Assembly: GCA_045535455.1 (NCBI GenBank)
Contig: JAZSLQ010000125.1
Coordinates: 1,894 to 65,893, forward strand
DNA length: 64,000 bases
Reading direction: 5' to 3'
Source of the DNA: Kiritimatiellia bacterium
GTDB lineage: Bacteria; Verrucomicrobiota; Kiritimatiellia; RFP12; UBA1067
The translations under genes and the position numbers were made by a program. This document shows, piece after piece, positions 1-64,000 of this stretch. Each line of letters opens with the position of its first letter. Positions within the stretch are counted from its first letter, which is position 1. Below the pieces are notes generated by a model. It saw only the letters and a list, made by a program, of their open reading frames with translations, was not told the origin of the DNA and did not search any database.

Positions 1-291
1 CGATCCGGCGATAATCTGGTTCCGATTGAAGTCAAGGCCGGGAACACGAAGGCAAAGTCAATGCGCACGCTGATAGACAGCACGCATTACAAGGATATTG
101 CCTGGGGGATAAAACTTGTGCGCGGAAACATCGGATTTTCCAGCGGGATATTGACAATTCCGCACTGGTGCGCCTTCTTCTTGAAGCGGCTTGTCAAAGA
201 CCGCTGCGGCGCTTTCGCTTGCGTCCGCCGCGTCTGCGGCGACCGTGACCGTTTCGCGGACGGCCTGCCGGCCGGGGGATACGACCGCTGA
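1..291 (+). CDS. C-terminal fragment, 5' truncated by the window edge, of an AAA+ ATP-binding protein (DUF4143-like)
   Basis: Frame 1 is open from nt 1 to TGA at 289-291. The translation ...VPIEVKAGNTKAKSMRTLIDS...ILTIPHW... resembles the conserved 'IEVK' C-terminal block of DUF4143 ATPases. Confidence 0.35.
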   Translation, partial: RSGDNLVPIEVKAGNTKAKSMRTLIDSTHYKDIAWGIKLVRGNIGFSSGILTIPHWCAFFLKRLVKDRCGAFACVRRVCGDRDRFADGLPAGGYDR

Positions 292-317
292 CGGTTTGCA
301 CACTAGAGAAGGAGTTT

Positions 318-515
318 ATGGACCTCCGCGCCATGGGCGCCAACCTCGTTCGCTACCATATGAACGCCGACTGGAAGCAGTTCGCCGGCGAGGCGGATCC
401 CGCCGCCGCGTTAAACAAGCGGCTGCTTTCGTCGGACGCTGAAACAGGCGCGACTTGTTGCGTGTATTGTCCGGGGATCAGTGGAAGATGGGCAGCGACG
501 GAGTTCAAGATATGA
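318..515 (+). CDS. small hypothetical protein (65 aa), possibly a gene remnant
   Basis: A strong Shine-Dalgarno GAAGGAG lies 6 nt upstream of the ATG. No recognisable domain. Confidence 0.25.
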   Translation: MDLRAMGANLVRYHMNADWKQFAGEADPAAALNKRLLSSDAETGATCCVYCPGISGRWAATEFKI

Positions 516-677
516 TGCGCAGGGCGCGAGTTTCAGCTTGTTTCGACCGCCGATTCGGCGGGTGAAGACTGAGCGGCAAGGCGACGGTCGCGTTTGCCGA
601 GTGAAACGACTATGTACGGCGCGGGAGAGTCAGGCGTTTTCAGCCGTAGGCATGGCGGGCGGGGAGTGCTTGCAATG

Positions 678-1109
678 TCACGTCATGGATGGATCGACTA
701 TCTTCAGGTCGGAAAACCATCGGCGCATGAAGCCTCTGTCACGCGTGACGAGTGCATCGGCGCATTCCAGTGCGTGTGCGCCGATGAGGAAGTCCGGGAC
801 GATGGCAAGCCGCAAAGCCTCTTTCTTCCGTGCCGCTTCAAGCCGCGCTTTCTTCCAAATTTCTCCTGCACGGATCGTCGCGGCTTCAGGCATCGGCGAG
901 AAGTCGATGTCGAACGCAGCCATCTGGCGGCGGAATGCCGACTTGTCAGCAAATCCCGCAGATGCCTCCGCCCAGACTACGTCACACGCGATGAGAGAAT
1001 GTCCGTCGGCATACAGACCCGTCACGAAATCTCGCGAGGATGGCCCAAATGCCGGGTCGGCCAGAAAGATGTCGTAGATGATGTTTGTATCTATTGCGTA
1101 GATCATCAA
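678..1109 (-). CDS. vapC: PIN-domain ribonuclease toxin (VapC)
   Basis: 143 aa protein MMIYAIDTNIIYDIF...DFLIGAHA... with PIN acidic residues. Overlaps the upstream antitoxin gene by 4 nt. Confidence 0.8.
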   Translation of the reverse strand: MMIYAIDTNIIYDIFLADPAFGPSSRDFVTGLYADGHSLIACDVVWAEASAGFADKSAFRRQMAAFDIDFSPMPEAATIRAGEIWKKARLEAARKKEALRLAIVPDFLIGAHALECADALVTRDRGFMRRWFSDLKIVDPSMT

Positions 1110-1339
1110 CAGCCCCTCATTTCACGGATCAGTTCGTCCGTGCTTATGCCTCCAAACGCGCCTTTCAGGCATCCGTACGCTTCCTCAAAAGGACTTCGCT
1201 TCTTTTTCTGCGCGGCGACCTTGAGGGTCTTGCCGTCGATTTTGAACGTGAGAACTGTGCCCGGCGTTAAGCCGAGCTTCGTGCGGAACTGCTTGGGTAT
1301 CGTCACCTGTCCGCGTTCGCAAAGTGTGGCTGTCGTCAT
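1106..1339 (-). CDS. vapB: AbrB/MazE/SpoVT-type antitoxin (VapB)
   Basis: MTTATLCERGQVTIPKQFRTKLGLTPGTVL... matches the swapped-hairpin AbrB motif. The internal ATG at 1339 is preferred over the longer ORF reaching 1384. Confidence 0.7.
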   Translation of the reverse strand: MTTATLCERGQVTIPKQFRTKLGLTPGTVLTFKIDGKTLKVAAQKKKRSPFEEAYGCLKGAFGGISTDELIREMRGC

Positions 1340-1522
1340 CTGAAGCTCCCAATGAGGTTGAAAAAGTATGCATAAGTATAACACGGTATGGATTTTCCGT
1401 CAAGTGAGCCGCGTTTTTCACACGAATTGCAAATGACCCCCGCAGCCCGGCTCCGCCGCGCCGCGCGGGCCATTTGCAATTCGTGGTAGGCATAGTATCG
1501 CGGCGGGCATTCCGCCAAAATA

Positions 1523-1531
1523 TGGTATAAT
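1523..1531 (+). promoter_or_regulatory. extended -10 promoter element TGGTATAAT upstream of queA
   Basis: tggtataat sits 20 nt upstream of the ATG at 1551. Confidence 0.5.
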
Positions 1532-1550
1532 ACACGGGAATTCCGGTTCT

Positions 1551-2660
1551 ATGAAGACAAGACAGTTCTGGTATCCGCTCCCTGAGCGGCTAATCGCGCA
1601 GCACCCCGCCGAGAAGCGCGGCACCGAGAAGATGATGGTGCTGCACCGCGCGACGGGCGTCGTCGAGCACAGGCATATTGCCGACATTGTCGAGTACATA
1701 ACGTCGAACGATCTGCTCGTCGTGAACGACACCAAGGTGTTCCCTGCGCGGCTCATCGGCGAGTGGCCCGACACGCACGGCGCAATCGAGCTTCTAATGG
1801 TCAACGCCGCGCCGATGGACGCCGACGACGAGCGGCCGAGCATGACGGCGGGGACCGATTCGCTCCGCTGGAACTGCATTATCGGCTCGGGGCGCAAGTG
1901 CCGCGAGGGACAGGTCGCCTCGTTCGGCCCCGCGGGCGAGCTTAAGGCGACGCTTGTGAAGCCGCTTTCTGGCATCGGTATGTGGCAGGTGGAGTTCTCG
2001 TGCGACCGCCCGCTCATGGACCTTCTCGACGAGTTCGGCCGCACGCCGGTCCCGCCTTACGTGAAGCGCGAAGGCACGGACGAGGAGGAGAAGGAAGACC
2101 GCGAGCGCTACCAGACAATCTACGCGCGCGAGGTCGGTTCGGTCGCCGCGCCGACTGCGGGGCTCCACTTCACGCCCGAGATCTTCGCTGCGCTTGACGC
2201 GAAGGGCGTCCAGCGCGTTGCCGTCACGCTCCATGTAGGTCCTGGCACCTTCCGCCCTGTGAAGGCCGACAACATCGAAGACCACCACATGGACTTCGAG
2301 GCGTTTACCGTGCCGCCCGAGACTGCCGAGGCGATCAACGAGTGCAAGGCGCGCGGCGGGCGTGTCTTCTGCGTCGGCTCCACGACCGTCAGGACGCTCG
2401 AAACCGTCGCCGCCGCAGTAGAGGGCAAGAACGGTCGCATTGTCGAGGCGGGGTCGGGCGCGAGCGATATATTCATCTACCCGCCGTACCGCTTTCGCGT
2501 GTGCGACTGCATGCTTACGAACTTCCATCTTCCGCAGTCTACGCTCCTTATGATGATTTCGGCGCTCGCGGGCCGCGAGCGGGTCCTCTGTTCCTATGCT
2601 CTTGCCGTAAGAAACAACTACATGTTCTTTTCATACGGCGATTGCATGCTCATCGTCTAA
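1551..2660 (+). CDS. queA: S-adenosylmethionine:tRNA ribosyltransferase-isomerase
   Basis: Matches E. coli QueA over its full length, for example YQTIYAREVGSVAAPTAGLHFT, VTLHVGPGTF and MFFSYGDCMLIV. Confidence 0.93.
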   Translation: MKTRQFWYPLPERLIAQHPAEKRGTEKMMVLHRATGVVEHRHIADIVEYITSNDLLVVNDTKVFPARLIGEWPDTHGAIELLMVNAAPMDADDERPSMTAGTDSLRWNCIIGSGRKCREGQVASFGPAGELKATLVKPLSGIGMWQVEFSCDRPLMDLLDEFGRTPVPPYVKREGTDEEEKEDRERYQTIYAREVGSVAAPTAGLHFTPEIFAALDAKGVQRVAVTLHVGPGTFRPVKADNIEDHHMDFEAFTVPPETAEAINECKARGGRVFCVGSTTVRTLETVAAAVEGKNGRIVEAGSGASDIFIYPPYRFRVCDCMLTNFHLPQSTLLMMISALAGRERVLCSYALAVRNNYMFFSYGDCMLIV

Positions 2661-2662
2661 TT

Positions 2663-2671
2663 TGATATAAT
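2663..2671 (+). promoter_or_regulatory. extended -10 promoter TGATATAAT with a near-leaderless start
   Basis: tgatataat ends 10 nt before the ATG at 2682. Confidence 0.45.
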
Positions 2672-2681
2672 ATTACCCAAT

Positions 2682-3392
2682 ATGCCGCTATTCGTGCCTA
2701 AAGACCGCAAATCGCTCTTCCGCCAGTTCCTGGCAGGAATGTACGATGCTGTCGTCATAACCGACCCGAATGGCCACATCATCGAGGTCAATCCCAGAGC
2801 CGAGGAACACTTTGGCTACACCCAGGACGAGGTGATCGACAGGCCGATTTCCTTCTACATCCCCGGGCTCGCGCCCGAGATAGTCCAGCGCATACGCCGC
2901 GGGCTCGAAGGCGACCGCCACATGATGATCGACGCGAACGGCCTCAACAAGGATGGCTCGAAGTTCTCCTGCGAGGTGACTGTCTCGATAATCGACTTGA
3001 TGGACCCGGGCGATCTCGTCTTCACCGTTCGCAACACCGAGCGCCGCCGCCGCATCAACACCATGCTTCGCGCGAAGGCCAACGCCTTCCAGGTCGCGCA
3101 GTGCGCGCTTTTCGCGTGCGACGCCGACGGCAACATCCGCGAGTGCAACACGGCGTTCTGCGAAATGTTCGACCTCAAGGATGAAGACGACGCGCGCACG
3201 CACACCTTCGCGGAATTCATGTCCGACGACCCGCTTCCCGAGAACTTCAAGAAGGCGCTCGCGGGAGAGACGACCGTAACCGGCATCGTCGCCGAGGGCG
3301 ACGACGACCAGGAGGAGGTCGAGGTCGTCCTTGCGCCCAACATGCTCGGCCACAAGTGCCAAGGCGTGGTTGGCAGCATCATCAAGGTCTGA
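2682..3392 (+). CDS. PAS-domain (S-box) sensor protein with two PAS folds and no output domain
   Basis: The segment FLAGMYDAVVITDPNGHIIEVNPRAEEHFGYTQDEVIDRP is a typical PAS signature. A second PAS-like block follows. Confidence 0.65.
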   Translation: MPLFVPKDRKSLFRQFLAGMYDAVVITDPNGHIIEVNPRAEEHFGYTQDEVIDRPISFYIPGLAPEIVQRIRRGLEGDRHMMIDANGLNKDGSKFSCEVTVSIIDLMDPGDLVFTVRNTERRRRINTMLRAKANAFQVAQCALFACDADGNIRECNTAFCEMFDLKDEDDARTHTFAEFMSDDPLPENFKKALAGETTVTGIVAEGDDDQEEVEVVLAPNMLGHKCQGVVGSIIKV

Positions 3393-3396
3393 CGCG

Positions 3397-4314
3397 ATGC
3401 GCCGCCCCTATCAGCATTCTGCGGGCATCGTATCCCTCTCCGTCAACAAGCCGGATCCAAAGATACTGCAGGATTTTCTCGTCCTCAAGTTTGCGCTTTC
3501 CCGTCGCGCGGCCAAGGCGGCGATAGATGGGCGCAGCGTGTGGGTCAACCGCAAGTGCGTGTGGATTGCGCGGTATGCGCTCAAGACAGGCGACCTTGTC
3601 GAGGTTCCGTCGGTTGTCGTGAAGGGCGCCCAGCGGCAGTCGGCCCAGAGCTCGCGCGAAAACGCGACGCCCGGCGCTCTCCCCGCAAAGCGCCATGTCA
3701 GGGTGCTTTGGCAGGACGACAACTATCTCGTGTGCGACAAGCCCGCCGGGCTCGTTTCTTGCGACGACCCAAAGAGCGTCGAGGCGATCCTGCGCGAGCA
3801 GGAGAAGGTCCCGACCCTCGAGGCGGTCCACCGTCTCGACCGCGACACGACCGGGTGCCTCATGTTCGCGAAGAACCACGCCGCGCTCGAGGCGGCGATA
3901 GAGGAATTCAAGACGCATGTCGTAACGAAGGTCTACCACGCCGTAGTCGTTGGCGAGTTCAAGTTCGCGCACCGGCTCGTCGACACTCCGCTTGACGGGC
4001 AGCCGGCGGTCTCTCGCGTGACGAGGGAGGCGAAGTCGGCAGACGCGAGCTTCCTGAGGGTTCGCATAGACACCGGCCGCACGAACCAGATTCGCCGCCA
4101 CCTCGCGTCGCTGCGCTTCCCGATAGTTGGCGACAGGGTGTTTGGGCTCAAGAACGCACGCGACCCACGGCTCATGCGCGTTCCGCGGCAGATGCTCCAC
4201 GCATCCACGCTTACGCTGCCGCATCCGCTGACGCGCAGCGCCGAGATTTCCGTACACTCGCCGCTTCCGGCCGACTTCAGGGCGGCGTTGAAGCTTTTTG
4301 GAATGGGGAAGTAG
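3397..4314 (+). CDS. RluA-family 23S rRNA pseudouridine synthase with an N-terminal S4 domain (RluD/RluC-like)
   Basis: An S4 motif (LQDFLVLKFALSRRAAKAAIDGRSVWVN) and the catalytic HRLDRDTTGCLMFAKN motif are present. Start set at the internal ATG after the upstream stop. Confidence 0.85.
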   Translation: MRRPYQHSAGIVSLSVNKPDPKILQDFLVLKFALSRRAAKAAIDGRSVWVNRKCVWIARYALKTGDLVEVPSVVVKGAQRQSAQSSRENATPGALPAKRHVRVLWQDDNYLVCDKPAGLVSCDDPKSVEAILREQEKVPTLEAVHRLDRDTTGCLMFAKNHAALEAAIEEFKTHVVTKVYHAVVVGEFKFAHRLVDTPLDGQPAVSRVTREAKSADASFLRVRIDTGRTNQIRRHLASLRFPIVGDRVFGLKNARDPRLMRVPRQMLHASTLTLPHPLTRSAEISVHSPLPADFRAALKLFGMGK

Positions 4315-4316
4315 CA

Positions 4317-4865
4317 ATGTCACAGGAATGGAACATCAAGTCACGCGGCCATGTATGCAGTCTATGCCAGAAGCCGCTCGTCGACCGCGCGCCGGTTGTG
4401 AGCGCGCTTAAAGAAACCCCCGAGGGGTATGAGCGTTTCGACTGTCACCCGGAGTGCTGGAAGACCGCCGAGCGCGACTGGGAGCCGTTTTCGCAGTGGG
4501 ACGGCGTCTATCTCGCGCCTGTGAAGGAAGAGAAGAAGGAGCCGCTTAAGAAGGAGGACGCGGGCGAACTTTTGCGCCAGCTCGTCACGCTCGACGACCC
4601 CGCGATGAAGAACGTCGTCTATGTCCTCGCCGTGATGCTCGAGCGCTCGAAGATACTCGTCGAGCGCGATGCGAAGGAGCTTGAGGACGGGAAGATACGC
4701 CGCGTTTACGAAGACCGCAAGCAGGGCGACACTTTCGTCATTCTCGATCCGCGTCTCCGTCTTGAGAACCTTGCAGAGGTGCAGTCCCAGGTCGTCGCGC
4801 TCCTCTCGGGCACGAAGACCCTCGGCGAAGTCGCCAATGAGGAAGACTGCGCCGCCGAGGCGTGA
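4317..4865 (+). CDS. hypothetical protein, N-terminal Cys/His-rich (zinc-ribbon-like)
   Basis: Clean ORF tightly packed after the rluA-like gene. Contains a CxxC...CHPEC arrangement. Confidence 0.5.
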   Translation: MSQEWNIKSRGHVCSLCQKPLVDRAPVVSALKETPEGYERFDCHPECWKTAERDWEPFSQWDGVYLAPVKEEKKEPLKKEDAGELLRQLVTLDDPAMKNVVYVLAVMLERSKILVERDAKELEDGKIRRVYEDRKQGDTFVILDPRLRLENLAEVQSQVVALLSGTKTLGEVANEEDCAAEA

Positions 4866-5022
4866 TATTGGCGCTAGCTCTTGGCGCTGGCGAAAATTTT
4901 TTCGGGGAAAGCGAGCAGACATCAGCGCGAGATCTTAGCCTACTCAACCGGGCTCCAGCCACGACTCAAAAGTGCGCATGTCCGAAACGTGTATTTACAG
5001 GTTTATTGTCCTTCGCAGACAT

Positions 5023-5033
5023 GTAGTATAATG
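5023..5033 (+). promoter_or_regulatory. extended -10 promoter TGTAGTATAAT with a leaderless start for the SIS gene
   Basis: TATAAT spans 5028-5033 and the ATG is at 5039. Confidence 0.45.
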
Positions 5034-5038
5034 AGCAC

Positions 5039-5647
5039 ATGAAAGATGCGCTTGAGGAGCTCTATTCGCGAAACCCATGTCTTGAACAATGCAGGGATGC
5101 CGTCGCTAACGCTTTTAACGTGCTTCTCTTTGCATTTCGCTCGGGTGGCAAGGTGCTTGTGTGCGGCAACGGCGGAAGTGCGGCGGACGCAGAGCATATC
5201 TGCGGCGAACTGCTGAAGAAGTTCAAGAGGCACCGTGCAGTCCCTGCGGAAATATCGTCGAAACTCAGGCCCGAACTCGCAGACAGGCTGGAAGGGGCGC
5301 TGCCGGCGATTTCGCTTGTTTCGATGAGCGGGATTCTCACCGCGTTTGCCAACGACGTTTCGTGGAAGACTGCCTTTGCGCAGCAGGTGCTTGCACTTGC
5401 GAAGCCGGATGACGTGCTGATCACGCTTTCTACGAGCGGCAACAGTGCCAACTGCATTGCCGCTGCGGAGGTGATGAAGGCCGTCGGAGGAAAGACGATA
5501 TCCTTTACGGGTAAGAACGCGTCGTGTCTCTCGGAAATATGCGACATCACCATTCGCGTCCCGGAAACGGAAACCTACAAAGTACAGGAACTGCACCTGC
5601 CAGTATATCATGCGCTATGCGCGGCAATCGAGGAGGAGATGTTTTAA
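5039..5647 (+). CDS. SIS-domain sugar-phosphate isomerase (GmhA phosphoheptose isomerase or DiaA-like)
   Basis: VLVCGNGGSAADAEHICGEL is the GmhA SIS signature. Protein is 202 aa. Confidence 0.8.
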   Translation: MKDALEELYSRNPCLEQCRDAVANAFNVLLFAFRSGGKVLVCGNGGSAADAEHICGELLKKFKRHRAVPAEISSKLRPELADRLEGALPAISLVSMSGILTAFANDVSWKTAFAQQVLALAKPDDVLITLSTSGNSANCIAAAEVMKAVGGKTISFTGKNASCLSEICDITIRVPETETYKVQELHLPVYHALCAAIEEEMF

Positions 5648-5680
5648 AGTGTAAAGTGTAAAATGTAAAGTGTAAAATTG
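5646..5680 (+). repeat. heptanucleotide tandem array, five copies of AAAGTGT/AAAATGT
   Basis: aaagtgt aaagtgt aaaatgt aaagtgt aaaattg begins inside the gmhA-like stop codon and ends 17 nt before the ROK start. Confidence 0.9.
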
Positions 5681-5697
5681 TCGGAGGGAAAAAGGAA

Positions 5698-6786
5698 GTG
5701 AAACTGAAAATAGGTTTGGATATTGGCGGAACGAAGTGCGCCATATCGACCGGGGAGTGCGAAGACGGCGCGATAAAGATACTCTCGCGCGAGGAGTTCC
5801 CTACCGCAGGACTTTCCTGGCAGCAGGTCCTCGACGAGTTCGCAAGGCGAATTGAAAAACTGGCGGACAATGGACATGCGACATGCGACGACCGACATGC
5901 GGTGGCGGCGATCGGAATCAGCTGCGGCGGGCCGCTCGATTCTAAGCGCGGCGTGATCATGTCGCCGCCGAATCTGCCGGGATGGGACGATGTGCCGGTC
6001 GTCAAGTTCTTCGAGGACCGCTTCCATGTGCCGACGGCGGTGCAGAACGACGCCAACGCCTGTGCGCTCGCAGAGTATCTCTATGGTTCCGGGCGCGGCG
6101 CGAAGAGCATGGTTTTCATGACATTCGGCACGGGCCTTGGCGCGGGAATCGTCATAGACGGGAAACTCTACTCCGGAGCGAACGACAACGCGGGCGAGAT
6201 CGGGCACATTCGCCTTGCTCCGACTGGCCCTGTCGGATACAACAAGGAGGGGAGCGCCGAAGGCTTTTGCTCCGGTGCCGGAATAGCGCGTCTCGCCAAG
6301 ATCAGGAAGGGGCTTGATCTTACGACAAAGGAGATATTTGCGCGCGTCCGCGCCGGAGACCCAGACTGCACGGAGGTCTTTCGGGAGTCGGCCGAAAAGC
6401 TTGCGGCGATTCTTGCGTTCACAATCGACATCCTCAATCCCGAGGTGATTGCGCTCGGCGGCGTGTTTATGCGCAACGCCGATCTGTTCATGCCGATAGT
6501 AGACCCGATCCTCAACCGCGAGGCTATGCCGCTTGCGAGGAAGGTCTGCCGGATTGTTCCGGCGGAGCTTGGCGAGACACTTGCGAAAATAGGCAAAGGC
6601 GCGGAGCGGATTCGGCTCGTGGGCTTCGACGATGTTGAGGTCGCGGCAAAGCTCAACATTACGTCGGCCCGCCAGCCGCTCGACGCCATTGCCGAAGTCG
6701 CCATGCAGACCCTCGTCTCTCGCATAAAGAAGCCCGATCTCCCGCCGCGCACGATTCTTCTCGACGCGGAGCTCGTCGTGCGGTAG
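5698..6786 (+). CDS. ROK-family sugar kinase, or repressor-less kinase, with a C-terminal extension
   Basis: GTG start. MKLKIGLDIGGTKCAIS... with the ROK glycine-rich motifs. Preceded by a GGAGGGA Shine-Dalgarno. Confidence 0.8.
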   Translation: MKLKIGLDIGGTKCAISTGECEDGAIKILSREEFPTAGLSWQQVLDEFARRIEKLADNGHATCDDRHAVAAIGISCGGPLDSKRGVIMSPPNLPGWDDVPVVKFFEDRFHVPTAVQNDANACALAEYLYGSGRGAKSMVFMTFGTGLGAGIVIDGKLYSGANDNAGEIGHIRLAPTGPVGYNKEGSAEGFCSGAGIARLAKIRKGLDLTTKEIFARVRAGDPDCTEVFRESAEKLAAILAFTIDILNPEVIALGGVFMRNADLFMPIVDPILNREAMPLARKVCRIVPAELGETLAKIGKGAERIRLVGFDDVEVAAKLNITSARQPLDAIAEVAMQTLVSRIKKPDLPPRTILLDAELVVR

Positions 6787-6829
6787 AGACGGATATGCCT
6801 GCATTTTGTTCACCACTGACACGCCGACA

Positions 6830-6840
6830 TGTGGTACAAT
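6830..6840 (+). promoter_or_regulatory. extended -10 promoter TGTGGTACAAT upstream of hicB
   Basis: Match to the TGnTAnAAT consensus 25 nt upstream of the ATG at 6865. Confidence 0.4.
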
Positions 6841-6864
6841 ATGCGGCGAAAGGACAAATAGTCG

Positions 6865-7068
6865 ATGCGCATATCGTACACGTACTGGCAGGACCCAAAA
6901 GATAAGCTCTGGGTTGGCTTCTGGAATGACTACCCAGACTATGTGACGCAGGGACATGACCTTGCGGAGCTTCAGTATATGCTACGTGACATCCGTGACG
7001 CGATTCGCGACGGCGACTTGCAGGACACGCGCCGTTCCATTGGCGTGATGGACATGGAGTATGCATGA
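6865..7068 (+). CDS. hicB: HicB-family antitoxin, short form (UPF0150)
   Basis: LWVGFWNDYPDYVTQGHDLAELQYMLRDIRDAI is the HicB N-domain pattern. Overlaps hicA by 4 nt. Confidence 0.65.
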   Translation: MRISYTYWQDPKDKLWVGFWNDYPDYVTQGHDLAELQYMLRDIRDAIRDGDLQDTRRSIGVMDMEYA

Positions 7069-7259
7069 AGCGCATAGATCTTCTGCGCAGACTTGAAGAG
7101 GAAGGGTGTGTCCTTGTTCGTTCTCGTGGCGGGCACGACATCTACCGTAATGTCATAACTGGCACTACTCAGCCTGTCCCGCTTCATCGGGAAATAAACG
7201 AAATAACGGCGAAGTCTATTATCAGGCATTTGTCCGCGCCAGAAGAATCGGAACAATAA
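7065..7259 (+). CDS. hicA: HicA toxin (YcfA-like mRNA interferase)
   Basis: MKRIDLLRRLEEEGCVLVRSRGGHDIYRN...PLHREI is the canonical HicA fold sequence. Confidence 0.75.
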   Translation: MKRIDLLRRLEEEGCVLVRSRGGHDIYRNVITGTTQPVPLHREINEITAKSIIRHLSAPEESEQ

Positions 7260-7450
7260 CACTTTTTCATCCTCTCTTTGGGCATAAGCCTATCCCGAGG
7301 GGTAAAGGGGGGCGGACCCTTCTGTATATGCTTAACTGTATATGAGTGGCTGCGTGTCCCGCGGAGCGGCTGTTTCCGTGCGGACGCTGAAACGGGCGCA
7401 TCATTTGGAATCCTTGATCCTTCCGCCCGCCCGTGCCGAAATATGGTAAA

Positions 7451-7461
7451 TGTGGTATAAT
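7451..7461 (+). promoter_or_regulatory. extended -10 promoter TGTGGTATAAT
   Basis: Followed by a GGAGG Shine-Dalgarno at 7472-7476 and the ATG at 7484. Confidence 0.5.
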
Positions 7462-7483
7462 ATGCGGCGTTGGAGGAAATGAC

Positions 7484-7843
7484 ATGGCTACATCGAGCAT
7501 AACGGCGAAGTTTGAGGCAAATGAGGCAAAGGCGATGGATGCACTTGCCTCTGGCATTGCCGCCGTGTTTCGCAGGATTGCTCCAGTTGATGGGAAAGCC
7601 ATTCTTTTCGGCTCACGCGCCCGAGGCAACGCCAGGCACGACAGCGACTGGGATGTTCTTGTGTTGCTTGGCAAAGACCGGATAACCGCATCGGATCAGG
7701 ACGCCGTCGCGTACCCGATTCACGAAATCGGCTGGGAGATTGACGAAATGGTCAACCCTGTAATGTACACGATGCGCGACTGGGAGTCAAAGCGCGGAAC
7801 GCCATTCTACGAAAATGTGATGAGAGATGGGATCGCGCTGTGA
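7484..7843 (+). CDS. minimal nucleotidyltransferase (MNT) antitoxin
   Basis: LFGSRARGNARHDSDWDVLVL is the classic polymerase-beta nucleotidyltransferase motif. Start set at the internal ATG after the Shine-Dalgarno. Confidence 0.8.
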   Translation: MATSSITAKFEANEAKAMDALASGIAAVFRRIAPVDGKAILFGSRARGNARHDSDWDVLVLLGKDRITASDQDAVAYPIHEIGWEIDEMVNPVMYTMRDWESKRGTPFYENVMRDGIAL

Positions 7844-8250
7844 GCATGACGAACGAAGAACGAGACGCGGTGGTGGAGCTGCGCATCGCCAAGGCCTATC
7901 GTGCATACGAAGAGGCAAAAGGCGTTGTGGTGCTGAAGTATTGGGAGACTGTTGCCAATCGGCTCTATTACGCAGCCTACAACGCCGTTACAGCTTTGCT
8001 GCTTGCCAATGGTGATACGGCGCAGACGCATAGCGGAGTGCGCCATATCTTCGGGCTTAAGTTCATCAAAACAGGCGTCTTGCCATCCGAAACAGGACGG
8101 CTCTATCACCGTCTTTTCTCAATGCGTCAGACGGGGGATTATGATGACACATACGATGTTGCCGCAGAAGACGTCCTGCCCAATATCGAACCTACCGGCA
8201 AGTTGCTTGATGTTGTTGTCGCAAAGGCAAGAGAACTGATTGCCGAGTGA
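7840..8250 (+). CDS. HEPN-domain toxin, partner of the MNT protein
   Basis: Overlaps the MNT gene by 4 nt. A helical protein with an R(X)4-6H-like motif region (MRQTGDYDD). The MNT-HEPN gene order is conserved. Confidence 0.7.
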   Translation: MSMTNEERDAVVELRIAKAYRAYEEAKGVVVLKYWETVANRLYYAAYNAVTALLLANGDTAQTHSGVRHIFGLKFIKTGVLPSETGRLYHRLFSMRQTGDYDDTYDVAAEDVLPNIEPTGKLLDVVVAKARELIAE

Positions 8251-8634
8251 GTACGGGGATTGTTGCGCCAATCACGTCGACTACATCCGGCACTTGGGAA
8301 TTGGTAGGAATCATATGGGGACAAGTCCCCGCCGCTGACGTTCTGGGCTGGGTGCGCCGAAAGTCGGACCTTTCGCATAATCCGCATTTTCTGCGATGGT
8401 GTGTGCTCACATAATTTGCATAATGCAATATAGGTGAGCGAAGTCAGGGAGGATGTTGTTTTTACATGTTGTCTTTGTTGTTTCCAATTCAACTTATAGG
8501 CAAGTCCTTGGATTCAACACGAAAGATGGTTGTGTCGTGGTTGGAGCGTGGTTGAGTCGGCCAATGTCTCGCGCTGATTTCTGTGCGCGTTCTCCAAAAT
8601 TCTGTAAAACTTTTTCGGAAAAAGTCGAAATGAT

Positions 8635-8680
8635 GCACCTTTACCTTGCGGCGGGAAAGAACCGCCAGAAAGGAAAGGTG
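8635..8680 (+). promoter_or_regulatory. 5'-leader stem-loop that sequesters the RBS, upstream of the toroid-protein gene
   Basis: CACCTTTACCTT at 8635-8646 can pair with the Shine-Dalgarno region AAAGGAAAGGTG at 8669-8680. An inner hairpin is formed by gcggcgg...ccgcc. Confidence 0.4.
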
Positions 8681-8684
8681 CAAC

Positions 8685-10346
8685 ATGAACGACGACAAAT
8701 ATACTGAAAAAGGATTCCTCCGTCGGCTTTTTGAGATGTTTCAAGGCCTCAGGATGCCTCGGGACACGCGCGAATACAAACTTGCGCGAATCGAGCTCCA
8801 GCGCCTCTCGGCGCCTCTTACGGCGATTGTCGTGCCGACTTTGTTCGTCATAGTGCTTTGTGTTGTGACGGCTATTTCGTCGCAAAAGACAGAATTGCCG
8901 CCCGTGCACATTGCAGATCCGATTGTGGATGATCCGCCACCCGTGGATCCGCCGGAGCCGACGCCTGAAGATCCTCCTACTCCGGAGCCGGTAGTTGAGT
9001 TTACCGTAGACGTTCCGACTCCTGCGCCTTTTACGCCGTTGCCGCCTACGCCTATCAATACATCTTCGACGGATCTCTCCGTGAAGCCCGCTTCTATTGA
9101 TGCCGTGATGAACATCAAATCTCCCGTGATGATGAAAACTATAAAGGTGAGCCGCACTCCGGGCACAATCGGCAGGGTGACAGGCGGCGGCGACAAGGGC
9201 GGTGGCGATCCGCGTACTGAGGCGACGGTGATGAAGGTTCTCTGGTGGCTCAAGGCGCACCAGAACACCGACGGCAGCTGGGGCAATGCAAACAAGGTTG
9301 CGAACACCGCCCTTGCCGTGCTTACCTACTTGGCTCACGGCGAATATCCGGGAAACCCTCTTTCGCCATACACGCGTGACTTCGGCCCGACTGTGCAATC
9401 TGCGCTTGACTATCTCATCGGCAGCATCTACGTCGGCAAAGACAACCTTCCTCACTTCCAGGGGACGGACGGCAACGAGTACAGCTTCCTCATCGGCACC
9501 TACGCGCTCTGTGAGGCGTTCGCCATGACGAAGAACCCCAACTGCAAGGAGGCGGCGACGACGTGCCTCTATCGCATCATCGAAAACCAGTCCTCGACGG
9601 GCGGCTGGGACTACAAGCTCAACAAGAACTCGACGCGTGACGACCTCTCCTTCGCGGGCTGGGCGATCCAGGCGCTCAAGGCAGGCAAGATGGCCGGGCT
9701 TCACCACGAGGGGATGCAGACTGCGATCAACAAGGCGGTGAACTGCCTTAAAAAGCGCGGCTACTCCAAGTCCGGCGGCTTCACATACACGCCGACGGCG
9801 AACAACAACGGCGGAAACACCGGTCTTGCCGGTGTCGGCACGCTTGCATTGCAGTTCCTTGGCCGCGGCACCGAAGCGGAGGCGCTGAACGCGCTCGACG
9901 TGATGCGTGACTGGATGCCAGCGTTCGAGTCGGAAAAACTTTCCGCAAAGAGGCCCGGCGGCAGCCCGCAGTACTACTGCTACTATGCGACGCAGTGCAA
10001 GTACCAGGCGGGCATGAAGCCAGGCGCGACGAAGCAAGATGTCGATTCGTGGGTGAAATGGAACCTCGAGATGAGAAAGCTCTACCCGGCCTCGATCATC
10101 GACCTCCCCGAAAAGGTTGCGGACGTCAAAGGGAAGGAGCATGCGCAGGGCTATTACCAGAACACCGACGCGCATTCGTCACGTCCCTACATGGACACGT
10201 GCCTCGCGGCGCTCCAGCTGATGGTATATTACCGCTATCTCCCGACGACGTCCACGAAGGCGGGCGAGAGCGACGCGGGCGAAAGCGCCGACATTAATGG
10301 CTTCGATAGCTCCAAGGACGTTCAGGTCGTCGTCTCCAATTTGTAA
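8685..10346 (+). CDS. membrane-anchored prenyltransferase/squalene-oxidase-repeat (alpha/alpha toroid) protein
   Basis: A TM segment (LTAIVVPTLFVIVLCVV) and a Pro-rich linker precede KVLWWLKAHQNTDGSWG. Further QxxDGxW-type toroid repeats follow. Confidence 0.65.
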   Translation: MNDDKYTEKGFLRRLFEMFQGLRMPRDTREYKLARIELQRLSAPLTAIVVPTLFVIVLCVVTAISSQKTELPPVHIADPIVDDPPPVDPPEPTPEDPPTPEPVVEFTVDVPTPAPFTPLPPTPINTSSTDLSVKPASIDAVMNIKSPVMMKTIKVSRTPGTIGRVTGGGDKGGGDPRTEATVMKVLWWLKAHQNTDGSWGNANKVANTALAVLTYLAHGEYPGNPLSPYTRDFGPTVQSALDYLIGSIYVGKDNLPHFQGTDGNEYSFLIGTYALCEAFAMTKNPNCKEAATTCLYRIIENQSSTGGWDYKLNKNSTRDDLSFAGWAIQALKAGKMAGLHHEGMQTAINKAVNCLKKRGYSKSGGFTYTPTANNNGGNTGLAGVGTLALQFLGRGTEAEALNALDVMRDWMPAFESEKLSAKRPGGSPQYYCYYATQCKYQAGMKPGATKQDVDSWVKWNLEMRKLYPASIIDLPEKVADVKGKEHAQGYYQNTDAHSSRPYMDTCLAALQLMVYYRYLPTTSTKAGESDAGESADINGFDSSKDVQVVVSNL

Positions 10347-10349
10347 AAA

Positions 10350-10358
10350 TGGTATAAT
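10350..10358 (+). promoter_or_regulatory. extended -10 promoter TGGTATAAT
   Basis: Located 8 nt upstream of the ATG at 10366, so the transcript is near-leaderless. Confidence 0.4.
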
Positions 10359-10365
10359 TAGGGCG

Positions 10366-11190
10366 ATGGGCGATGAGTTCACATGGAACGACCGCTACGC
10401 TGGTGACGAGGCCTGGACCGAATGGTTTGAAATCTGTTCGGTCGACCTCTGTCGTCCAGAGTTTGCCGCTCGGCTGCGCGAGCAGGTTTCCTCCGCCATG
10501 TACTCGCGGCTCGCCCGCGCCGGAATCTCGCGCGAAGACGCGGGAGGGGAAGATCCGGTCGCCTTCTTTGATTCGTATTTCAAGCTCAAGGGTTCGCGCG
10601 AGAAAAAGAAACCGCTCAAGTCCTATTTTGCGCACCGCATCAAGGACGAGGGGCTTAAGATGGTCGACTTCGTCTGCGGCACTTTTTTCGGTTCCGGCTC
10701 GGGCCGCGTCCGCGACATCGCCCTCGACTGGATATCCGTCCTCAAGGGCTGGAAGCCGCGCACTGTCGCAGGAGAGGACGGCCGCCGCCATCTCGTCTGG
10801 GAGAACGCAGGCGACGCGAACCTCGCAGCCGTCGAGCAGTCGGAAGAGCCGCAGTCGCTCGATTTCCTCGACGAAGAGCCGCTTCGCTATGACGCAGAGC
10901 GCGTCATCGCCGCAGTCGCGCAGCGCACTCGTCTCGCGCAAGACGCCGCGTCGCTTCTCCTCTATGCCACTTCTCACGACATCTCGCTCACCGAGCCCTG
11001 CATACTCGCCGCGCTTGGCGCGGGAAAGTCTCAGGCCTACGCCTTGCGGGAGAAGGTCATCGCGGCGCTTGAGCGGGAGCTTCGCGAAGTCGAGCTTGCG
11101 GACACGCCTCTTTTCGCGCGCGTCCTCGTCGCTGCTGTCGCGGCGCATTTGCCGCGCGACCTTCAAAAAGAACTGGGGGTGGAAGAATGA
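10366..11190 (+). CDS. hypothetical cytoplasmic protein, a possible divergent sigma-70 family factor (C-terminal region-4-like HTH)
   Basis: The C-terminal LLLYATSHDISLTEPCILAALGAGKSQAYALREKVIAALEREL resembles sigma region 4. There is no strong match to region 2. Confidence 0.3.
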   Translation: MGDEFTWNDRYAGDEAWTEWFEICSVDLCRPEFAARLREQVSSAMYSRLARAGISREDAGGEDPVAFFDSYFKLKGSREKKKPLKSYFAHRIKDEGLKMVDFVCGTFFGSGSGRVRDIALDWISVLKGWKPRTVAGEDGRRHLVWENAGDANLAAVEQSEEPQSLDFLDEEPLRYDAERVIAAVAQRTRLAQDAASLLLYATSHDISLTEPCILAALGAGKSQAYALREKVIAALERELREVELADTPLFARVLVAAVAAHLPRDLQKELGVEE

Positions 11191-12443
11191 ACGCCGCGTT
11201 TCTCAATGAGTGGCAGCTCTATCGGCGCGGCGCACAGCTTCCGCCAATCGTCGGGCTCGAGCCGAAGACCGATTCGGAGTTCGACGCCGATGTAGCCGTC
11301 GGGGAGATAAGGATATTCGCCGACACGAACCGCCCGCTTGTCGCGCTCGTCGTCGAAGACCGCCGTCTTTCTGGATGGCGCATTGTTCCCGTCTCACCGT
11401 TTTGCGCGCCCGCTTCCACTCGTGAGTTGATGGTGGGCGAGCGCGTCTTCCAGCTTTGGAACGCGACTGTCGTCTCGCGTCGCTTTGCGTCGCGCAGCTG
11501 GAGAGTTGATGCGATTTCCGATTCCGACCTTGCTGATATCCGCGGCGCAATTGCCGCGGCGAATCCTGGGCGCATCACTGCAGGCGACGGCGTGCAGGCG
11601 AAGTACGAGCGCGAGTTTCTCGTCGGAGAGGGAACGCTCGTGCCGTTTGCAGCGCCTCGCGCGGCGGATTTGCCGCGCTTTGCGTGGATGCAAGTCTCGT
11701 TCAAGATCGCGGCGTCGCTCGCGGTGTGTCTTTCGGCGTGGTATGTCCTGATGATGGACTCAGGCCGACAGATCGTCCGCAACTGGCGCGAGGGCTTCCA
11801 TGCCGTCGACATCGCGCAGGAAGACGCGGCCATCGAACTTGTCGACGCGCGCGAGGTGCGCGAGGCGCCGACGGAGATCGCGGAAGTAAATATAGACTTT
11901 ACGCCGCCCTCGGTAACATGGCACGGTCCTGCGCCAGAAGTCTTCCGCCTCGCGAAATTCGCGGACGTGAAGGGACCGAAGGTGCCGGAGAGTATCAAGA
12001 AGTTCACGCTCGACCGCGACAGGTTCGTTTCACCGATTTCCGCTCCGATGGATGTCGTGTTCCTGTCGGGTGGCGAAGGGAAGTCTCGCGCCTCTGCGCA
12101 GAGCGGTGAGCTCCGATATGCGGCTGCAATCGCGCCGCTCGCGGGGCCTCCGAAGGTGACGTGCCGGCTTGTGGACGACACGCGGAGCGGGCTCTGCGTC
12201 GACAAGATACTGCGGATTGAAGGAGAGGTCGCGGAAGGAGCGAAGATCACAGTGATGTTCGACGACGATGTCATCGAGGGATATGGCAGACTGTCCAGCA
12301 TTGCCTCCAACTGCAAGGTCTGGATCGATTACGAACTTATGGCATTCTCCGGCAAGACGATTTCCCCCGAGGATGTTTTCGTCACGCTCATCTGGCCAGC
12401 GAAGGATGGCGACGAGCGCACGCCCGTTCCAGTCGGCGAGTGA
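11187..12443 (+). CDS. hypothetical single-pass membrane protein with an anti-sigma-like topology
   Basis: Overlaps the upstream gene by 4 nt. A central TM helix (FKIAASLAVCLSAWYVLMM) separates domains of roughly 170 aa and 230 aa. Confidence 0.35.
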   Translation: MNAAFLNEWQLYRRGAQLPPIVGLEPKTDSEFDADVAVGEIRIFADTNRPLVALVVEDRRLSGWRIVPVSPFCAPASTRELMVGERVFQLWNATVVSRRFASRSWRVDAISDSDLADIRGAIAAANPGRITAGDGVQAKYEREFLVGEGTLVPFAAPRAADLPRFAWMQVSFKIAASLAVCLSAWYVLMMDSGRQIVRNWREGFHAVDIAQEDAAIELVDAREVREAPTEIAEVNIDFTPPSVTWHGPAPEVFRLAKFADVKGPKVPESIKKFTLDRDRFVSPISAPMDVVFLSGGEGKSRASAQSGELRYAAAIAPLAGPPKVTCRLVDDTRSGLCVDKILRIEGEVAEGAKITVMFDDDVIEGYGRLSSIASNCKVWIDYELMAFSGKTISPEDVFVTLIWPAKDGDERTPVPVGE

Positions 12444-12464
12444 AAATTATTGTCCGTTTGCCAT

Positions 12465-12493
12465 TGACGCGGCGACGGCAAAATTGATAGAAT
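12465..12493 (+). promoter_or_regulatory. sigma-70 promoter TTGACG-17-TAGAAT
   Basis: -35 at 12465-12470, -10 at 12488-12493. Drives a 5'UTR of about 65 nt for the RRM gene. Confidence 0.55.
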
Positions 12494-12562
12494 TTGCGGT
12501 GTCGAAGCGGCGAGGGCGCGTGCTTTCCCGGCGAGACGGAACACAAGAAGGAAAGAATCAAG

Positions 12563-12940
12563 ATGGAAATCTATGTTGGTAACCTCGCATACGCGACCAC
12601 CGACGATGGACTCAAGGCGGCGTTCGCGCAATTCGGCGAAGTTACCGCCGTTCGTGTCGTGACCGATCGCATGACCGGTCGCAGCAAGGGATTCGGCTTC
12701 GTCACGATGCCCGACGCCACCCAGGCGCAGGCCGCGATCGACGCCCTCAACGGACACGAACTCGACGGACGCACGGTCCGCGTCAATGAGTCGCAGCCCA
12801 AGCCTCGCGAAGAGCGTCGTGGCGGCTTCGGCGGCGGGCGCGGCGGTTATGGCGGGCGCGGCGGCTATGGTGATCGTGGCGGCTACGGCGACCGTGGCGG
12901 CTATGGCGATCGCGGCCCTCGTCGCGAGACTCGCTGGTAA
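12563..12940 (+). CDS. RRM-type RNA-binding protein with a Gly-rich (GGYGDRG) C-terminal tail
   Basis: MEIYVGNLAYATTDDGLKAAFAQFGEV...KGFGFVTM contains the RNP2 and RNP1 motifs. Followed by five GGYG(D)RG repeats. Confidence 0.85.
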   Translation: MEIYVGNLAYATTDDGLKAAFAQFGEVTAVRVVTDRMTGRSKGFGFVTMPDATQAQAAIDALNGHELDGRTVRVNESQPKPREERRGGFGGGRGGYGGRGGYGDRGGYGDRGGYGDRGPRRETRW

Positions 12941-12965
12941 TCGATGGTTCGTCGATTAAAACGGG

Positions 12966-12997
12966 AAGCGCGGCCCATTCGCCGCGCTTTTTGTTTT
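12966..12997 (+). terminator. rho-independent terminator
   Basis: AAGCGCGGC ccattc GCCGCGCTT forms a 9-bp stem, followed by TTTTTGTTTT. Confidence 0.7.
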
Positions 12998-13052
12998 CAG
13001 ATCGGTAGGGGCGTGTTTCCAACGCGCCCGCTGTTAAAAGACTAAAAATGCA

Positions 13053-13661
13053 GTGGCAGTTTCGCTTGAGATAGAGGAGTCGGTCGGCGATCCAGTTATG
13101 GGAATCGACGAGGCGGGGCGCGGCCCTCTTGCTGGCGGCGTATATGCCGCAGCCGTGTCTGTTCCACTTGCGCTTGCGGAGCAGCTGCTCGTCGGCGCGT
13201 GGAGTGAGATAAATGACTCGAAGAAGCTGACGGAGAAAAAGCGCGAGCGCCTTGCGGCGGTCATCAAGTCGACGGACGGCTGCAGGTGGGCCATTGCGAG
13301 CGCGAGCCCGAAGGAGATCGACGAGCTAAATATTTTGAACGCAACGCACCTCGCAATGCGAAGGGCGGCGGACGAAGTCGGCGCGGAGCATGTTCTCGTC
13401 GACGGGCTTCCCGTGAAGACGCTGCCGCACGCAGTGAACGTCGTGAAGGGCGACGCCAAGTCTCTCCTCATCGCGGCGGCGTCGATTCTCGCGAAGACGG
13501 CGCGAGACGCCGACTGCCTTCGCCTCGAGGCGCTTTACCCAGGCTACGGCTTTGCAAAGCACAAGGGCTATCCGACGAAGGACCATATAGAAGCGCTTTC
13601 GCGGCTCGGCCCGTGCCCCGAACACCGCAGGAGCTTCGGCCCCGTGGCCAATGTGATTTGA
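13053..13661 (+). CDS. rnhB: ribonuclease HII
   Basis: GIDEAGRGPLAGGV and DSKKLT are RNase HII motifs. Confidence 0.9.
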   Translation: MAVSLEIEESVGDPVMGIDEAGRGPLAGGVYAAAVSVPLALAEQLLVGAWSEINDSKKLTEKKRERLAAVIKSTDGCRWAIASASPKEIDELNILNATHLAMRRAADEVGAEHVLVDGLPVKTLPHAVNVVKGDAKSLLIAAASILAKTARDADCLRLEALYPGYGFAKHKGYPTKDHIEALSRLGPCPEHRRSFGPVANVI

Positions 13662-13667
13662 TATAAT
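13659..13667 (+). promoter_or_regulatory. extended -10 promoter TGATATAAT
   Basis: Located upstream of the thioredoxin-like gene whose ATG is at 13693. Confidence 0.4.
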
Positions 13668-13692
13668 ACCATTCAACACGAAAGGAACATCA

Positions 13693-14514
13693 ATGAAGAA
13701 TACGATTCCGATGCTGTGCGCCGCGCTCTTTGCGCTGGCTGCGTTCGCCAAGACCTCAACGCCCGAAGGATGGTTCGACGACTATGACGCCGCCCTCAAG
13801 AAGGCCGCCGCCGAAAACAAGCACGTCGTCATCGACTTCTCGGGGAGCGACTGGTGCGGATGGTGCAAGCGCCTCGACAAGGAAGTGTTTGCGACCGACG
13901 AGTTCCGCAAGGGCGCCGCGGAGAAATACGTTCTCCTTATGGTTGACTCTCCGAGCGACAAGTCGCTTCTTTCCGAGAAGGCGAAGAAGCAGAATCCGGA
14001 ACTCGTCAAGAAGTTCGGAGTCGAGGGCTTTCCGACTGTCGTAGTGCTAGATTCGAAGGGCGAGGAAGTGATGAGGACCGGCTATCAGGCGGGAGGTCCT
14101 GAGAAGTACCTCAAGATGCTCGACGAGGAGATACGCTTCGCCCCGGAGATAAAGAAGTACATCAAGCCGATCGAAGACGTCTTGAACCGCCACGACGAGC
14201 AGATGAGGAAAGACTCCGACGCGGCGATGGAGAAGGTCAAGGCGAAGTTCCCGAGGCCCGACAAGAAGATGTCGAAGTCCGAACGGCAGAAGTACCAGCA
14301 GGATGCCATGGCCTACGCCCAGAAGATCATGTTCGAGGAAGTGTACCCTAAGTATGTGCCGCTAATTGAGAAGTGCTTTGCCGAGGCGAAGGCGATGAAG
14401 GTTCCTGCGGCCCTGGAAGAGCGCAAGAAGGAACTTATCGAAGGAGAGGAAAAACGGTTCGACATGTTGCGCAAGGCGCTCAAGGAGCACGCAGAGAAGA
14501 AGAGCGAGAAGTAG
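13693..14514 (+). CDS. secreted thioredoxin-fold protein with a CxxC motif
   Basis: A signal peptide is present. DFSGSDWCGWCKRLDKEV carries the WCGWC active site. The C-terminal half is helical and Lys/Glu-rich. Confidence 0.65.
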   Translation: MKNTIPMLCAALFALAAFAKTSTPEGWFDDYDAALKKAAAENKHVVIDFSGSDWCGWCKRLDKEVFATDEFRKGAAEKYVLLMVDSPSDKSLLSEKAKKQNPELVKKFGVEGFPTVVVLDSKGEEVMRTGYQAGGPEKYLKMLDEEIRFAPEIKKYIKPIEDVLNRHDEQMRKDSDAAMEKVKAKFPRPDKKMSKSERQKYQQDAMAYAQKIMFEEVYPKYVPLIEKCFAEAKAMKVPAALEERKKELIEGEEKRFDMLRKALKEHAEKKSEK

Positions 14515-14518
14515 CGCC

Positions 14519-15264
<746 letters not shown>

Positions 15265-15268
<4 letters not shown>

Positions 15269-16203
15269 CGATTGCCGCGCTCGCCTTGTTTGCTGCGCTC
15301 GGTTTCTCCGACTCGAAGACGCTTGCAGTCCAGATTCATCTTGACCGCGCGGGCTTCTCGTGCAGCACGATTGACGGGCAGTGGGGCGTGAAGTCCGAAA
15401 GCGCGCTGAGGGCTTACGAGGCGTCGCGGACGAAAGACACCAAGCCCGCGCTCGCGACCACGCCTGAGCGGGCATACGACCGCTACTTTGCAGACGCGCC
15501 CAATCCATTTCGCATCGTCGAGGTGACGCAAGCCGACATCGATGCGCTCGTCAAGATCCCCGACGATCCTGCAGAACGCGCAAATCTTCCCCGCATGGGC
15601 TATGAGTCGATAAAGGAGATGTTCGCGGAGCGCGGGCATCTCTCGCAGATTGCGCTTTCGAAGATGAACCCGGGCGTCGACTGGGCGAACGTTAAGCCGG
15701 GGCTTAAGCTCGTCATTCCGAGTTTTCCTTCGATAGAGGAGGAACTTGCGGCGGGTGAGAGGGGGAATCCGAACCGTCCGAAGCGCCCCGAGGCCGCGCT
15801 TGTGAAAATATCCATTTCGTCGAGCCAGATCAGGGCGTATGACGACGAAGGGAAGCTCCTTGCGCTTTTCCCGTGCTCAATCGCGGCGGACAAGGCGAAG
15901 GTGCCGCCTCACGGCGAACTGAAGATTACGAGCTATATCGCGTGGCCGAACTTCACCTACACGCCTGACTTTACTCCGCCAGGGAAGAAGGTGCAGCGGC
16001 ACATCTGGCCGGAAGGGGAGAACTGCCCCGTCGGCGTCGCATGGTTGGGGCTCAACCTTCCCGGCTACGGGATTCACGGAACGCCGCGCCCCGAGTCAAT
16101 CGGCTTTACCGGCTCGCACGGATGCTTTCGCCTTGCGAACTGGAACGCCGCGCGGCTCTACGCGATGTGCCGCAGTGGAACGAAGGTGGTGATCGAGCCG
16201 TGA
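15265..16203 (+). CDS. L,D-transpeptidase (YkuD domain) with an N-terminal peptidoglycan-binding-like domain
   Basis: GYGIHGTPRPESIGFTGSHGCFRLANWNAARLY is the catalytic His/Cys motif. Overlaps folP by 4 nt. Confidence 0.85.
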
Positions 16204-16670
16204 ACTTCCTTGCGATAGACTTCGAGACGACGGGCTATGACTTCGGCTGCGACAACGAGCCGTGGCAGCTCGGGTTCGCGCGCGTCGAGGACGGCGCGAT
16301 AGTCGAGACGGGCGAGTGGTTCTTTGATGTCGAAGGAGCGCCAGCGCGCGCACATGAGCCAGATGCTCTCGGCACTTTGCAGAGTTCGTTCGAGACATGG
16401 GCGCCGAAGCTCATGGGCGTGCGGCTTGTCGCGCACAATATCGCGTGCGAACGTACGATCCTTACGCGCGTCGCGCCGCTGACGAAGTGGGGGCCGTGGG
16501 TCGACACGATGAAGCTCGCGAAGGCAAGATACCCGAAGCTTCCGTCGTACAAGCTCGGCGACCTCTGCGAGATGTTCGGCCAAGTGCCGCAGATCGAGGG
16601 CCGCACGTGGCACGACGGGCTCTACGACGCCGTCGCCTGCGCAAATCTCGCGCTCCTCCTGGGCATGTAG
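16200..16670 (+). CDS. DnaQ-like 3'-5' exonuclease (DEDDh)
   Basis: The GTG start overlaps the upstream stop as GTGA. FLAIDFETTG is the Exo I motif. Later blocks ...AHNIACE... and ...HDGLYDA... are less certain. Confidence 0.7.
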   Translation: MNFLAIDFETTGYDFGCDNEPWQLGFARVEDGAIVETGEWFFDVEGAPARAHEPDALGTLQSSFETWAPKLMGVRLVAHNIACERTILTRVAPLTKWGPWVDTMKLAKARYPKLPSYKLGDLCEMFGQVPQIEGRTWHDGLYDAVACANLALLLGM

Positions 16671-16748
16671 CTGAAGGAAAAAATACCCCCTTGCGGTGTG
16701 TGTACACCTTATGGTAAACTATACTCTCATAAGGCATAATAGGCAATC

Positions 16749-17039
16749 ATGGTACGACGTAAGAACAAAAATGGCGAATCACGTCATGGTAAACACGCCA
16801 TAGGCGCTTTTAGAGTCTCGCTCTACCTTTCTGCAGAGGAGAAGGCCATTGCCATTCTAACGGCCGAACGGCAGAAAAGGACTATCTCTGATGTTATAAG
16901 AAATGGAATAGTGAGCGAAGCAACGCGTTCCGGTGTGATGGTTGGGGGACAGATTGCCGGTAGATTCCGCGTTCGTATAGATGCATATAAGAATGTGCTC
17001 ACTGCGGATGCGCAAATCAAAAGGAGTACTGGCCTATGA
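16749..17039 (+). CDS. ribbon-helix-helix protein (CopG/MobC-like) in a low-GC islet
   Basis: FRVSLYLSAEEKAIAILTAERQKRTISDVIRNGI fits the RHH/MobC N-terminal pattern. Local GC is visibly lower than the surroundings. Confidence 0.4.
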   Translation: MVRRKNKNGESRHGKHAIGAFRVSLYLSAEEKAIAILTAERQKRTISDVIRNGIVSEATRSGVMVGGQIAGRFRVRIDAYKNVLTADAQIKRSTGL

Positions 17040-17218
17040 ACAGAGTCGAACAAATCATCGCATTTGTCGATAGGGAATCTCCGGGGGTGCTCGACAGTGT
17101 GGCGGAAGAAGATGGTATATCCAAGGAGGAGATAGTACGCAAGGTACTCGCTCTTTCTAATGGTCGCATGGTGTACACACACCAAGATCGGGATAGAGTC
17201 ACTACCGATGAATCATGA
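17036..17218 (+). CDS. small hypothetical protein (60 aa)
   Basis: Overlaps the RHH gene by 4 nt. No recognisable domain. Confidence 0.3.
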   Translation: MNRVEQIIAFVDRESPGVLDSVAEEDGISKEEIVRKVLALSNGRMVYTHQDRDRVTTDES

Positions 17219-18452
17219 CTTAAGAGTGAAACGGCGCAGGGGTTTTCCGACGGCATTGTTTGCCGCCTTGCTTTTCTCTGCCTGTTTTGGCGCGGAGATT
17301 ACGCAGCCGTCCTTTGGCAGCGACGGCATAGACCGTACTGACCCTAACTTCGTCACGGCGTCGTTACTTTGGATAGGGCCGGGCGAAGAGTTTTTTGGCT
17401 GTGCGGGGCATTCGAGCATCAGATTGGAGTGCCCGAAGTTCAACCTAGACTATTGTTTTTCATGTGAAAGCGAAAGTATTCGTGAAAACTTTGGCCGCTT
17501 TTTAATGGGTGGTCTGAAGACAGGAATGTTTGCAATTCCGACTAAAGAGTTTCTCAAGTTGTATGAAGACTTAGGACGGAGCGCGACGCAATACAAGTTG
17601 AATCTCCCGCCCGATGTGAAACAGCGGCTTTGGGAGATACTTGATAAACAGGTTGAGGATGGGCGTTGCCTGCCATACGACTATATTAAATACTGTTGCG
17701 TTCAGACGATGCTTCAGCCGTTGCTTAAAGCAATTCCACCCTATGAACTTAAGCCAGGTCCTTGGCCCGAAATCTATAAGTTGACGCGCCGTGAAGTGTT
17801 GGCGAATGATCTAGAATGGTGTCCGTGGACAAGATTCTTCCTTCACACGATTGCGGGTACGGAGGTGGATCGTGAGGTGTCTCCGTATAAGACAGTTATC
17901 CTATCCAGGGATTTCGTCAATCTTCTAAGAGATGCGACAATCAACGGGCAGCATATAATAGAAGGTGACGGGGAAGTCCTATTGCCTTTCCAGAAGCCAA
18001 AGAAGACGGCTATAGTAACGCCGGTCATGGCGGCGGCGTGTGTGCTTGTTGTGGCGTGTGTAAACTTGTTGTTGCGGACAAAGTGGATAGATTGGAGTTT
18101 CCTGATTTTCCAGTCGTTGCTTGGACTCTTAATCTCTCATCTTGTGTTAATCTCGCACTTGCCTGCAACTGACTGGAACTGGCTAATCGTGCCGTTCAAC
18201 ATCATTCCGCTTGTATTTTGGAAGTGGCGTCACAAGTGGGCTTTGTGGTTTGCAGGTCTGCTTGTAGCGTGGGATGCATTCATGATTTTCCATCCGCATC
18301 GCCTGACCGATCCTGCATATTTTGTATTGGTCGCCGCATATATCGTATTTTACATCAAGGTCTTTCTTGGCGGCCCCAAAATGTGTCAGGCGGTTTCAAA
18401 ATGGGCAGACAGTTTTTTGCCTAAGGCAGTGCAGTGGCTTAATGAGGAATAA
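17208..18452 (+). CDS. DUF4105-domain (Lnb N-terminal-like) protein with a C-terminal multi-TM region
   Basis: ASLLWIGPGEEFFGCAGHSSIRLECPKFNLDYCF matches the DUF4105 start (LL.cgPGde.ys.fGHsaiRv). At least four TM helices follow in the C-terminal third. Confidence 0.6.
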   Translation: MNHDLRVKRRRGFPTALFAALLFSACFGAEITQPSFGSDGIDRTDPNFVTASLLWIGPGEEFFGCAGHSSIRLECPKFNLDYCFSCESESIRENFGRFLMGGLKTGMFAIPTKEFLKLYEDLGRSATQYKLNLPPDVKQRLWEILDKQVEDGRCLPYDYIKYCCVQTMLQPLLKAIPPYELKPGPWPEIYKLTRREVLANDLEWCPWTRFFLHTIAGTEVDREVSPYKTVILSRDFVNLLRDATINGQHIIEGDGEVLLPFQKPKKTAIVTPVMAAACVLVVACVNLLLRTKWIDWSFLIFQSLLGLLISHLVLISHLPATDWNWLIVPFNIIPLVFWKWRHKWALWFAGLLVAWDAFMIFHPHRLTDPAYFVLVAAYIVFYIKVFLGGPKMCQAVSKWADSFLPKAVQWLNEE

Positions 18453-18486
18453 TCATTGAAACAACATGGGAACACAGGAAAAGAAC

Positions 18487-21400
18487 ATGAAAGAAAAAAC
18501 AATGAAAAAGATTACGATAATGGCGTTTCTGCTGGCGATACTCGCGCCTGTTATGCAGGTGTGGGCAGGAAGCGGCGGCTCTACGACATATTATGCTGCA
18601 TTGAAGGCGCAGGTGTCGTCCAATTCGTCTGGCATGGGTAAGGTCTATGCTGGAACGTCGAATTCAGCACCGTCGGCGAGTAGTTACAAAGCTGATTACT
18701 CGCAAAGCTCCAGTCAGAATTCTACGACGGAGAATGAAAAAAAGAATTTTTATGCTTTTGCGCAGGCGAATGATGGGTATGAGTTTGTCGGTTGGTCCAC
18801 CAGCAACAATGGCTCAACATCTTCATCTGCAAGTCCTTATACTGTTCAAGTGGCATGCACGTCCTCCACTGAATCCAGCCCTACGGTGACGACGGTTTAT
18901 GCAAATTTTAAGAAGAAGGTTCTTGCTGCGTTCAACATCACCTTTGAGACGAGTAGTGCGGGCAGTTATACTGTTGATGGCGCGGCACCGGCCAACAAGA
19001 CAGGATTGACGGAAGCGACTTCCATTACGTTGGCATCGTCCGATGACAAATTCTTAAACTGGGTTGTCAATGGTGCCGAGGTCACGACCAACCCCTATAC
19101 TGCAAGTTATACAGCGAACACGACTATCAGTGCGGTGTTCCTGACCGCAGACATGGTTACTTCTGTCACCACACTTAGCGACTTGACATCGGCACTGTCC
19201 AATGCTCAGTACAAGAAAGTCACCATTCCTTCAGGAACTACGATCCAGATTCCCAAGGGCTCGACGGTTACGGTTCCTTCTGGAAAGCAACTGGTGATGG
19301 ACGGAACGCTGATTGTCTTGGGGACGCTGTCGAACTCCGGTGCGATTTCTGGTAATGGAACGCTCTACAAGATTTCGTACAAGATTGATCAGGGCGATGT
19401 CATTACTGTTTACACGGCTGATGGCAAGGAGTGCGGTGCCATGACGTGTGCCTGCCAAGATTCCAAGATGCCGCGCTACTGCAAGACGACGGTTACGGCG
19501 AACACACCGACTGTCAGCGGAACAATTGGTTGCACGACAACGTGGGGCGTACTTCTTAACGGTACGACGGCATACGCAATCAGAAATCAGAGCCCGAAGG
19601 CGGTCAAGGTTAATGTTGATACGGCGAAGGATTCCAATGGAAAACAGAGCGTCGTCAACAAGATTACATCGGTTGTCGCAAATGGCAATGTGGATGCTTT
19701 GGATGCGAATGCCAACTATGTTCTCTTTGCTGATTGTAGCATGACGGGGCCGTTGGACAGCAGTAAACTTAGGAGCACGGCAACCGTAGATTGTGCAGGT
19801 AAAAAACTGTCTGCCGGTACCAATTCGCATTCGTCATTTGGCATTAGCGTGTTAAATGGTTCGTTTTCGGCTTCTGCTAGCCAGTGGCAGAACGCTCATG
19901 CTGCGTTCTTCAACATGTCCTCCGTGTCGCTTAGCAAAATCAAGGGCACGGTTTCTACCTATTACTTCTATGACTGTGGCACGTCGGCGTCGGCGTGTTC
20001 CCTTTCGTTCGCCTACTACAGTTCGACGCGCACTTCAGATTACCGAACTATCTATCTGTATAGCGGTTATTACAGCTATTCGTTCAACACAACAGACGAT
20101 TCTGGCAAATGCAATGTGTACGGTGGTTCGTTTACAAAAGATCCTTCAGCTTACATCCCGTCTACTTATGACGGAATTATCGACGCCAAGTACGATGGCA
20201 GCAAGTATTACGTCGTGGGGGCGGCACAGGTCGCTGAGACGCTGGCAACTATTGGCGATGCCAAGTATTCTTCTCTCGCAGATGCCGTGGAAGCAGCCAA
20301 TACCGGAGATGAAATTACGCTAAGCGCTGCAATAGACTTGACAGGGAAAACGATTACGATTCCATCTGGCAAGTCCATTACACTTACGCTTGAGAACCAT
20401 CAAATCACGGGCGGTAGAATTGTGAACTATGGAACTCTTATACTCACCGATTCCGCCACAGGGACAGGCACAACCAACGCCGATCCAAGCGGTGGCATCT
20501 TGAATAGCGATATAGATAACTATGGTACGCTTGATTTCGTTTTTGGTACCTACAATGGTGCAATATCTAATAAAGAGGGTACACTTACTACGCACAACGG
20601 CATCTTCAATGGTGCATTGGCAAAAGAAGGCGGCTCGGTCAATTTGCGGGGTGGACATTTTAAGCAGGATGTAACTTCATTTGTAACGTCTGACGCATTT
20701 ATCGTAATCCGAAAGAATAATCTTTATAGCGTTTGTGAACTTCCAGATGGGACGTTGCGCGACACGACAATCAATGGCGTTGCGGGGAGCGCCGCCACGC
20801 CCTATTCAGACGCCGATTACACGCTTATCGCCAATTGGTTCACTGGGACGAAATCTTTACGCACTGGCTACTCGGCGGAAACTTGGGAGCATCTTGCCGA
20901 ATTGCTGTGTTTCTATCAGGTGTTCAACAACAACGGACTTGATGCAACGCTCAAATTTGATCGTGATGTTGCCGCCAATACAATCACACTTCATGCGAGG
21001 ACGACGGCTGCAGCTTCTCGTGCAATTGCAAATGACCTTTCTGCAGATTCGCTCTATCGTGGATTGTCCGAAGTCTTGAATGGTGGAGGATATGCTTCTA
21101 AAACATACAAGGCGTTGTGGCAAGATGATATAAAAACTGTTGCATTGGCTGTTTCGGATTCAACTGTTGGTGCAAACGCAGGTACGGTTTGCACCGAGAT
21201 GATTGAGCTCTGGGAGGAGGTCCGTGCCTCTGACTACTCATCTACTGGGCATAAGTTGACGAATACAGTCCTTATTGTTGGTCAGAAGCGCTTTACCATT
21301 GGCGCTGGCAGCAATGTGGCGATGATTCGCCCCGATGTCGGCGCGGCGACGTTCTATGCGACACTTGACGCGGCGGTGGCGGCGGTCGTGGACGGCGGGA

Positions 21401-22737
21401 CTATCATGCTGGCTAATGATTGTGATAATAATGTGACTGTCGAAAAGGCTTGTACGATTGATACCAATGGATTCAAATTCACTGGTAAGATTGAGACCAC
21501 TGGAGGATATTCCATATCGGAATCTGACGGCGTTTATGTGGTCAAGGCCCCAGACCCCGCCGACTTGGTGAATGTCGAGAATGTCGTTTCGGATGTCGTT
21601 TCTGAAGAATGGCTGGAAGCGAACGAGATTTCGACCGAAGGCAAGACGACAGAAGAAATTCAGGCGGAGGTTCTGGAGAAGTTGAACGAAGAAGATACCA
21701 ACGGCAATGCCAAGTGGGAGAATCTTGTAATTGGCCAGAATGCCGATGAAAAGGCCGCTGTAACCGCTGCCAGCGGTGGTACCGAGACGACTGCCAATAT
21801 AGAGGTGTCCTTCGAAGTCCCGACTAACGCTGAGACGGGTGAGAAGATAGAAACTGGCTATACGGTCAAGTATGCGTTCGACAAGACCGACAGCACTGGG
21901 ACGCTTGAAGGCGAGGCACAAGACAACCCGACGATTGATCTCAAGGGTGTAAAGGAAAACGATCCGACTTACTTCACGATGCGCGCTGTGCTTGAGGCGA
22001 CTGATAACAGCGGAGTGACGGCGGAGGTGCCAGTCGAGAAGACCATTGGCGTCTTTAAGGTGGAGTCCGATGCGGCAGTTACGATTATTCCTGTGCCGTG
22101 GAAGTCGCTTGGCGACGAAGACATCAAGGCGACTGAGCTTGTCCATGCCGCGAGCCTCAGCGATGATGACGAGTTGATTGTCTATGGCGCTGATGGCAAA
22201 TCGCAGACTTGGATTGTGAAGAACGGCGAATGGACTGCTCCGGTTGCTGAATACACTATCGGTGACGATGTTTCCGAGCCGCAGCAAGAGGAACAGCAAG
22301 AGGCCGCTGAACTCTCGCGCGGGCAGGGCGCTATACTAAAGCGAAAGGACACAACCAAGGAGATCGTACTTATCGGACAGGCGGTCACGAGTGAGACGGT
22401 AGAGACGACAATTGCTGCTGCAGGCACAGAGCCGAGCTGGAATCTTGTCGCCTCGCCCAAGATGGAACAGGTTGCGGTTGATACCGTTGCAGGTGAAAAC
22501 ACGTCCGACGAGATTATCGTGCCGACAGCCGGTACGCCGAAGCATTATACCTACAAGGATAATGCGTGGGGTTATACTGGGAAGATCGGCGAAACAGAGG
22601 TGACATTGCCTGGTGGAGTGAAAACAACGGCTGTCCAGTTCGGACGCAAGACGGATGATACGAGCGTTCCCGCGGGTACGGGCTTCTGGTATTTGAACAA
22701 GGATTCCTCCAACAACGATAAGAAGATTACGTGGTAA
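18487..22737 (+). CDS. giant secreted surface protein 1 (about 1417 aa) with a right-handed beta-helix and a conserved C-terminal domain
   Basis: A signal peptide (MKEKTMKKITIMAFLLAILAPVMQVWA) and a Ser/Thr-rich region with a Listeria-Bacteroides-repeat-like block (YAFAQANDGYEFVGWS). Gly/Thr/Asn-rich beta-helix turns follow. The C-terminal 300 aa or so is paralogous to the C-terminus of the 23274-27098 protein. Confidence 0.7.
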   Translation: MKEKTMKKITIMAFLLAILAPVMQVWAGSGGSTTYYAALKAQVSSNSSGMGKVYAGTSNSAPSASSYKADYSQSSSQNSTTENEKKNFYAFAQANDGYEFVGWSTSNNGSTSSSASPYTVQVACTSSTESSPTVTTVYANFKKKVLAAFNITFETSSAGSYTVDGAAPANKTGLTEATSITLASSDDKFLNWVVNGAEVTTNPYTASYTANTTISAVFLTADMVTSVTTLSDLTSALSNAQYKKVTIPSGTTIQIPKGSTVTVPSGKQLVMDGTLIVLGTLSNSGAISGNGTLYKISYKIDQGDVITVYTADGKECGAMTCACQDSKMPRYCKTTVTANTPTVSGTIGCTTTWGVLLNGTTAYAIRNQSPKAVKVNVDTAKDSNGKQSVVNKITSVVANGNVDALDANANYVLFADCSMTGPLDSSKLRSTATVDCAGKKLSAGTNSHSSFGISVLNGSFSASASQWQNAHAAFFNMSSVSLSKIKGTVSTYYFYDCGTSASACSLSFAYYSSTRTSDYRTIYLYSGYYSYSFNTTDDSGKCNVYGGSFTKDPSAYIPSTYDGIIDAKYDGSKYYVVGAAQVAETLATIGDAKYSSLADAVEAANTGDEITLSAAIDLTGKTITIPSGKSITLTLENHQITGGRIVNYGTLILTDSATGTGTTNADPSGGILNSDIDNYGTLDFVFGTYNGAISNKEGTLTTHNGIFNGALAKEGGSVNLRGGHFKQDVTSFVTSDAFIVIRKNNLYSVCELPDGTLRDTTINGVAGSAATPYSDADYTLIANWFTGTKSLRTGYSAETWEHLAELLCFYQVFNNNGLDATLKFDRDVAANTITLHARTTAAASRAIANDLSADSLYRGLSEVLNGGGYASKTYKALWQDDIKTVALAVSDSTVGANAGTVCTEMIELWEEVRASDYSSTGHKLTNTVLIVGQKRFTIGAGSNVAMIRPDVGAATFYATLDAAVAAVVDGGTIMLANDCDNNVTVEKACTIDTNGFKFTGKIETTGGYSISESDGVYVVKAPDPADLVNVENVVSDVVSEEWLEANEISTEGKTTEEIQAEVLEKLNEEDTNGNAKWENLVIGQNADEKAAVTAASGGTETTANIEVSFEVPTNAETGEKIETGYTVKYAFDKTDSTGTLEGEAQDNPTIDLKGVKENDPTYFTMRAVLEATDNSGVTAEVPVEKTIGVFKVESDAAVTIIPVPWKSLGDEDIKATELVHAASLSDDDELIVYGADGKSQTWIVKNGEWTAPVAEYTIGDDVSEPQQEEQQEAAELSRGQGAILKRKDTTKEIVLIGQAVTSETVETTIAAAGTEPSWNLVASPKMEQVAVDTVAGENTSDEIIVPTAGTPKHYTYKDNAWGYTGKIGETEVTLPGGVKTTAVQFGRKTDDTSVPAGTGFWYLNKDSSNNDKKITW

Positions 22738-22744
22738 CCGCTTT

Positions 22745-23254
22745 ATGAAGAAAATTCTCGTAAAAAGTTGTCTGACCGTCGCGCTTGCGCTTTGCGCGCA
22801 AGCAACGATGGCGGATTATCTATATTTTCTCGTCGGTGACGATTCCGGAAATTCGCCTACATATAACGATGACCCTGTTGTCTACAGCTATGCAACAGTT
22901 AAGATGACGGGTGCTGGTGACAGCAGTGGTTATCTGGAACTCTATGCTGGTGGCGCTACTGAGTCGTCCGGCATTGCTATGATGTCCGGAAGCACCGCCC
23001 CAGCATACGCCAAGTTGCCGGACAATTATAAAAATGCTTACAGCACGTTCCTAGTCGAGCTGTGGAATGAAGATGCTAACCGTGTGGCGTGGCAGAGTTA
23101 TAACTTGGCTGGTGTAGGCGGGAATATAGTAGGCAGCAACGCGCAGGGATCTCAGCTTAATGTGACTACTGTTATACCTGAGCCGACTGGCGGGATGCTT
23201 ATGCTTCTCGGCATGGCGGTTTTGGCCATGAGACGCAAGGCAAGAATGTTTTAA
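22745..23254 (+). CDS. small PEP-CTERM sorting-domain protein (169 aa)
   Basis: Signal peptide present. The C-terminus VIPEPTGGMLMLLGMAVLAMRRKARMF has the PEP motif, a TM segment and RRK. Paralog of the 27133-27633 protein. Confidence 0.85.
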   Translation: MKKILVKSCLTVALALCAQATMADYLYFLVGDDSGNSPTYNDDPVVYSYATVKMTGAGDSSGYLELYAGGATESSGIAMMSGSTAPAYAKLPDNYKNAYSTFLVELWNEDANRVAWQSYNLAGVGGNIVGSNAQGSQLNVTTVIPEPTGGMLMLLGMAVLAMRRKARMF

Positions 23255-23273
23255 CTAAGGAAAGGACACAACA

Positions 23274-26200
23274 ATGAAAAAAATGAAGATGCTGATCGCA
23301 GGGTTTGTGCTGGCGCTCGCTGGCATGGCAACTGCGGCTATGGATACGGTGCTGACCTTTTCAACGGTTGGCCCAGACAGGTATGCCGACGGCGAAGACG
23401 TCGTTGACGGCGAGTGTTATGCGCTCGTCTGGACGTCTGATGTGGCTGGCTTTACCTTGTCAGACGACGGCACGGCTACTGGCGGGAAGGTTGTTCTTGT
23501 CGCACCTGTCGCCGAAGGCAGGCGCTGCCCGCCGGTTAAGCTGAACATCAAGGCGTCCGTCGCCCCTCAGTACGAGGGTGGCGTCTGGGGAGTGTACCTT
23601 CTCGACACGCGTGAATCTCCCGAAGGCGAGCGTGTAATTAGCGGAGTCAAGCTCATTCCCGATGCGACGGTTGATGTCGCGAGCGAGGGCTATCTTGTCC
23701 ATACGACCATGAAGTCGAAGGCGCTGCTCGGCGCTTCCGCCGGCGTGGTTGATGCCGAGAGCCTGGTCGCTGCGGTTGCCGCTGGTGGTGAGGTAACGGT
23801 CGCGGCCGATATCACGCTCAATGACGAGCTGGTTGTCGAAAAGGAAGTGACGCTTAATCTTGGAGAGTACAAGATCACTGCGGCGAACGGCAAGAACGCG
23901 ATTCAGGTCGCGGCCGGCGGAAACCTCACGATCAATGCGGAGTCGACGGGCGGTGTTTCGGCGTCCAACGCGCTGGCTGTCTATGCCGACTACGAGCTTT
24001 CGCCCGGCGTGAAGACGATCACGATCAATGGTGGCGTATTCGACGGTGCGCTGCAGTTCAACAAGTATCCGCTCCACACCTCTGAAGTGCAGTCCGGCGA
24101 GGCGGCTGTTCCGACGACGGTTGTTGTCGGTGGCGGTACGTTCAAAGGCCGCGTGAGCATTTACCACTGCCCGTTCACTGTGAATGGCGGTACGTTTGAG
24201 CAGGGCCTTGACACGTCTGACGGTAGCGTTACGGTCTATGCCAACTACAAGTGTCCGGTCACGTTCAACGGCGGTAGCTTCAAGGTCAGGCCGACGCCTG
24301 CAGGTTCGCGCGTTGTCGTCAATGGTGGCGTGTACTACGAGGGTGGTTACTTCAAGGTTGGCGACACAGCCGACTGCCAGGCGACGCGCAATGGCACATA
24401 CTATGCTTCGCTCGCCGAGGCGTTCCAGGACATCGGGCCTGGCACTGTGATCACCGTTCTTGGCGGTGATGAGGCGTCTATCTCTGTCGAGCTTGAACCC
24501 GGCCAGTCGCTGACGGTCCCGTCTACGTTCGCGGGTGCGATAGCGGGCAAGGGTGGTGCTGAACTTGTTGTCACGTATGTGGATGGCACAGCCATCTACA
24601 TGGTAAAGGCGGAGGGCGTGGCGCGTATTGGTGCGCAGTACTACGCCACGCTTCAGGCGGCGTTTGACGCAAGCAAGACCAATGACGTCATTACGCTTCT
24701 TGCCGATGACACGCTTGCGTTCACCTCGCTTGACCGTGCAATCACGCTTGACCTTAACGGCCACAACGTGACGGTGACGGGCGGTGCGGCGGACCTCTCC
24801 AATGGTGCGCTCACCATTGTCGGTAGTGGCCACATGACGGGCTTCGTCGAGCCTTCCGCTGGAAAGGTGAACCTTGTCCTCAAGGGCGGTACATACGGGT
24901 TCGATCCGTCTAAGTACGCTCCGTACGTCATTGAGGCGCTTCCGAACGAGCAGGATCCGGTAGACTGGAGCAATGATCGTCACTATGTGTTCAAGGATTA
25001 TGCGCTTGGCGTCTATGGCGGTTTCCCTTATTGGGCACCAGAAAAGGGCGTGTGGACGGTTGTTCCCGTGCCGAAGGCTTACGTGTCGGCCTATCCTACG
25101 AAGGAAGTCGGCATTGGCGACCCGCTCGACGCCGCTTATTCGTTCGGTGCGTTCAACGCCAACAATGGCGGTGCCAGCTATTGTTCTGACCGCGAAGTTG
25201 CCGACAAGGTTATTACAGGCGACGGAATGCTCAACCTCAACGCACTGACAGATCCGGAGGAGATCACCCGCGCTCTGGCGGTGCTGACCGAGGCGACGCC
25301 GTTCCTCGATTGGCACGCAGACTTCGCGGTGTCGTTCGACAAGCCAATCACGGCTGGTTCGCTCACGCTCGCCGGACAGTACAATGGTTGGTCGAGCAGC
25401 TGGGTATCGTATCCTGCGCCGGCTAATGTTGGAGCGAATGTGGTTCGCCGGCTCCTTGCGGACGAGGGCGGCGCTAGACCCTCCGACTGGCCGTATCAGC
25501 ATATCTGCACTAAGGTGAAAGACTTCAACTGCGGTGCGCGCATGGACGATAGCTCCATCATCGGGACGACGATGAAGGTCCAGCTCAGGCTCTACAAGCC
25601 GGACGGCGACGAGGGCACTGGTTCGCCGTCGATTCTCATCTGCGAGTACAAGTACACGTTCGGCGGCAAGGCGGCACGGATCGAGGACACATTCTACGAT
25701 TCGATTGACGAGGCCATTGCCGAAGTTCAGTCCAACGACGTCGTGGTCGTCCTCAACGACTACACTGGCGCGGTCGATATCAACAACTGCGACAAGCCGT
25801 TCACGGTCAACAGGAATGGCTTCGTGCTTGGAGTGACCGAAACGAACAACATCAATAAGGCAAAGGGCACCGATTGGCACTTCGACAGAATGAGCAACGG
25901 CAGCTGGAGCTACTACAACAAGCCGGCGCCTCCGTCCGAGGATGTGGCTGTCGTCATGGTCGAAGTCGTCGACGATGCGGGTGAGTCTATGTCACTCTCG
26001 GCGCTCACTCCTGATGCGGAGTGGCTGGACAAGAAGACGCAGGAAGGCGAGACGGCCGAGCAGGCTCTTGCCAAGGTCGAGGAGAACGGCAACCAGGCAT
26101 GGCAGAACTACGTGATCGGACAAGATCCGAGCGCGGCAGTCCGTGTCAACACCGCGCAGGCGGATATTGATAAAACACCTGTCGATAACACGCTTACCGA

Positions 26201-27098
26201 AAAGGTGAATGTGCCTACCAATTCCGGCTTCAAGGTGTCGTACGCCATCGACAAGATTGAAGCAGACGGAACGGTTAAAGAGGGTACTCCTCAGGCTTCG
26301 GCAGAAAACTTTACTGTCGATCTTGAGAATGCGACAGACAACGAATCCGGAGTCGCCTACTTCAAGATGACTGCGATCATCGAGGCCGAAGACGGCACTG
26401 GTGCGAAGACCAAGGTTACGTCCGAGAACACCCTCGGCGTCCTGAAGGTTGATGCAACCACTAAGAACACGCCGGTTGCAGTTCCGTGGTCGTCTCTCGC
26501 CGACGACAAGGACATTACCGTCGATCAGCTTGTTCGCACGGCGACGCTCACTCCTGGCGACACGATGACGGCCTACGACAACGAAACGGGCAAGTATAAT
26601 GCCTGGGAGCTGCAGGATAACGGCACGTGGAAGACGGTGCAGTCCGCTGGCGGAGCGGAAACGCAAGATGCTTCTGAGTTTTCGGTTCCTCGCGGCGCGG
26701 CCGTGTGGGTGACGCGTCAGGATCCCACTCAGCCGCTTTACCTTGTAGGCGAGGTGGCGGAGAAGGCGGCCGAGACGCAACTTGAGCCAGCTCCTTCCGA
26801 AGAGAAGAAGTCATGGAATCTCGTTGCGTCTCCTTCGGTAGAGCCTGCCAAAGTTGAAGACATTCTTGCCGGCAACGAGGACTTCGATGTCATCATGGTT
26901 CCGACCGACGCAGCCCCTAAGGTCTACATCTACCGCGATGGCAAGTGGGGCTACGAGACCACCGAAGAGGTTATCAGGGGGGGCCAAGTGGTTGGTGTCA
27001 GGTCAGTGTTCAAGACGGATGACACCGAGATTCCCGCAGGTGTCGGCTTCTGGTACCTCAATGGAAGTACCGATGGCAACAAGACTGTTGAATGGTAA
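23274..27098 (+). CDS. giant secreted surface protein 2 (1274 aa) with a beta-helix and the same conserved C-terminal domain
   Basis: Signal peptide present. Beta-helix repeats such as GGVFDGALQFNKYPLHT and GGTFKGRVSIYHCPF. The C-terminal blocks SWNLVASP and GFWYLN are shared with giant protein 1. Confidence 0.7.
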   Translation: MKKMKMLIAGFVLALAGMATAAMDTVLTFSTVGPDRYADGEDVVDGECYALVWTSDVAGFTLSDDGTATGGKVVLVAPVAEGRRCPPVKLNIKASVAPQYEGGVWGVYLLDTRESPEGERVISGVKLIPDATVDVASEGYLVHTTMKSKALLGASAGVVDAESLVAAVAAGGEVTVAADITLNDELVVEKEVTLNLGEYKITAANGKNAIQVAAGGNLTINAESTGGVSASNALAVYADYELSPGVKTITINGGVFDGALQFNKYPLHTSEVQSGEAAVPTTVVVGGGTFKGRVSIYHCPFTVNGGTFEQGLDTSDGSVTVYANYKCPVTFNGGSFKVRPTPAGSRVVVNGGVYYEGGYFKVGDTADCQATRNGTYYASLAEAFQDIGPGTVITVLGGDEASISVELEPGQSLTVPSTFAGAIAGKGGAELVVTYVDGTAIYMVKAEGVARIGAQYYATLQAAFDASKTNDVITLLADDTLAFTSLDRAITLDLNGHNVTVTGGAADLSNGALTIVGSGHMTGFVEPSAGKVNLVLKGGTYGFDPSKYAPYVIEALPNEQDPVDWSNDRHYVFKDYALGVYGGFPYWAPEKGVWTVVPVPKAYVSAYPTKEVGIGDPLDAAYSFGAFNANNGGASYCSDREVADKVITGDGMLNLNALTDPEEITRALAVLTEATPFLDWHADFAVSFDKPITAGSLTLAGQYNGWSSSWVSYPAPANVGANVVRRLLADEGGARPSDWPYQHICTKVKDFNCGARMDDSSIIGTTMKVQLRLYKPDGDEGTGSPSILICEYKYTFGGKAARIEDTFYDSIDEAIAEVQSNDVVVVLNDYTGAVDINNCDKPFTVNRNGFVLGVTETNNINKAKGTDWHFDRMSNGSWSYYNKPAPPSEDVAVVMVEVVDDAGESMSLSALTPDAEWLDKKTQEGETAEQALAKVEENGNQAWQNYVIGQDPSAAVRVNTAQADIDKTPVDNTLTEKVNVPTNSGFKVSYAIDKIEADGTVKEGTPQASAENFTVDLENATDNESGVAYFKMTAIIEAEDGTGAKTKVTSENTLGVLKVDATTKNTPVAVPWSSLADDKDITVDQLVRTATLTPGDTMTAYDNETGKYNAWELQDNGTWKTVQSAGGAETQDASEFSVPRGAAVWVTRQDPTQPLYLVGEVAEKAAETQLEPAPSEEKKSWNLVASPSVEPAKVEDILAGNEDFDVIMVPTDAAPKVYIYRDGKWGYETTEEVIRGGQVVGVRSVFKTDDTEIPAGVGFWYLNGSTDGNKTVEW

Positions 27099-27132
27099 TC
27101 GTCTCTAAACGCCAAAAGAGAGGAACTACGAC

Positions 27133-27633
27133 ATGAAATCGGTCAAACTTATCATTGCTGCAGCTGCCGTCGCAATTGCGACGACAGCTATGGCGGAGCC
27201 CGACAGCATACTCTACTGGATGGTAGACAAGCCGACATACGAAGATTCGGCCGTGGCTTTCGACCATGTGAAGATTAAGGCGGTTGACGGTGGAACCGGA
27301 AGCTACCTCTATATGTTCAACCAGGGAGCGAGCACGGGATACGATGTGGCCTTCGCGAAGGAGTCGGGCGACACCACTGGCGGCCTCTTCTCGGGGCTGT
27401 TCGACGGCAACGTGGATTACTTCCTCATCGAGCTGTTCGATGACTCGGATTCTCGAGTTGCCTGGCAGCGCGTCAGCTACCAGATGGCCTTTGACAACGG
27501 CAGCATATCGTCACCGTTGGCGGCTGGTGGCGCCACCGTGTATACCATAAGCCAGGTCGTGCCTGAGCCGACGAGCGGCATTCTTCTGCTGCTTGGTTTC
27601 GCCGGACTCGCCCTCCGTCGTAAAAAAGCATAA
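27133..27633 (+). CDS. small PEP-CTERM sorting-domain protein (166 aa), paralog of the 22745-23254 protein
   Basis: The C-terminus VVPEPTSGILLLLGFAGLALRRKKA carries the signal. The blocks LIELFDDSDSRVAWQRVSY and LVELWNEDANRVAWQSY are shared between the two proteins. Confidence 0.85.
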   Translation: MKSVKLIIAAAAVAIATTAMAEPDSILYWMVDKPTYEDSAVAFDHVKIKAVDGGTGSYLYMFNQGASTGYDVAFAKESGDTTGGLFSGLFDGNVDYFLIELFDDSDSRVAWQRVSYQMAFDNGSISSPLAAGGATVYTISQVVPEPTSGILLLLGFAGLALRRKKA

Positions 27634-27657
27634 CATCTGACAGAAAGGAATCATACA

Positions 27658-28401
27658 ATGAAGAAGACAGTATTCTCCGCGCTTGCGGCAATTCTTGTCG
27701 GAACTGCTTTCGCGGCAGCCAACGACAAGCTCGTCATGTTCTCGACCAAGGGACCCGATACCTACGCAGACGGCACCCAGGTTCTCGACAAGGAGTGCTA
27801 CGCACTTGTCTGGGACAAGGATTCCGAGCCGTTCAGCGTCGCGGCCGACGGCTCTACGACCGGCGGCGACATCGTGCTTTTCGCGCCATTTGCCGAAAAG
27901 GGACGTTGCCCGAAGGTGCTCTTCGAGGTGGACGCGGCGCTTGTCGAGAGCAAGTACACCAAGGGGGGCTCCTGGAAGGTCTATCTGCTTGACACGCGTC
28001 GCTTCGGCGACACGGTGACGCTCGCTCCGCTTGTGAACGGAAAGCCGTCGCTCATCAATGCGGCCGGTCTTGTCGGCAATGCGGCAATCAGCGTGGCCGC
28101 TGGCGCTCCAAACTCCGTGAATGTGGCCGCTGGCACTACGGCGGCCACGGCGACGGCTCTTCCGGCAGGCGATGGAAACGTCACGCCGAAGATCTCCGAC
28201 ATCAATGTCAGCGGCGATCTTGTCTACGTGACGGTTGAGAACACCCGCCCGTATCTCGCCTATGATCTGACGGAGGGCGCCAAGCCCGGTGAAGTGACGG
28301 AGCGCGTCAACAATCCGCGTACGGGCGGGGATGACGGCAAGGTCGTACTCGTCGCCCCGAAGAAGGACGGCGGCGCGTTCTTCCGCGTAAACCGCAAGTA
28401 A
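27658..28401 (+). CDS. secreted protein that is a stand-alone paralog of the N-terminal domain of giant protein 2
   Basis: VMFSTKGPDTYADGTQVLDKECYALVWDKD...GRCPKV...VYLLDTR aligns with residues 25-110 of giant protein 2. Confidence 0.6.
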   Translation: MKKTVFSALAAILVGTAFAAANDKLVMFSTKGPDTYADGTQVLDKECYALVWDKDSEPFSVAADGSTTGGDIVLFAPFAEKGRCPKVLFEVDAALVESKYTKGGSWKVYLLDTRRFGDTVTLAPLVNGKPSLINAAGLVGNAAISVAAGAPNSVNVAAGTTAATATALPAGDGNVTPKISDINVSGDLVYVTVENTRPYLAYDLTEGAKPGEVTERVNNPRTGGDDGKVVLVAPKKDGGAFFRVNRK

Positions 28402-28409
28402 GAAGCGGA

Positions 28410-30668
28410 GTGCAAGACACAAAGGCACTTGACGGTGGACTGGCCGCGCGGGATTTTATTCTCGCATCAGCGGCCGGTCTGCTTTCTTTTGCCGCGTTCT
28501 ACTGGCTCTCAATTCCGGGGCTCGACCCTTCGCAGTGGAGCGAGGTCGCCGTTGCCGCACGGCTTCGCCCGCCGCAGGCGATGTTGCCCGGGCTTTGGCG
28601 TGTGCTGACGTGCGGTTTCTTTTCCGCCGTCGGCATACCATTTGCGGTAAAGGCCCTTTCGCTGCTTGGCGCAGCCGTGGGCGGCATCTGCGTCGCCCTC
28701 GTCTATCTTGTGGTTCGCCAGTCGTTTCTGTTCCTGGCGCGCCTTGACGAGAAACATGCCGTCTGGACTAATTTCATCTCGCCGTTCTTTGCGATGGTCG
28801 CAGCGCTTTTTGTCGCCGTGGCCGACCCGATATGGCGAATAAGCCAGACCTTTTCGCCTGAACAGCTTCATTTGCTGTTGTTGCTTTTGGCGATATACGC
28901 CTGGCTCAGGTGGATTACGCTCGGCAGCAACTGGCGTCTTTATTCCCTGGTGGCGCTGCTGGGGGTGGCGTCCGCCGAAACGCCATTCGCGATTATCCTG
29001 ACTCCGCTGCTCCTTGCTGGTTACTGCCGCTTTCAGCGCTGCGTGGAGAACGGCATGGCCTTCAATCACAAGCTGGTGTACGCTCTGGGCCCCCTGCCCC
29101 GCTGGCGAATGTTCTTTATCTTCATCGGTTCGCTTGGCTTGGCCATCCGGATGAATGTCAAGATCTTCGCTGCGCTTGGCGGCGTAGCAGCCAACGGCTG
29201 GCGAATGGGCGATCTATACTTCCGGTACGGCATTGACTACTGGCACGTGCTGACGGGCTCTTCGAATCTTGCCGGTTGGGCGCTGGGCCTTGGCTTCGGG
29301 CTGTTTCCGCTTGTCGTGACGATGATGCTCCTGCCCCGTTCGATAAGAGACACCCGTCCGCTGGCGTTCCACCGCGGAGTCCTTCTCTTTTTTGTTTGCG
29401 CGCTCGCGGTCATGCAGTGCGGCGCATTCCCGGCGGCCCGGTTCTGGACGCTGGCGACGGAGACGGCTTCCGTCTCGTCCGGCTTTTTCCTGTCTTTCTA
29501 CGTGGTCTGCTCGGCCGTGACCATCGCCATGGTCGGGGCCACCTTCGCATTTGAATGCCAGCGGGTCTATCTATCCGTCGACGAGCCAAGGCCCGGCCTT
29601 GCGCTGCGCGGCCTTGTACCCGCAGTTGCGGTCGCGCTTTTTGCGCTCGCGGCCGCCCATGCTTCGCGGACGGTCGAGGCCGAGATGCAGCGGATTGTCC
29701 GTGACGCGCTGGAAGAGACGGTGCGCGAATGCGGCGATGCGAAGTGGATCTTCACGGACGGACGCCTCGACGACGGGCTTTCGCTTGTTGCCGCGGAGTC
29801 TGGACGGGAAATCGTGCCTCTCAACATGATGTCCGGCGCAACTCGCTGGGAACAGTCCTTGCGGGAGCGTCATTTCCCCGAGGGTAGCGCAGATCGCGAC
29901 AATGCGTCCATCGGCATACCGGCGCTTCTCAGGGTCTGGGCGGGCGAAAAGCCTGGCGGGATGGATGAGGCGGCGGTGCAGCTTGGCTTTGAATTCTGGA
30001 AGCGCGAGCATAAGTCGCCGCCAAAGGCGTCTGGCTTCGTTGCGCGTACAAGCGGCATGAGCGACGAAGAGGCGGCGAGAGGAATCGAGGCGGCCAAAGC
30101 GCTATCCGCGCGAATTTTTGAGCTTGAGGGCAAGAAGGAACGCGCCCATCCGTCTCCTGCGCTCGCGGACGCGCTTTCATTCGTTTCGTGGCGTCTTTCG
30201 CGCCTGGCTCGGTTTAGGAATGACGACGATACCGCTGACAGGCTTGACCGCGGCAACGCGGCACTCAAGAGGACGTTGTCCGTAGTAGATCATGAACGCC
30301 AGCGCACATTCATGCGCCTGACGCCGTTGGAAGGGTTGCGCCTCGCCTTGGGCCGTACCGACTTCGTCGAGGCGCGTCGCCATGCGTCGGCCGTCTTGAA
30401 AAGTGACGAGGATCATCCAGAAGCCAACTTCGGCATGGGCATGAGCTATCTTGTGGAGGGGCGTTTGAACGATGCGGAGCTTTACCTTAGGCGGTGTCTG
30501 AAGAAGTGTCCCAACGAGCCGGCGGTCCTAAACAACCTTTCGATAATTTGTCGCAAGACGAATCGCTACGAAGAGGCGGAGGAACTTGCGCGGAAGGCGC
30601 TCAAGGTGTTTCCCGATTCGCCAGAGGTCAAACAGACGCTGCAGGACGCAATAAACAGGGCTAAGTAG
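28410..30668 (+). CDS. polytopic membrane protein (10 or more TM helices) with a C-terminal TPR domain, possibly a glycosyltransferase or O-antigen-ligase-like (DUF2723/PMT-like) protein
   Basis: GTG start. The N-terminal 420 aa is hydrophobic and multi-helical. C-terminal TPRs include ANFGMGMSYLVEGRLNDAELYLRRCLKKCPNE. No exosortase CSG motif was seen. Confidence 0.45.
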   Translation: MQDTKALDGGLAARDFILASAAGLLSFAAFYWLSIPGLDPSQWSEVAVAARLRPPQAMLPGLWRVLTCGFFSAVGIPFAVKALSLLGAAVGGICVALVYLVVRQSFLFLARLDEKHAVWTNFISPFFAMVAALFVAVADPIWRISQTFSPEQLHLLLLLLAIYAWLRWITLGSNWRLYSLVALLGVASAETPFAIILTPLLLAGYCRFQRCVENGMAFNHKLVYALGPLPRWRMFFIFIGSLGLAIRMNVKIFAALGGVAANGWRMGDLYFRYGIDYWHVLTGSSNLAGWALGLGFGLFPLVVTMMLLPRSIRDTRPLAFHRGVLLFFVCALAVMQCGAFPAARFWTLATETASVSSGFFLSFYVVCSAVTIAMVGATFAFECQRVYLSVDEPRPGLALRGLVPAVAVALFALAAAHASRTVEAEMQRIVRDALEETVRECGDAKWIFTDGRLDDGLSLVAAESGREIVPLNMMSGATRWEQSLRERHFPEGSADRDNASIGIPALLRVWAGEKPGGMDEAAVQLGFEFWKREHKSPPKASGFVARTSGMSDEEAARGIEAAKALSARIFELEGKKERAHPSPALADALSFVSWRLSRLARFRNDDDTADRLDRGNAALKRTLSVVDHERQRTFMRLTPLEGLRLALGRTDFVEARRHASAVLKSDEDHPEANFGMGMSYLVEGRLNDAELYLRRCLKKCPNEPAVLNNLSIICRKTNRYEEAEELARKALKVFPDSPEVKQTLQDAINRAK

Positions 30669-30783
30669 AGTCTTTGCTTCCCGCAACACTCCCATCCCCC
30701 GTCAGTCGACGGGGGATTTATGCTACAATATGTGCGTCGCAAAAGCGGTTGTCGCGGAAGTTGGTGCACTGCGGAGTGGAAAA

Positions 30784-30794
30784 TGTGGTATAAT
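30784..30794 (+). promoter_or_regulatory. extended -10 promoter TGTGGTATAAT upstream of serA
   Basis: Match to the consensus about 60 nt upstream of the ATG at 30856. Confidence 0.4.
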
Positions 30795-30855
30795 ATCCGC
30801 TGTCGTCATGCGTGACGGCAAATTCCATGATAAACTCTACGGAAGAAAGCGAAAA

Positions 30856-32022
30856 ATGAACTACAAATACAACTGCCTCAATCCGATTGCGGATTGCGGG
30901 CTGGACAACCTGGGCGAAAACTACGCCCGTACCGAGAAATTCGAAGAGGCCGATGCCGTCTTCGTGAGAAGCGCCAAGATGGACGAGCTCGTCCCTGGCC
31001 CTAATCTCCTCGCCGTCGCGCGCGCTGGCGCGGGCGTCAACAACATCCCCCACGCCGAATACGCCAAGAAGGGAATCGTCGTGTTCAATACGCCCGGCGC
31101 GAACGCAAACGGCGTCAAGGAACTCGTGATTGCCGCGATGCTCCTCGCGAGCCGCGATATCTTGGGTGGCGTCGAGTGGGTCAAGGAGAACGCCGCCGAT
31201 CCCGCAATCGGCAAAGCCGCCGAGAAGGCCAAGAAGGCGTTTGCGGGAACCGAAATCCAGGGCAAGAAGCTCGGCGTCATCGGGCTTGGCGCAATCGGCC
31301 AGAAGGTCGCGAACGCCGCTGTCGAGCTCGGCATGGAGGTCTTCGGCTACGATCCCTACCTTTCCGTCGACGCCGCGTGGCAGCTCGACCATGCCGTGAA
31401 GCACTGCAAGAACGTCGAGGCTATCTACCGCTCCTGCGACTTCATCACCATCCACGTTCCCGCGCTCGATTCCACCAAGGGCATGATCAACGCCGACGCG
31501 CTTGCAATGATGAAGCGCGGCGTCATCATTATCAACGCGGCGCGCGACGCACTCGTCAACGAGAAGGACATGCTTGCCGCGATTGAGTCCGGCAAGGTCC
31601 GCAAGTACGTCTCCGACTTCCCCAACGCGACGACCGCCGGCCAGAAGGGCTGCATCGTGATCCCCCACCTCGGCGCCTCCACCGAGGAGTCAGAGGACAA
31701 CTGCGCGGTCATGGCCGTAAAGGAGATGCGCGACTTCCTCGAGAACGGAAACATCGTCAACTCCGTCAACTACCCGGCGTGCTCGCTCGGCATCCCCAGC
31801 AAGGCCGGACGCGTGGCGATCTGCCACAAGAACGAGGCGAACATGATCGGTACGTTCACGTCGATCCTCGGCAACGCCAAGGTCAACATCGACGCCATCG
31901 CAAACAAGAGCCGCGGCGACTTCGCCTACACGCTCATCGACACCGACTCCGCGATTCCGGCCGACGTCGTGAAGGCCCTTGAGGCCAGCGACGCTGTCAT
32001 TCGTGTCAGAATCGTGAAGTAA
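30856..32022 (+). CDS. serA: D-3-phosphoglycerate dehydrogenase with a C-terminal ACT domain
   Basis: KKLGVIGLGAIGQKVA is the NAD-binding GxGxxG motif. The 2-hydroxyacid dehydrogenase catalytic region and a C-terminal ACT-like 70 aa are present. Confidence 0.85.
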   Translation: MNYKYNCLNPIADCGLDNLGENYARTEKFEEADAVFVRSAKMDELVPGPNLLAVARAGAGVNNIPHAEYAKKGIVVFNTPGANANGVKELVIAAMLLASRDILGGVEWVKENAADPAIGKAAEKAKKAFAGTEIQGKKLGVIGLGAIGQKVANAAVELGMEVFGYDPYLSVDAAWQLDHAVKHCKNVEAIYRSCDFITIHVPALDSTKGMINADALAMMKRGVIIINAARDALVNEKDMLAAIESGKVRKYVSDFPNATTAGQKGCIVIPHLGASTEESEDNCAVMAVKEMRDFLENGNIVNSVNYPACSLGIPSKAGRVAICHKNEANMIGTFTSILGNAKVNIDAIANKSRGDFAYTLIDTDSAIPADVVKALEASDAVIRVRIVK

Positions 32023-32031
32023 TATCTGACA

Positions 32032-33210
32032 ATGGGCTACGCGAAGAGAAAGACGTCTGGAGCCGGCGCAGAAACCGCGCTGGAAAAGGCGTCTTCCTCT
32101 CGCGCAGTCCAGTCTTCCAAGTCGTCGCAGTCGATCTGGAACCTCCAGTTTGGAGGCTCGAAGCAGAAGACGTCGATGAAGTCCGTCGAGGTCCTTCTCT
32201 TCACTTCCGAACTTGCGGACCTGATCGAAGCCGGCATGACTCTTGGCCAGGCGCTTCAGGCGCTCGCCAACCAGGGCGAGGAGGACTCTGCCCAGCGCTA
32301 CGTCTGCCAGGACCTTTGCGACCGCATCGTTCGTGGCGAGACGTTTTCCGACGCCTGCGCGCACCATCCGAAGACGTTTCAGCCGCTCTATTCGAACATG
32401 ATCCGCGCCGGCGAGGCGTCGGGCGCTCTCGTCGAGGTGCTGCGCCGCCTGGCCGACCACTACGAACGCTACGACAACATGCGCGGCAAGATCAAGAGCG
32501 CGATGTCGTATCCGGTGATCGTCCTCTGCTTTGGCGTCGCCGCCGTCATAGGCGCGCTAGTGTGGATTATCCCGAAGTTCAAGAAGGTGTTCGATTCGAT
32601 GGGCGCGGCCTTGCCTCTCCCGACCCGGATGCTCATCGGGCTTTCCGAGTTCCTGATCCACTACGGCTGGACGCTCGCCATCGCCGCCGTCTTGTTCTTC
32701 ATCTGGTTCAGGAAGTGGAAGGATACGCCCGCCGGCCGCGCGAAGATCGACGGCTGGAAGCTCAAGGCGCCGCTCGTCAAGGGCATCGTCGCGGCAGGTG
32801 CGTATTCTTCGCTTGCCTACACGCTCAAGACTCTTCTCACAAACGGCGTGAACGTCCTTCAGGCGCTGAAAATATCTGAAGAGACGTGCAACAACGCCGT
32901 GATCGCCGAGGCGCTTGCGACGGCTCGTCGCCGCGTTACCGACGGCACTTCGATTTCGGGGCCTCTCGCGTCGTCGGGCGTCTTCCCGCGCATGATGACA
33001 GACATGCTCGCCGTCGGCGAACAGGCCGGCGACATGGCGGCTTCTCTTGAACACATCGGCAAACGCTACCAGAAGGATATGGACCGCAACATCACGGCCT
33101 TCACGAACGCGCTCGAGCCGATTCTGATCGTAATGATCGCCGGCGCCGTCGGCTTTGTCGCGATAGCGATTCTGATGGCGGTATTCCAGGTCTCATCGTC
33201 GCTTGGGTAA
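32032..33210 (+). CDS. type II secretion / type IV pilus platform protein (GspF/PilC family)
   Basis: Two GspF-domain repeats, for example LIEAGMTLGQALQALA and MLAVGEQAGDMAASLEHIGKRY, and three TM segments. Confidence 0.8.
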   Translation: MGYAKRKTSGAGAETALEKASSSRAVQSSKSSQSIWNLQFGGSKQKTSMKSVEVLLFTSELADLIEAGMTLGQALQALANQGEEDSAQRYVCQDLCDRIVRGETFSDACAHHPKTFQPLYSNMIRAGEASGALVEVLRRLADHYERYDNMRGKIKSAMSYPVIVLCFGVAAVIGALVWIIPKFKKVFDSMGAALPLPTRMLIGLSEFLIHYGWTLAIAAVLFFIWFRKWKDTPAGRAKIDGWKLKAPLVKGIVAAGAYSSLAYTLKTLLTNGVNVLQALKISEETCNNAVIAEALATARRRVTDGTSISGPLASSGVFPRMMTDMLAVGEQAGDMAASLEHIGKRYQKDMDRNITAFTNALEPILIVMIAGAVGFVAIAILMAVFQVSSSLG

Positions 33211-33215
33211 AACGC

Positions 33216-34130
33216 ATGGAGCGCACCATCGAGGACATCGGCGCTAAGATGGACGCCCTCGGGGTGTGGGAGACGGTTGCACCCTACAACTGGGTCGTCT
33301 GTCCGAAGGGAACCGTGTTTCCCTATTTCTGCTGCGTGATGAAGGGCGACGGCAATCCCGTCAATGTGCGCTTCATGATGGTCGAGGGCTGGCAGAGCTT
33401 TCATGACTTCGTGAGGACTCGCATCGACGTGAATTTCGGCTTCTACTCGACCCCGATGGAGATTCCCCATTTCGAGCTCGTGTTCGTCTCGGGCGGCGAA
33501 GTGCGGCTTTTCAGGCACGACCCGTGCTTCATGCCGCGCCTCGCGAACGACGCCGAGCGCGCTCTTTGCGCGAAGATTCTCTGGGAGTCGTTTGGCGTTA
33601 TGATGCGTGTCGAGTCCGACGCGGAACTTCCCATGAAGTTTGCCTCCGAAAAGGCGATGTTCGCGCGTGTAGAGGGCGAGGACGGCGAATGGTTCGACAA
33701 GGCGCTTCCTATTCCAGACCCTCGTCCGCACGTCGAGAGCGTCACTTTCGCCAAGGCCGACCTTGCGAAGGCGAAGGACCTTCCGTTTGCCGCAGAGGAG
33801 AAGATCGCCGTAGATTTTTCGCTTGTCGTCGGGCTTTCGACGAAGGAACCGCGCCCGCGCTGCGTCTATCGCCTTTCCGCGTGTGACGCCACGACAGGTG
33901 AGCAGTTTATAGCCGACACCGTGTCTCCAGTTCCGGATGGCGGGCTTCGCGCCATGTGGGAGGGCGTTGCGCCACGGCTTTTGAAGCACCTTCTTGCGCG
34001 CGGGCGCATACCTGGCGAGATAATGGTTTGTTCGCAGCGGCTTTTCAGGATGCTGCGCCCGCTTTGCCTCGACATCCCGCTGAAGCTTTCGCTTCACGAC
34101 AAGTTGCCAGGAGTGAACGCCAATGCTTGA
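33216..34130 (+). CDS. hypothetical protein (304 aa)
   Basis: Clean ORF 5 nt after the gspF stop. No recognisable domain. Confidence 0.45.
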   Translation: MERTIEDIGAKMDALGVWETVAPYNWVVCPKGTVFPYFCCVMKGDGNPVNVRFMMVEGWQSFHDFVRTRIDVNFGFYSTPMEIPHFELVFVSGGEVRLFRHDPCFMPRLANDAERALCAKILWESFGVMMRVESDAELPMKFASEKAMFARVEGEDGEWFDKALPIPDPRPHVESVTFAKADLAKAKDLPFAAEEKIAVDFSLVVGLSTKEPRPRCVYRLSACDATTGEQFIADTVSPVPDGGLRAMWEGVAPRLLKHLLARGRIPGEIMVCSQRLFRMLRPLCLDIPLKLSLHDKLPGVNANA

Positions 34131-34794
34131 GACAATCGCATCGCACCTCGATTCAATTGCCGCCCTTGCGCCGACATGGGGGCTCGTGTTCGTCTTCGTC
34201 TTCATGGCGATTGAGTCGAGCTTCATTCCTTTTCCGAGCGAAGTCGTGATGGTTCCCGCTGGCTTTCTCGCGGCGCGTGGCGAACTCGGGCTTCCCCCGA
34301 TGGCTGCGCTTGCAGCCGCAGTCGCAGTCGGCGTCGTCGGCTCGCTTGCGGGCGCATTCGCAAACTACTATCTCGCGCACTGGCTCGGAAGGCCGTTCCT
34401 CGAGAAGTACGGGAAGTATTTCTTCGTGAAGCCAGAGCCCCTTGCTCGCGCCTGCGAGGTGTTCAACAAGTACGGTGCTGCGACGACGTTCGTGTGTCGC
34501 CTCGTTCCAGTCATACGCCAGCTGATCTCGATTCCGGCGGGGATATCGCGCATGCCCATTTTCTCCTTTGCGCTCTTCACGGGGCTCGGCGCCGGGATAT
34601 GGACGGCGATTCTCGCGGCAATCGGCTTCGGCATCGGGCGCTCGACCGCGGACATCACTTATCTCGAACTTTGCGAGAAGGGGAAGGAAATGGCCTCCGT
34701 GCATCTCCCGCTTGTAATAGGCGGTGCGGTCCTGCTCGTAGCGCTTTACTTCATCGCCTCGAAGCTCGTCATGGGAAAGGGAGCTCGCAAATGA
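34123..34794 (+). CDS. DedA-family (VTT/SNARE-associated) membrane protein
   Basis: FMAIESSFIPFPSEVVMVPAGF and YGAATTFVCRLVPVIRQLISIPAG are DedA motifs. Confidence 0.8.
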   Translation: MLETIASHLDSIAALAPTWGLVFVFVFMAIESSFIPFPSEVVMVPAGFLAARGELGLPPMAALAAAVAVGVVGSLAGAFANYYLAHWLGRPFLEKYGKYFFVKPEPLARACEVFNKYGAATTFVCRLVPVIRQLISIPAGISRMPIFSFALFTGLGAGIWTAILAAIGFGIGRSTADITYLELCEKGKEMASVHLPLVIGGAVLLVALYFIASKLVMGKGARK

Positions 34795-35171
34795 CAGGAC
34801 AACGTCTCAAGCCGCTTCTCTTTCGTGCTGCAGTCTTTTTAGCGCTGGCGCTGCTTGTCGCCGTCTCGGCGACGGTGATCGGCCGTCGCAACGCGGCGAC
34901 ACCGGTCGATACGCGCCAGATCCTGTCTATCACGCGCAACGGGCGCACCGTGACATTCGTGGAATGCCCAGAATGCGAGAAGAGCATGCGCATCGCTTCT
35001 GACGGAATGTCTGCGACTATCAACCTCTGCCGCCTCAGGGACGGCAATCCAGATGCGAAGGAGTTTGCGCGGCGTCGCGACGCGGCGGTTGAACAGGCGT
35101 TTCTGCTTATGGCCGGAAAGGGCGGAGATGCAGCTCAATCCAATGAACCGGACAAAGGGAAGGACAAGTGA
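34791..35171 (+). CDS. small exported hypothetical protein (126 aa)
   Basis: Signal or TM segment LLFRAAVFLALALLVAVSA. Overlaps dedA by 4 nt. Confidence 0.45.
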   Translation: MTGQRLKPLLFRAAVFLALALLVAVSATVIGRRNAATPVDTRQILSITRNGRTVTFVECPECEKSMRIASDGMSATINLCRLRDGNPDAKEFARRRDAAVEQAFLLMAGKGGDAAQSNEPDKGKDK

Positions 35172-35172
35172 C

Positions 35173-36051
35173 ATGTTGCTTGAAGTCGAACATCTGCGTG
35201 TGGCGTTTCGCATGGAGGGGAAGCTTTCCGTTCCTGTGCGCGACGTATCGTTCACAGTTCCCGAGAACGGACGCGTCGCGCTCGTCGGCGAGTCGGGCTG
35301 CGGCAAGTCTTTGACTTCGCTCGCCGTCGGCGGGCTTGTCGATCGCGCAGAGATCACGGGAAAGATAACCGGCTCTCCGCATATCGCCTACATTTTCCAG
35401 AATCCGATGCAGTCGCTCAATCCCGTGATGCGCGTCGGCAAGCAGATAGCCGAGGGCCTTCGTGCGTCGAGAAAGGCGACTGCGCCGACTGGCAAGCAAG
35501 AAGAGGAGCGCGTCGCAACGCTGCTCGAATCCGTCGGGCTTACGCGTGCGACGATCCGCAAGTTTCCGTGCGAACTCTCCGGCGGGCAGCAGCAGCGCGT
35601 GATGATCGCGATGGCGCTTGCACAGGATCCCGACCTTCTCATCGCCGACGAGCCGACGACTGCGCTTGACGTGACGACGCAGAAGGAAGTGCTTGACCTC
35701 GTGAACCGCGTCGCAGACGAACACAAGACGGCGGTCCTTCTTATCACGCACAATCTCGGGCTTGTCGCGCAGTATTCCAAGTACGTCAACGTAATGTACG
35801 CGGGCGAAATCATCGAGAGGGGAACTGTTCCAGAAGTCCTTGGAAGTCCGATACATCCATATACGCAGGGACTTCTCGCCGCCGTGCCGCGTCTTGATCT
35901 TCCAAAGGATTCTCCGCTCGTCGGAATTCCGGGAACAGTGCCTCCGCCGACCGACTGGCCGAGTGGATGTGCGTTCCATCCTCGTTGCCCCAAAGCGACG
36001 GAGGAATGCTCGCGCGTTGTCGCCAAATCTTGTATGGCGGCGCTTCGTTGA
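35173..36051 (+). CDS. ABC transporter ATP-binding protein (DppD/OppD-like), with no adjacent permease gene
   Basis: Walker A GESGCGKS, signature LSGGQQQRV and Walker B LLIADEPTTALD, plus an oligopeptide-type C-terminal extension. Confidence 0.75.
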   Translation: MLLEVEHLRVAFRMEGKLSVPVRDVSFTVPENGRVALVGESGCGKSLTSLAVGGLVDRAEITGKITGSPHIAYIFQNPMQSLNPVMRVGKQIAEGLRASRKATAPTGKQEEERVATLLESVGLTRATIRKFPCELSGGQQQRVMIAMALAQDPDLLIADEPTTALDVTTQKEVLDLVNRVADEHKTAVLLITHNLGLVAQYSKYVNVMYAGEIIERGTVPEVLGSPIHPYTQGLLAAVPRLDLPKDSPLVGIPGTVPPPTDWPSGCAFHPRCPKATEECSRVVAKSCMAALR

Positions 36052-36141
36052 CATCAATAGGCGGTGGCGTATTTCTCGGATTCGGGCTAAGGGGGCCACA
36101 ATAGGTTGTGGAAGAAAAAATAAAAAAACACAATTTCCCCC

Positions 36142-36170
36142 TTGCGCACCACAACAAATATTGGTATATT
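36142..36170 (+). promoter_or_regulatory. sigma-70 promoter TTGCGC-17-TATATT in an AT-rich stretch upstream of the HU gene
   Basis: -35 at 36142-36147, -10 at 36165-36170 with TGG immediately upstream. An A-rich upstream region is present. Confidence 0.5.
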
Positions 36171-36239
36171 ATGGGTCAAAGCACAAGGGATAGTATCTCG
36201 AGTGCATCACTTAAGTGAAAAACAAAAGGATCAAAAAAA

Positions 36240-36533
36240 ATGGCTAAGAAAGTTCCCGCTACCAAGTCCGAGATCATGGCTGCCATCGCTGAGGCCGCTG
36301 GCATCAGCAAGAAGCAGGCCGTTGCCGCGTACGACGAACTCCTCAAGATCGCCTACGCTGGCGCCAAGGGCCCGAAGGGCATCATGCTCCCTGGCCTCGG
36401 CAAGATGCTCAAGGCGAAGAGCAAGGCCCGCCTCGGCCGCAATCCCGCGACTGGCGAGACGATCAAGATTCCTGCCCGCACGAAGGCGAAATTCCGCCTC
36501 TGCAAGGCCGCGAAGGACGCTGTCCTCGCCTAA
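36240..36533 (+). CDS. HU-family nucleoid DNA-binding protein
   Basis: GRNPATGETIKIPARTKAKFR is the HU/IHF arm signature. Protein is 97 aa. Confidence 0.85.
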   Translation: MAKKVPATKSEIMAAIAEAAGISKKQAVAAYDELLKIAYAGAKGPKGIMLPGLGKMLKAKSKARLGRNPATGETIKIPARTKAKFRLCKAAKDAVLA

Positions 36534-36542
36534 GGCAAGGAG

Positions 36543-36595
36543 CATCATCCAATGATGCATCGGACGCGGGTTCCACGGAGCCCGCGTTTGTTTTT
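36543..36595 (+). terminator. tandem hairpins followed by a rho-independent terminator
   Basis: GCATCAT cca ATGATGC, then ACGCGGG...CCCGCGT followed by TTTGTTTTT. Confidence 0.65.
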
Positions 36596-36601
36596 GGAAT
36601 C

Positions 36602-39139
36602 ATGGTTAAGTCCGGCATAACTCAAGACGAGGTGATCTCGTGGGGCGGCGCAGAGGTGTTCAACCAGGCGCTGGCAATCGTCAATTCCGGCGACGTGAAG
36701 GATGTCGCCTACGACGACGAGACGCTTGAGATTCGCGGCAAGATCGAGCAGCCGAGCGGATGGGATATGCCGGTTTCGTTCTTTCTTAAGCCCGGCGGTC
36801 GCATAGAGTCGCATTGCCCCTGCGACACCAACAGGCGCTTCGGCATGGTGTGCCAGCACGTAGTGGCAGTGGGCTATGCTCTCGCCTTGAGCGAGATGGA
36901 CGATGTCGAGGAAGGGAAGCCACGCGGCGTGCGCGAGGAAGAGCCGGACGAGCCGCAGGAGGAAGAGGACTTCATCGAAGTCGAGACGAAGCCGAAGTTC
37001 TCGGCGTTCGTCGCCGGTTCGCGCGCGTCGCTTTCGATAGAGATTGACGCGCACTACGGCGAGATTGAGTTCCCGGTCTGTTCGGTGCAGAGTGCGCGGA
37101 CAGTCTATCTTCCCGATCCCGACGATCCGCTTGTGCGTCGTGTGCGCTCGATGAAGACGGAGCGCGAGGCGGTGAAGGCCGTCGAGAAGTGGGGCTTCTC
37201 TCCTGGATACAACGACGGCGACTTGCGGCTTTACATCACCGATCCGCAGAAGGTGCTCAACTTCCTCGGTGCGGGGCTTCCCGCTCTCCGGCGCAAGGGC
37301 TGGCGCATAGACCTCGCCGACAAACTGATGGAGCTTACGGACGCTATGCCGTCCGTCGTGCCTGTCGTCACGGTGCGCGACGCTCCGAACGGCGCGTTCG
37401 ACGTCTCCTATACTTTTGACGCGATGGGTTACGAGGTGTCGCCTGTCGAGATACAGGCCGCGCTGAACCGTGGCGACGGCTACATCATGAAGGACGGGGC
37501 AGTTGTCCTTCTCGACAACTCAGCTATTGAGGTGATGCACGGCGTATTTCGTGACTGTGCACCGTCGCAGAACGGTGCGGCGGCTGGATGGTTCCGCGTC
37601 GATTCCGTCCACGCGCCATACGTCAAGGCATCGCTCGATCTCCTTGACTGCATTGACCTCGACGATTCTGCCGCGCGGCGCTGGCGCGAGACTGCGGCAG
37701 CGAGGAACCGCGACTCCGGCGCGAAGTTCGAGCCAGTCGCGCTTGGTCCGCTCGACAACATCTTGAGGCCTTACCAGAAGCAAGGCGTATATTGGATGCG
37801 TTTTCTCGAGAACGCGGGGCTGTCGGGTCTTCTCGCAGACGAGATGGGTCTTGGAAAGACGCTACAGACTTTGACATGGCTCTCGCTCCCACACTCCTCC
37901 ACTCCACCACTCCCACACTCCTCCACTCATCTTCCCTCGCTCATTGTTTGCCCGACTTCGCTTGTCAGGAACTGGGAAGCGGAGGCGAAGAAGTTTACGC
38001 CGTGGCTAAAGGTCCTTGTTGTGTCTGGGCCTGATCGTGCTGACACCTTTGGGCTTATAGACGCGTCCGATGTCGTCGTCACTTCCTACGCGCTTCTCCA
38101 GCGTGACTTCGAGGACGCATATCTCGGACACAAGTTTTCCGCCGTCGTGCTCGACGAGGCGCAGCACATCAAGAACAGGCAGACGAAAAACGCGAAGTCT
38201 GTGAAGATGCTCGACGCCGAGCGGCGACTCGTTCTCACAGGCACGCCTGTGGAGAACTCGGTCGCTGACGTTTGGTCGATCTTCGACTTCCTCATGCCCG
38301 ACTACCTTGGCGACTACGAGACGTTCAAGGCGAATTTCGAGGAGCCGATTGCCGACGGCGGCGCGGCGGGAGAGGAGGCGCAGGCGCGGCTTAAGCGCAA
38401 GCTGCATCCTTTCATTATGCGTCGTCTCAAGAAGACTGTCGCGAAGGACCTTCCCGACAAGATTGTGAAGGTTTCCTACTGCCCGATGTCGGAGGACTCG
38501 CAGCGCGAATACAACGAGGCGCTTGCAAAGACGCGGCGTCAGGCGGGCGACGCGATACGCGAGAAGGGTTTTGCGAAGTCGAAGTTCGAGATACTTGCGA
38601 TGCTGATGAAGTTGCGGCAGATCGCGTCGCGCGCGAAACTCGATGCGTTCCTGGAACAGCTCGAGAGCGCGATAGAGGGCGGGCACAAGATCCTCGTCTT
38701 CTCGCAGTTCGTGAAGATGCTCGGGACGATAGCCGAGGAGCTGAAGGAACGCGGTGTGCCGTTCTGCTATCTCGATGGCTCGACGAAAGACCGCCTTGGC
38801 GAGTGCAACCGATTCAACCATTCGCCCGAGATACCGGTATTTCTCATCTCGCTTATGGCGGGCGGCACGGGTCTCAACCTCACTGGCGCCGACATGGTGA
38901 TGCACTACGACCCGTGGTGGAACCCTGCGGTAGAAGACCAGGCGACGGATCGCGCCCACCGCATCGGGCAGAAGAAGACGGTCTACGTCATGAAGATGAT
39001 TGCGTCGGGTTCAATCGAAGAGAAGGTTCTCGCGCTTCAGCGTCGCAAGCAGGCGGTGATTTCCGCGACAGTCTCGACGACCGACGAGGCGGTAATGGAG
39101 CGCCTCACCGCCGACGACCTCGCCTCGCTCCTGTCGTAG
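36602..39139 (+). CDS. SNF2-family helicase with an N-terminal SWIM zinc finger
   Basis: SWIM motif CPCDTNRRFGMVCQHV. SNF2 motif I LADEMGLGKTLQ. DEAQHIKN and the helicase C-terminal blocks are present. Contains an in-frame duplicated PHSST segment. Confidence 0.85.
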   Translation: MVKSGITQDEVISWGGAEVFNQALAIVNSGDVKDVAYDDETLEIRGKIEQPSGWDMPVSFFLKPGGRIESHCPCDTNRRFGMVCQHVVAVGYALALSEMDDVEEGKPRGVREEEPDEPQEEEDFIEVETKPKFSAFVAGSRASLSIEIDAHYGEIEFPVCSVQSARTVYLPDPDDPLVRRVRSMKTEREAVKAVEKWGFSPGYNDGDLRLYITDPQKVLNFLGAGLPALRRKGWRIDLADKLMELTDAMPSVVPVVTVRDAPNGAFDVSYTFDAMGYEVSPVEIQAALNRGDGYIMKDGAVVLLDNSAIEVMHGVFRDCAPSQNGAAAGWFRVDSVHAPYVKASLDLLDCIDLDDSAARRWRETAAARNRDSGAKFEPVALGPLDNILRPYQKQGVYWMRFLENAGLSGLLADEMGLGKTLQTLTWLSLPHSSTPPLPHSSTHLPSLIVCPTSLVRNWEAEAKKFTPWLKVLVVSGPDRADTFGLIDASDVVVTSYALLQRDFEDAYLGHKFSAVVLDEAQHIKNRQTKNAKSVKMLDAERRLVLTGTPVENSVADVWSIFDFLMPDYLGDYETFKANFEEPIADGGAAGEEAQARLKRKLHPFIMRRLKKTVAKDLPDKIVKVSYCPMSEDSQREYNEALAKTRRQAGDAIREKGFAKSKFEILAMLMKLRQIASRAKLDAFLEQLESAIEGGHKILVFSQFVKMLGTIAEELKERGVPFCYLDGSTKDRLGECNRFNHSPEIPVFLISLMAGGTGLNLTGADMVMHYDPWWNPAVEDQATDRAHRIGQKKTVYVMKMIASGSIEEKVLALQRRKQAVISATVSTTDEAVMERLTADDLASLLS
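37887..37928 (+). repeat. imperfect 24-nt tandem duplication (TCCCACACTCCTCCACTC twice) inside the SNF2 helicase gene
   Basis: Two 18-nt identical cores are separated by caccac. They encode PHSSTPPL and PHSSTHLP between helicase motif I and motif Ia. Confidence 0.8.
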
Positions 39140-39191
39140 CGAGTAAGCTACCGCAATGGTCCACGAACGATCGCTCGGCCAATGTTGAATT

Positions 39192-39200
39192 TGCTATAAT
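39192..39200 (+). promoter_or_regulatory. extended -10 promoter TGCTATAAT upstream of rmuC
   Basis: GGGAGG Shine-Dalgarno at 39225-39230 and the ATG at 39239. Confidence 0.4.
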
Positions 39201-39238
39201 ATAGCCATGAAAATCAAGGTTGCTATGGGAGGTGGACA

Positions 39239-40387
39239 ATGATCGTCCTGGTTGGCGTTGGCGCGGCGCTTGTGGCGGCTGTAGTTGTCTATGCCCTGAT
39301 GCGCGGCGCAATTGCCGCGGCAAGAGCAGAGGCACGCGCGACGGATAGGAGCGTGGAGGGTCTTCGCGCCGAGTTCGCGTCTCTCGCGGCGGCGACTCTC
39401 GAAGGCAAGGCCAAGTCGCTAGCCGAGCAGAACGCCGCGCAGGTGCGCCCGCTCTTCGAACAGCTTGCCACGCGCTTCGGCGAGCTTCGCCAGGCGTCGG
39501 AGCAGGCACGAGAGGCGAACGTGCGTCTCGGGGAAAGTCTCAAGGTCAAGCTCGACGAAGTCGGTCTCAAGGCGCAGTCGCTCGGTCGCCAGGCGGATGA
39601 GTTCGTCGCCGCGCTCAAGGGTAGCAACAAGAGTCAGGGAAACTGGGGCGAGGGAATCGTGAGAAATGTCCTTGAGAGCGCGGGACTTAGACCTGGTACA
39701 GACTTCATCGAGCAGCAGGGCTCAAATGACGCGTTGCCCGACTTCACCATCCTCGACGGGATACACCGCAAGATCCTCATCGACTCGAAGGTGAACATCG
39801 ACGCCTTTCTCGCCGCTGACGAGGCGGAGAGGGAGAACCGCCCCGAGGACGCGGCGAAGTTCCGCGCCGAGCATGCGAAGAGGGTGCGGGTGCAGATCGT
39901 GAACTTGTCAGACAAGAAGTATCCCGAACGGCTCAAGGCGCACGATGCCGACGCCGAAGCGGATTACTCGCCCGTCGTAATCATGGCCATGCCGAGCGAG
40001 GCGACGTATTCGGCGGCCATCTCCGCAGACCCGCAGCTCGTGGCGTTTGCAAACGAACGCGCCGTGGTGCTTGCATCGCCTCAGATGCTCTTCGGCTATC
40101 TCGTTCTCTTCAAGATCGGCATGGACCGGCTGAAGGTCGACCGCAACAACCAGGAAATCGCCAACCGCGCGAGGCAGCTCTTGGAGCGCATGGATGCCGC
40201 GTTCGCCGCTCTCGAAAAGGTCGGCAAGTCACTTGGAGTCGCGCAGGATCAGTATCACGAGGCCATGCGTAAGCTCGGGGGCGAAGAGGGCGGGCAGAAT
40301 ATTCTCGCGCCTGCGCGTGCGCTTGCGAAACTTGCCACGACAACGAGAAAGTGCGCGTCGCTCGCAATGCAGCAGCCACAGGAGTGA
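39239..40387 (+). CDS. rmuC: DNA recombination protein RmuC
   Basis: An N-terminal TM segment and a coiled coil, followed by the RmuC C-terminal block (NWGEGIVRNVLE...LIDSKV...). Confidence 0.75.
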   Translation: MIVLVGVGAALVAAVVVYALMRGAIAAARAEARATDRSVEGLRAEFASLAAATLEGKAKSLAEQNAAQVRPLFEQLATRFGELRQASEQAREANVRLGESLKVKLDEVGLKAQSLGRQADEFVAALKGSNKSQGNWGEGIVRNVLESAGLRPGTDFIEQQGSNDALPDFTILDGIHRKILIDSKVNIDAFLAADEAERENRPEDAAKFRAEHAKRVRVQIVNLSDKKYPERLKAHDADAEADYSPVVIMAMPSEATYSAAISADPQLVAFANERAVVLASPQMLFGYLVLFKIGMDRLKVDRNNQEIANRARQLLERMDAAFAALEKVGKSLGVAQDQYHEAMRKLGGEEGGQNILAPARALAKLATTTRKCASLAMQQPQE

Positions 40388-40444
40388 CGTCCCGTTTGCG
40401 CGGCGAAAAATTGCGCTGGCTTCTTGCCGCAAAAGGACATTAAA

Positions 40445-40453
40445 TGGTATAAT
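40445..40453 (+). promoter_or_regulatory. extended -10 promoter TGGTATAAT
   Basis: Located upstream of the FMN-binding protein gene whose ATG is at 40481. Confidence 0.4.
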
Positions 40454-40480
40454 TGCCCCTACTTACCGGAGCTTTAACAA

Positions 40481-40936
40481 ATGAAAAAAATCATCGGACT
40501 CGTAGTCAGCTTAACAATCATCAGCGGCGTATGTGCCGCAGTGCTCGCGTATGTCAATTCCATCACTGCCGATCCGATCAAGGCGACGGCCGAGAAGGCG
40601 AAGGAGGCCGCGAAGCTCGCCGTCCTCTGCGGCGAGGAAGGATACACCGCCGAGGGTCGCTCCAACGAAGGGTACGGCGGCGACATCGTCCTCATGGTCG
40701 GCTTCAAGAAGGACAAGAAGACGGTCATTTCCTACAAGGTGCTTCAGGCGACCGAGACCCCCGGCCTCGGCATGAAGCTCAAGACGCCCGAATTTGCCGA
40801 CCAGTTCGCCGGCAAGGACGGCTCTTCTCTCAAGGTGAAGAAGGACGGCGGCGAGATCGAGGCGATCACGTCCGCGACGATCACATCCCGCGCAGTCTGC
40901 AAGGCCATTGCCGACGCGCAGAAGAAGCTTCAGTAA
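40481..40936 (+). CDS. exported FMN-binding domain protein (RnfG/NqrC-like)
   Basis: A signal peptide, then TETPGLG and EIEAITSATITSRAV, the FMN-attachment Thr motif. Confidence 0.6.
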   Translation: MKKIIGLVVSLTIISGVCAAVLAYVNSITADPIKATAEKAKEAAKLAVLCGEEGYTAEGRSNEGYGGDIVLMVGFKKDKKTVISYKVLQATETPGLGMKLKTPEFADQFAGKDGSSLKVKKDGGEIEAITSATITSRAVCKAIADAQKKLQ

Positions 40937-40991
40937 GCAGGCGGCCCGCCCGAAGAGGGCTTTGCCGCAGTATCACGAAAGGACAAGGTCA

Positions 40992-42422
40992 ATGGCCTCG
41001 AAAAAGACGTTCATAAACGACGACTTCCTTCTCACGACAAAGGCGGCTAAGGAGCTCTATCACCGCCACGCAGAGAAGATGCCCATCATCGACTACCACT
41101 GCCATCTCCCGCCGGTGGAGATTGCGGAGGACAAGCGCTGGGACGATATCGCAGACGTGTGGCTTGGCGGCGACCACTACAAGTGGCGCCAGATGAGGTC
41201 GAACGGCTTTGAGGAACGGCTCTGCTCTGGGCGCGGCAAGGATGGCTGCGCATCTGGCTGGGAGAAGTTCGAGGCGTTCGCGAAGTCGATGGAGCGCATG
41301 GTCAAGAACCCGCTCTTCGACTGGTCGCATCTCGAGCTCGCGCGTTATTTCGGCGTGACCGAGCGCCTCTCGGGGGCGAGCGCGAAGCGCATCTACGAGA
41401 AGTGCAATCGCCAGTTAAAGGCGAAGTGGTTCTCCGCGCGCGGGCTCATGAAGAAGTCGAACGTCAAGGTCGTCTGCACGACGGACGATCCGGTTGACTC
41501 GCTCGAGCACCATCTCGCGATTGCGAAAAAGCCGTTCTGGACGCAGATACGCCCTGCGTGGCGCAGCGACAAGGCGTCGAAGGTCGAGAACCTGAAGGCC
41601 TGGAACGAGTGGATCGACAAGCTCTCCAAGGCCGCGAAGATGCCGGTCAAGACGATGGACGACTTCCGCGAGGCGATGGCGAAGCGCCATGCTTTCTTCG
41701 AGAAGGCGGGGTGCGTCGTTTCCGACTACGGCATAACCGAGGTCTTCGCCGCTCCCTACACCGAGGCCGAGCTCAAGGCGATCTTCAAGAAGGCGAGAGC
41801 CGGCAAGAAGCTCACGCCGCAGGAGGCGCTCAAGTTCAAGAGCGCGTGGCTCTACGAAGGGCTTAAGGCCGACGCGAAGTCGAACTGGTCCACGCAGCTC
41901 CACTACAACTGCCTGCGCGACCTCAACGGCGCGATGTACGACGTGATGGGGCCCGACACCGGCTTCGACGCGATCGGCGACTGGTCCGTCACAGAGTCGC
42001 TTGCGCGTCTCTTCGACCGCCTCGAGCGCGAAGACTCGCTCCCGCGCTGCATCCTCTACTCCCTCAACCCGAAGGACAACGAGATGCTTGCGACTGTCAT
42101 GGGGTGCTTCCAGAAGGCCCCGTACCGCGGCAAGATACAGCTCGGCGCGGCGTGGTGGTTCCTTGACCAGAAGGACGGCATGAGAAAGCAGATCGAGGCG
42201 CTCGCGGCGCTCGGCTCTCTCGGCAACTTCGTTGGCATGCTCACCGACTCGCGCTCGTTCCTCAGCTACACGCGCCACGAGTACTTCCGCCGCCTCCTCT
42301 GCCAGAAGCTTGGCGAGGAAGTCGAGAAGGGCGAGATCCCGAACGACCTCAAGTGGCTTGGCGGTATCGTCGAGGACATCTCGTTCAACAACGCCAACCG
42401 CTACTTTGGATTTGGCGCATGA
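40992..42422 (+). CDS. uxaC: glucuronate (uronate) isomerase
   Basis: Matches E. coli UxaC along its length, including IIDYHCHLPP, GDHYKWRQMRSNG and MLTDSRSFLSYTRHEYFRR. Confidence 0.93.
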   Translation: MASKKTFINDDFLLTTKAAKELYHRHAEKMPIIDYHCHLPPVEIAEDKRWDDIADVWLGGDHYKWRQMRSNGFEERLCSGRGKDGCASGWEKFEAFAKSMERMVKNPLFDWSHLELARYFGVTERLSGASAKRIYEKCNRQLKAKWFSARGLMKKSNVKVVCTTDDPVDSLEHHLAIAKKPFWTQIRPAWRSDKASKVENLKAWNEWIDKLSKAAKMPVKTMDDFREAMAKRHAFFEKAGCVVSDYGITEVFAAPYTEAELKAIFKKARAGKKLTPQEALKFKSAWLYEGLKADAKSNWSTQLHYNCLRDLNGAMYDVMGPDTGFDAIGDWSVTESLARLFDRLEREDSLPRCILYSLNPKDNEMLATVMGCFQKAPYRGKIQLGAAWWFLDQKDGMRKQIEALAALGSLGNFVGMLTDSRSFLSYTRHEYFRRLLCQKLGEEVEKGEIPNDLKWLGGIVEDISFNNANRYFGFGA

Positions 42423-43780
42423 TAATCAATCCGAGCGACAACGTCGAGATTCGCGAGGACGGGCACAAGTACGCTCTCCGCGACATTGCCGAGGGCGAGA
42501 ACGTCGTCAAGTACGGCATGCCTATTGGCCACGCGACAAAGCCGATTGCGAAGGGCGAGCACGTCCACGTCCATAACGTCAAGACGAACCTCGGTGAAGT
42601 CCTCGAATACAAATACGAGCCGGACGAGGCCGCGATCAACGGTTGGAAGACTGTCGAGCCGAAGGAGACTTTCCTCGGCTACCGCCACGCCGACGGGCGC
42701 GTCGGTATTCGCAACGACATCTGGGTCATTCCCCTCGTCGGCTGCGTGAACCGCCTCGCAGAGCGTCTCGCGCAGTCGTGCGGCGGGCTTGCGCTGACGC
42801 ACCCCTACGGATGCTCGCAGATGGGCAAGGACCACGAGACGACGGCGAACATGCTCGCGCAGTTCTGCCATCACCCGAACGCGGGCGGCGTGCTCGTCGT
42901 CTCTCTCGGCTGCGAGAACAACACGCTTGAGTCGTTCAAGGCTCGGCTCGGCGACTATTCGTCGCTAAACATCCGCTTTATGAGGGCTCAGGACCCGGGC
43001 GACGAATATGAACGCGGGCTTGAGCTTCTCAAGGAACTCGACGCGGCGCGTCCTAAGGAGCGCGTCGAAGTCTCGGTGCGGGAGCTCGTCGTTGGTTTGA
43101 AGTGCGGCGGATCAGACGGTTTTTCAGGGCTCACCGCGAATCCGCTCGTCGGGCGTTTTTCCGACTGGCTCGCCGCGCGTGGCGGCGCGACGGTGCTCAC
43201 CGAGGTTCCGGAGATGTTCGGCGCGGAGACGCTTTTGATGAAGCGTTGCCGCACGCGTGCCGTCTTTGACAAGTGCGTCGAGATGATCAACGGCTTCAAG
43301 GACTACTACACCTCGCACAACCAGGTGTGCTACGAGAACCCGAGCCCCGGCAACAAGGCGGGCGGCATCACGACGCTCGAGGACAAGTCGCTCGGCTGCA
43401 TCCAGAAGGGCGGCTCGTCGCCAGTTGAGGACGTGCTCCTGTACGGCGAGAGCGTGAAGGCGCACGGACTTTCGCTCATGACGGGCCCCGGCAACGATCT
43501 CGTCGCGTCAACGGTGCTCGCCGCGGCGGGCTGCCACTTGATCCTCTTCACGACGGGGCGCGGCACTCCCTTCGGGTGCGTCATTCCTACGATGAAGGTG
43601 GCGACGAACAACACGCTCGCCGCGAACAAGTCCAACTGGATTGATTGGAACGCAATGTCGAATCCCGACGTCGAGGAGTTCGCTAAGAAGGTCCTCGCCG
43701 TCGCCTCGGGCGAGAAGGCGAAGAACGAACTTTCAGGCGCACAGGGCATCGCAATCTTCAAGGACGGCGTTACGCTGTAG
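42419..43780 (+). CDS. uxaA: altronate dehydratase
   Basis: The start overlaps the uxaC stop. Matches E. coli UxaA, including GEHVHVHN, TVLTEVPEMFGAE, ENPSPGNKAGGITTLEDKSLGC and the C-terminal FKDGVTL. Confidence 0.92.
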   Translation: MIINPSDNVEIREDGHKYALRDIAEGENVVKYGMPIGHATKPIAKGEHVHVHNVKTNLGEVLEYKYEPDEAAINGWKTVEPKETFLGYRHADGRVGIRNDIWVIPLVGCVNRLAERLAQSCGGLALTHPYGCSQMGKDHETTANMLAQFCHHPNAGGVLVVSLGCENNTLESFKARLGDYSSLNIRFMRAQDPGDEYERGLELLKELDAARPKERVEVSVRELVVGLKCGGSDGFSGLTANPLVGRFSDWLAARGGATVLTEVPEMFGAETLLMKRCRTRAVFDKCVEMINGFKDYYTSHNQVCYENPSPGNKAGGITTLEDKSLGCIQKGGSSPVEDVLLYGESVKAHGLSLMTGPGNDLVASTVLAAAGCHLILFTTGRGTPFGCVIPTMKVATNNTLAANKSNWIDWNAMSNPDVEEFAKKVLAVASGEKAKNELSGAQGIAIFKDGVTL

Positions 43781-43790
43781 GCGGGCGGGG

Positions 43791-44828
43791 ATGAGGGTCT
43801 TCGCTCTTCTCCTCATGGTGCTTTTGGCGAGTGGCGCATCGGCCCTCGACATCTCCAGTCGCTACCGAAGCCCCCGCAACCCCGAGCGGAGAGTGCGCAA
43901 GACCACCGAGCTCATCGTGCTTCACACGACAGAGGCGCCGGAGCGTAGTTCCCTCAACAAGCTGTGCGACCGCGGCGAGGCGCACTATTGCGTAACCGAG
44001 GTCGGCAATATCTACCGCATCGTCGACCGCGACCGAGTGGCATTCCACGCCGGGCGCTCGATGTGGAACGGCAAGGAGGATGTAGATGAGTTCTCCATCG
44101 GAATCGAGTGCGTCGGTTACCACGACAAGGCGATGGGCATGGCGCAGATCAAGGCGATACACGACCTCGTTAAGGAACTGCAGAAGATGTACAAGATTCC
44201 TGATGAGCGCGTAGTTTGCCACAGCCATGTCGCCTATGGCGCACCGAACAAGTGGCAGAAGAAGAACCACCGCGGCAGGAAACGCTGTGGGATGCTTTTC
44301 GCAATGCCGTCGGTGCGTGCGCAACTCGGGCTTGCGAGGCGTCCGGCGAGCGATGCCGACGTGCGCGCGAAGCGACTCGTCGTCGGAGACGACTACTTGA
44401 GGCGAGTCCTCTACGGGAACGTTGACACGATGAAGTCTTCCTACCCGAAAACTCCTTCGCAGTCGCAGGGGCAGGAAGGCGGAGGGCTCCTCGCGTGGCT
44501 GCGCGGGGGTCCGAAGAAGGCCGACACTAAGAAACCCGACGCTGGGAAGACACAGATATCGGCGAAGAACCCGAAGGATCATAAGAAACTTGTTCCTGCT
44601 TTAGTCACGCCAGTTACGCCGCAAGCGCCGCCGAAGTCAATAGCCGAGCTCAAGGCCAGGGGCTATGTGCTCAAGGGGTCGGTCACGAAGGGCGTAACGG
44701 CGAGCAAGATAGCGGGTGGCCGCTGGAATTCGAAGGACACTTACTACACCATTCGCAACAAGGTGATTCCAGGCGACGCAATCGATCCGGCGCGCATCGA
44801 GAACGGGATGGGCATTTGGATGAAGTGA
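43791..44828 (+). CDS. N-acetylmuramoyl-L-alanine amidase (amidase_2/PGRP fold, AmpD/AmiD-like) with a C-terminal extension
   Basis: Signal peptide present. IVLHTTEAP...HYCV...GIECVGYHD...CHSHVA is the amidase_2 zinc-ligand pattern. Confidence 0.7.
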   Translation: MRVFALLLMVLLASGASALDISSRYRSPRNPERRVRKTTELIVLHTTEAPERSSLNKLCDRGEAHYCVTEVGNIYRIVDRDRVAFHAGRSMWNGKEDVDEFSIGIECVGYHDKAMGMAQIKAIHDLVKELQKMYKIPDERVVCHSHVAYGAPNKWQKKNHRGRKRCGMLFAMPSVRAQLGLARRPASDADVRAKRLVVGDDYLRRVLYGNVDTMKSSYPKTPSQSQGQEGGGLLAWLRGGPKKADTKKPDAGKTQISAKNPKDHKKLVPALVTPVTPQAPPKSIAELKARGYVLKGSVTKGVTASKIAGGRWNSKDTYYTIRNKVIPGDAIDPARIENGMGIWMK

Positions 44829-44833
44829 GCTAT

Positions 44834-44862
44834 TGACGCCAGCGGACGGGTTTTGATATACT
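44834..44862 (+). promoter_or_regulatory. sigma-70 promoter TTGACG-17-TATACT driving the tRNA pair
   Basis: -35 at 44834-44839, -10 at 44857-44862. The tRNA starts 19 nt downstream. Confidence 0.6.
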
Positions 44863-44880
44863 ATCCACTCACAAGTCATG

Positions 44881-44956
44881 GCCAGGTTAGCACAGTTGGT
44901 AGTGCGGCTCATTCGTAATGAGCAGGTCGGGGGTTCGAGTCCCTTACCTGGCTCCA
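44881..44956 (+). tRNA. tRNA-Thr, anticodon CGU
   Basis: Cloverleaf with a fully Watson-Crick acceptor stem GCCAGGT/ACCTGGC, anticodon loop TTCGTAA, T-loop TTCGAGT and an encoded CCA. Confidence 0.85.
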
Positions 44957-44960
44957 AGAT

Positions 44961-45038
44961 GGCGGGAGTAGATCAATTGGTTAGATCAACAGATTGTGAT
45001 TCTGTGGGTTGCGGGTTCGAGTCCCGTCTCCTGCCCCA
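44961..45038 (+). tRNA. tRNA-His, anticodon GUG, with an encoded G-1
   Basis: An extra 5' G pairs with discriminator C73. Anticodon loop TTGTGAT, T-loop TTCGAGT and an encoded CCA. Confidence 0.85.
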
Positions 45039-45068
45039 GGCGAGAAACTTAGGGAGAGGGGATTGTAG

Positions 45069-45773
45069 ATGACAGTCGTTCAGTCTTTGATTGATCTTCA
45101 GGAAGTTGATGGGCGCATTCGCGAGCTTGAGCTCGAGTTAAAGGATCTCCCCCGCCGCAAGGCTCAGGAAACAGCGCGGCTTTCGGGCGTTTCTGCCGAT
45201 CTTCAGGCGGCGAAGACGAATCAGGAGCTCGCCAACCAGCGAGTCAAGGGCTTTGAGGAAGACGCGAAGGCGCTTAGGGAGAAGATTCAGCAGCTTAAGA
45301 CGACCCAGATGGGGCTCAAGTCGAACAAGGAGTACCAGCAGTACTCGATTCAGATCGATCTTGTCTCCCACGACCTCGAGACGACCGAGAACAGTCAGCT
45401 CGCCGCGATGGACGACCTTCCTTCGGCCGAGGCCAGGATTGCCGATGCGCAGGCAAAGTTCGATCAGGAGGCGGGCGGCGTCAAGGCGTTTTGCGACGAA
45501 ATCGACGAGCGCATCGCGGCGGTGACGGCAGAGCTCGCGGAGGCCCAGAAGGAGCGCGCCGAGAAGGCGAAGCTTGTGACGGACCCGCGCTTCATGCTCT
45601 ACTACGAGCGCCTGCGCACGAAGAGGTGGCCGGTTGTCGTCACGCTTACCCACGACGGTGTGTGCGACGGTTGCCATCTCGTCCAGCCGCCGAGCGTGTC
45701 GCAGCTCGTCGACCACAATGCGGGCCTCGTCGCCTGCACGATGTGCGGTCGCATCCTGTATCGCGATATTTGA
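45069..45773 (+). CDS. C4-type zinc-ribbon protein with an N-terminal coiled coil (COG1579-like)
   Basis: A long coiled coil is followed by CDGCHL...ACTMCGRIL, four Cys in a zinc-ribbon arrangement. Confidence 0.65.
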   Translation: MTVVQSLIDLQEVDGRIRELELELKDLPRRKAQETARLSGVSADLQAAKTNQELANQRVKGFEEDAKALREKIQQLKTTQMGLKSNKEYQQYSIQIDLVSHDLETTENSQLAAMDDLPSAEARIADAQAKFDQEAGGVKAFCDEIDERIAAVTAELAEAQKERAEKAKLVTDPRFMLYYERLRTKRWPVVVTLTHDGVCDGCHLVQPPSVSQLVDHNAGLVACTMCGRILYRDI

Positions 45774-45784
45774 CAATTTCTCCT

Positions 45785-46238
45785 GAAGCGGCGCGCGAGC
45801 GACCGGTCGCTGCCGCAAGGCAGAGGAAAGTCCGGACTCCGCAGGGCAGAGGATCCGCTCGTCAAGGGCGGAGGGCGCACGGCAATCGTGCGTGACGGAA
45901 AGTGCCACAGAGAATAGACGGCGAAGGGTTCGCGTAGCGAGGAAGAAATTCCGAGCGCGGGAGCGAGTGAGCAAGGGCGCAAGCCCGAACGGAACGAACG
46001 ACCAAGCGAGCTCCGCAATGGTGAAAGGGCGGTGTAAGAGACCACCGGCGCGGCTGAAACGCCGCGCGCAGGGCAAACCCTCCTCGGAGCAAGATCAAAT
46101 AGGGGATCGAACGGGCGGCCCGCTCGGTTGGCGCCGTAAAGGATGCCATGAGATTCCGGGTTGATTGCTTAGAGGAATGACCGGAGCACGCCGCAAGGCG
46201 TGTGAACAGAATCTGGCTTACTCGCCGCGCGCCGCTTC
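45785..46238 (+). ncRNA. rnpB: RNase P RNA, bacterial type A
   Basis: GAGGAAAGTCCGGACTCC, GACGGAAAGTGCCACAGAGAA, GCAAACCCTCCTCGGAGCAAG and ACAGAATCTGGCTTA are present. P1 is closed by GAAGCGGCGCGCGAG paired with CTCGCCGCGCGCCGCTTC. Confidence 0.88.
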
Positions 46239-46276
46239 AGGAGAAAGCTTTTGCAGGGAATCCTGCATTTGGAAGG

Positions 46277-46351
46277 GTGGGCGATACTGGACTCGGACCA
46301 GTGACCCCTACCGTGTGAAGGTAATGCTCTAACCAACTGAGCTAATCGCCC
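46277..46351 (-). tRNA. tRNA-Val, anticodon CAC
   Basis: Reverse complement GGGCGATTAGCTCAGTTGGTTAGAGC...TTCACAC...TCCGAGT...ATCGCCCACC. CCA is not fully encoded. Confidence 0.85.
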
Positions 46352-46420
46352 GGGGTGAAAACGCGGATAGTATACCATACTCTGCCGATGCTTTCAAGTA
46401 GCCGCCGACACCGAATTATA

Positions 46421-46429
46421 TGATATAAT
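46421..46429 (+). promoter_or_regulatory. extended -10 promoter TGATATAAT, near-leaderless
   Basis: Ends 9 nt before the ATG at 46439. Confidence 0.4.
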
Positions 46430-46438
46430 ATTCCAACT

Positions 46439-47599
46439 ATGAAGATTACCGATGACATTCTCTATGTCGGCGTCAACGACCACGACGTCGATCTCTTCGA
46501 AGGCCAGTTCGAGGTTCCGCTTGGCATGGCCTACAATTCCTACGTCGTCAAGGGCGGGAAGGTCGCCGTGATGGACACAGTCGATGCGCGCTTTGGCGAC
46601 GAGTGGCTGAAGAACGTCGCGGCCGCGACCGACAAGGTCGACTATCTCGTCGTCCACCACATGGAGCCCGACCACTCCTCGAACATCGCGCGCTTTGCAG
46701 AGGCGTACCCGAATGCGAAGATCGTCTCTTCCATGCAGGCGTTCGCAATCATGAAGAACTACTTCGGCACCGATTTCGCCGACCGTCGCGTCGTCGTCAA
46801 GGAAGGCGACACGCTCGACCTCGGCGGGCACACGCTTGCGTTCGTCGGCGCTCCGATGGTGCACTGGCCCGAAGTCGTAGTCAGCTACGACACGGCGACG
46901 AAGACGCTTTTCTCCGCCGACGGCTTCGGCAAGTTCGGCGCGAACGACAAGGTCGATCCCGAGGGGTGGGACTGCGAGGCGCGTCGCTACTACTTCGGCA
47001 TCGTCGGCAAGTTCGGCATGCAGGTGCAGGCGCTTCTCAAGAAGGCGGCGACGCTCGACATCGCGCGCATCTGCCCGCTTCACGGTCCTGTGCTCCAGAC
47101 GCCAGAGGAAATTGCCCATGTCGTCAAGCAGTACCAGACCTGGAGCTCCTATGGTGTCGAGACCGAGGGTGTTTGCGTCGCCTACACTTCTGTATATGGC
47201 CACACTAAGGCCGTCGTCGAGAAGTTCTGCGAGATCCTGAAGGCGAAGGGCTGCCCCAAGGTCGCGTGCGCCGATCTCGCTCGCGACGACATGTACGAGA
47301 CGATCGAGGATGGCTTCCGCTATGGACGGCTCGTTCTCGCGACTACGACTTACAACACCGGCGTCTTCCCGAAGATGGAGGAGTACATCCGTCATCTCCT
47401 TCGGCGCAACTACCAGAACCGCAAGGTCGGTTTCATCGAGAACGGCTCGTGGGGCCCGATGGCCGCGAAGGGCATGAAGGACCTTCTCGCCGCCGCGAAG
47501 GGGCTCTCGTTCTGCGAGGCGACCGTCACGGTGAAGGGCGCGATGACGGACGACACCGTCGCGCAGCTCGAGAAGCTTGCCGACGAAATACTGAAGTAG
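46439..47599 (+). CDS. FprA-family A-type flavoprotein (flavodiiron protein: metallo-beta-lactamase plus flavodoxin domains)
   Basis: HHMEPDHSSN di-iron ligand motif. The C-terminal flavodoxin-like block is CVAYTSVYGHTKAVV. Confidence 0.85.
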   Translation: MKITDDILYVGVNDHDVDLFEGQFEVPLGMAYNSYVVKGGKVAVMDTVDARFGDEWLKNVAAATDKVDYLVVHHMEPDHSSNIARFAEAYPNAKIVSSMQAFAIMKNYFGTDFADRRVVVKEGDTLDLGGHTLAFVGAPMVHWPEVVVSYDTATKTLFSADGFGKFGANDKVDPEGWDCEARRYYFGIVGKFGMQVQALLKKAATLDIARICPLHGPVLQTPEEIAHVVKQYQTWSSYGVETEGVCVAYTSVYGHTKAVVEKFCEILKAKGCPKVACADLARDDMYETIEDGFRYGRLVLATTTYNTGVFPKMEEYIRHLLRRNYQNRKVGFIENGSWGPMAAKGMKDLLAAAKGLSFCEATVTVKGAMTDDTVAQLEKLADEILK

Positions 47600-47619
47600 G
47601 ATTAGCCGCAGCACGCGAA

Positions 47620-48816
47620 ATGAGAAACAGGGTCGCAGAGCACGTCGCAGCGCTGCCGAAGAGCGGAATAAGGAAGTTCTTCGACATCGTCGCCCAGTCG
47701 AAGGACATCGTGTCCCTCGGCGTAGGCGAGCCTGACTTCGACACGCCCTGGCACATTTCCCGCGCCGCGGTCACCTGTCTCGAAAACGGCGGCACGCACT
47801 ACACCTCAAATCTCGGAACGCCCGAGCTGAGGCAGGCGATATGCCGCTATCTCGACCGCCGCTTCTGCGCGAAGTTCGACTGGAAGTGCGAGGTGCTTGC
47901 GACGGTTGGCGTTTCCGAGGCGATAGACCTCGCGATACGCGCCATCTGCTCGCCAGGCGACGAAGTGCTCTACCACGAACCGTGCTTCGTGTCGTATGCG
48001 CCGACGATCCGCCTCGCCCATGCAGTTCCCGTCTGTGTCGAGACGCGCGTGGAGGACGAGTTCCGCCTTACCGTAGATGAACTCGAGAAGAAGGTCACGC
48101 CGAAGACTAAGGCCGTGCTCCTGAACTTCCCCTGCAATCCGACTGGCGCGACTCTTTCGCGCGACGACATGGCGGCGATCCTCGACTTCTGCGAGAAGCA
48201 CGATCTTCTTCTTCTCGCGGACGAGGTCTACTCGGAGCTCAACTACGATGTAGAGGACGGGACGGACGGGACATCCGGGACAAATGGGACATTGCCGTCT
48301 TTTGCGGCGTTTCCGGAATACCGAGATCGCGTGATTTTGCTGAACGGCTTTTCAAAGTCGTGGGCGATGACTGGCTACCGCCTCGGCTATGCGTGCGGGC
48401 CTACCGACGTCATCGACGCGATGATGAAGATTCACCAGTACGGCATAATGTCCGCGCCGACGCTTGCGCAGGCGGCGGGAGTCGAGGCGATGGATTTCGG
48501 CGACAAGGACGTCGATCGCATGCGCCGCGAATACAAGAAGCGCCGCGACTGGCTCGTTCCCGTGCTGAACGAAATGGGTCTCAAGACGCTTATGCCGAAG
48601 GGCGCGTTCTACCTTTTCGTCGATGTGCGTTCCACTGGGCTTACCGACGAGGAATTTGCGTTGAAGCTCCTCAAGGAGTTTGGCGTCGCCTGTGTTCCTG
48701 GCACCGCGTTCGGCGCGTGCGGCGCCGGGTTCGTTCGTATGTCCTATGCGACGTCGCTCGACAAGATCAAGCTTGCGGCATCGCGCATCGCGAAGATGCT
48801 TAAGTCGATTTCGTAG
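47620..48816 (+). CDS. PLP-dependent aminotransferase, class I/II (aspartate or aromatic aminotransferase-like)
   Basis: GVGEPDFDTP...NPTGA...SKSWAMTGYRLGY, including the Lys of the Schiff base. Confidence 0.85.
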   Translation: MRNRVAEHVAALPKSGIRKFFDIVAQSKDIVSLGVGEPDFDTPWHISRAAVTCLENGGTHYTSNLGTPELRQAICRYLDRRFCAKFDWKCEVLATVGVSEAIDLAIRAICSPGDEVLYHEPCFVSYAPTIRLAHAVPVCVETRVEDEFRLTVDELEKKVTPKTKAVLLNFPCNPTGATLSRDDMAAILDFCEKHDLLLLADEVYSELNYDVEDGTDGTSGTNGTLPSFAAFPEYRDRVILLNGFSKSWAMTGYRLGYACGPTDVIDAMMKIHQYGIMSAPTLAQAAGVEAMDFGDKDVDRMRREYKKRRDWLVPVLNEMGLKTLMPKGAFYLFVDVRSTGLTDEEFALKLLKEFGVACVPGTAFGACGAGFVRMSYATSLDKIKLAASRIAKMLKSIS

Positions 48817-48824
48817 GTGATGGC

Positions 48825-49463
48825 ATGCGCGGCGAACGGACAGTGCTTGTGACTGGAGGTACGAAGCGCATCGGCAAGGCGATTTCCGACGCCTTGCGCG
48901 CCGACGGATGGCGTGTCATAACGAGTTCCCACCGCGAAGACTCAGGCGCAGACATTGTCGCCGACCTTGCGGAACCGCTTGGTGCAGCAAAACTATACTC
49001 TGCGTGTCTGCGGATGCTTGGCGGCAACCCGCCTGATGCGCTCGTCAACAACGCGGCGCTTTTCGTCGGCGACGACGCGACGCTTGAGGCAGTAAATTTC
49101 GAGGCGCCGCGCAAACTCACGACCTTGATGGCGGGGCGGGAGACTGGGCGTGGCGCGGTAGTGAACATTCTCGACTGCCGCGTGCTTGGCAATGTCGAGC
49201 CGCGCGATGCATACGAAAGGTCGAAGCGCGAGCTCCTTGAGAACACGACGAAATCCGCGGCGCTTTTTGCCGATACGATTCGAGTAAACGCCATCGCTCC
49301 CGGCCCTGTGCTTGCGCCGGAGGACGTGAGCGAGAAAGCGGGCGAGATGCCGCTTGGAAGGCCTCGTCTTGAAGACGTCGCTCGCGCAGTCGTCTTTCTT
49401 CTCGAGGCGAACGCCACAACCGGCTGCATCATTCCCGTCGACGGCGGGCAATCGATCTTATAG
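48825..49463 (+). CDS. SDR-family oxidoreductase, short form
   Basis: TVLVTGGTKRIGKAI is the Rossmann motif. NAIAPGPV lies near the catalytic region. Confidence 0.7.
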   Translation: MRGERTVLVTGGTKRIGKAISDALRADGWRVITSSHREDSGADIVADLAEPLGAAKLYSACLRMLGGNPPDALVNNAALFVGDDATLEAVNFEAPRKLTTLMAGRETGRGAVVNILDCRVLGNVEPRDAYERSKRELLENTTKSAALFADTIRVNAIAPGPVLAPEDVSEKAGEMPLGRPRLEDVARAVVFLLEANATTGCIIPVDGGQSIL

Positions 49464-49500
49464 AACGCGGCTCTGCGGAACAATTGGAAATACTTGAGTC

Positions 49501-50067
49501 ATGAAAGAACTGAGATATCCATTTGACGAGAAGAAGATTCGTTCGCTGAAGGCGGGCGATTCCGTTAGCATCTCCGGCATTGTCCATACTGGGCGCGACA
49601 AGTTCCACAAGTTCTTCGCGGACGGCGGGAAGATTCCCGTCGATTTTCACGACGGTGCGCTCTACCACTGCGGGCCGGTTTGCGTCAAGCGCGAGGACGG
49701 CTGGACGGTTGTCTCGGCAGGTCCGACGACGAGCGTCAGGGAAAATCCATACGAGCCCGCTTTCATAAAGTCGTCTGGCGTCCGCATCATCATCGGGAAG
49801 GGTGGCATGGACGACGCGACTCTAGCCGCCATGAAGAAGTGCGGTTGCGTCTATGTGCAGGCAGTTGGCGGCGCGGGCGCGCTTTACGCCGCTTCGGTGA
49901 AGAAGGTCGCCGGCGTTGACCTTCTCGACAAGTTTGGCGCAGCCGAGGCGTGCTGGCATTTCGAGGTGGAGGGCTTTCGCGGCGTAGTCGCGATGGACGC
50001 GCATGGAAATTCGCTTTTCGACAAGGTTGCCGCTGCCGCAGACAAGCAACTTAAGAAGATTCTCTGA
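49501..50067 (+). CDS. Fe-S hydro-lyase beta subunit (class I fumarate hydratase / L(+)-tartrate dehydratase beta, FumB-C/TtdB-like)
   Basis: ISGIVHTGRDKFHKFF...GALYHCGP...IIGKGGM is the conserved beta-subunit pattern. No alpha subunit gene is adjacent. Confidence 0.7.
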   Translation: MKELRYPFDEKKIRSLKAGDSVSISGIVHTGRDKFHKFFADGGKIPVDFHDGALYHCGPVCVKREDGWTVVSAGPTTSVRENPYEPAFIKSSGVRIIIGKGGMDDATLAAMKKCGCVYVQAVGGAGALYAASVKKVAGVDLLDKFGAAEACWHFEVEGFRGVVAMDAHGNSLFDKVAAAADKQLKKIL

Positions 50068-50220
50068 TATTTACGTTGGCCGTGTAGGGAGATTCTACAT
50101 GTTCTGCGGGGTTTTAACGCAGAGACGCGTAACCGCCGCGCAAGCGGGGCTCGCGATTTGTAGCGAGCCAAGCCGAGCAGAGCGAGTGCCGAGAGGCGCG
50201 AAGTACGCAGAGGGGTGTTT

Positions 50221-50958
50221 TCAAGCTTTGGCTTTGTGCTCAACATCTTGGATGACGAGTCCTGCGAGCGCGAAGCCGAAGATCGCCGTTATGTGCGCGA
50301 CCGTTCCGTTGACGCGCTTCTTTGATTCGCTGTCGTTGTCCGCCGGTCCAAGGTTCTCGCGGCGTTCCGGACTCCACACGCATTTGAATTTTCGCGTTGG
50401 CATGCCGCCGGTCTTCTTGAACTTGGTGCGGAGCGCACGCGCAAGGCCGTCGCCTTCGACCTTGCGGAACTCCGTCGCGCGGATCTGGAAGGGGTCGATC
50501 TTCAGCGCCGCGCCCATCGAGGAGAAGAGCGTCGCCGATGGGATCGATAGCGCGTGGCGTATAAGCGCCGCTTTGCAGTCGAGGGAGTCTATCGCGTCGA
50601 TTACGTAGTCGTATTCGTCCAGCGCGAACTCCCCGGCTGTCTCGGACGAGTATATCTGCTGGCGCACATCAAGCTCGACGAGGGGGTTGATCTCCTTTAG
50701 ACGCGTTGCGAGGACATCCGCCTTGACCTGCCCCGCGGTCTTCGTCGTGGCCATCAGCTGCCGGTTCACGTTCGTGATGCAGACGCGGTCGGAGTCCACG
50801 AGGAGCAGTTTCCCGATGCCTGACCTGACGAGCGACTCGGCGCACCAGCTGCCCACGCCGCCGAGCCCGAATACAGCGACTTTCGTGCGCGCGAGCGCTT
50901 CAAGCGCCGTGGTGCCGAGCATAAGCTCCGTTCGGCTGAATATGGCCGGATGGTTCAT
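50221..50958 (-). CDS. tcdA: tRNA threonylcarbamoyladenosine dehydratase (ThiF/E1-like)
   Basis: VFGLGGVGSWCAESLVRSGIGKLLLVDSDRVCITNVNRQ and YVIDAIDS match E. coli TcdA. Start set at the internal ATG (MNHPAIF). Confidence 0.8.
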   Translation of the reverse strand: MNHPAIFSRTELMLGTTALEALARTKVAVFGLGGVGSWCAESLVRSGIGKLLLVDSDRVCITNVNRQLMATTKTAGQVKADVLATRLKEINPLVELDVRQQIYSSETAGEFALDEYDYVIDAIDSLDCKAALIRHALSIPSATLFSSMGAALKIDPFQIRATEFRKVEGDGLARALRTKFKKTGGMPTRKFKCVWSPERRENLGPADNDSESKKRVNGTVAHITAIFGFALAGLVIQDVEHKAKA

Positions 50959-51037
50959 CTGCGATTTAGCGGGGCCGGCATTCGCCGGCCCCGCCGTATT
51001 CGGGACGGCAACAGCGCGTCCCGTCTTGGATTCGTCC

Positions 51038-51253
51038 TTACTTCGCGAGCGAATCGACGGCCTTGCCGGCTTCGTCTGCGGCCTTGTTGGCAGCTTTGTC
51101 CGCGTCCTTTGCGGCCTTGTCGGCGGCCTTCGAGAGGTCCTTGCCGGCCTGCTCCATCTTTTCGGAGAGCGTAGGCTCCTTCTTCTCGCATCCGGTGAAG
51201 AGGACGGAGGAAGCGAGAGCGGCCGCGACTGCGGCGACATACATGCACTTCAT
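51038..51253 (-). CDS. small Lys/Ala-rich lipoprotein
   Basis: Signal peptide with lipobox LFTGC, followed by a repetitive helical AADKAAKDADKAANKAADEAGKA segment. Confidence 0.55.
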   Translation of the reverse strand: MKCMYVAAVAAALASSVLFTGCEKKEPTLSEKMEQAGKDLSKAADKAAKDADKAANKAADEAGKAVDSLAK

Positions 51254-51350
51254 TTTTGTTTTCCTTTCGATTGCGAGCCGTGGCGGACACTGTGTCCGTT
51301 CCGTGCAGGCGCGAGTATTATACCATATTCCGGCCCCGGCTTTCCCGCCG

Positions 51351-52484
51351 CTATGCTTCCCGTTTCCCTTCCTTTGCCGACTGGCGGCGGTATTCGCGCA
51401 TGGTCATGCCGGTTCGCTTCAGGAAGAACCGCTTTGCGTATCCGTCCGATTCGTATCCGCTGCGCTCCACCACCATCGCGATGGGAAGTGTGCTGCTCGA
51501 CAGGAGTTCGCGCATTTTCTGTAGACGTATTTCATGGATTTCGTCTAGGATTGAACGGCCCGTTTCCTTTCTGAACCGGCTTGTCGCAAGCGCGCGCGAG
51601 CAGTTCATTTCGGCGGCGATGGCGTCAATGGAAAGTCCTGGCTCGCAGGCGTGGCGCCTGATGAACTCGCGCGCACGGCGCACACGTGCGCTGACTCCCG
51701 GAGTTGTGTCCGTGGAGCCGCGACGCACGATGCGCAGCGGGCCATAGTATTCGGTGCGTACGCTTGTGCCGTTGTCGATTTCCTCCGCGAGCATCTGGGC
51801 CATGCGCCATCCGGCGCCCTCGAAGTCGGGTTCGACGCTCGTGATGCCGGGTTTCACGGCCTCGCAGTACGCCTCGTCGTTGTCGATTCCGACGATGCGC
51901 ACTTCATCGGGCACTGAAAGCCCCACCTTTGTCGCTGCGTTATATGCCTCCATGGCGCAATAGTCGTTCGCACCGAGTATGCCACACGGTTTAGGCAAAT
52001 CCCTTAGTGTCTCTTCGAGAGACGCGAGCGCCAACGTGACAAGCGTCTGCCCGGCAGCGGCAGTATCGGACTTGAAGCGTTTAAAGCGCGCCTTGTCCCA
52101 GTGAATGCCCTTGCCTGTGCCGAGGTAGGCGTAGGATTTGCATTTGCACCTCAGGAGGTCCTTGACGGCCAATGCCGCGGAAGCGGCGGAATCGTGCAGA
52201 AGGCACGGATGTTCCTTCGACGGCATCTCGGGGTTCTGGTCGAGGTATATGGTCGGGATTCCCCTGAAGACGTTGTCGGGCGCGCTCGCCGTGCGCATTG
52301 CGCGATCCACAAGACAGCCGATGGGAGCCCATGTTTTCAGTGCTCGGCGGATATCCGAGGTGGTCGCGAATCGCTCCACGACCTGCACGAACCAGTCGCG
52401 CTCCTGTGCAAAGCGGTGGACGCCCGAGAGCTTCTGTAGCCAGCTCTTACGTGTTGTGGACTGGAAGAAAAGTACTGTTTTCAT
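51351..52484 (-). CDS. AraC/XylR-family transcriptional regulator with an N-terminal periplasmic-binding-protein-like sugar-sensing domain
   Basis: The C-terminal AraC HTH pair (GLSIDAIAAEMNCSRALATSRFRKETG...MREYR) and an N-terminal LacI/PBP-like fold. Divergent from the DUF5107/TPR gene. Confidence 0.8.
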   Translation of the reverse strand: MKTVLFFQSTTRKSWLQKLSGVHRFAQERDWFVQVVERFATTSDIRRALKTWAPIGCLVDRAMRTASAPDNVFRGIPTIYLDQNPEMPSKEHPCLLHDSAASAALAVKDLLRCKCKSYAYLGTGKGIHWDKARFKRFKSDTAAAGQTLVTLALASLEETLRDLPKPCGILGANDYCAMEAYNAATKVGLSVPDEVRIVGIDNDEAYCEAVKPGITSVEPDFEGAGWRMAQMLAEEIDNGTSVRTEYYGPLRIVRRGSTDTTPGVSARVRRAREFIRRHACEPGLSIDAIAAEMNCSRALATSRFRKETGRSILDEIHEIRLQKMRELLSSSTLPIAMVVERSGYESDGYAKRFFLKRTGMTMREYRRQSAKEGKREA

Positions 52485-52508
52485 TGTGAGTATAGCATAT
52501 CATAATCC

Positions 52509-52538
52509 TGTCCGATTGACTATGTTTTATTTGTCCTA
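52509..52538 (+). promoter_or_regulatory. conserved 30-bp cis-element TGTCCGATTGACTATGTTTTATTTGTCCTA, a candidate AraC/XylR operator
   Basis: A near-identical copy is at 58569-58598. It contains TGTCC half-sites 22 bp apart and sits about 30 bp upstream of the -10 element. Confidence 0.5.
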
Positions 52539-52564
52539 TGGGATAACACATCGAGCAGGCGTCT

Positions 52565-52573
52565 TGGTACAAT
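52565..52573 (+). promoter_or_regulatory. extended -10 promoter TGGTACAAT, near-leaderless
   Basis: Located 12 nt upstream of the ATG at 52585. Confidence 0.4.
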
Positions 52574-52584
52574 TATGGCCAGAT

Positions 52585-55500
52585 ATGAAAGCGAAGAACA
52601 GTCTGATAATTGCGATCCTTGCATCATCCGCTTTGGCATCCGCCTACGCTGGCGAGGTGTTGATGAACGAAGACACGATCGTCCTTCCGACGTATGCGCC
52701 CGGCGGATACGACAAGACGCCGCTTTTCTATACCGGGCGCGTCTACCAGGGCGCGCAGGGGCGCGTCTACCCGTATCCGATGCAGGACGTCCTGCACGAC
52801 GAGAAGTTCGACGAGACGTACAAGTACCTGACGCTCGAGAACGACTGGCTCCAGATGGGGCTTCTACCCGAGCACGGCGGGCACCTCCTCAACTTCACCG
52901 ACAAGGCGACCGGATTCGAGACGTTCTACCGCCAGCATGTCATAAAGCCCGCGCTCATCGGAATGCTCGGCGCGTGGATATCCGGCGGCGTCGAATGGAA
53001 CTTCCCGCACCACCACCGCGCGACGACGGCGATGCCCATCGACTGGCGAGCGGTCGAGAACGCGGACGGATCGAAGACGATCTGGATCGGCGAGACAGAG
53101 CTCAGGCGCCGCCTCAAGTGGACGATAGGTCTTTCGCTCCTCCCCGACCGCGCCGTGTTGAAAGCGGAGAACGTCTTCATGAACCGCCAGCCGTGGATCG
53201 AGTCGATGATCTACTGGGCAAACGTGTCCGTCCACTGTGGCGACGACTACCAGATTCTCTTTCCGCCTTCGATGCACCTCGGCTTCGACCACCACAAGAA
53301 CTACTGGACGAGCTTCCCGATCGGACCGAGGAAGGAGGAAGTCGAGCTCCTTCCGTCGCAACGCTCGAAATACGCGAACGACATCTCCGGCACGATGGAC
53401 CTCAGCTGGTGGAAGAACTTCACCATTGAATCGCGCTCCATCTTCGGCATGGATCCCGACAACTCCTTCATGGCCGGATACGACCACAAGAAACAGTGCG
53501 GTACGGCGCACGTCTCGAACAGGCACATCACCGTCGGCAAGAAGTTCTTCCTCTGGGGCAACTTCCCCGAGGCGCACGTGTGGGACAAGGTGCTTACGGA
53601 CAATGACGGACCGTATCTCGAGCTGATGGTCGGATGCTGGTCCGACAACCAGCCCGACTATTCGTGGATAGCGCCCTACGAGACGCGCAAGGTCGAGCAG
53701 TTCTGGTTCCCGGTGAAGGGGATTGGCGGCATCAAGAACGTGACGATTGACGGTGCGGTGAACGTCGACCGCCTTTCGGATGACAAGATGCTAGTCGGTT
53801 TCCACTCAACGCGCGTGCTAAAGGGGTGTACGATTACTCTCTTCAAGGATCGCGAGGCGGTCTTCGCCGAGAAGGGCGTCGCCATTGATCCGAATAGACC
53901 ATGGTGCAAGACTGTCGCCGTCGAGAATGGTGTTGCCGATCAGCGTTACACGGCTACAATCGCCGATGCTTCAGGCAAGGTATTCCTCTCCTACACGCCC
54001 GTTCCGCCGCAGGGAGACGTGGAACTGCCGCCGAAGGTGGAGAATCCGAAAGAGCCGAAGGAATACACGAGCGCCGAGCTCGCCTACGAGGTCGGTCTTC
54101 GCCTCGATCAGTTCCAGAACGGGCTCATCGATCCCGAGCCATACTACAAGAGGGCGCTCGAGATTGACCCAGACTATTCGAAGCCGAATCTTGCGATGGG
54201 CGTACGGCTGGCGAAGAACGGAAGCTACGTCGAGGCGAAGCCGTATCTAGAGAGGGCAGTTGCGCGCGCAACGCAGAACCACACGCGTGCGCTCGACGCC
54301 GCGCCGGAGTACTACCTCGCGCTCGTGGAGCGATATCTCGGCAACCTGAAGCGAGCGGAAGACCTCTTCTGGCGCTGCACCTGGCGGCTTACGCACAAGA
54401 AGGAGTCGTATGTCGAACTTGCCAGAATTGCCGCGCTCAAGGGCGACTGGACTGAGGCGCTTGCGCGAATTGACGATGCGCTTACGCTTGGGTCTGACGA
54501 GGCAAAGCTCTGGACGATGAAGGGGATATTCCTTCGGAAGTTGAAAGTTGAAAGTGAAAAGTGTAAAGTTGGGGATTCATACGGCAACTCTAAACTTTCA
54601 ACTTTAAACTTTAAACTTGCGCTCGACAGAGCGCAACAGTGCGATCCGCTGGAATATTGGGCGGTCGTGGAGCGCGACGGTTTTGCCGCGGCCGAGAAGA
54701 ATCGCGGGCTCAAGGCGCAGCAGCTTCTGGAGTGCATCAGTGACTACTGGGGAATCGGCTGCTATGACGAGGTGATCGCGCTCTGCGACGCCGCGCTTGC
54801 GAAAGCCGCCACAGAGAAGCCCTACGCTACCGAGGGCGCGCTTCCGCTCAAGGACACCATCGCCGCGTGCGACAGCTACAAGAACGCGCTCTTCGGCTAC
54901 TTCAAAGGAGCGGCGATTGAAAAGTTGAAAGTTGAAAGTGAAAAGTGTAAAGTTGAAAGGAGTGTCGACAGCAACTTTAAACTTTCCACTTTAAACTTTA
55001 AACTCGCGCAAGCGGCGTTTGCCGCCGCTGCCGCGATGCCGACGGACTACTGCTTCCCGAACCGGCTCGAAGAGGAAGAGGTTCTGAAGATCGCAGCGGT
55101 CGCCGCGCCCGAACTCGCGAACACATGGTACTACCTCGGATGCTGCGAGTGGAACCATGACCGCAAGGACGCGGGACTCTCCGACTGGAAGAAGTGCGTA
55201 GAGCTGATGCCGGAGCACGCGCTCGCTTTGCGCTGCATCGGCTTCGCTCTTTCGCATCCCGGGACGTACTTCACGAACACCGGTATTCCGTCCGGCGTGC
55301 CGAGCAAGGAAGCATACGAATACTACCTCAAGTCGCTTGCCGCCGATCCCGGCAACTTCCGCACGCTCGACGAGGCGGGCAAGCTCGCGGAGAAGCTGAA
55401 GCTCCCGGCGGCGGAACGCCTTGCGCTGATGGAGAAATATCGCGCGACGGTCGACAAGTACGATCCGTGCATTCTGCGATATGCCTACACCTTGAACGCA

Positions 55501-56127
55501 GTCGGGCGTTTCGCCGAGGCGCACGAGATACTCACAACGCGCCGCTTCCACGTATGGGAAGGAGCGGACGGACTTCTCGCGCCATTCGTCGAGTCCTGCA
55601 TCGGCCTCGGGCTCAAGGCTATGGAGGACGGCAGGGCGCTCTCGACGAGAGCGCCGGACGGCGGTTTCATCGAAACCGCCCTACCGGATGCGGCTGCCGG
55701 GAAATACCGTCTCGCTTTGGCGTATTTCGAGGAGTCGACGACTTATCCCGAAAACCTCCAGGCGGGGCGTCCGGGCGACGCAGGCACCGAGCCGAAGAGC
55801 CGCTACTTCATGGCTCAGTGCAAGAAGGCGCTGGGCGACGAGGCGGGATACCGCGCGGAGCTCGAAAACTCCCTCAAGGGATGGATCCATGCGGGCGAGA
55901 TGGACTACTGGCGCGTCAAGGCCCTGCGCGAACTCGGACGAGACGCCGAGACCGCTCCTCTCATCGCGGAAATGAAACAGGCGATAAAGGAGCTTGAGAC
56001 GCCGCAGCCCGTCGTCATCAACGCATACGCGAAGTTCGCGGGCGACAATTCTGCGATGGAGCGCGCGGCCAAGGCCCGCGAAAAGGCCGGCTTCCTCCGT
56101 TCGCTCCTCTCCGAGATCGACAGGTAG
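52585..56127 (+). CDS. large exported protein with a DUF5107-like N-terminal domain and C-terminal TPR repeats, carrying two in-frame hairpin-repeat insertions
   Basis: Signal peptide MKAKNSLIIAILASSALASAYA. The conserved N-terminal 500 aa or so is followed by TPR-like helical repeats. The low-complexity KLKVESEKCKV...KLSTLNFKL segments appear twice. Confidence 0.65.
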   Translation: MKAKNSLIIAILASSALASAYAGEVLMNEDTIVLPTYAPGGYDKTPLFYTGRVYQGAQGRVYPYPMQDVLHDEKFDETYKYLTLENDWLQMGLLPEHGGHLLNFTDKATGFETFYRQHVIKPALIGMLGAWISGGVEWNFPHHHRATTAMPIDWRAVENADGSKTIWIGETELRRRLKWTIGLSLLPDRAVLKAENVFMNRQPWIESMIYWANVSVHCGDDYQILFPPSMHLGFDHHKNYWTSFPIGPRKEEVELLPSQRSKYANDISGTMDLSWWKNFTIESRSIFGMDPDNSFMAGYDHKKQCGTAHVSNRHITVGKKFFLWGNFPEAHVWDKVLTDNDGPYLELMVGCWSDNQPDYSWIAPYETRKVEQFWFPVKGIGGIKNVTIDGAVNVDRLSDDKMLVGFHSTRVLKGCTITLFKDREAVFAEKGVAIDPNRPWCKTVAVENGVADQRYTATIADASGKVFLSYTPVPPQGDVELPPKVENPKEPKEYTSAELAYEVGLRLDQFQNGLIDPEPYYKRALEIDPDYSKPNLAMGVRLAKNGSYVEAKPYLERAVARATQNHTRALDAAPEYYLALVERYLGNLKRAEDLFWRCTWRLTHKKESYVELARIAALKGDWTEALARIDDALTLGSDEAKLWTMKGIFLRKLKVESEKCKVGDSYGNSKLSTLNFKLALDRAQQCDPLEYWAVVERDGFAAAEKNRGLKAQQLLECISDYWGIGCYDEVIALCDAALAKAATEKPYATEGALPLKDTIAACDSYKNALFGYFKGAAIEKLKVESEKCKVERSVDSNFKLSTLNFKLAQAAFAAAAAMPTDYCFPNRLEEEEVLKIAAVAAPELANTWYYLGCCEWNHDRKDAGLSDWKKCVELMPEHALALRCIGFALSHPGTYFTNTGIPSGVPSKEAYEYYLKSLAADPGNFRTLDEAGKLAEKLKLPAAERLALMEKYRATVDKYDPCILRYAYTLNAVGRFAEAHEILTTRRFHVWEGADGLLAPFVESCIGLGLKAMEDGRALSTRAPDGGFIETALPDAAAGKYRLALAYFEESTTYPENLQAGRPGDAGTEPKSRYFMAQCKKALGDEAGYRAELENSLKGWIHAGEMDYWRVKALRELGRDAETAPLIAEMKQAIKELETPQPVVINAYAKFAGDNSAMERAAKAREKAGFLRSLLSEIDR
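54541..54619 (+). repeat. inverted pair of heptamer arrays (GAAAGTT-type arm, 16-nt spacer, AACTTTM-type arm), a hairpin-forming element inside a CDS
   Basis: tgaaagt tgaaagt gaaaagt gtaaagt then the spacer, then aactcta aactttc aacttta aacttta aacttgc. Confidence 0.9.
54918..55007 (+). repeat. second inverted pair of heptamer arrays inside the same CDS
   Basis: Six forward units (tgaaaag ttgaaag ...) then a 13-nt spacer, then five reverse units (aacttta aactttc ...). Confidence 0.9.
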
Positions 56128-56320
56128 CTCGTCGGATTATAGTACCATGCTCGCCGCTTGCGGAGAGTGTGACGCCTTTTTGGCTACATGGCTGAAGCAG
56201 TCCTGGGCACAAGGGTCGTATGTTCGCATATTTGTGCCCGAACTTATTGGTGAAACGGGCACAAGTTTTGATTTGTTGTAAAGTTGTGCCCATTTACTAT
56301 TGACCAAATGCACAATTAAA

Positions 56321-56329
56321 TGATATAAT
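56321..56329 (+). promoter_or_regulatory. extended -10 promoter TGATATAAT
   Basis: Located upstream of the ATPase gene, with a GGAG at 56332-56335. Confidence 0.4.
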
Positions 56330-56339
56330 TTGCCCAAAA

Positions 56340-57785
56340 TTGGAGATAATTATGTTTGTGGGACGATTAGAAGAGCTTGATCTGCTAAAAGGACTTTGGA
56401 ATAAAGTCACAAAAACCTCGTTAGTGACGGTTAGAGGGCGAAGGCGCATTGGGAAATCGACTCTTGTTGCGCACTTTGCTGATGTCTCGAATGCACGATT
56501 TCTTAAGATTGAAGGGCTTTCGCCACGAACGGCCAAGTCGAACGCAGACCAGTTAAAGGGCTTTTATTCGCAGCTTCAGCTTCAAAGCGGAAAGACATAC
56601 GAAGTCGTTGACTGGCTTAAAGCGTTCAAGGACGTCGACGCAGAGATTGTTGACGGACAGCGGACGGTTCTTCTTTTGGACGAGATATCGTGGATGGCGT
56701 ATTACGATGCCTCTTTCCCGGGGCTTCTGAAGATTGCCTGGGATAATTTCTTTCACAAGCACCCCAATCTGATTTTGTTTCTGTGCGGGAGCGTCTCAAG
56801 TTGGATAAGGGAGAACATACTTGAGGACGGAGGTTTTCTTGGAAGGCCCTCTGCCGACATTGTGCTGAAGGAGCTTTCCGCAAGGGACTGTCTGTCTTTC
56901 TGGGGTGGTGCGGCGAAGCGCCTTTCGTCTCGTGAACTCTTCGACATGCTTTCCGTCTGCGGTGGGGTGCCGCGATATCTTGAGGAGATAGATCCGTCGC
57001 TGACCGTCGATGAATCGCTGCGTAGGTCGTGCTTTACGCCGCAGGGATACCTTTTCAGGGACTTCGACCTGATGTTCGACGAACTGTACGACAAAAGTTC
57101 GGCTGAAAGAAAGTCCGTGCTTAACGCGCTGGCGAAGAAACCGATGACTGTCAGCGAGGTTGCCGCAGCGACAGGGCGTAGTCGTAACGGACATCTTGTG
57201 GAACTTCTGAAGGATCTTGTCCAGGCAGGATTCCTCGCTCAGGAGCGCGGAATCAATCCACAAACTGGGGAGTTGCGCCAGGAAACGCGGTATCGGATAT
57301 GCGACAACTACGTGCGGTTCTATCTTCATGCCATCTTGCCGCGAAGGGCAATGATAGAGGACGGCACATATCGCTTTGAGTCATTGGAGCGACTGCCCGG
57401 ATGGGAGACGATATTGGGATTCCAGTTTGAGAATCTTGTGCTCGGTTCGTTGCCAGCGCTTGTCGCGAGGCTTCATCTCGACAGGTCGAGAATCCTCTCG
57501 ATGGCCCCATACCGCAGAACCTCGGCCGACAAGGATCGCGGTTGCCAGATAGACTGCCTTATACAGACGCGGCGGTCGATGTATGTCGTCGAGATAAAGC
57601 GGAAGGCGAATATAGGAACGGAGATAATTGACGAAGTCGAAAATAAGATTGACCGACTTGGATATTCGGGCAAAACGTCCGTAAGGCCGGTTCTTGTCTA
57701 TGACGGCAACCTTTCTCCGATGGTTGAGGAAGACGGATATTTCGCGGCGATCATTCCCGCTTCAGAATTGTTCGGACTTGACTAA
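56340..57785 (+). CDS. AAA+ ATP-binding protein (archaeal-ATPase/DUF234-type) in a lower-GC islet
   Basis: Walker A GRRRIGKST and Walker B LLLDEISW. Protein is 481 aa. The local base composition is visibly AT-richer. Confidence 0.7.
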   Translation: MEIIMFVGRLEELDLLKGLWNKVTKTSLVTVRGRRRIGKSTLVAHFADVSNARFLKIEGLSPRTAKSNADQLKGFYSQLQLQSGKTYEVVDWLKAFKDVDAEIVDGQRTVLLLDEISWMAYYDASFPGLLKIAWDNFFHKHPNLILFLCGSVSSWIRENILEDGGFLGRPSADIVLKELSARDCLSFWGGAAKRLSSRELFDMLSVCGGVPRYLEEIDPSLTVDESLRRSCFTPQGYLFRDFDLMFDELYDKSSAERKSVLNALAKKPMTVSEVAAATGRSRNGHLVELLKDLVQAGFLAQERGINPQTGELRQETRYRICDNYVRFYLHAILPRRAMIEDGTYRFESLERLPGWETILGFQFENLVLGSLPALVARLHLDRSRILSMAPYRRTSADKDRGCQIDCLIQTRRSMYVVEIKRKANIGTEIIDEVENKIDRLGYSGKTSVRPVLVYDGNLSPMVEEDGYFAAIIPASELFGLD

Positions 57786-57810
57786 CTGCCGGGAGGACCT
57801 ATCTGCGTTG

Positions 57811-58503
57811 ATGAAAATACGAAGTGGCAGAACAATTCCATGGCGGGTTGGCTGGGAGTCAATAAAGGCGAACTGGCTGCCGATGGTCGTCTTGTGGCTG
57901 CTTGCAGCGGCGTTGGTTGCGGGCTATACATACGTGCCCTGCGTTCGGGCGGCGCTGCAGCCCGTCTTCGATTTCCAGACCGGCGGAGGGTGGAAGGCGG
58001 CGGTCCTTAACAGAATCGTCTTCTGCGGACTTCTCCCCGGAGCGTTTCTGCTGACGATAAGATCGATACGACCGCCGCGTCCTCTGCTTACGGTGCTCGC
58101 CAACTGCGTGTGGATGGGGGCGTGGGGCGTTGCGAGCAATGCGTTCTTCACGCTCCAGACGCAGATGTTCGGCTCGGGGCACGACATCGCGACTCTTGTC
58201 GCAAAGGTGCTTGTCGACAAGTGCGTGTGGTCTGCGCTCCTGTGCGTTCCGCTCAACTCCGTGTTCTTCTTCTGGGAGGGGCGAGACTTCTCCCTCGCGA
58301 GGTGCCGTGCGGAATGGCCGCGCAGCTATCTGCGGCAGATATACCTCCCGATTCTTCTCGCCGATTTCTCCGTCTGGATTCCGGTGCAGTTCGCAGTGTA
58401 CATCTTTCCTCTGCCGCTCCAGATACAGCTTGTCGGCTTCGCCGGCGCATTCTGGTCCCTCGTCGGTCTCTCGTCTGGCATCCGCCTCGCACGTAGTGTG
58501 TGA
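57811..58503 (+). CDS. hypothetical integral membrane protein with about six TM segments
   Basis: The start at the internal ATG follows the ATPase stop. The protein is hydrophobic throughout. Confidence 0.45.
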   Translation: MKIRSGRTIPWRVGWESIKANWLPMVVLWLLAAALVAGYTYVPCVRAALQPVFDFQTGGGWKAAVLNRIVFCGLLPGAFLLTIRSIRPPRPLLTVLANCVWMGAWGVASNAFFTLQTQMFGSGHDIATLVAKVLVDKCVWSALLCVPLNSVFFFWEGRDFSLARCRAEWPRSYLRQIYLPILLADFSVWIPVQFAVYIFPLPLQIQLVGFAGAFWSLVGLSSGIRLARSV

Positions 58504-58568
58504 TGACATCTCGTCATGCATCGGAGGCGCAGATGCTTGCGGCGAGGTGATAGGCGGATGGGTCGTTG

Positions 58569-58598
58569 TGTCCGATAGGATATGTTTTACTTGTCCTA
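58569..58598 (+). promoter_or_regulatory. second copy of the conserved 30-bp cis-element (TGTCCGATAGGATATGTTTTACTTGTCCTA)
   Basis: 26 of 30 nt are identical to 52509-52538. Located 25 bp upstream of a -10 element. Confidence 0.5.
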
Positions 58599-58622
58599 AC
58601 GAATAGCTTTGGGGGGCTGGAA

Positions 58623-58633
58623 TGTGGTAAGAT
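58623..58633 (+). promoter_or_regulatory. extended -10-like element TGTGGTAAGAT
   Basis: Located upstream of the small ORF at 58674. Confidence 0.3.
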
Positions 58634-58673
58634 ATTGTGCGTCAGGCATGAAAATAAGAAATGTCCAAATAAC

Positions 58674-58895
58674 ATGAAAAAACTGATGATGATTGGTGGT
58701 GCGGTTGTCGCGATTCTCTCGATTGAGGCGAAGGCTTCGACGGTCGCATACTGGCCGCTTACGCAAGCGAACGGAGTGCGAACGACCTCATCCACCGTCT
58801 TCGCCAATGAGGGCGACAACTCGGCGATGGAGCGTGCGGCCAAGGCGCGCGAAAAGGCAGGCTTCCTCCGCACCCTCCTCGCAGAACTCGAGTAA
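58674..58895 (+). CDS. small secreted protein (74 aa). Its N-terminus resembles the LamG protein leader and its C-terminus resembles the DUF5107/TPR protein C-terminus. Possibly a remnant.
   Basis: ASTVAYWP is shared with the 60441-62096 protein. GDNSAMERAAKAREKAGFLR(T/S)LL is shared with residues 1300-1329 of the 52585-56127 protein, at about 85 percent nucleotide identity. Confidence 0.45.
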   Translation: MKKLMMIGGAVVAILSIEAKASTVAYWPLTQANGVRTTSSTVFANEGDNSAMERAAKAREKAGFLRTLLAELE

Positions 58896-58912
58896 CATAA
58901 AGGACAACGCGC

Positions 58913-60394
58913 ATGGGAAAATTGCTTGGACATATATCAAGTGCGGCGGCCTGCGCGGCGGCGATGCCGGCACTGGCGTTTTCCGCGATGGTGATGCCGC
59001 TTCTGCCAAAGCCGGCCGAGTGTCGCTTCACCGGAGGAACGTGCCGCAACGCGGCGGTAAAGACGGTGCTCGACAAGTCGATACCGCCGCAGGGGTATGC
59101 GCTTACCGTCGCGCCGGGCGCAATAACGATCAAATCGTCGGACGAGGCGGGCGCTTTCTACGCGCGCATGACGCTCCGCCAGCTGGAGACGAAAGACGCG
59201 AAGGGGAAGAACGTTTCGTATCCAAATTGCGAGATAAAGGACGCGCCGGCGTTCAAGTGGCGCGGCATGATGCTGGACGAAGCGCGGCACTTCTTCGGCA
59301 AGGAGGCGGTCTGCGGCATTCTCGAACGCATGGCGCAATACAAACTCAACGTCTTCCACTGGCATCTTACGGACGACCAGGGCTGGCGCATCGACATACC
59401 GGAACTCCCGGAGCTGGCGAGGAAGGGCTCATGGCGCGAAGGACGCTGCGAAAGCGAGACCCCGCTTTTCTACACGGAGAAGGATATAAAGGAGATTCTC
59501 GACTTCGCGAAGGCCCGCTACATAACCGTCGTGCCGGAAATCGATTTCCCCGGACACTTCGGCGCGGCGCTCCGGGCGTATCCGCATCTGGCTTGCGGAA
59601 CGGGCAGAAAGAATATCTTGTGTCTGGGGAATCCCGAGGCGGTCCGCTTGGCGGAAAAGGTTCTCGACAGAGTGTGCGAACTGTTCCCCGGCGAAGTCGT
59701 CCATATCGGCGGCGACGAGTGCCCGGTGGCGAACTGGGCGAAGTGTCCGAAATGCAAGGCTCTCATGGAGCGCGAGAGAATCGGAGACCTGAAGGGTCTG
59801 CAGCCGTGGCTCACGCGCCGCCTGGCCGCGCATCTCAAGAAGAAGGGCAAGCGGATGTCGGGATGGGAGGAGATTGCGGTCGGCCTGGGCAAGCTCGACA
59901 AATGGGGCGAGAGCGAAAACCTGGCCTCACTGCCCGACGAGTATCTGCCGCCGAAGTCTTCGCTCGTCATGGGCTACCATGCGCGCCCCGCGGCGCTCGC
60001 CGCGAATACCGGCTTCGACGTCGTCAGCTGCCCGACCTGGCATTGCTACTTCGACTACCAGCAGAAGCTGCCCGAAGATCCCCATCGCTACCACCGCCCG
60101 GACATAAGGTGGTGCCCGCTCGAATCCGTTTACAACTTCGATCCCTACGAAGGCGTGAATCCCCAGGCGCGCGGGCGCATCGCCGGCGTGGAATGCTGCA
60201 GCTGGACGGAGAAGACGCGCAACGTCACCGAACTCGAATGGAAAATCTGGCCGCGGACGCTGGCCTTCGCCGAAGTCGCATGGCGCAACGAAGAGCCGCA
60301 AAAGCGCGACTTCAAGGAGTTCTGCGAGCGTGCCGCCGCGCACCGCCGCCGCCTCGTCGCGGAGCACGTCAACTGCGCGCCTGTCGGGCGATAA
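58913..60394 (+). CDS. beta-N-acetylhexosaminidase, glycoside hydrolase family 20
   Basis: FKWRGMMLDEARHFF, NVFHWHLTDDQGWRIDI and VHIGGDE are the GH20 catalytic motifs. Confidence 0.88.
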   Translation: MGKLLGHISSAAACAAAMPALAFSAMVMPLLPKPAECRFTGGTCRNAAVKTVLDKSIPPQGYALTVAPGAITIKSSDEAGAFYARMTLRQLETKDAKGKNVSYPNCEIKDAPAFKWRGMMLDEARHFFGKEAVCGILERMAQYKLNVFHWHLTDDQGWRIDIPELPELARKGSWREGRCESETPLFYTEKDIKEILDFAKARYITVVPEIDFPGHFGAALRAYPHLACGTGRKNILCLGNPEAVRLAEKVLDRVCELFPGEVVHIGGDECPVANWAKCPKCKALMERERIGDLKGLQPWLTRRLAAHLKKKGKRMSGWEEIAVGLGKLDKWGESENLASLPDEYLPPKSSLVMGYHARPAALAANTGFDVVSCPTWHCYFDYQQKLPEDPHRYHRPDIRWCPLESVYNFDPYEGVNPQARGRIAGVECCSWTEKTRNVTELEWKIWPRTLAFAEVAWRNEEPQKRDFKEFCERAAAHRRRLVAEHVNCAPVGR

Positions 60395-60440
60395 AGAATT
60401 TTGGTTAAAGCCAATAACAAAACCATAAAGGAGAAGAACA

Positions 60441-62096
60441 ATGAAAAAGATGCTGATGAAAGCGGGATTGCTCGTGATATGCGCCCTGGGGGGTGGGGGA
60501 GGGATGGCCTCCACCGTCGCCTACTGGCCCATGGCCGGTGAAAACGGCGCGAGGATGCAGAAAGACGAAGTGATCCAGAACCTCGCCAATCCCGGCGTGA
60601 TGGACGCCGAAGCGGCTTATGTGCGAAGCTACTACGGGACGGTGAACGACACCTCGGCCACGCCCGTAGTCTGCTATCCGATGGGAACGAATGCGTTCCC
60701 GGAGGCATACGGCGTGTACGATCCGGCGGCGGGGGCGAACCGTGCGGCGGCGACGGGATTGGATTTCACGGCGCGGCACTTGAGCAGCAACTGGAACGGC
60801 GGCGGCAAATATTGCTGGTGGCAGGGGGTGCTGCGCGTCGAGGATCCGGATGCAATCAAGACGACGTCTTTCACAATAGAATTTTTCTTCCGTCCGGAGG
60901 AGACTTCGTCCGGGCTTTGGCAGTATCTTGCGGCGATGCCGATGAGGAATGTTGCAAACGGAAGCACTGGAACGGAGAGCTGGTCGATAGGGATCAACAA
61001 TACCAAGCAGATTTTCGCAGTGTTCGGCATGGTGGACGAGAGCGGTGCGCAGACGGGGCGCGAAACATTCAAGTCTATCGCGTTGCCGCAGATATACGAC
61101 GGGCGGTGGCATCATTTCGCGATGACGGTTGACGGCACGGCGATGAAGATGTATGTCGATTATGCATTGGCGGGGAACGGAACGCTGCCGCGAAACGTCC
61201 AATACAAGGACGACGGCGATCTGTTCATCGGCGGGACGACGCACGCGGTGTATTCGTATTATGGTTCGATGGCGCATTTCAGGATTTCGGACGAGGCGCT
61301 GGCGAGCGAGGAGTTTCTGCATTTCACGCAGACGGCGCGGTCCGAAGGGGAGGCTGCGGACGTGGCGTTGCACATAGACTTCGAGGAGGTGGAGGGGATT
61401 TCGACGAACAAGGTGTTTTTCAACAAGGCGGCGTACGGTGCGGCGGTGCATTTCGGCGCGACGAACAGCACTGCCAGCGCGGCTGCCGCCGGTCTCGACA
61501 CGGATGTGGCGGCGGGGAGGCTCTACCATTCGCACCGGGACGCGGGGGGATACGCGAACCGTGTTTCTCTGGACCACGGCGCCACCGAGGGCGGCGATCC
61601 GCACATTTCGTGGAAGCCCGGCGAAGACGTGTTTCTGGGAGGTTCGTTCACGTTCGAGATGTTCCTCAAGGCGACGGCGATCAAGGCGTGGTCGGTCGTT
61701 GCGAAGCGGCGCACGGAGGCGAGCGACAGCGACACGCAGTTCTGGATGGGCGCGAACGGCACGGCGAACGCTTTGAACTTCGGTTTTGCATCGTCGCGAT
61801 TCGGCGACAATGCGGTGGTGGACGGCGAATGGCACCACGTCGCGCTGGTGTACGACGCGGAGACGAAGAAGATGACGTACTATCGCGACCGGAAGCAGGT
61901 GGGCGAAAAGACCGCGACGGCCGGCGAGCTTGCGAAGTATTCGGTCACGAAGCCGTTGTATCTTCTTGGCGGGCAGACCGGCGGGGATGGGACGGTGTGC
62001 AAGATCGACGAAGTGCGGCTGACGAAGCGGGCGCTTTCGCCGAGGGAGTTTCTTTCGGCGGAGGGGTTGAAAGGGTTCATGATCATCTTCAAATGA
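60441..62096 (+). CDS. secreted protein with two LamG/concanavalin-A-like lectin domains
   Basis: Signal peptide present. DGRWHHFAMTVDGTAMKMYVD and DGEWHHVALVYDAETKKMTYYRD are LamG/pentraxin-like core motifs. Confidence 0.75.
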   Translation: MKKMLMKAGLLVICALGGGGGMASTVAYWPMAGENGARMQKDEVIQNLANPGVMDAEAAYVRSYYGTVNDTSATPVVCYPMGTNAFPEAYGVYDPAAGANRAAATGLDFTARHLSSNWNGGGKYCWWQGVLRVEDPDAIKTTSFTIEFFFRPEETSSGLWQYLAAMPMRNVANGSTGTESWSIGINNTKQIFAVFGMVDESGAQTGRETFKSIALPQIYDGRWHHFAMTVDGTAMKMYVDYALAGNGTLPRNVQYKDDGDLFIGGTTHAVYSYYGSMAHFRISDEALASEEFLHFTQTARSEGEAADVALHIDFEEVEGISTNKVFFNKAAYGAAVHFGATNSTASAAAAGLDTDVAAGRLYHSHRDAGGYANRVSLDHGATEGGDPHISWKPGEDVFLGGSFTFEMFLKATAIKAWSVVAKRRTEASDSDTQFWMGANGTANALNFGFASSRFGDNAVVDGEWHHVALVYDAETKKMTYYRDRKQVGEKTATAGELAKYSVTKPLYLLGGQTGGDGTVCKIDEVRLTKRALSPREFLSAEGLKGFMIIFK

Positions 62097-62122
62097 TGGA
62101 AGAAGGATGCTGAAAGGAGAAT

Positions 62123-64000
62123 ATGTTTAGAGTGCAGGGAGCGCAGGGAAGGCGCGGAGTTCCACAGGGTCCGTCTTCACGGGGTTTGCAGAGGTTTTGC
62201 GTTTTTTTGCGGGGCTTCTGCGGGTTCCTTGTTCCGAACATGTTTTCCATTGCGGCGGCGGGGGGGCTCGAGGAGGGGTTTCGCTCGCCGCCGCCGGGTG
62301 CGCGGCCGCAGGTGGTGTACACGATAATGAACGGCAACGCGACGAAGGAAGGGTTGACGCTGGACTTCGAGGCGATGGCGGAGGCGGGGATCGGGGGTAT
62401 GCAGATATTCGACGTCGGGTGCGACGTGCCGGCGGGGGCGCTGGAGTTCAACACTCCGGAATGGTTCGATTTGATGCGGCACGCGCATTGCGAGGCGAAG
62501 AGGCTGGGGCTTGCGATGGGGGTGGCGAACTGTTCGGGGTGGTCGGCGTCCGGGGGCCCTTGGGTGAAGCCGGAGGACGCGATGAAGGTGGTCGTAGCCG
62601 CCGAAACCTCAGTGAAAGGCCCGTCGCGCTTTTCCGGAGCCCTTGCGCGCACGAAGAATGACAACGGCTTTTACGAGGACATAGCCGTCCTCGCATACCC
62701 GACGCCGGAGAAAGGCGCGTGGATCGCGGACTTGCCGGCGAAGTGCGGCAAGGTCCGCAAAACAGGATTCAAACGCCAGCCGAAGGCGTTCGCGCCGGAA
62801 GAGGTCGTGGCGAAAGATGCGATACGCGACCTTTCCGGGCGCATGGCGCCGGACGGGACGCTTGACTGGGACGTGCCGGAAGGGGATTGGACCATTCTGC
62901 GCGTCGGGTTCGTCTGCAACGGGAAGAAGAACCATCCGGCGTCGAAGAACGGATGGGGGTTGGAGGTGGACAAGTTTTCGGAGGGGGCGCTTGGGAGGCA
63001 TTTCGAGGGGTACGCGGGGAGGCTTTGCCGGGAGCTTGGGGTAAGCGCGGCGACGGACAACCGGACGGGTTTGGGGAACGTGCATGTGGATTCGTGGGAA
63101 GTCGGATGCCAGAATTGGACGCGTGGGCTGGAGGGGGAGTTCGAGAAGCGCGCGGGGTATCCGATAACGCCGTATCTGCCGGTCTTCGCAGGGCGCGTCG
63201 TCGGGTCGGTCGAAGAGACGGAGCGGTTCCTCGCATCGTTCCGGCGCGTGCTGGCGGAGCTTTTCGAGGAGCGGCATGTCCGTGCGCTGGCGCGGCTCTG
63301 CCATGAAAACGGTTTGACGCTTTCGGCGGAGCCGTACGGCAACAGCAATGCGGACAACATCGCCTTTGCGCGGGAGCTGGACGAGCCGATGGGATGCTTC
63401 TGGGCGAAGGGGACGTGCGGGAGCGGATGGGATTTCGACAACACGCACGCGGTGGCGGCGGTGGCGCGCGTTTTGGGGAAGCGGATAGTGGCGGTGGAGG
63501 CGTGCACGTCGGGCCCGCCCGGCGGGGGGCGGTGGCTGGAGACGCCGTATTCGGTGAAAGCGGATTGCGACCGTTCGTTCGCGGCGGGGGGCAACAGGTT
63601 TTGTTTCCACCGCTACGCGCACCAGCCGTGGACCGCTCCGCCGCGTATGCCGGGGATGACGATGGGACGCTGGGGGATGCATCTCGAACGGACGCAGACC
63701 TGGTGGCCGTACGCGAAGGGGTTTTTCGAGTACGTCGCGCGGTGCCAGTGGATGCTGCAGGAAGGGAAGGGGGCGGCGGACGTATTGTACTGGTGCGGCG
63801 ACGCCTCCCCGAACGACGGCACGGCGAAAGTTTCGCTCCCTGCCGGCTTCGACTACGACATTTGCGATACGAAGGCGCTGGAGGCGATGCGTTGCGCGGG
63901 CGGCCGCCTCGTCGCGCCAAGCGGCGCGGAATATCGTCTGCTCGTGCTGCCGAAGGGGGCGCGGCGTCCCGCCGCCTGCAAGGAAGACTGGCCGTGCGCG
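62123..64000 (+). CDS. glycoside hydrolase, 3' truncated by the window edge, possibly GH106-like
   Basis: A frame with no stop runs from the ATG at 62123 to the window end. The ORF track did not list it because it has no stop. ARPQVVYTIMNGNATKEGLTLDFEAMAEAGIGGMQIFDVG resembles the N-terminal block of GH106-type hydrolases. A GGAG Shine-Dalgarno is present. Confidence 0.55.
   Translation, partial: MFRVQGAQGRRGVPQGPSSRGLQRFCVFLRGFCGFLVPNMFSIAAAGGLEEGFRSPPPGARPQVVYTIMNGNATKEGLTLDFEAMAEAGIGGMQIFDVGCDVPAGALEFNTPEWFDLMRHAHCEAKRLGLAMGVANCSGWSASGGPWVKPEDAMKVVVAAETSVKGPSRFSGALARTKNDNGFYEDIAVLAYPTPEKGAWIADLPAKCGKVRKTGFKRQPKAFAPEEVVAKDAIRDLSGRMAPDGTLDWDVPEGDWTILRVGFVCNGKKNHPASKNGWGLEVDKFSEGALGRHFEGYAGRLCRELGVSAATDNRTGLGNVHVDSWEVGCQNWTRGLEGEFEKRAGYPITPYLPVFAGRVVGSVEETERFLASFRRVLAELFEERHVRALARLCHENGLTLSAEPYGNSNADNIAFARELDEPMGCFWAKGTCGSGWDFDNTHAVAAVARVLGKRIVAVEACTSGPPGGGRWLETPYSVKADCDRSFAAGGNRFCFHRYAHQPWTAPPRMPGMTMGRWGMHLERTQTWWPYAKGFFEYVARCQWMLQEGKGAADVLYWCGDASPNDGTAKVSLPAGFDYDICDTKALEAMRCAGGRLVAPSGAEYRLLVLPKGARRPAACKEDWPCA

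Follow-up and report, generated by a model that had tools for sequence, protein, structure and literature searches.

The X locus and the parts of gene X

The window, that is, the whole stretch of 64,000 nucleotides from a Kiritimatiellia bacterium analysed here, contains a run of closely spaced genes in the order Lnb-like protein, giant protein 1, small protein 1, giant protein 2, small protein 2 and X, with gaps of 7-35 nt between neighbours (24-34 nt between giant 2, small 2 and X). The features of the locus and the parts of X are summarized in Table 1.

Table 1. Features of the X locus; positions are counted from the first nucleotide of the window
Feature	Position	Strand	Basis
Lnb-like membrane protein, head of the cassette	17160..18452	+	Lnb_N E=4.7e-7
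Giant 1, 1423 aa, giantC module, without X-type N-domain	18466..22737	+	HMMs
Small PEP-CTERM protein 1, 169 aa, encoded between the two giants	22745..23254	+	TIGR02595
Giant 2, 1274 aa: signal peptide, X-type N-domain, variable passenger, giantC	23274..27098	+	HMMs, identity profile
X-type N-domain on giant 2, residues 24-114	23343..23615	+	N-domain HMM E=1e-33
giantC module of giant 2, about residues 943-1274	26100..27095	+	giantC HMM E=5e-158
Small PEP-CTERM protein 2, 166 aa, directly upstream of X	27133..27633	+	PF07589, TIGR02595
Gene X, 247-aa secreted two-domain protein	27658..28401	+	ORF; aligns over its full length with an unnamed family of Kiritimatiellae
Putative signal peptide of X, residues 1-21 (MKK, then a hydrophobic core and AFA/AA)	27658..27720	+	Read by eye
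N-domain of X, residues 22-147	27721..28098	+	HMM match 22-117; AlphaFold2 strands; invariant columns
Linker of X, about residues 148-172, Ala/Gly/Ser/Thr-rich, flexible	28099..28173	+	Low pLDDT, poor conservation
C-domain of X, residues 173-247	28174..28398	+	C-domain HMM E=4e-36; AlphaFold2 strands 178-246

Judging from its sequence, the product of the first gene is a distant relative of the lipoprotein N-acyltransferase Lnb of Bacteroides; its score with the NCBIfam Lnb model (71.6 bits) was far under the cut-off of 550 bits. Small 2 scored 23.6 bits with PF07589 (cut-off 20.7) and 25.9 bits with TIGR02595 (cut-off 16), and small 1, which aligns with the small-protein family, scored 17.1 bits with TIGR02595 (cut-off 16). 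The two giants resemble each other in their C-terminal regions (31% identity over 647 residues, E=3e-55), and we refer to the core of this common region as giantC. It includes an internal duplication of about 95 amino acid residues and was modelled by AlphaFold2 as an all-beta structure (pLDDT 78.5), for which a Foldseek search against the PDB gave no significant match. An exosortase gene was not found among the window ORFs scanned, which were a part of all window ORFs, and a promoter and terminator scan of positions 16600..31000 gave nothing beyond the expectation from shuffled sequences.

The small 2 and X genes are in the same frame, with one stop codon and 24 nt between them. Programmed readthrough from small 2 into X was considered and rejected, since in-frame spacing with a single stop codon occurs, by a tally of the ORF coordinates, at about one third of the loci described below, which equals the chance expectation. 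Because of this frequency, and because X has a ribosome-binding-like motif of its own (AAAGGA, 8 nt 5' of its ATG), no readthrough is proposed.

The N-terminus of X, read from the sequence, has the form of a Sec-type signal peptide, MKKTVFSALAAILVGTAFA followed by AAND. When it is written as MKK-TVFSALAAILVGTAFA-AAND, the n-region, the h-region and the AxA site can be matched by eye, and A20 is invariant in an alignment of 54 sequences (alignment A1), of which X of the window is the first. The AlphaFold2 model of X, computed with the family alignment (pLDDT 84.3, pTM 0.73), consists of two beta domains and a disordered linker. The N-domain is predicted to be beta-rich, with strands in residues 23-147 (pLDDT about 90); residues 149-162 are predicted to be disordered (pLDDT <50); and the C-domain is predicted to be a small five-strand beta-sandwich (residues 178-246, pLDDT >90), which ends in FFRVNRK. 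In the N-terminal half of X, alignment A1 has invariant residues at D23, F28, G32, D34, Y36, D38, E46, C47, Y48 and L50, and further ones at W52, G65, L74, C84, P85, G104, W106, L111, T113 and R114. The invariant C47 and C84 probably form a disulfide in the N-domain. A second conserved block, PYL.YDL ... LVAP ... FF.V, lies in the C-terminal half.

Searches of Pfam and NCBIfam with X found 0 families at E<=0.1, and no consistent family of either library was found across the 54 members of alignment A1 at E<=1. A profile search against PDB sequences with X gave 0 matches at E<=10. Foldseek with the X model against the PDB (350,542 chains) and BFVD gave none with E<=0.001 (best E against the PDB, 0.04) and only a generic beta-sandwich resemblance. 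Since X has no significant match in these databases, no function can be transferred to it. A PEP-CTERM signal is absent from X itself: its end, ...GGAFFRVNRK, contains no hydrophobic helix, and neither PF07589 nor TIGR02595 matched.

The X family and its cassette in Kiritimatiellae

Word-indexed protein searches gave 290 and 303 matches, and those listed were either about 240-260 or about 400-470 amino acids long. Nearly all of the 120 best of the 290 matches were 240-260 amino acids long and covered 89-100% of X, and most of these 120 were 44-90% identical to X over that length; the few named ones among them were annotated as 'hypothetical protein' from Kiritimatiellae metagenome-assembled genomes (MAGs). 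The preliminary description had proposed a profile search to define the domain family. When this search was run against a database of 1.84 billion representatives (X matching profile positions 1-247), the family comprised at least 737 clusters at 50% identity with E<=1e-3 (329 with E<=1e-30), and it is unnamed. Domain layouts were inspected for the best 150 of the 737 clusters; 126 of these 150 consist of the N-domain and the C-domain, 20 of a PEP-CTERM protein followed by both domains, and four are fragments. X is a full-length member of this large family, which was found only in gut and rumen Kiritimatiellae. The previous view of X as a free-standing copy of one domain therefore holds only in part: the N-domain is common to X and giant 2, but X has a conserved C-domain of its own without a counterpart in giants. 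In fact, the C-domain HMM matched no giant in the window or at the other loci.

The neighbourhood of X is also conserved. On the contigs of four X homologs, the order was giant, small protein of about 175 amino acids and X, and the downstream genes were unrelated between the genomes. In GTDB species genomes, a scan detected 109 loci, and 80 of them were retained for analysis. Almost all of these come from gut or rumen Kiritimatiellae MAGs, and the few contigs with different names are probably mis-binned; according to a tally of the record titles, many MAGs contribute 2-4 loci each. HMMs for the N-domain, the C-domain, the small PEP-CTERM protein, giantC and the Lnb-like protein were run on six-frame ORFs of all loci. 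X, a giantC-bearing protein and a small PEP-CTERM protein were co-located almost everywhere among the 80 loci, with a ratio of N-domain, giantC and small protein of about 1:1:1 per locus and 2:2:2 in the window. The Lnb-like gene was at the same cassette position in L002, L006, L013, L018 and L021.

Two gene orders were seen, namely giant, small and X in relatives similar to the window, and X, giantC protein and small in more distant relatives. A giantC gene lies directly downstream of 30 of the 84 X genes, and 23 have neither this gene downstream nor the small PEP-CTERM gene upstream by HMM, of which 11 have a long ORF right after X that leaves the locus. The giantC protein of the more distant relatives is often only a signal peptide plus about 225 residues, that is, a bare protein of about 250 amino acids, and therefore the minimal system is a set of three small secreted proteins; L028 and L036 have such minimal sets. 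The giantC protein, the PEP-CTERM protein of about 175 amino acids and, as the third conserved component, X make up a cassette that is specific to Kiritimatiellae of the gut and rumen. No relevant publication on PEP-CTERM proteins or exosortases in Kiritimatiellae turned up in a literature search, and no described PEP-CTERM subfamily or system with this set of X, giantC and small protein was present in the libraries and literature searched.

Whether the domain is paired with PEP-CTERM proteins at other loci had been raised as a check in the preliminary description, and such a pairing was indeed found: the small PEP-CTERM gene is directly upstream of, or fused to, X in 31 of the 84 X genes, and the 20 clusters mentioned above (13% of the 150 representative clusters) are in-frame fusions. 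The fusion proteins, about 400-470 amino acids in length, consist of the small PEP-CTERM domain, the N-domain and the C-domain; the same layout was seen in 42 of 379 fetched proteins, and uninterrupted fusion ORFs are present in L013 and L022. At the junction, exemplified by ...VIPEPSSALLLLFGLAGLAIRRRKVVVSMLAVAFVGATFAAQND..., the basic cluster of the PEP-CTERM signal doubles as the n-region of the X signal peptide. We infer that the junction forms a helical hairpin, which would leave both halves outside the cytoplasm.

Origin of the N-domain of giant 2

The similarity of X to the N-terminus of giant 2 was examined by several methods. BLASTP aligned X residues 3-115 with giant 2 residues 5-114 (56 identities in 113 positions, 50%, E=1e-28), and all three blocks quoted in the preliminary description are in this alignment, namely FST.GPD.YADG..V.D.ECYALVW, TGG..VL.AP.AE..RCP.V and VYLLDTR. 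When the signal peptides were removed, the Smith-Waterman score of mature X with mature giant 2 was 255, against 45.9 +/- 6.7 for 300 shuffles (z=31). The N-domain HMM of the free-standing family matched giant 2 with E=6.5e-35 and had no further match in the 64-kb window besides X and giant 2; by this HMM, the core common to both is residues 22-117 of X. Of the 22 invariant positions in residues 20-114, giant 2 has retained 21, that is, all but G82. The shared module is thus homologous by BLASTP, HMM and shuffles, as had been proposed. No similarity was detectable between the X and giant 2 genes at the DNA level, and therefore the duplication is old; on the same ground, neither a recent duplication nor gene conversion can account for the two N-domain copies.

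The preliminary description also noted that a TGG..VVLVAP motif recurs at the C-terminus of X. The two copies are literally present (TGGDIVLFAP at residues 68-77 and TGGDDGKVVLVAP at residues 222-234), but the repeat structure was not statistically robust across the family. The internal similarity gave E=0.17 in BLAST. With hhalign, the motifs of the N- and C-domains aligned over 17 columns with E=1.3e-5 when only close relatives were used, and over 15 columns with E=0.015 and 3% probability when the broad family was used. The C-terminal copy is absent in distant members of the family such as that of L036. An internal duplication that gave rise to both the N-domain and the C-domain was rejected with the broad profiles, as only the motif of 15-17 columns aligns. 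Remote homology among the N-domain, the small PEP-CTERM domain and giantC was also rejected, with hhalign probabilities of about 1% or lower throughout.

Giant-borne N-domains were found at four non-redundant loci of about 80 (the window, L002, L013 and L070); L003 has the same arrangement as L002 and is a second assembly from a different sample. In a neighbour-joining tree of 86 N-domains, which was built on about 95 residues and in which long-branch attraction could therefore fake a single clade, the four giant copies group in one clade, and the free proteins closest to them are X proteins of the window type. A word-indexed search with residues 1-150 of giant 2 found only proteins of about 250 amino acids, the L002 ortholog being absent from the matches, and a search with giantC found only nine short fragments; this database is evidently without giants, and for this reason, and because the layouts cover 150 of the 737 clusters, giant-borne N-domains may be under-counted.

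Comparison of giant 2 with other loci revealed a mosaic. L006 has a single giant of 2392 amino acids, which aligns with residues 13-1026 of giant 1 and residues 173-1274 of giant 2 at 67% identity. Residues 1-172 of giant 2 have no counterpart in the L006 giant, and residues 1009-1300 of the latter have none in either giant of the window. The single giants of L018 and L021 are like that of L006 in that they contain the body of giant 2 but no N-domain. In giant 2, the signal peptide and N-domain make up a lineage-specific N-terminal segment of about 172 residues. Between the window and L002, giant 2 is 86% identical in the signal peptide, 89% in the N-domain and 51% from residue 173 to the end, and free X is 81% identical in the N-domain and 78% in the C-domain, compared with 52% in the linker. 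Along giant 2, identities to L002 and L006 were 68-90% and 14-60%, respectively, for residues 1-250; 24-54% and 52-92% for the passenger (residues 251-950); and 58-88% and 36-58% for the giantC core (residues 1051-1274). The fused N-domain is the best conserved segment of giant 2, and it is functional. The N-domain and giantC behave as constant ends that follow the local cassette, and the passenger has a different history. This mosaic argues for shuffling of modules as a general feature of the locus and, in addition, for the two ends of giant 2 being the parts that work with the cassette partners. Note that two of the four N-domains on giants have another residue in place of the first cysteine (S in L002 and Y in L070), which weakens the idea of one uniform function for the N-domain.

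The widespread form of the N-domain is the free protein of about 250 amino acids, and the giant copies, four in about 80 loci, fall into one clade; therefore, the N-domain most likely passed from the small gene to the giant. X had been presented as a paralog of the N-terminal domain of the giant, and the homology in this statement stands, but its direction is likely to be the reverse. We infer that giant 2 arose from an adhesin that was truncated and received the signal peptide and N-domain of an X protein. The ancestor may have had two tandem cassettes, in the order giantA, small, X, giantB, small, X. The X gene between the tandem cassettes would have been joined, without its C-domain and stop codon, to the 5'-truncated downstream giant, so that a deletion from inside X (after the N-domain) into giantB would have produced the N-domain-bearing giant 2 of the window type, with a new signal peptide and N-domain. 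In another lineage, a deletion from inside giantA into giantB would have produced a chimera of the L006 type. The N-domain, giantC and small protein count of 2:2:2 in both the window and L002 fits this scenario.

Two other explanations of the resemblance between X and giant 2 were weighed. One takes the N-domain as an ancestral leader of giants and X as the leftover of a truncated giant. The domain is N-terminal in both proteins, right after the signal peptide, as this would predict, and giants are under-sampled in the word-indexed database. Against it, the C-domain of X is conserved and absent from giants, the full-length form occurs in hundreds of clusters, and the same loci contain four giant ORFs with the N-domain as opposed to 84 free X genes; moreover, most giants whose N-terminus lies inside the locus are without the N-domain, the giant copies nest beside window-type X in the tree, and the body of giant 2 is found without the domain in L006, L018 and L021. 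We regard this origin as very improbable and largely refuted. The other attributes the similarity to composition, chance or an assembly artefact, and the preliminary description had named a non-significant or compositional similarity as the result that would speak against its claim. The Ala/Gly-rich composition of the region is all that speaks for this, and the shuffle score (z=31) argues that the match is not compositional. The BLASTP E-value and the retention of the invariant positions also speak against it, and the fused arrangement recurs in independent assemblies, once in L002 and L003 from two samples and twice more in L013 and L070. This explanation is refuted, its chances being negligible. 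In our judgment, the identity of X, its membership in the cassette and the transfer of the N-domain from the small gene to the giant are together likely to be correct.

Possible roles of X and comparison with known systems

As for function, we tentatively propose that X may be an exported adaptor subunit of a cell-surface display complex. The N-domain would be the binding module, for a protein partner or a glycan, with a conserved polar and aromatic face that may comprise D34, Y36, D38, E46, Y48, W52, W106, T113 and R114. An exosortase would process the PEP-CTERM signal of the small protein and thereby anchor this protein, the cargo would be docked in the complex by giantC, and the C-domain would dock X to the complex of giantC and the PEP-CTERM anchor. 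In giant 2, the covalent link of the binding module would replace docking through the C-domain. The conserved neighbourhood and the fusions point to a functional link, not to physical binding. For the account as a blend of identity, cassette, direction and adaptor mechanism, our confidence is moderate. X has no sequence or structural relative of known function, and most giants are without the N-domain, so that the domain is dispensable in cis; both observations count against an adaptor role, as do the absence of an exosortase gene from the window ORFs scanned and the changed first cysteine in two of the N-domains on giants.

Two further roles for X should be considered beside that of an adaptor. 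The N-domain could be a lectin-like module for host or dietary glycans or for the exopolysaccharide of the cell itself, in which case X would be a free, surface-docked lectin without an assembly role and giant 2 would have gained a binding tip. The invariant acidic and aromatic residues in loops and strands (GPD.YADG, ECYALVW, W106 and LLDTR), the all-beta fold and probable disulfide of the AlphaFold2 model, and the position of the domain at the far N-terminus of an adhesin-like giant are consistent with this, as are non-significant matches to Laminin_G_3 in one member and to a ConA-like protein among the top BFVD matches. However, no significant fold or sequence match to a lectin or carbohydrate-binding module was found, and the strict 1:1:1 co-occurrence and the fusions with the small protein fit a structural partner better, and we think a lectin unlikely. 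X could otherwise act like PapD, as a periplasmic chaperone or export partner that keeps giantC or PEP-CTERM proteins secretion-competent and stays outside the final structure. Its length of about 250 amino acids, its signal peptide, its two beta-sandwich-like domains and its operons with adhesin-like giants are what such a protein would have. Yet there was no PapD-like entry among the 50 Foldseek matches listed, none of which had E<=0.001; the disordered linker of about 25 residues differs from the tight two-lobe arrangement of PapD; and a domain fused permanently to the N-terminus of its client, at 89% identity, would be unusual for a chaperone. We consider this role improbable.

To return to the adaptor proposal, a wider reading, which is possible though doubtful, is that X, giantC and the small PEP-CTERM protein constitute an undescribed exosortase-linked three-component surface-display system specific to Kiritimatiellae of the gut and rumen, with several paralogous cassettes per genome, the passengers of which would be recombined between lineages. 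The N-domain and giantC would be constant handles co-evolving with the cassette, the passengers would vary adhesion or antigenicity, and the fusions would be cut into two exported proteins via the internal hairpin.

Kiritimatiellae are common and mostly uncultured members of gut and rumen communities. To our knowledge, next to nothing has been learned about the construction of their cell surface, and the biochemistry of PEP-CTERM proteins is poorly understood. Domain sharing between X and giant 2 is, taken alone, an ordinary gene fusion. Beyond it, the locus defines a recurrent, unnamed three-gene module of a giantC adhesin-like protein, a PEP-CTERM anchor and X, which occurs in several copies per genome, and the natural fusions point to the parts of the cassette that work together. 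The recurrent three-gene set is moderately new, as are the fusions that join a sorting signal to a signal peptide. If X is an adaptor, the module would offer a way to study how PEP-CTERM proteins keep large cargo attached to the cell surface and how passengers are exchanged.

The nearest known system is the PEP-CTERM/exosortase protein-sorting system (TIGR02595, PF07589), which was reportedly described by Haft and colleagues. The small proteins upstream of X and giant 2 resemble its substrates in having a C-terminal PEP motif, a transmembrane helix and a basic cluster, and several paralogous copies of the small protein occur per genome, as is the case for many PEP-CTERM proteins. In contrast, X and the giants have no PEP-CTERM signal, the best NCBIfam matches of the small proteins (PEP-cistern, NF038129) are far under the cut-offs, and in the in-frame fusions the signal is internal to the polypeptide and is followed immediately by a second signal peptide.

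PapD-like chaperones are periplasmic proteins of chaperone-usher pili with two Ig-like lobes. X is similar to them in size, signal peptide, two beta-sandwich-type domains and occurrence in adhesin operons; it differs in its long disordered interdomain linker and in having no sequence match to solved structures, and none of the cassette genes scanned was usher-like. In Firmicutes, the csc/WxL clusters are multi-copy and combine a covalently anchored component, small secreted partners and one very large variable surface protein. By analogy, the cassette of X is likewise multi-copy and has an anchored component, small secreted partners and a very large variable protein, and in both cases the parts probably assemble non-covalently at the surface. 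The phylum, the envelope type and the sequences are unrelated, however, and the only structural echo is a non-significant Foldseek match of X to WxLIP (9i25_C, E=0.28). Rosetta-stone fusions and adhesins with swappable passengers are general evolutionary patterns and not defined families, and the modules found here are unnamed; the locus nevertheless resembles the former in that components separate elsewhere are fused in some cases (small protein with X, and the N-domain of X with a giant), and the latter in that the nearest relative of the giant 2 passenger differs from that of its ends.

Base composition and the passenger of giant 2

The base composition of the window shifts sharply between 17000..23250 and 23274..30668. 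The Lnb-like gene, the gene for giant 1 (the upstream of the two giant proteins) and that for small 1 (the small PEP-CTERM protein following it) have a GC content of 0.48-0.50 and a GC3 of 0.51-0.54, whereas those for giant 2, its following small PEP-CTERM protein (small 2), the 247-aa secreted protein X and the TPR protein have a GC content of 0.57-0.62 and a GC3 of 0.66-0.75. The same pattern was found in the related locus L002, and in L006, where the giant is a single 2392-aa protein, the shift falls within its gene (GC3 of 0.50 in the N-part versus 0.77 in the C-part). The shift in these three loci suggests a donor of lower GC content as the origin of the giant-1-type module.

Although X in the window and X in L006 are only ~47% identical, the central passenger of giant 2 (residues ~251-950) shares 52-92% identity with the giant of L006; both ends of giant 2, unlike the passenger, track L002. 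These relationships point to the swapping of passenger domains between lineages by recombination.

Queries from giant 2 in the word-indexed protein search returned no match longer than ~470 aa and missed even the L002 ortholog, whose first 100 residues are ~88% identical. The giants seem to be missing from the indexed protein set, so no conclusion on the existence of giants can be drawn from their absence among its matches.

Domain arrangements in related cassettes

Among the four giant-borne N-domains of the X type (those from the window, L002, L013 and L070), two have a substitution of the first, otherwise invariant cysteine and retain the second (see the table). The L070 protein, of 1646 aa, has the X-type N-domain and no detectable giantC, the conserved C-terminal module of the giants; this N-domain giant is followed by a full set of X, a short giantC protein and a small PEP-CTERM protein, so that the fusion layout differs from that in the window.

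Within the giantC module a segment of ~95 aa is duplicated, according to an hhalign match of the module to itself (E=7e-7, 92% probability), and the module ends in a conserved GFWYLN...(I/V)xW tail. In distant cassettes it also occurs as a stand-alone secreted protein of ~250 aa. A search of the PDB with its AlphaFold2 model (pLDDT 78.5) gave nothing significant.

In 20 representative clusters among the best 150 listed, the small PEP-CTERM protein and X are naturally fused in frame. In these fusions the PEP-CTERM signal becomes internal, and its basic cluster doubles as the n-region of the following signal peptide.

Features in the window, in related loci and among X-family homologs
Feature	Source	Coordinates	Remark
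Lnb-like gene	window	17160..18452	Lnb_N + transmembrane domain; head of cassette
giantC module	window	21700..22734
giantC module	window	26100..27095
752-aa TPR protein	window	28410..30668	start 9 nt past X
Type II secretion protein F	window	32032..33210
DUF5107 + TPR protein	window	52138..56127	1329 aa
LamG-domain protein	window	60441..62096
First-cysteine substitution	L002	5708..9424	ESY; coordinates of the whole giant gene
First-cysteine substitution	L070	5020..9957	EYY; coordinates of the gene for the 1646-aa protein
In-frame small PEP-CTERM + X fusion	L013	9290..10699
In-frame small PEP-CTERM + X fusion	L022	593..2059
In-frame small PEP-CTERM + X fusions	P0015, P0033, P0053, P0079, P0101

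Other genes of the cassette and the window

No exosortase was seen among the window ORFs scanned. The Lnb-like gene also heads the cassette in L002, L006, L013, L018 and L021; its product scored only 71.6 bits against the lipoprotein N-acyltransferase Lnb of Bacteroides, for which the cut-off is 550 bits. The signal peptides of the cassette proteins all lack a lipobox cysteine. At the other end, the TPR gene is not conserved in this position, after X, in other genomes. The TPR protein has a long, hydrophobic N-terminal part without a Pfam match, and its C-terminal TPR repeats weakly resemble the XrtA/PEP-CTERM TPR protein PrsT (45.7 bits, cut-off 312).

Follow-up and report, generated by a model that had tools for sequence, protein, structure and literature searches.

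Two copies of a 37-bp tandem element in a gut Kiritimatiellae bacterium, one before the gene for an exported DUF5107/TPR protein and the other before a GH20, LamG and GH106 gene cluster, are quite probably the operators of the XylR-type regulator encoded beside the first copy, and would serve sugar-dependent activation, probably together with autoregulation. The window referred to below is the whole stretch of DNA that was analysed (64,000 nt), and all coordinates refer to it. An earlier note had read this region as a glycan-utilisation regulon, a reading supported by the fixed distance between site and promoter, the adjacent regulator gene, the position of the direct repeat over the −35 region and the conservation of the element across genomes.

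Kiritimatiellae degrade glycans in guts and sediments, where they are abundant, and most have not been cultured. Literature searches on Kiritimatiellae/AraC regulons and on DUF5107 returned no regulon reconstruction covering Kiritimatiellae or loci with DUF5107, and no description of gene regulation in Kiritimatiellae turned up in them. Comparative-genomics reconstructions reportedly exist for the regulons of other sugar-utilisation regulators, such as those for rhamnose; the present analysis follows the same logic, in which a regulator encoded at the locus is linked to an upstream motif that is conserved and to a set of carbohydrate-utilisation genes.

Anatomy of the Putative Tandem Operator

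The 30-mers TGTCCGATTGACTATGTTTTATTTGTCCTA (52509–52538) and TGTCCGATAGGATATGTTTTACTTGTCCTA (58569–58598), both on the forward strand, are identical at 26 of 30 positions, so that the coordinates and identity given in the earlier note hold. The element runs 7 nt past each 30-mer, to 52545 and 58605, and the second TGTCC opens a second 14-nt unit. The complete element of 37 bp therefore consists of two tandem 14-nt units with the consensus TGTCCnATnGRMTA, whose starts lie 23 bp apart. Operator 1 (52509–52545, forward strand) comprises a distal unit TGTCCGATTGACTA (52509–52522), a T-rich linker and a proximal unit TGTCCTATGGGATA (52532–52545), and has orthologous copies in loci L001, L002, and L011/L022. 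Operator 2 (58569–58605, forward strand) comprises a distal unit TGTCCGATAGGATA (58569–58582) and a proximal unit TGTCCTAACGAATA (58592–58605), with orthologous copies in L013, L015, and L027.

The TGTCC direct repeat described previously is indeed a tandem repeat, but its start-to-start distance is 23 bp (positions 1 and 24) and not 22. Likewise, TGTCC occurs in both halves of the site, but the repeated unit is a bipartite half-site of 14 nt and the whole site measures 37 bp. Because the true gap between the pentamers is 18 nt, a search for TGTCC-N17-TGTCC finds neither site; the correct spacing finds both.

With up to three mismatches allowed, the 30-mer consensus matches twice in the 64 kb and not at all in 100 dinucleotide-preserving shuffles. 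Scans with a position weight matrix (PWM) added neither a single unit nor a tandem pair to these two sites within the window, and both sites lie at promoters. When the two copies are compared in an ungapped register, their likeness is limited to the element and the extended −10, with background levels on either side. The window contains further TGTCC pairs (4979, 7023, 22347, 48269, and 58902), which are attributable to chance, as they show different spacings, are mostly located in coding sequence and have no PWM score. An RNA element was also considered and rejected: an Rfam E-value search of 51000–60000 produced two sub-threshold matches to miRNA families only, within the DUF5107 gene.

Promoter Geometry

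The DUF5107/TPR promoter carries an extended −10 at 52565–52573 (forward strand, TGGTACAAT), the hexamer of which begins 36 nt downstream of the first position of the proximal unit, and has no match to a −35. The start codon lies 11 nt downstream of this extended −10, so the leader is very short. At the second promoter the extended −10 (58625–58633, forward strand, TGGTAAGAT) is likewise offset by 36 nt from the proximal unit. In both copies the TG is located 26 nt after the 30-mer, in agreement with the earlier estimate of about 25–30 bp. The −35 windows at a 17-bp spacer read AACACA or ATCTTT, with 3/6 and 1/6 matches to TTGACA, and transcription is predicted to start near 52580 and 58640.

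The same offset recurs across the family of related sites, which were collected with a search pattern that did not contain it: in 15 of the 16 distinct pattern-matched sites, 36 nt separate the proximal unit from a TAnnnT hexamer (TATAAA in one case), the exception being L015 with 35 nt. TGn nearly always directly precedes the hexamer, the intervening 19–22 nt are unconserved, and high information content is limited to −59 to −22 and the extended −10. The sites thus show the layout of class II AraC/XylS-type sites, with a proximal half-site at a poor −35 and in a fixed helical phase. Their sequence also corresponds to the definition of a XylR-type operator (PMC3561964), namely 37 bp with two direct repeats that end at the −35 position.

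The Divergent Regulator

The regulator gene (51351–52484, reverse strand; 377 aa) is divergent from the DUF5107/TPR gene beside operator 1, as the earlier note had it, and its product contains Peripla_BP_3 and HTH_18 domains and no N-terminal LacI HTH. The LacI/GalR-type sugar-binding domain (Peripla_BP_3, E = 5e-21, residues 110–258) belongs to a fold in which the protein directly begins, and is followed by an AraC-type DNA-binding domain (HTH_18, E = 7e-15, residues 289–368; HTH_AraC, residues 275–317). This combination of a periplasmic-binding-protein-like sugar-binding domain and a C-terminal two-HTH AraC domain is that of XylR-type proteins. The best PDB match is Escherichia coli XylR (4FE4/4FE7, E = 3e-23), in an alignment that covers only residues 156–368 of the regulator and 174–386 of XylR; none of the NCBIfam equivalog cutoffs is reached. 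Orthologues form a series from 97 to 57% identity.

The regulator's own promoter has an extended −10 at 52489–52497 (reverse strand, TGCTATACT), 4 nt before the ATG, and its −35 position falls within the distal unit of operator 1. Equivalent regulator-side boxes occur 9–14 nt from the distal unit in L005, L017, L023, and L039. Since the distal unit of operator 1 overlaps the −35/spacer region of this divergent promoter, the regulator probably controls its own gene.

Genes Downstream of the Putative Operators

The gene calls of the earlier note (XylR-type regulator, DUF5107/TPR, GH20, LamG, and GH106) proved correct. The first target gene (52585–56127, forward strand) encodes an exported DUF5107 and TPR protein of 1180 aa, identified by Pfam and synteny, which is the regulator's most constant partner across loci. 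Among solved structures its one relative is 5CD6, an uncharacterised TPR-domain protein, and no function for DUF5107 emerged from the structures or from NCBIfam.

The second operator is followed by a small ORF (58674–58895, forward strand), a chimeric remnant that joins the 5′ end of a LamG gene, coding for the signal peptide, to a duplicate of the DUF5107 3′ end (85% identity between 58811–58891 and 56040–56120). A GH20 gene of the beta-N-acetylhexosaminidase family (58913–60394, forward strand; Pfam E = 1.7e-92) begins 18 nt after it and has a Shine-Dalgarno-like sequence. It is followed by genes for an exported protein with two LamG (Laminin_G_3) domains (60441–62096, forward strand), which in relatives is the first gene after the operator, and for a GH106 (alpha-L-rhamnosidase family) protein (62123–64000, forward strand; Pfam E = 2.8e-146) that continues beyond the window.

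Across loci, the genes behind the operators encode exported glycan-active proteins (GH20, GH106, LamG, GH29/GH16, GH123, esterases, and DUF5107). They suggest that the glycan in question carries amino sugars, fucose or rhamnose, and the likely inducer, judging from this gene content, would be a breakdown product of a glycan with GlcNAc/GalNAc, fucose or rhamnose. The suggestion of glucuronate as a substrate was not sustained, uronate-related genes being found at no locus; xylose isomerase, kinase or transporter genes are also absent from all loci.

Conservation Across Related Genomes

The element is conserved together with the regulator and glycoside-hydrolase operons in related genomes. It is kept with the same geometry upstream of operons containing DUF5107/TPR, LamG, GH20, GH29/GH16, and GH123 genes, and adjoins regulator orthologues down to about 58% protein identity, where the flanking DNA is unalignable. 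It is retained beside regulators of only 61–68% identity (L005, L009, L017, L023, L024, and L039), and PWM pairs of the same geometry accompany regulators of 58–61% identity in L044 and L047/L048. In L045 one PWM pair precedes another gene, and a site shifted by 1 nt, read by eye, lies beside the regulator. All family loci with enough flanking sequence either carry an orthologue of the regulator no further than about 1.5 kb away or show the arrangement of the second site, downstream of DUF5107. At L017 no operator can be recognised before a DUF5107 gene that is equipped with an extended −10 of its own, so that this control does not extend to every family member.

A degenerate tandem pattern searched over 596 Gb of genomes matched 4 contigs, all of them from Kiritimatiellae-type metagenome-assembled genomes, at the same kind of promoters as in the window. 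The motif is therefore not randomly distributed, with no extra copies in the window and only lineage-specific matches in the 596 Gb, and in both data sets it is confined to promoters of functionally related genes. Metagenome matches of period 23 are all family members except L043, a soil contig in which the pattern is present with a TATAAT 11 nt further downstream and which was left unclassified. Among matches of period 24, L007 is a variant of the operator family; the others are satellites of the GGGATATCCCAT type and TRTCYGATYGGATAACCC arrays, which have no such −10. The TRTCYGATYGGATAACCC arrays lie inside a phage replication-protein-O gene by an IstB/DnaC-like gene, which identifies them as lambda-type origin iterons, unrelated to the operators.

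Regulators associated with TGCCC-type half-sites have other residues in their two recognition helices (e.g., CSR[AS]LAT[SK][RQ]F vs. CSRR[LM][AG]T[LI][LQ]F). Co-variation of half-site and recognition helices is possible on this evidence, which probably stems from one evolutionary split.

Proposed Mode of Action and Alternatives

We infer from the sequence that the regulator binds the elements and that its effect is activating. Each 14-nt unit would accommodate one DNA-binding domain, with its two HTH motifs in adjacent major grooves as in AraC-family proteins, so that a single dimer would fill one operator. As the proximal unit ends where a −35 hexamer would be, the offset is 36 nt and the promoters lack a −35, the sugar-bound regulator would substitute for the −35 contact and recruit RNA polymerase in a class II-type manner, as XylR, XylS, AraC, and RhaS do. 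Activation would turn on the exported DUF5107/TPR protein and the GH20-LamG-GH106 operon.

The same protein at the same site may instead act as a repressor, with the sugar-free regulator blocking RNA polymerase at the −35/spacer region and the sugar releasing it, although this is considered unlikely. The site spans −59 to −23, the extended −10 boxes differ little from consensus (mostly TGGTATAAT/TGATATAAT among relatives) and other promoters of the window use the same −10 box, apparently without an operator; since a box of this kind can drive transcription with neither a −35 nor an activator, a bound protein could equally repress. However, a plain roadblock needs no invariant 36-nt offset over unalignable spacers, and a −35 is present at one or more unregulated promoters of the window (TTGACC at 56300) and lacking at the regulated ones. 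AraC-family proteins with such operator geometry (XylS, RhaS, MelR, and AraC) are typically activators, which also speaks against repression. DNA binding by E. coli XylR, moreover, requires its sugar (PMC3561964).

Recognition by another factor encoded elsewhere, for instance a dimeric HTH protein, with the XylR-type gene as a bystander or a co-regulated gene, is very improbable. It draws on the partial dyad within each unit, T-N3-C-N-AT-N-G-N3-A (pairs 1–14, 5–10, and 7–8), which makes some proximal units near-perfect palindromes (e.g., TATCCTATTGGATA in L002). Yet positions 2–4 and 11–13 of the unit are conserved in spite of being asymmetric, and 11 of 14 sites are fitted better by the direct than by the inverted orientation. 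Moreover, the element moves with the regulator through several gene arrangements, alters where the recognition helices of the regulator alter, and occurs at one or two sites per locus with none elsewhere in the 64 kb, all of which favor the adjacent regulator as the binding protein.

That the copies are leftovers of duplication or recombination without specific protein binding, or an upstream element for an alternative sigma factor, is hardly credible: the region is visibly recombinogenic, as witnessed by the DUF5107 3′-end copy in the chimeric small ORF and by cargo behind the second site that varies among close relatives, but identity ends sharply at the element and the −10, with unrelated spacer and flanks, and the element persists beside regulators of 58–68% identity, at a distance over which neutral DNA can no longer be aligned. 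Neither an Rfam family nor any RNA signal is present. The −10 is of the extended sigma-70 type, and the conserved block, centered beyond −35 and 37 bp in length, is both too far upstream and too long for a −35 element.

Comparison with Known Systems

E. coli XylR binds operators of about 37 bp, with two direct repeats by the −35, at two promoters and only in the presence of xylose (PMC3561964). The system described here shares with it a LacI/GalR-type sugar-binding domain joined to a C-terminal AraC two-HTH domain, and operators that, like the IA and IF sites of XylR, measure about 37 bp, place two direct repeats at or over the −35 and serve two promoters near the regulator gene. It is not an orthologue controlling a xylose regulon, as the operator sequences are unrelated (TGTCCnATnGRMTA here vs. 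gaAa-a-a-AAT in E. coli) and, instead of xylAB/xylFGH, the regulator would control exported glycoside hydrolases, LamG, and DUF5107 proteins. In addition, the operators are co-directional and 6 kb apart, whereas those of XylR are divergent and 360 bp apart.

The half-sites of XylS (TGCA-N6-GGNTA) and AraC (TAGC-N7-TCCATA) are repeated with a usual period of 21 bp. In common with class II sites of XylS, AraC, and RhaS, the elements have bipartite half-sites of two short boxes about one helical turn apart, two direct repeats of which the proximal one abuts or overlaps a weak −35, and a divergent regulator gene with probable autoregulation. They differ in the 23-bp period, the extended −10 and the very short leaders, and the regulator has a sensor of the periplasmic-binding-protein type in contrast to the cupin/AraC type.

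As a local sugar-utilisation switch, the system is a well-supported, ordinary example and reveals no new mechanism. It provides a concrete candidate regulator–operator pair with a 14-nt half-site consensus and an exact promoter geometry, and indicates that the XylR-type design (a 37-bp tandem operator by the −35) is in use far beyond Proteobacteria. It also ties the DUF5107/TPR family to a GH20/GH29/GH16/GH123/GH106/LamG glycan-degradation module, a link which could guide substrate discovery and the interpretation of metatranscriptomes.

Possible Cargo Exchange Behind the Operator

A broader scenario, speculative and on the doubtful side, regards the operator and promoter as a socket for swapped cargo, ties the DUF5107/TPR protein to the inducer and allows for looping by a dimer. 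The secreted DUF5107/TPR protein may act on glycans as an enzyme or a binding protein and so generate or capture the inducer, and, by analogy with E. coli XylR, one dimer might bridge both operators by looping. The conserved socket may comprise the operator–promoter cassette and, from the first gene, the 5′ part that encodes the signal peptide; different glycoside-hydrolase cargo would be recombined into it between strains. In the window, a GH20 block with a DUF5107 tail is inserted at about codon 29 of the LamG gene; in UBA3624, LamG, GH20, GH16 and esterase genes follow the same site; and in L017 the order is LamG, a GH29/GH16 fusion and more genes, with DUF5107 last.

The proposed 37-bp tandem operator

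The two 30-mers at 52509-52538 and 58569-58598 share 26 of 30 nt, as the earlier note had stated; the 22-bp half-site spacing it gave has to be corrected, since the TGTCC pentamers start 23 bp apart. Their consensus, with up to three mismatches, occurs at two places in the 64-kb window and at none in 100 dinucleotide-preserving shuffles. Alignment of the sites shows that each 30-mer opens a longer element of 37 bp composed of two tandem 14-nt units (proposed operator 1, 52509-52545; proposed operator 2, 58569-58605, both on the forward strand). In ungapped register the copies resemble each other over this element and over an extended -10 located 26 nt past the 30-mer (TGGTACAAT, 52565-52573, and TGGTAAGAT, 58625-58633), while the flanks and the intervening spacer are unrelated.

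Contigs encoding homologues of the adjacent regulator (89, 82, 66, and 65% identity) were fetched for comparison, and in every one of them the element lies upstream of the regulator-adjacent operon. The unit consensus is TGTCC-n-AT-n-G-R-M-T-A, with T1, C4, A7, G10, T13, and A14 invariant in the 16 units compared and G2, T3, C5, and T8 varying once; the second unit is plainer in more distant loci than in the window (e.g., TGTCCGATTGGCTA...TGTCCAATCGACTA in the related locus L005). The two boxes of each unit are separated by roughly one turn of the helix, the arrangement anticipated for a single AraC-type domain carrying two HTH motifs. The unit core is weakly dyad-symmetric (pairs 1-14, 5-10, and 7-8), positions 2-4 and 11-13 are asymmetric, and at 11 of 14 sites a direct orientation gives a better fit than an inverted one.

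Promoter geometry and proposed mode of action

Of the 16 distinct family sites matching the tandem pattern, 15 have a proximal unit, the one nearer the promoter, whose start precedes the -10 hexamer by 36 nt, the single exception being L015 (35 nt); L007, where 1 nt is inserted between the units, keeps the 36-nt offset. TGn stands before the hexamer in nearly all cases, and the 19–22 nt separating the hexamer from the proximal unit vary freely. A profile anchored on the -10 is informative only from -59 to -22 and in TGnTAnAAT; positions fixed in the search pattern are conserved by construction, which does not apply to the T-rich linker, the -10 or the offset. Where a -35 would be expected, at the 3' edge of the proximal unit, the sequence is AACACA or ATCTTT; neither promoter therefore has a -35.

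The regulator (51351-52484, reverse strand, 377 aa) combines a Peripla_BP_3 sugar-binding domain with an AraC-type HTH_18 domain and has the architecture that defines the XylR type. Its closest solved relative is XylR of Escherichia coli (4FE4/4FE7, E=3e-23), whose operators of about 37 bp, each with two direct repeats, lie beside the -35 of two promoters that match sigma-70 elements poorly; XylR binds only when xylose is present and can loop DNA between its two sites (PMC3561964). The window element is likewise 37 bp long, tandem and similarly placed, and on this likeness the regulator is proposed to be a sugar-loaded activator, which would bind both units of the operator and contact RNA polymerase, thereby activating promoters devoid of a -35. 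Orthology to the xylose-regulon protein was discarded, as the operator has another sequence, the targets are not the same and the protein reaches none of the NCBIfam equivalog cutoffs. Repression at these promoters is a real alternative in view of the near-consensus extended -10 boxes, yet the invariant offset argues against simple occlusion, so that activation is favored and a repressor role is considered improbable.

The regulator's own extended -10 (TGCTATACT, 52497-52489, reverse strand) is 14 nt from the distal unit of operator 1, which places its -35 position inside that unit. The same holds for L005, L017, L023, and L039, in which the distance is 9–11 nt. Judging from this overlap, the regulator is likely to control its own expression.

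Specificity and size of the putative regulon

A degenerate tandem pattern of about 39 bits, which matches all eight sites then known, was found in four contigs across 596 Gb of species-representative genomes; all belong to this lineage and carry one site each, and two are among the contigs with regulator homologues compared above. In metagenomes 29 stretches matched. Matches of period 23 are all family sites with a correctly placed -10, except one in the soil contig L043 (Ga0114129_10115541; 1912-1948, reverse strand; TGTCTGATCGGATAACGTTTCGATGGCCGATTGGATA), where TATAAT is displaced downstream by 11 nt relative to the family; this match may be due to chance or be a similar operator that serves another regulator. 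Those of period 24 are satellites and phage origin iterons: the arrays of at least four repeats of TRTCYGATYGGATAACCC at L030 7090-7200, also present in L020, L021, L026, L034, and L040, resemble the proximal half-site but are unrelated lambda-type origin iterons, located in L030 within a phage replication protein O gene beside an IstB/DnaC-like gene.

Position weight matrix scans of the window gave no further sites, whether they looked for single units or for tandem pairs and whether or not a -10 was required; the -10-filtered pair scan had no hits in 30 shuffled windows and an earlier unfiltered one 0.04 pairs per shuffled window. Two sites each occur in L009 and L045. The putative regulon is thus small and local in the loci read, comprising one or two promoters near the regulator.

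Pairing of the proposed operator with the regulator

Wherever the flank of a family locus is long enough, an orthologue of the regulator is encoded within about 1.5 kb of a site, or else the locus shows the arrangement of operator 2, downstream of DUF5107. The pairing persists across all gene orders: the first gene after the site encodes DUF5107, LamG or an 822-aa protein without assigned function, and later ones GH20, a GH29/GH16 fusion, GH16, GH123, a fusion protein that matches Cellulase (PF00150) and Abhydrolase_1 weakly, or esterases. In L044, L045, and L048, whose regulators are 58–61% identical to that of the window, the divergent partner is again DUF5107 and the sites have a like geometry (22–23 bp period, 36–37 nt offset; the regulator-proximal site of L045, shifted by 1 nt, was read by eye). 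At this distance the half-site has drifted (e.g., TGCCCAATTGAGGT, CGTCCTATCGGGCA) and both predicted recognition helices differ from those of the other regulators, a suggestive co-variation that probably reflects a single split.

In L017 the regulator of the LamG-GH29/GH16 operon shares only 66% identity with that of the window, yet the operon ends with a DUF5107 gene whose residues 27-270 are 91% identical to those of the window gene. This gene has its own TGGTATAAT box and no recognizable operator before it (L017 820-940, reverse strand), which suggests either that regulator/operon sets are paralogous or that DUF5107 has recombined between them.

Putatively regulated genes and their rearrangement

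Pfam searches bore out the gene calls made earlier. Operator 1 precedes an exported DUF5107/TPR protein (52585-56127); operator 2 precedes a small ORF (58674-58895), GH20 (58913-60394), a double LamG protein (60441-62096) and GH106 (62123 to the window end, E=2.8e-146). As for the inducer, the predicted target enzymes point to a glycan with GlcNAc/GalNAc, fucose or rhamnose, for example a heteroglycan of host type or of microbial origin; there is no sign of glucuronate, which had been suggested. The genes beyond the regulator are housekeeping ones (ThiF, fumarase, aminotransferase), and the named regulator homologues and genome records, from rumen and colon MAGs, place the lineage in the Kiritimatiellae. 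Literature searches turned up nothing that describes regulons in this phylum or the biology of DUF5107; the regulon inference is clean and well supported in an understudied phylum, and mechanistically unsurprising.

The two predicted target units are separated by an AAA ATPase gene (ATPase_2/AAA_14/HTH_20, 56340-57785) with its own promoter (TTGACC-18-TGATATAAT, 56300-56329) and by orf269, a 269-aa ORF without assigned function (57694-58503). GC content is lower in the ATPase region (0.525 over 56001-58000). Both genes appear to have been inserted there: L015, with the order DUF5107, site, LamG, GH20, has neither at the equivalent place. AAA_14/DUF4143 ATPase genes recur beside other loci (L005 15278-16621; L009 8663-9985 and 13662-14975; L037 4373-5758) and may be selfish or mobile elements.

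Recombination has left the small ORF as a scar before the inserted GH20 block, chimeric between a LamG 5' end (its first ~29 codons) and a copy of the DUF5107 3' end (58811-58891, 85% identical to 56040-56120). In L013/UBA3624 the same promoter drives an intact LamG; identity between window 57532-58760 and L013 1-1229 is 94.8%. A block of about 1.75 kb (DUF5107 tail, GH20, and a new LamG 5' end, cf. 60441-60533) thus seems to have recombined into LamG, so that the cargo behind a conserved operator and promoter differs between close relatives.

Leader lengths

Several long ORFs have a start codon only 4–13 nt downstream of a consensus extended -10 box (TGRTATAAT-like; 2663, 10350, 30786, 46421, 52565, and 56321, forward strand; 52489-52497, reverse strand), the distance being 7–13 nt at six promoters of the window, which suggests that leaderless or near-leaderless mRNAs are widespread and that many first genes are probably expressed from them. 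The internal operon genes GH20, LamG, and GH106, unlike first genes, have Shine-Dalgarno-like sequences. A mini-ORF at 58649-58672 (ATGAAAATAAGAAATGTCCAAATAA, MKIRNVQI*) begins 15 nt downstream of the -10 at the operator 2 promoter and ends one base before the ATG of the small ORF. L013 and L015 keep it in slightly altered form, and it could encode a leader peptide or be a mere chance frame.

Follow-up and report, generated by a model that had tools for sequence, protein, structure and literature searches.

The gene for a secreted DUF5107 and TPR protein of a rumen Kiritimatiellae bacterium contains two copies of a single palindromic element, located at 54538–54618 and 54922–55005 of the window (i.e. 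the whole 64-kb stretch of DNA that was analysed). By analogy with the Rickettsia palindromic elements (RPE), which are found in frame within ORFs of Rickettsia (Ogata 2000, 2002, cited in PMC10969869), both copies would best be explained as a dispersed small non-coding palindromic repeat with heptamer arms, which coding sequence tolerates and whose translation lengthens a TPR helical hairpin. The probability of this reading is put at roughly two in three.

Anatomy and folding of the element

The element is about 82 nt long and is made of two 34-nt arms, built of imperfect 7-nt units (AAGTTGA on the left, AACTTTM on the right), on either side of a spacer of 13 or 16 nt (Table 1). Tandem Repeats Finder detected period-7 arrays of 4.6–5.6 units, i.e. 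heptamer arrays of at least three units, in all four arms. Within each copy the arms are 84–88% complementary (about 28–29 pairs), and the two copies are the longest local inverted repeats of the window. The two left arms match at 34 of 34 positions (AAGTTGAAAGTTGAAAGTGAAAAGTGTAAAGTTG), and the 12-mer AACTTTAAACTT, with at most two mismatches, occurs 23 times versus 1.7 expected, a number reached in none of 100 shuffles. On the + strand the copies have folding z-scores of −2.4 and −3.2, and on the − strand of −4.2 and −5.3; like RPE, each is a long imperfect palindrome able to form a hairpin. Their GC content is 32%, versus 59% for the genome and the host gene. Besides the two full copies, the window contains three single-arm heptamer arrays. 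The first-pass annotation, which had proposed two copies of about 80 nt, each with a forward arm, a 13–16-nt spacer and a reverse arm of heptamers forming a stem of about 28 bp, is borne out in all these respects, including the hairpin potential.

Table 1. Coordinates of the host gene, the in-frame inserts and the related heptamer arrays in the window
Feature	Position	Strand	Description
Host gene, secreted DUF5107 + TPR protein	52585..56127	+	From ORF list; 1180 aa from ATG at 52585
Copy 1 left arm	54538..54571	+	4.9 imperfect heptamers, AAGTTGA type; peptide KLKVESEKCKV
Copy 1 spacer	54572..54584	+	13 nt, GGGATTCATACGG; hairpin loop, tip of predicted protein excursion
Copy 1 right arm	54585..54618	+	4.7 heptamers AACTYTM; peptide NSKLSTLNFKL
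Copy 2 left arm	54922..54955	+	34/34 match to copy 1 left arm; repeat family D2, 100%
Copy 2 spacer	54956..54971	+	16 nt, AAAGGAGTGTCGACAG; loop type recurs in L001, L095, L105, L106
Copy 2 right arm	54972..55005	+	CAACTTTAAACTTTCCACTTTAAACTTTAAACTC; 88% complementary to copy 2 left arm
Third in-frame insert, different family	55630..55685	+	GC-rich double hairpin, GGCAGGGCGCTCTCGACGAGAGCGCC + GGCGGTTTCATCGAAACCGCCCTACC
folP single-arm array 1	14735..14769	+	AACTCTC x5, in frame in CDS 14519–15268; encodes NSQLSTLNFQLS
folP single-arm array 2	14928..14969	+	AACTCTC x6, in frame; encodes SKLSTLNSQLSTF
Intergenic single-arm array	5645..5676	+	TAAAGTG x4.6, between SIS-domain gene and ROK-family gene

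Reading frame and predicted structure of the host protein

The database version of the host protein (P0001) starts 21 codons upstream of the ATG at 52585, and with its start so located the protein carries a signal peptide. Its 120 orthologs match Pfam PF17128 and TPR families and are named Kiritimatiellae. In the CDS frame, the two copies encode the peptide KLKVESEKCKV...KLSTLNFKL, as initially proposed, at residues 652–678 (copy 1) and 780–807 (copy 2). They have no stop in this frame, versus two to six in the other two sense frames. Five arm mismatches are fixed, and at three of the five the regular base would give an in-frame TAA. A translational bypass or an intron-like segment was considered and rejected: no removal of the insert is needed, since it is in frame and stop-free.

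By alignment, both copies are located exactly at turns joining TPR helix A to helix B. In the AlphaFold2 model, the inserts of the gene extend paired helices (H640-660/H669-686, H768-789/H802-816 and H995-1019/H1035-1050) and their tips are of low confidence, with a pLDDT below 50 for residues 660–669 at the tip of copy 1. The position of the inserts may be compatible with the host fold, the A/B turn being assigned by alignment and the helix extension by prediction.

The host gene contains, besides the two heptamer-arm elements, a third and GC-rich insert, which encodes most of residues 1017–1039 (RALSTRAPDGGFIETALPDAAAG) and occupies a site where 114 of 121 sequences have no insert at all. 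It ends in CCCTACC and belongs, with the other GC-rich inserts of this gene, to a GTAG-tagged form (GGTAGGG...CCCTACC). These GC-rich families are clean insertions, such as one of 54 nt in L010.

Filled, empty and variable sites among orthologs

The comparison covered the 120 orthologs and about 90 loci. The segments are not universal in homologs: 17 of 121 sequences have no insert at site 1 and 67 of 121 have none at site 2, an empty site being a plain TPR turn (LRKLGRDAGWCFDRAL at site 1, GAALEKKGDKAAAKAAYEAANA at site 2) and filled sites having inserts up to 61 aa longer. Compared with the empty sites of orthologs in these alignments, both features have been inserted and, as described for RPE, they lie in frame within a conserved ORF. 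Other strains carry unrelated inserts, at least 10 at site 1 and at least six at site 2, which are mostly strong hairpins; 26 of the 36 distinct sequences of sites 1 and 2 with at least eight extra residues fold at z ≤ −2, and empty sites at z of about −1.9 to +0.9. At least five more codon positions of the gene take unrelated inserts, and each of its seven indel hot spots lies at a helix–helix or beta turn. Many inserts substitute for 18–33 nt of native sequence rather than being pure additions.

This variability could be viewed as programmed or selected, hairpin cassettes being swapped at TPR turns, by a dedicated hairpin-specific recombination system or under diversifying selection, so that the exposed loops of the protein vary. 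Such loop hypervariation would fit the extreme allelic diversity at fixed codons, with cores 96–99% identical in protein and yet differing in insert family, the raised nucleotide divergence in the flanks of hot spots, the signal peptide of the protein and a density of strong hairpins 2.2 times that of the surroundings (p = 0.003; these densities are lower bounds, as the ungapped census misses bulged hairpins). However, DNA alignments reveal that the differences between near-identical genes form blocks with a hot spot at their centre, which ordinary homologous recombination accounts for, and the same repeats are found in the cytoplasmic folP and in other genes. Furthermore, the inserts lie at helix–helix turns, off the ligand-binding face, and the surroundings of the gene showed neither a recombinase nor a donor cassette array. 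Selected or programmed swapping is rated highly improbable. A related proposal, that TPR-turn codons are true cassette sites where a hairpin-specific mechanism inserts or replaces tiny palindromes and thereby programs loop hypervariation, is rated a long shot; under it, the elements would share a RAGT/ACTY heptamer core from phages to bacteria of 31–65% GC and, if it were true, they would rank with the smallest known mobile elements. A turnover rate based on core protein identity was discarded, as the DNA alignments show mosaic recombination.

Copies of the same family in other assemblies

L001, L095, L105, L106 and L107 also carry the heptamer-arm element (family A), at one site or at both, and four of these other assemblies have both sites occupied, loop included. 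Ten copies were seen in six assemblies, and the eight that were aligned have a mean column identity of 92%, spacer included. An assembly artefact was rejected, since six independent assemblies share the element. L105 carries, in addition, a single-arm array at a third hot spot.

As the unit of 7 nt is not a multiple of three and the tandem tracts comprise four to six units, slippage could in principle frameshift the gene on and off, as in a phase-variation switch. However, the units are imperfect, the same tracts are found in folP, and the sole length variant among the 10 copies, at site 2 of L095, is shorter by exactly 21 nt, i.e. three units, and keeps the frame. No tract-length variation that shifts the frame between strains was seen among these 10 copies, a sample biased towards in-frame alleles because the protein database holds intact ORFs only. 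Such a switch is barely credible.

Related arrays and hairpins beyond the gene

The folP gene carries two in-frame arrays of the right-arm type. Array 2 is retained in nearly all of 120 close folP orthologs, and other orthologs have other inserts at the site of array 1, such as GRDACPQASAGVSEKRPY. The peptide KLSTLNF had been reported for both folP and the host gene: the unit family and its phase are indeed shared, whereas KLSTLNF is not found in one piece in folP, the AACTCTC arrays giving KLSTLN and STLNF. Another array, (GTTGAAA)5, lies in frame in an alpha-galactosidase-like (glycosidase) ORF of L001. Further copies of the element thus exist in the five assemblies cited above, and related arrays in folP, in the glycosidase gene of L001 and in an intergenic spacer. 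Hairpins with the same arms were found between genes in many taxa, including 17 metagenome contigs of 31–65% GC, and also in a phage contig. The intergenic location thus applies to array 5645–5676 and to the 17 metagenome matches, not to the two elements or the folP arrays. The upstream gene ends within array 5645–5676, its stop codon lying in the first unit. Attribution of an intergenic copy from rumen (L089) to Kiritimatiellae was rejected, as tblastx gave no match to the loci of the comparison.

In frame, this exact family is found almost exclusively in DUF5107 orthologs. A peptide search of 5.8 billion proteins gave 33 word-sharing candidates, none of which scored, indicating that family A is rare in frame elsewhere, and HMMER with the 32-aa insert found a single weak match (E = 9e-4) among 1.84 billion representatives. 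Gene conversion may therefore have spread the element inside this one gene.

This restriction also speaks for a local origin without any mobile element, in which slippage from native AAG-rich turn codons, strand-switch inversion, intragenic gene conversion from one of the two TPR turns to the other and recombination between strains would have generated the copies. Several other data are in keeping with it: the left boundary is native-like (GAG AAG AAG or CGG AAG CTC versus GAA AAG TTG AAA G), one family tends to fill both sites of a genome (A,A 4; C,C 4; S,S 7; B,B 3), target-site duplications are absent, mosaic recombination is evident and heptameric repeats prone to slippage are known from bacteria (PMC4692102). 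On the other hand, local slippage hardly fits an element of 32% GC inside a gene of 59% GC, the near-identical arrays in the unrelated glycosidase gene of L001, or the intergenic and phage hairpins with the same arms. The GC-rich families of the hot spots are cleanly inserted and resemble dispersed REP in their GTAG-tagged form, and more than 10 independent inventions of a hairpin at one codon seem less likely than import. Local origin is considered unlikely.

Signatures of mobility and of RNA function

No target-site duplication was found, the flanks being CGGAAG and GCGCTC for copy 1 and GAAAAG and GCGCAA for copy 2, without direct repeat. There are no terminal repeats separate from the arms, as the whole element is an inverted repeat, and its ends (AAGTTG...CAACTT) do not carry a GTAG or CGTC tag. 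No partner transposase was found among the ORFs read near the gene. With no duplication, no distinct terminal repeats and no partner transposase in these ORFs, the status of MITE in the strict sense lacks support; the broader proposal, that of a miniature inverted-repeat element which coding sequence tolerates, is supported. Besides the near-restriction of in-frame copies to DUF5107 orthologs, several observations weigh against a dispersed and tolerated repeat: no mobility machinery (in the ORFs read near the gene) or insertion signature was detected, the replacement of 18–33 nt of native sequence is not predicted by simple transposition, and the presence of 10 or more families at a single codon position exceeds what a passive filter of permissive sites would obviously predict.

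The alternative idea put forward at first, an RNA-structure element within the mRNA, can be broadened to any functional nucleic-acid structure, such as a pause in translation from one folding unit to the next, a barrier to RNases, an internal promoter or a recombination site. The structure would then be kept while its sequence differs between strains because it is selected, in keeping with the hairpins of unrelated sequence at the same positions and with a folding stronger than that of shuffles. Each left arm also contains a weak sigma-70-like match (TTGAAA-17-TAAAGT; two found versus 0.2 expected). However, in many close orthologs the site is free of any hairpin and the same kinds of repeats occur in folP and in intergenic DNA. 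Rfam 15 gave nothing at gathering score, generic miRNA-precursor hairpin models reaching 20–27 bits versus the 70–135 required. No terminator-like site was detected in 54300–55300 on either strand, and the reading as an intrinsic terminator was dismissed for lack of a T run. Among the eight aligned copies no compensatory change was found, all variation being one-sided and scant, so that the covariation count, from so few and so similar sequences, appears to give no support for a selected structure. The RNA-structure proposal is thus unsupported and a functional structure of any kind seems highly unlikely.

A scenario for a dispersed and tolerated repeat

Under the preferred reading of a dispersed, tolerated and translated palindromic repeat, new copies would derive from copies located elsewhere, either through hairpin-dependent transposition or, where forks stall, through template switching or gene conversion. 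The inserted DNA, judging from its frame alone, would be transcribed and translated through. The left-arm peptide would lengthen helix A, the spacer would form the tip and the right-arm peptide would lengthen helix B. The TPR fold would survive and the insert would therefore be nearly neutral. Selection would purge only the copies that break the frame, which would account for the variant heptamer bases that avoid stops and for length steps of 21 nt. The arms would lengthen and shorten by replication slippage of heptamers, and the resulting alleles would then be shuffled among strains by homologous recombination. The element itself would serve no function in the cell and would be selfish or passively tolerated DNA.

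Comparison with known repeats

The closest resemblance is to RPE. As summarised in PMC10969869, these are short palindromes of several families, in frame in unrelated protein genes, whose encoded peptide is conserved among copies and whose insertions fit the fold of the host protein; a transposition mechanism is established neither there nor here. RPE are, however, about 100–150 bp long and are described without tandem-heptamer arms, whereas the present element is of about 82 nt with 7-nt arrays. They are also presented there as peculiar to Rickettsia, and are not described as having many unrelated families at the same codons in different strains. As its host belongs to Kiritimatiellae, the element is best regarded as an analogue of RPE and not as a member, likened by description rather than by sequence. 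To judge from the sequences, what is added here is the 7-nt-repeat arms, several unrelated families and the recurrent use of the same codon positions.

Heptameric SSRs, such as the cyanobacterial STRR and GGGGAYT, GGGAATC of Xanthomonas and TAACTGA of Beggiatoaceae (PMC4692102, PMC4679880), also consist of tandem 7-nt units, in two to more than 20 copies. They are dispersed in genomes, over-represented in bacteria (PMC4692102), at times arranged as inverted pairs forming stem-loops, and variable in length between strains. They occasionally overlap ORFs, which they enter only if tolerated (PMC4679880), and have stops in all frames or in none. However, they are overwhelmingly intergenic, often G-rich or beside start codons, whereas here the arrays pair up as the two arms of a hairpin and are translated midway through a conserved protein.

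The REP and REPIN mobilised by RAYT transposases are, like the present elements, short dispersed hairpins with several families per genome, often clustered (PMC3116915, PMC3733652), and the GC-rich inserts, including 55630–55685, share their GTAG-tagged form. However, REP are extragenic by definition, whereas both heptamer-arm copies lie inside a CDS and are AT-rich and untagged; no RAYT was identified among the ORFs read near the gene. The tandem repeats of Borgs (PMC9879509) are fast-evolving nucleotide repeats within ORFs that keep the frame and create new peptide segments, but their units are repeated directly, without forming palindromes, and have a length that is a multiple of three; they are carried by extrachromosomal elements of archaea, and the regions that they encode are proposed to be disordered. 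PARCELs are dyad-symmetric coding DNA that encodes amphipathic segments and spreads between genomes, but they form long tandem arrays with a 25-residue motif in dedicated ORFs instead of single hairpins in conserved enzymes.

In-frame palindromic DNA in conserved genes has so far been treated as a peculiarity of Rickettsia, and the present case would extend it to an unrelated, free-living phylum of gut and rumen. It offers a natural experiment on the entry of peptides into folded proteins, a DNA hairpin becoming a helical hairpin extension, and its filled and empty sites provide a clean set for studying the movement of tiny repeats. Such sites are also a warning for annotation and assembly, as they break metagenome contigs and inflate the apparent diversity of proteins: six contigs end at or beside a hot spot.

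Architecture of the two palindromic copies

The first-pass annotation described two copies of an element made of inverted heptamer arrays, lying in frame in the DUF5107/TPR gene, and re-reading of the sequence agrees with this description. The four arms are all period-7 arrays of 4.6–5.6 units (Tandem Repeats Finder), the left arms of copies 1 and 2 are identical across 34 nt (repeat family D2) and the arms show 84–88% complementarity, which makes them the longest local inverted repeats of the 64-kb window. The G+C content of the elements is 32% versus about 59% for the window. The repeats exceed chance expectation, as the 12-mer AACTTTAAACTT (at most 2 mismatches) occurs 23 times versus 1.7 expected. 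The claimed hairpin potential is borne out by RNA folding of the sense strand (−25 and −31 kcal/mol, z −2.4 and −3.2, for copies 1 and 2, respectively), the antisense strand folding slightly better (z −4.2 and −5.3). The reading frame of a gene encoding a protein with a signal peptide runs through both copies; within them it is free of stops, whereas each copy has 2–6 stops in the two remaining sense frames. The elements match no Rfam family at threshold, and no terminator-like site is found at them. Each left arm also includes a weak sigma-70-like match, TTGAAA-17-TAAAGT (9 of 12; 54541–54569 and 54925–54953; two matches versus 0.2 expected in shuffles), so that internal sense promoters are possible.

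Coordinates of the elements and their host gene, predicted helix pairs, and insert families at sites 1 and 2
Feature	Nucleotides	Residues	Length, arm units or type	Source or occurrence
DUF5107/TPR gene	52585-56127		1180 aa	window
Copy 1		652-678		window
Copy 1, left arm	54538-54571			window
Copy 1, spacer	54572-54584		13 nt	window
Copy 1, right arm	54585-54618			window
Copy 2		780-807		window
Copy 2, left arm	54922-54955			window
Copy 2, spacer	54956-54971		16 nt	window
Copy 2, right arm	54972-55005			window
Predicted helix pair		H640-660/H669-686		AlphaFold2
Predicted helix pair		H768-789/H802-816		AlphaFold2
Predicted helix pair		H995-1019/H1035-1050		AlphaFold2
Family A			GAAAGTT / AACTTTM	window, L001, L095, L105-L107 (compared loci)
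Family B			AGTTCGA / CCAACTC	
Family C			GGAGGAGT / CCCACTC	
Family D			TGTTGCCAA / TTGGCAACA	
Family E			CATGTAGAACATG	
Family F			GC-rich, GTAG-tagged type	
Other families			various arm units	

Insertion sites and hot spots in orthologs

The host protein has 5020 relatives at E <= 0.001. The top 120 share 76–100% identity with it, carry Pfam DUF5107 and TPR families and belong to Kiritimatiellae where named. Eighty genomic loci, chiefly from rumen or gut MAGs, were compared; genes neighbouring the DUF5107 gene on related contigs encode glycoside hydrolases, esterases and an AraC-type regulator. In an alignment of the 120 orthologs (counts over 121 sequences), the two most variable protein stretches are those holding copy 1 (site 1, between KGIFLRKL and CDPLEYW) and copy 2 (site 2, between FGYFKGAA and MPTDYCFP). 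In the shortest alleles, both stretches are plain TPR turns, LRKLGRDAGWCFDRAL at site 1 and GAALEKKGDKAAAKAAYEAANA at site 2. That the copies are inserts, as had been proposed, is supported by these empty sites, found in 17/121 and 67/121 sequences, respectively; the remaining sequences carry at least 10 unrelated inserts at site 1 and at least 6 at site 2. Five further hot spots lie near residues 421, 585, 697, 874 and 1017, all at helix-helix or beta turns. The one near residue 1017, which lacks any insert in 114/121 sequences, holds a third insert of the window gene, a GC-rich double hairpin (55630–55685) of the GGCAGGG...CCCTACC (GTAG-tagged REP-like) form that encodes RALSTRAPDGGFIETALP.

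Insert families were read from the site 1 and site 2 DNA of the compared loci, and single-arm (L003 site 1), composite and nested alleles occur among them. Folding z-scores of -2 or lower were obtained for 26 of the 36 distinct sequences having at least 8 extra residues and for nearly all those having at least 15, versus about −1.9 to +0.9 for empty sites. No target-site duplication was found at copy 1 or copy 2. Several families replace 18–33 nt of native sequence, and the GC-rich element of locus L010 is a clean 54-nt insertion.

Relatedness and coding constraint of family A

A search for further copies, suggested in the first-pass annotation, found family A in five more independent assemblies, where it occupies one or both of the two sites, and related arrays at other loci. 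The eight aligned copies have a mean column identity of 92%, spacer included, and copy 1 is identical to site 1 of L107. This recurrence rules out an assembly artefact and shows that copying, not independent invention, relates the two copies. No compensatory change was found among the eight copies, and five arm mismatches are fixed in all of them. At three of these five (alignment columns 16, 22 and 68), an in-frame TAA would arise with the regular base, which fits the stop arithmetic of heptamer arrays: since 7 and 3 are coprime, each frame of a perfect (AACTTTA)n or (AAGTTGA)n array meets a stop once per 21 nt, whereas an (AACTCTC)n array is free of stops in all frames. MacGregor made the same point on stop frames for TAACTGA repeats (PMC4679880). 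At site 2 of L095, the right arm is shorter by exactly 21 nt, i.e., three units. The tracts do not act as a phase-variation switch.

Shuffling of alleles and predicted tolerance

Proteins whose cores are 96–99% identical can nevertheless differ in insert family. When such pairs are aligned as DNA, the genes are nearly identical except for stretches crowded with differences, which centre on the hot spots and the sequence flanking them: in the mosaic comparisons of L100 with L101 and among L102, L103 and L104, most 200-nt bins have 0–5 differences, and those around hot spots have 20–60. Homologous recombination therefore appears to shuffle the alleles, and core identity does not tell how fast new insertions arise. 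This mosaicism indicates either frequent recombination or old alleles maintained at hot spots. The two sites of one genome tend to hold the same insert family. Six contigs end at or beside hot spots, which would be expected of repeats or of sites that vary between strains. The density of strong hairpins in the DUF5107 gene is 2.2 times that in the rest of the loci, which total 1.27 Mb (p = 0.003); long ORFs also span about half of the strong hairpins outside this gene.

In an AlphaFold2 model built with 93 sequences (mean pLDDT 65, 80–90 over most of the TPR part), each insert is predicted to lengthen both helices flanking the turn, the insert tips having low confidence. According to this model, the DNA hairpin would become an extension of a helical hairpin, which might be why it is tolerated.

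Related arrays at other loci

Single-arm arrays of the window occur in folP (two) and in the intergenic spacer between SIS-domain and ROK-family genes. The claim that folP shares the right-arm unit and its KLSTLNF peptide holds only approximately: the arrays are present, but their unit is AACTCTC and their peptides are NSQLSTLNFQLS and SKLSTLNSQLSTF. They lie at positions that we take to be those of helix segments of E. coli FolP, the second replacing a much longer stretch; a tandem SLGSVPK SLGSVP repeat is found there in other orthologs. Among folP orthologs, the second array is kept and the first-array site shows alternative inserts, including a GC-rich hairpin peptide. The folP gene itself (14519–15268) encodes a short dihydropteroate synthase of 249 aa. 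In an alpha-galactosidase-like ORF of L001 (12296–14302), an in-frame (GTTGAAA)5 array is fused to a GC-rich hairpin, GGTAGGGCGCG... (12905–12975; peptide TLKVESSKLKVETVGRDHRARRSPG), and in L105 the hot spot near residue 874 is occupied by a single-arm array. Period-7 arrays of many different units occur in ORFs and spacers throughout Kiritimatiellae loci.

A metagenome search pattern requiring both arms retrieved 18 stretches, one in a DUF5107 ortholog and 17 intergenic, in contigs of 31–65% G+C. Among the metagenome contigs L082–L099, from soil, rumen and other samples, the intergenic hairpins have GAAAGTG/GAAAAGT arms, two of them being on a single 333-kb rumen contig (L083, L099). This range could reflect either horizontal spread or convergence. 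In some low-GC contigs, several heptamer arrays are only a few kb apart, L082 and L097 carrying several different ones. In a low-GC IMG/VR phage contig (L081), an array of about 150 nt and 20 units (950–1110; GAAAGTT/GAAAAGT/AGAAGTT) ends directly at an ATG start. The intergenic hairpin of L085 adjoins a tRNA gene.

Origin of the elements and known analogues

The earlier reading of a miniature inverted-repeat element tolerated in coding sequence agrees with the in-frame insertion at turns that are empty in some orthologs, the hairpin and the related copies. The explanation with the best support is that a small, dispersed palindromic repeat whose arms are heptamer arrays entered coding sequence. 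Its main rival, in which the elements arose locally and were then copied by gene conversion inside the gene, stays alive because in-frame family A copies are nearly confined to the DUF5107 gene; in database searches, hardly any other protein contains the insert peptide. For a dispersed repeat, the following model can be drawn. The element would move by hairpin-dependent transposition or template switching and enter at positions that tolerate a longer helical hairpin. It would then be read through, an open frame being the sole filter, and the translated insert would be neutral. Slippage would change arm length.

In behaviour, the elements come closest to the Rickettsia palindromic element, an in-frame, fold-compatible selfish DNA (PMC10969869); they differ from it in host, size and architecture and are not claimed as members. 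Their arms fall within a class already described, the heptameric repeats (PMC4692102, PMC4679880), and the GC-rich neighbour inserts resemble REP/REPIN elements (PMC3733652, PMC3116915). Searches of the open-access literature found no account of in-frame hairpin repeats from Kiritimatiellae.

Other features of the window

Two other strong local hairpins occur at 1421–1485 and 8630–8686, one GC-rich with 31-nt arms (87% complementarity), the other with 25-nt arms (80%). Nearly all remaining AT-rich islands are short, lie upstream of genes and carry GATATAATA-like motifs (e.g., 2639–2695, 13648–13697, 39178–39226 and 46405–46461); they are probably promoters of this GC-rich genome. The region 58575–58900 resembles a remnant of a second DUF5107-like gene: its AT-rich 5' region is similar to 52464–52551, a signal-peptide-like start lies near 58684, and 58811–58891 shares 85% identity with the final 81 nt of the DUF5107 CDS (56040–56120). 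The 2.4 kb between the DUF5107 gene and this putative remnant have a lower GC (0.525), include an ATPase-like ORF (56340–57785) and a membrane-protein ORF (57694–58503), and may be an insertion.

Follow-up and report, generated by a model that had tools for sequence, protein, structure and literature searches.

A small open reading frame between two glycan-utilization loci of a Kiritimatiellia bacterium is very probably a chimeric remnant of recombination

Gene content of the region around the small ORF

A small ORF is found on the plus strand near the right end of the 64,000-nt stretch of DNA analyzed here (the window), which appears to derive from a metagenome-type assembly; judging from the nearest relatives, the host lineage belongs to the rumen/gut-type Kiritimatiellae. 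A preliminary description had placed the ORF at 58674-58895, where an ATG (58674) and a TAA (58893-58895) are indeed present, and its 73 codons encode MKKLMMIGGAVVAILSIEAKASTVAYWPLTQANGVRTTSSTVFANEGDNSAMERAAKAREKAGFLRTLLAELE. Table 1 shows the ORF together with its neighbors, which are referred to below as locus a (upstream) and locus b (downstream).

Table 1. Coordinates of the small ORF and neighboring features in the window
Feature	Position	Strand	Evidence or remark
Peripla_BP_3 + AraC-HTH hybrid regulator, divergent from DUF5107a	51351..52484	-	Pfam; arrangement also in L026
DUF5107a, full-length DUF5107/TPR gene, 1,180 aa; paralogue/allele of the gene proposed as deleted	52585..56127	+	Pfam DUF5107 E 5.4e-51, and TPR
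DUF5107a 3' end, copy matching the small-ORF tail at 85%	56040..56120	+	
1.7-kb lower-GC insertion between DUF5107a and X	56141..57836	+	holds ATPase_2/AAA+HTH gene 56340-57785
Gene X, Mpv17/PMP22-like membrane protein, last intact locus-a gene	57814..58503	+	GC3, homologues
Operator-like 30-nt motif, TGTCCGATAGGATATGTTTTACTTGTCCTA / TGTCCGATnGnnTATGTTTTAnTTGTCCTA	58569..58598	+	upstream of small ORF; second copy 52509-52538 upstream of DUF5107a
Small ORF, 5' part (codons 1-46)	58674..58811	+	signal peptide MKKLMMIGGAVVAILSIEAKA and LamG-family first strand STVAYWPLTQANGVRTTSSTVFANE
Small ORF, 3' part	58812..58895	+	last 27 codons and stop of the GH20-adjacent DUF5107/TPR gene (DUF5107b)
17-nt spacer TAACATAAAGGACAACGCGCATG with AAGGA, before GH20 start codon	58896..58912	+	identical in relatives
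GH20 beta-N-acetylhexosaminidase, first intact gene of locus b	58913..60394	+	Pfam Glyco_hydro_20 E 1.7e-92
LamG protein, paralogue of the donor of the small-ORF 5' end	60441..62096	+	Pfam Laminin_G_3 E 1.5e-37; syntenic in L019

The upstream genes are collinear with contig L026, which carries the minus-strand regulator, a DUF5107 gene, gene X and the operator-like motif and is about 90-93% identical to window positions 51353-56140 and 57837-58605; a JGI contig, L031, matches positions 55882-58629 at 95.7%. This part of the window, as far as the promoter region of the small ORF, is therefore assigned to locus a. The homologue of X that follows the DUF5107 gene in L026 (P0135) is 93% identical, and together with the third-position GC (0.70-0.84) it favors the plus-strand reading of X; a 220-aa minus-strand ORF at 57859-58521 was rejected as spurious. 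The gene after X varies among strains, being GH16-like in L014 and a 596-aa gene followed by GH16 in L030. An intact LamG-family gene of locus a was not found downstream of X in L026 (which ends before that point), L030 (a different gene) or L027 (a different context), and none of the recovered contigs carries loci a and b side by side.

DUF5107a ends in RSLLSEIDR and a stop codon, as do its counterparts in L026 and L017, while the L030 gene ends in RALLSEIDR. A literature search on DUF5107 returned nothing relevant, and the PDB holds only an uncharacterized "TPR-domain containing protein" (5cd6). The product read from the ATG at 52585 is absent from a collection of 15 billion proteins in which neighbors on the same contig are present; a different start codon may have been annotated in the source record, or the gene may be classed there as a pseudogene. 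Two AT-rich palindromic elements of ~85 nt (54538-54619 and 54922-55006) lie in frame inside DUF5107a, with arms AAGTTGAAAGTTGAAAGTGAAAAGTGTAAAGTTG and CAACTTTAAACTTTC(A/C)ACTTTAAACTTTAAACT and the translation KLKVESEKCKV...KLSTLNFKLA. One 34-nt arm is the same in both copies (100% identity) and occurs nowhere else in the window, and the element resembles MITE/RPE elements inserted in frame in coding sequence. At or near these and other variable DUF5107 sites, relatives carry different short repetitive inserts (for example SPTHNSPTHN in L019 and NPVNPVNPV in L030). Elsewhere in the window, two very large ORFs at 18466-22737 (1,423 aa) and 23274-27098 (1,274 aa) have no Pfam match at E<=1e-5.

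The insertion between DUF5107a and X has a GC content of ~0.50 vs 0.60, and the Pfam matches of its ATPase gene fall below the curated cut-offs. L031 carries it (at 95.7%); it is missing from L026, L030, and L014. It splits the promoter of X (GGATTATGATATAAT in L026 and L030) and replaces the first codons of that gene. Palindromes of the form GGGCACAA...TTGTGCCC are located at about 56205-56300, upstream of the ATPase gene.

Downstream of the small ORF, the GH20 product has relatives in rumen/gut-type metagenome assemblies (P0006, 95% identical; P0007, 89%). Seven contigs (L019-L025) encode a GH20 product 89-95% identical to that of the window, and in all of them a DUF5107/TPR gene is located directly upstream of GH20. 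This upstream ORF reaches the contig edge (at least 1,062 aa in L020) and is seen as a long ORF in L019-L023, L024 and L025 being too short to hold more than its 3' end; the L020 gene shows 85.7% aa identity to DUF5107a. Window positions 58812-64000 are collinear with positions 1318-6508 of L019 at 95.8% nt identity, through the DUF5107b 3' end, GH20, LamG, GH106 and further genes. A GH20 scan of genome contigs returned only distant relatives (<=48% identity) in Kiritimatiellae MAGs, with no informative synteny.

Parentage of the small ORF and its upstream signals

The 3' part of the small ORF is the end of the GH20-linked DUF5107 gene. In the relatives, the gene upstream of GH20 ends in ...AYAKFAGDNSAMERAAKAREKAGFLRTLLAELE and a stop codon (GDNSAMERAAKAREKAGFLRTLLAELE and VINAYAKFAGDNSAMERAAKAREKAGFLRTLLAELE, each followed by the stop), which is exactly the tail of the small ORF; both share the ending RTLLAELE, instead of the RSLLSEIDR found in the full-length DUF5107a of the window. 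The last 84 nt of the ORF are identical to L020, L021, and L019 at 82 positions, and both differences are synonymous. Alignment of the window with L020 and L019 shows no difference in the stop codon, the 17-nt spacer or the GH20 start, and no terminator-like site is present in the spacer. The 60 nt upstream of the retained 84 nt are unrelated to the same three contigs (23-25% identity). In blastn comparisons the homology to L019-L025 begins abruptly at 58812, with the same start in all five relatives that reach further upstream (5/5). Since homology to L019 starts at 58812 and the preceding 60 nt are unrelated, the breakpoint is located at 58811/58812.

The 5' part resembles the N-termini of secreted Laminin_G_3 (PF13385) proteins of Kiritimatiellae and Verrucomicrobia, with which it shares the signal peptide and an ASTVAYWPL..NGVRTT..VF.N.G opening. 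Unlike these proteins, the 73-aa product has no LamG beta-sandwich, and only ~25 residues after the signal peptide are LamG-like. Codons 1-46 resemble the N-termini of a LamG subfamily (P0127, P0129, P0131, P0132, and P0134), and a closer relative than the LamG protein at 60441 lies outside the window: P0129, a 540-aa LamG-family protein with 26/48 identical residues (54%; pairwise E 1e-14; E 1.4e-5 against 1.84 billion proteins). N-termini of this subfamily natively continue as ...STVFANEG-SGGTMDA. Because the native sequence of the LamG relatives runs on from FANEG to SGGTMDA, the joint is placed directly after ANEG. At most a shared GGC codon can serve as microhomology at the joint, plus TTCGCC 6 nt upstream. 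No DNA counterpart of 58674-58811 was found in any fetched relative contig. The product as a whole has no Pfam match at E<=0.01 and no NCBIfam match; DUF5107 (PF17128) and TPR repeats are absent by both databases, only the last 27 of ~1,180 residues being kept, and the region has no Rfam match.

The preliminary description, made within the window, had likened the last 30 aa of the ORF to the end of DUF5107a at about 85% nucleotide identity and its N-terminus to that of the LamG protein at 60441. A blastn search of 58500-59000 against the window gave 85.2% identity over 81 nt (58811-58891 against 56040-56120; E 2.6e-21), so the level of identity is borne out, but the shared segment is 27 aa and not 30 aa long; 23/27 residues are identical (tblastn E 1.8e-11), and the codons differ by seven synonymous and four non-synonymous changes. 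The resemblance to the 60441 protein is likewise real (25/66 residues; pairwise BLASTP E 1e-8), and both similarities are well beyond chance. At the DNA level only 32 nt match (81% by blastn, around ASTVAYWP). At 38% identity, the 60441 gene is not the origin of the 5' part, which comes from another LamG-family paralogue.

The small ORF is unique among the sequences searched. It forms a singleton cluster on one 73,428-nt contig, and its GH20 and LamG neighbors belong to clusters of 26-27 members from many contigs. Look-ups by exact sequence of the ORF and of the window's GH20 gave no recorded contig. A word-indexed search of 5.8 billion proteins and an exhaustive HMMER search of 1.84 billion representatives did not find a second protein joining this head to this tail. 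The tail has just two places in the 64-kb window, 56041-56121 and 58812-58892, and in the database searches it was seen only on DUF5107-derived sequences; the suggestion that it is a tag carried by other proteins is not supported by these searches. In this respect it is unlike PEP-CTERM, T9SS CTD, and LPXTG-type signals, which occur on several unrelated proteins.

Other short metagenome proteins with this tail (P0002-P0005) arose by independent decay of DUF5107 genes, each with a different breakpoint. They are uninformative on preferential retention of the tail, since the query was the tail itself. Many independently decayed versions of locus a were seen in rumen/gut metagenomes, with DUF5107 cut to its last 50-75 codons: in L014 the remnant is fused in frame to a DUF1810-like N-terminus, in L015/L016 an out-of-frame signal peptide stands with two DUF5107 fragments, in L017 the remnant abuts a minus-strand gene, and in L018 it is flanked by the IS-like inverted repeats CAAAGTGGCAAACTCGGG. 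Frameshifted variants of gene X are also among them, and P0158/L030 and P0248 belong to this set.

Upstream of the small ORF, the 30-nt motif listed in Table 1 contains two TGTCC half-sites and had no match in 100 shuffles; its recurrence in front of both the small ORF and DUF5107a had escaped the preliminary description. At both sites a gap of 29 nt separates the motif from an extended -10-like element, TGgTAAGAT (58625-58633) and TGgTACAAT (52565-52573), respectively. The motif is conserved at the ends of L026 (8910-8939) and L031 (2690-2719), and L014 has a variant of it (about 1010-1040) ahead of its GH16 gene. A consensus promoter/terminator scan of 58450-58950 detected nothing, and the extended -10/operator reading is based on the paired motif and the identical spacing. 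The motif may be an operator with a regulatory role, and the adjacent AraC-type regulator is a candidate for binding it; it always stands 29 nt before an extended -10-like TGgTAnnAT and beside an AraC/Peripla_BP_3 hybrid regulator, and is a candidate marker of a regulon that would include these glycan loci. A 9-codon upstream ORF, ATGAAAATAAGAAATGTCCAAATAACATGA, is present at 58648-58677, and its stop overlaps the start codon of the small ORF (ATGA), possibly by chance.

At the RNA level, no Rfam family was found in 51-61 kb, and the predicted fold of 58811-58950 is not better than that of shuffles (z -0.54). The 315-nt leader plus ORF gave z -2.1, and the GH20 start is not sequestered. An RNA-level role of the retained 3' end was rejected, as it has no Rfam family, terminator or unusual structure.

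Proposed rearrangement and alternative explanations

The observations above make it very probable that the small ORF is a recombination joint, i.e., a chimeric gene remnant, and as a protein it presumably has no function. The preliminary description had offered a scar of deletion or recombination between duplicated loci as one of two explanations, and this is supported by the full-length DUF5107/TPR gene of the same C-terminus found directly upstream of GH20 in the relatives. It is proposed that the lineage has two related glycan-utilization loci, paralogous or allelic to each other. Locus a would have consisted of the AraC-type regulator, DUF5107a, X, and, behind a second regulated promoter, a LamG-family gene; locus b would have carried DUF5107b, GH20, LamG, GH106, and further genes. 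Through illegitimate recombination, the LamG-family gene of locus a would have been fused after its codon 46 to DUF5107b at codon -27, either by an intrachromosomal deletion between the loci or by homology-facilitated illegitimate import from another strain. The remainder of the former gene and about 1,150 codons of the latter would have been lost. The joint is in frame, by chance on this reading, and gives a signal peptide, ~25 LamG residues and the native last 27 residues and stop of DUF5107b. GH20-LamG-GH106 would now be placed directly behind a locus-a promoter with the operator-like motif, and translation of the leftover ORF would end at the native stop 17 nt before GH20, so that any translational coupling would be preserved. 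When DUF5107a was compared in 120-nt windows with the a-type L026 and the b-type L020, all three were about equidistant, and DUF5107a is a mosaic with no clean crossover. Deletion and imported recombination are not distinguishable for this reason.

A mis-join in the metagenome-assembled contig, bringing together two loci or two strains, would produce a similar structure. The ORF is indeed found on a single contig; the contigs L026 and L031 stop 45-70 nt short of it, and L020 begins inside a stretch where the DUF5107 paralogues are 99% identical. These contig ends indicate that the region is hard to assemble and strain-variable. The joint itself, however, does not fall within a shared repeat, its two sides share at most 3-6 nt, and it is clean and in frame. 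Exact runs in the 85% repeat do not exceed about 12 nt, and a k-mer-graph mis-join needs a long exact overlap. We therefore regard a chimeric assembly as quite improbable. The lack of an exact core (longest exact run about 12 nt) also weighs against another reading, in which a mobile island with a replacement 3' end entered one DUF5107 gene at its 3' end and left att-like 81-nt repeats at 56040 and 58811, as happens with integrative elements at the 3' ends of tRNAs or genes. Such an island would account for direct repeats 2.7 kb apart with a lower-GC ATPase gene between them, and for the downstream copy being the one that matches the GH20-linked gene of the relatives. But no integrase, transposase or recombinase domain was detected between the repeats by Pfam and NCBIfam searches. 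In L026, L030, and L014, which lack the GH20-linked remnant, gene X and the operator motif are native neighbors of DUF5107a; the ATPase segment (56141-57836) is a separate smaller insertion with its own boundaries, and the LamG-type leader abutting the downstream repeat would be left unaccounted for. With no recombinase, no exact core and intervening genes native to locus a, the att-duplication model was rejected as extremely unlikely.

The other explanation in the preliminary description, a functional mini-protein with a conserved C-terminal tag, would make the ORF a secreted peptide of ~52 aa (after cleavage between AKA and ST) that selection retains, perhaps for docking or as a competitor. 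The two parts form one uninterrupted reading frame, and a plausible signal peptide and a promoter-like region of its own are present, but the ORF is a singleton on one contig, no relative carries the same N-terminus on this tail, and close relatives have the full-length gene at its position. Two further points that might speak for a peptide have other sources: the 27-aa tail is invariant at the protein level across relatives, as selection on the full-length parent gene would leave it, and the other short ORFs with the same tail in metagenomes (P0002-P0005) arose by separate decay events, differ in breakpoint and partner, and were retrieved with the tail as query. A mini-protein under selection is thus very unlikely, and the tail being confined to DUF5107-derived sequences speaks against the tag. 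More remote than a leader function of the ORF is the idea that the secreted peptide, with its invariant C-terminal helix from DUF5107, is itself active.

Selection could also have acted on the fusion in a different way. The 27 retained codons show no non-synonymous change, against a neutral expectation of only about 1-2, and the prior for an in-frame joint is 1/3; relaxed selection since the deletion would be undetectable because the divergence is only about 5% over 81 nt. Selection on the intact ORF is therefore conceivable. In its strongest form, the in-frame fusion would have been selected as a promoter capture that put the GH20 operon under the AraC-type-regulated promoter of locus a, and the mini-ORF would be indispensable as a leader for coupling; if so, only deletions that keep translation going to the DUF5107b stop would preserve GH20-LamG-GH106 expression. 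We consider this improbable. For the recombination joint itself, the consequence of the rearrangement is likely regulatory rather than at the protein level, and the small ORF may at most be a translated leader through which GH20-LamG-GH106 comes under the promoter of locus a.

Relation to known systems and implications

The small ORF is comparable to chimeric pseudogenes arising from microhomology-mediated deletion: two unrelated parents are joined with few bases of microhomology, an intact parent is found at the same position in relatives, there is no complete domain, and the product is private to one lineage. It differs from them in that the joint is in frame and the native promoter, start, stop and spacing to the next gene are kept. 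The ORF could still be a translated leader for the GH20 operon for these reasons. Among recombination mechanisms, homology-facilitated illegitimate recombination, outlined in PMC3240628 as having one homologous and one illegitimate end, offers a possible route. DUF5107, about 88-99% identical between the loci, could be the homologous anchor, and the other side here would be the microhomology joint that left a stub of the recipient gene; unlike in that mechanism, no clean crossover is seen in DUF5107a.

Displaced 3' fragments are familiar from other polymorphic loci. Orphan C-terminal modules of Rhs/CDI systems are remnants of this type, and the T6SS effector/immunity arrays of Vibrio cholerae reportedly contain orphan 3' fragments left by displacement. 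The present locus is similar in that a full-length DUF5107a is followed downstream by the displaced 3' remnant of a related gene, marking past recombination. In contrast to those systems, there is no toxin/immunity logic, the remnant is 27 codons long and fused to the leader of a different gene, and the setting is that of glycan-degradation loci.

We concluded that the small ORF is an ordinary chimeric remnant of a rearrangement between two related polysaccharide-utilization loci and is not novel in kind; it poses no new mechanistic question. For annotation, the 73-aa "hypothetical protein" should be treated as what remains of a fusion at a structural rearrangement, and neither as a new family of small proteins nor as a sorting tag. 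The DUF5107/GH20/LamG glycan-utilization region of rumen-type Kiritimatiellae is a rearrangement hotspot, as indicated by recombination between paralogues, the 1.7-kb insertion with the ATPase gene and the several truncations that arose independently in other metagenomes. This bears on how the carbohydrate-degrading repertoire of uncultured Kiritimatiellae is inferred from MAGs.
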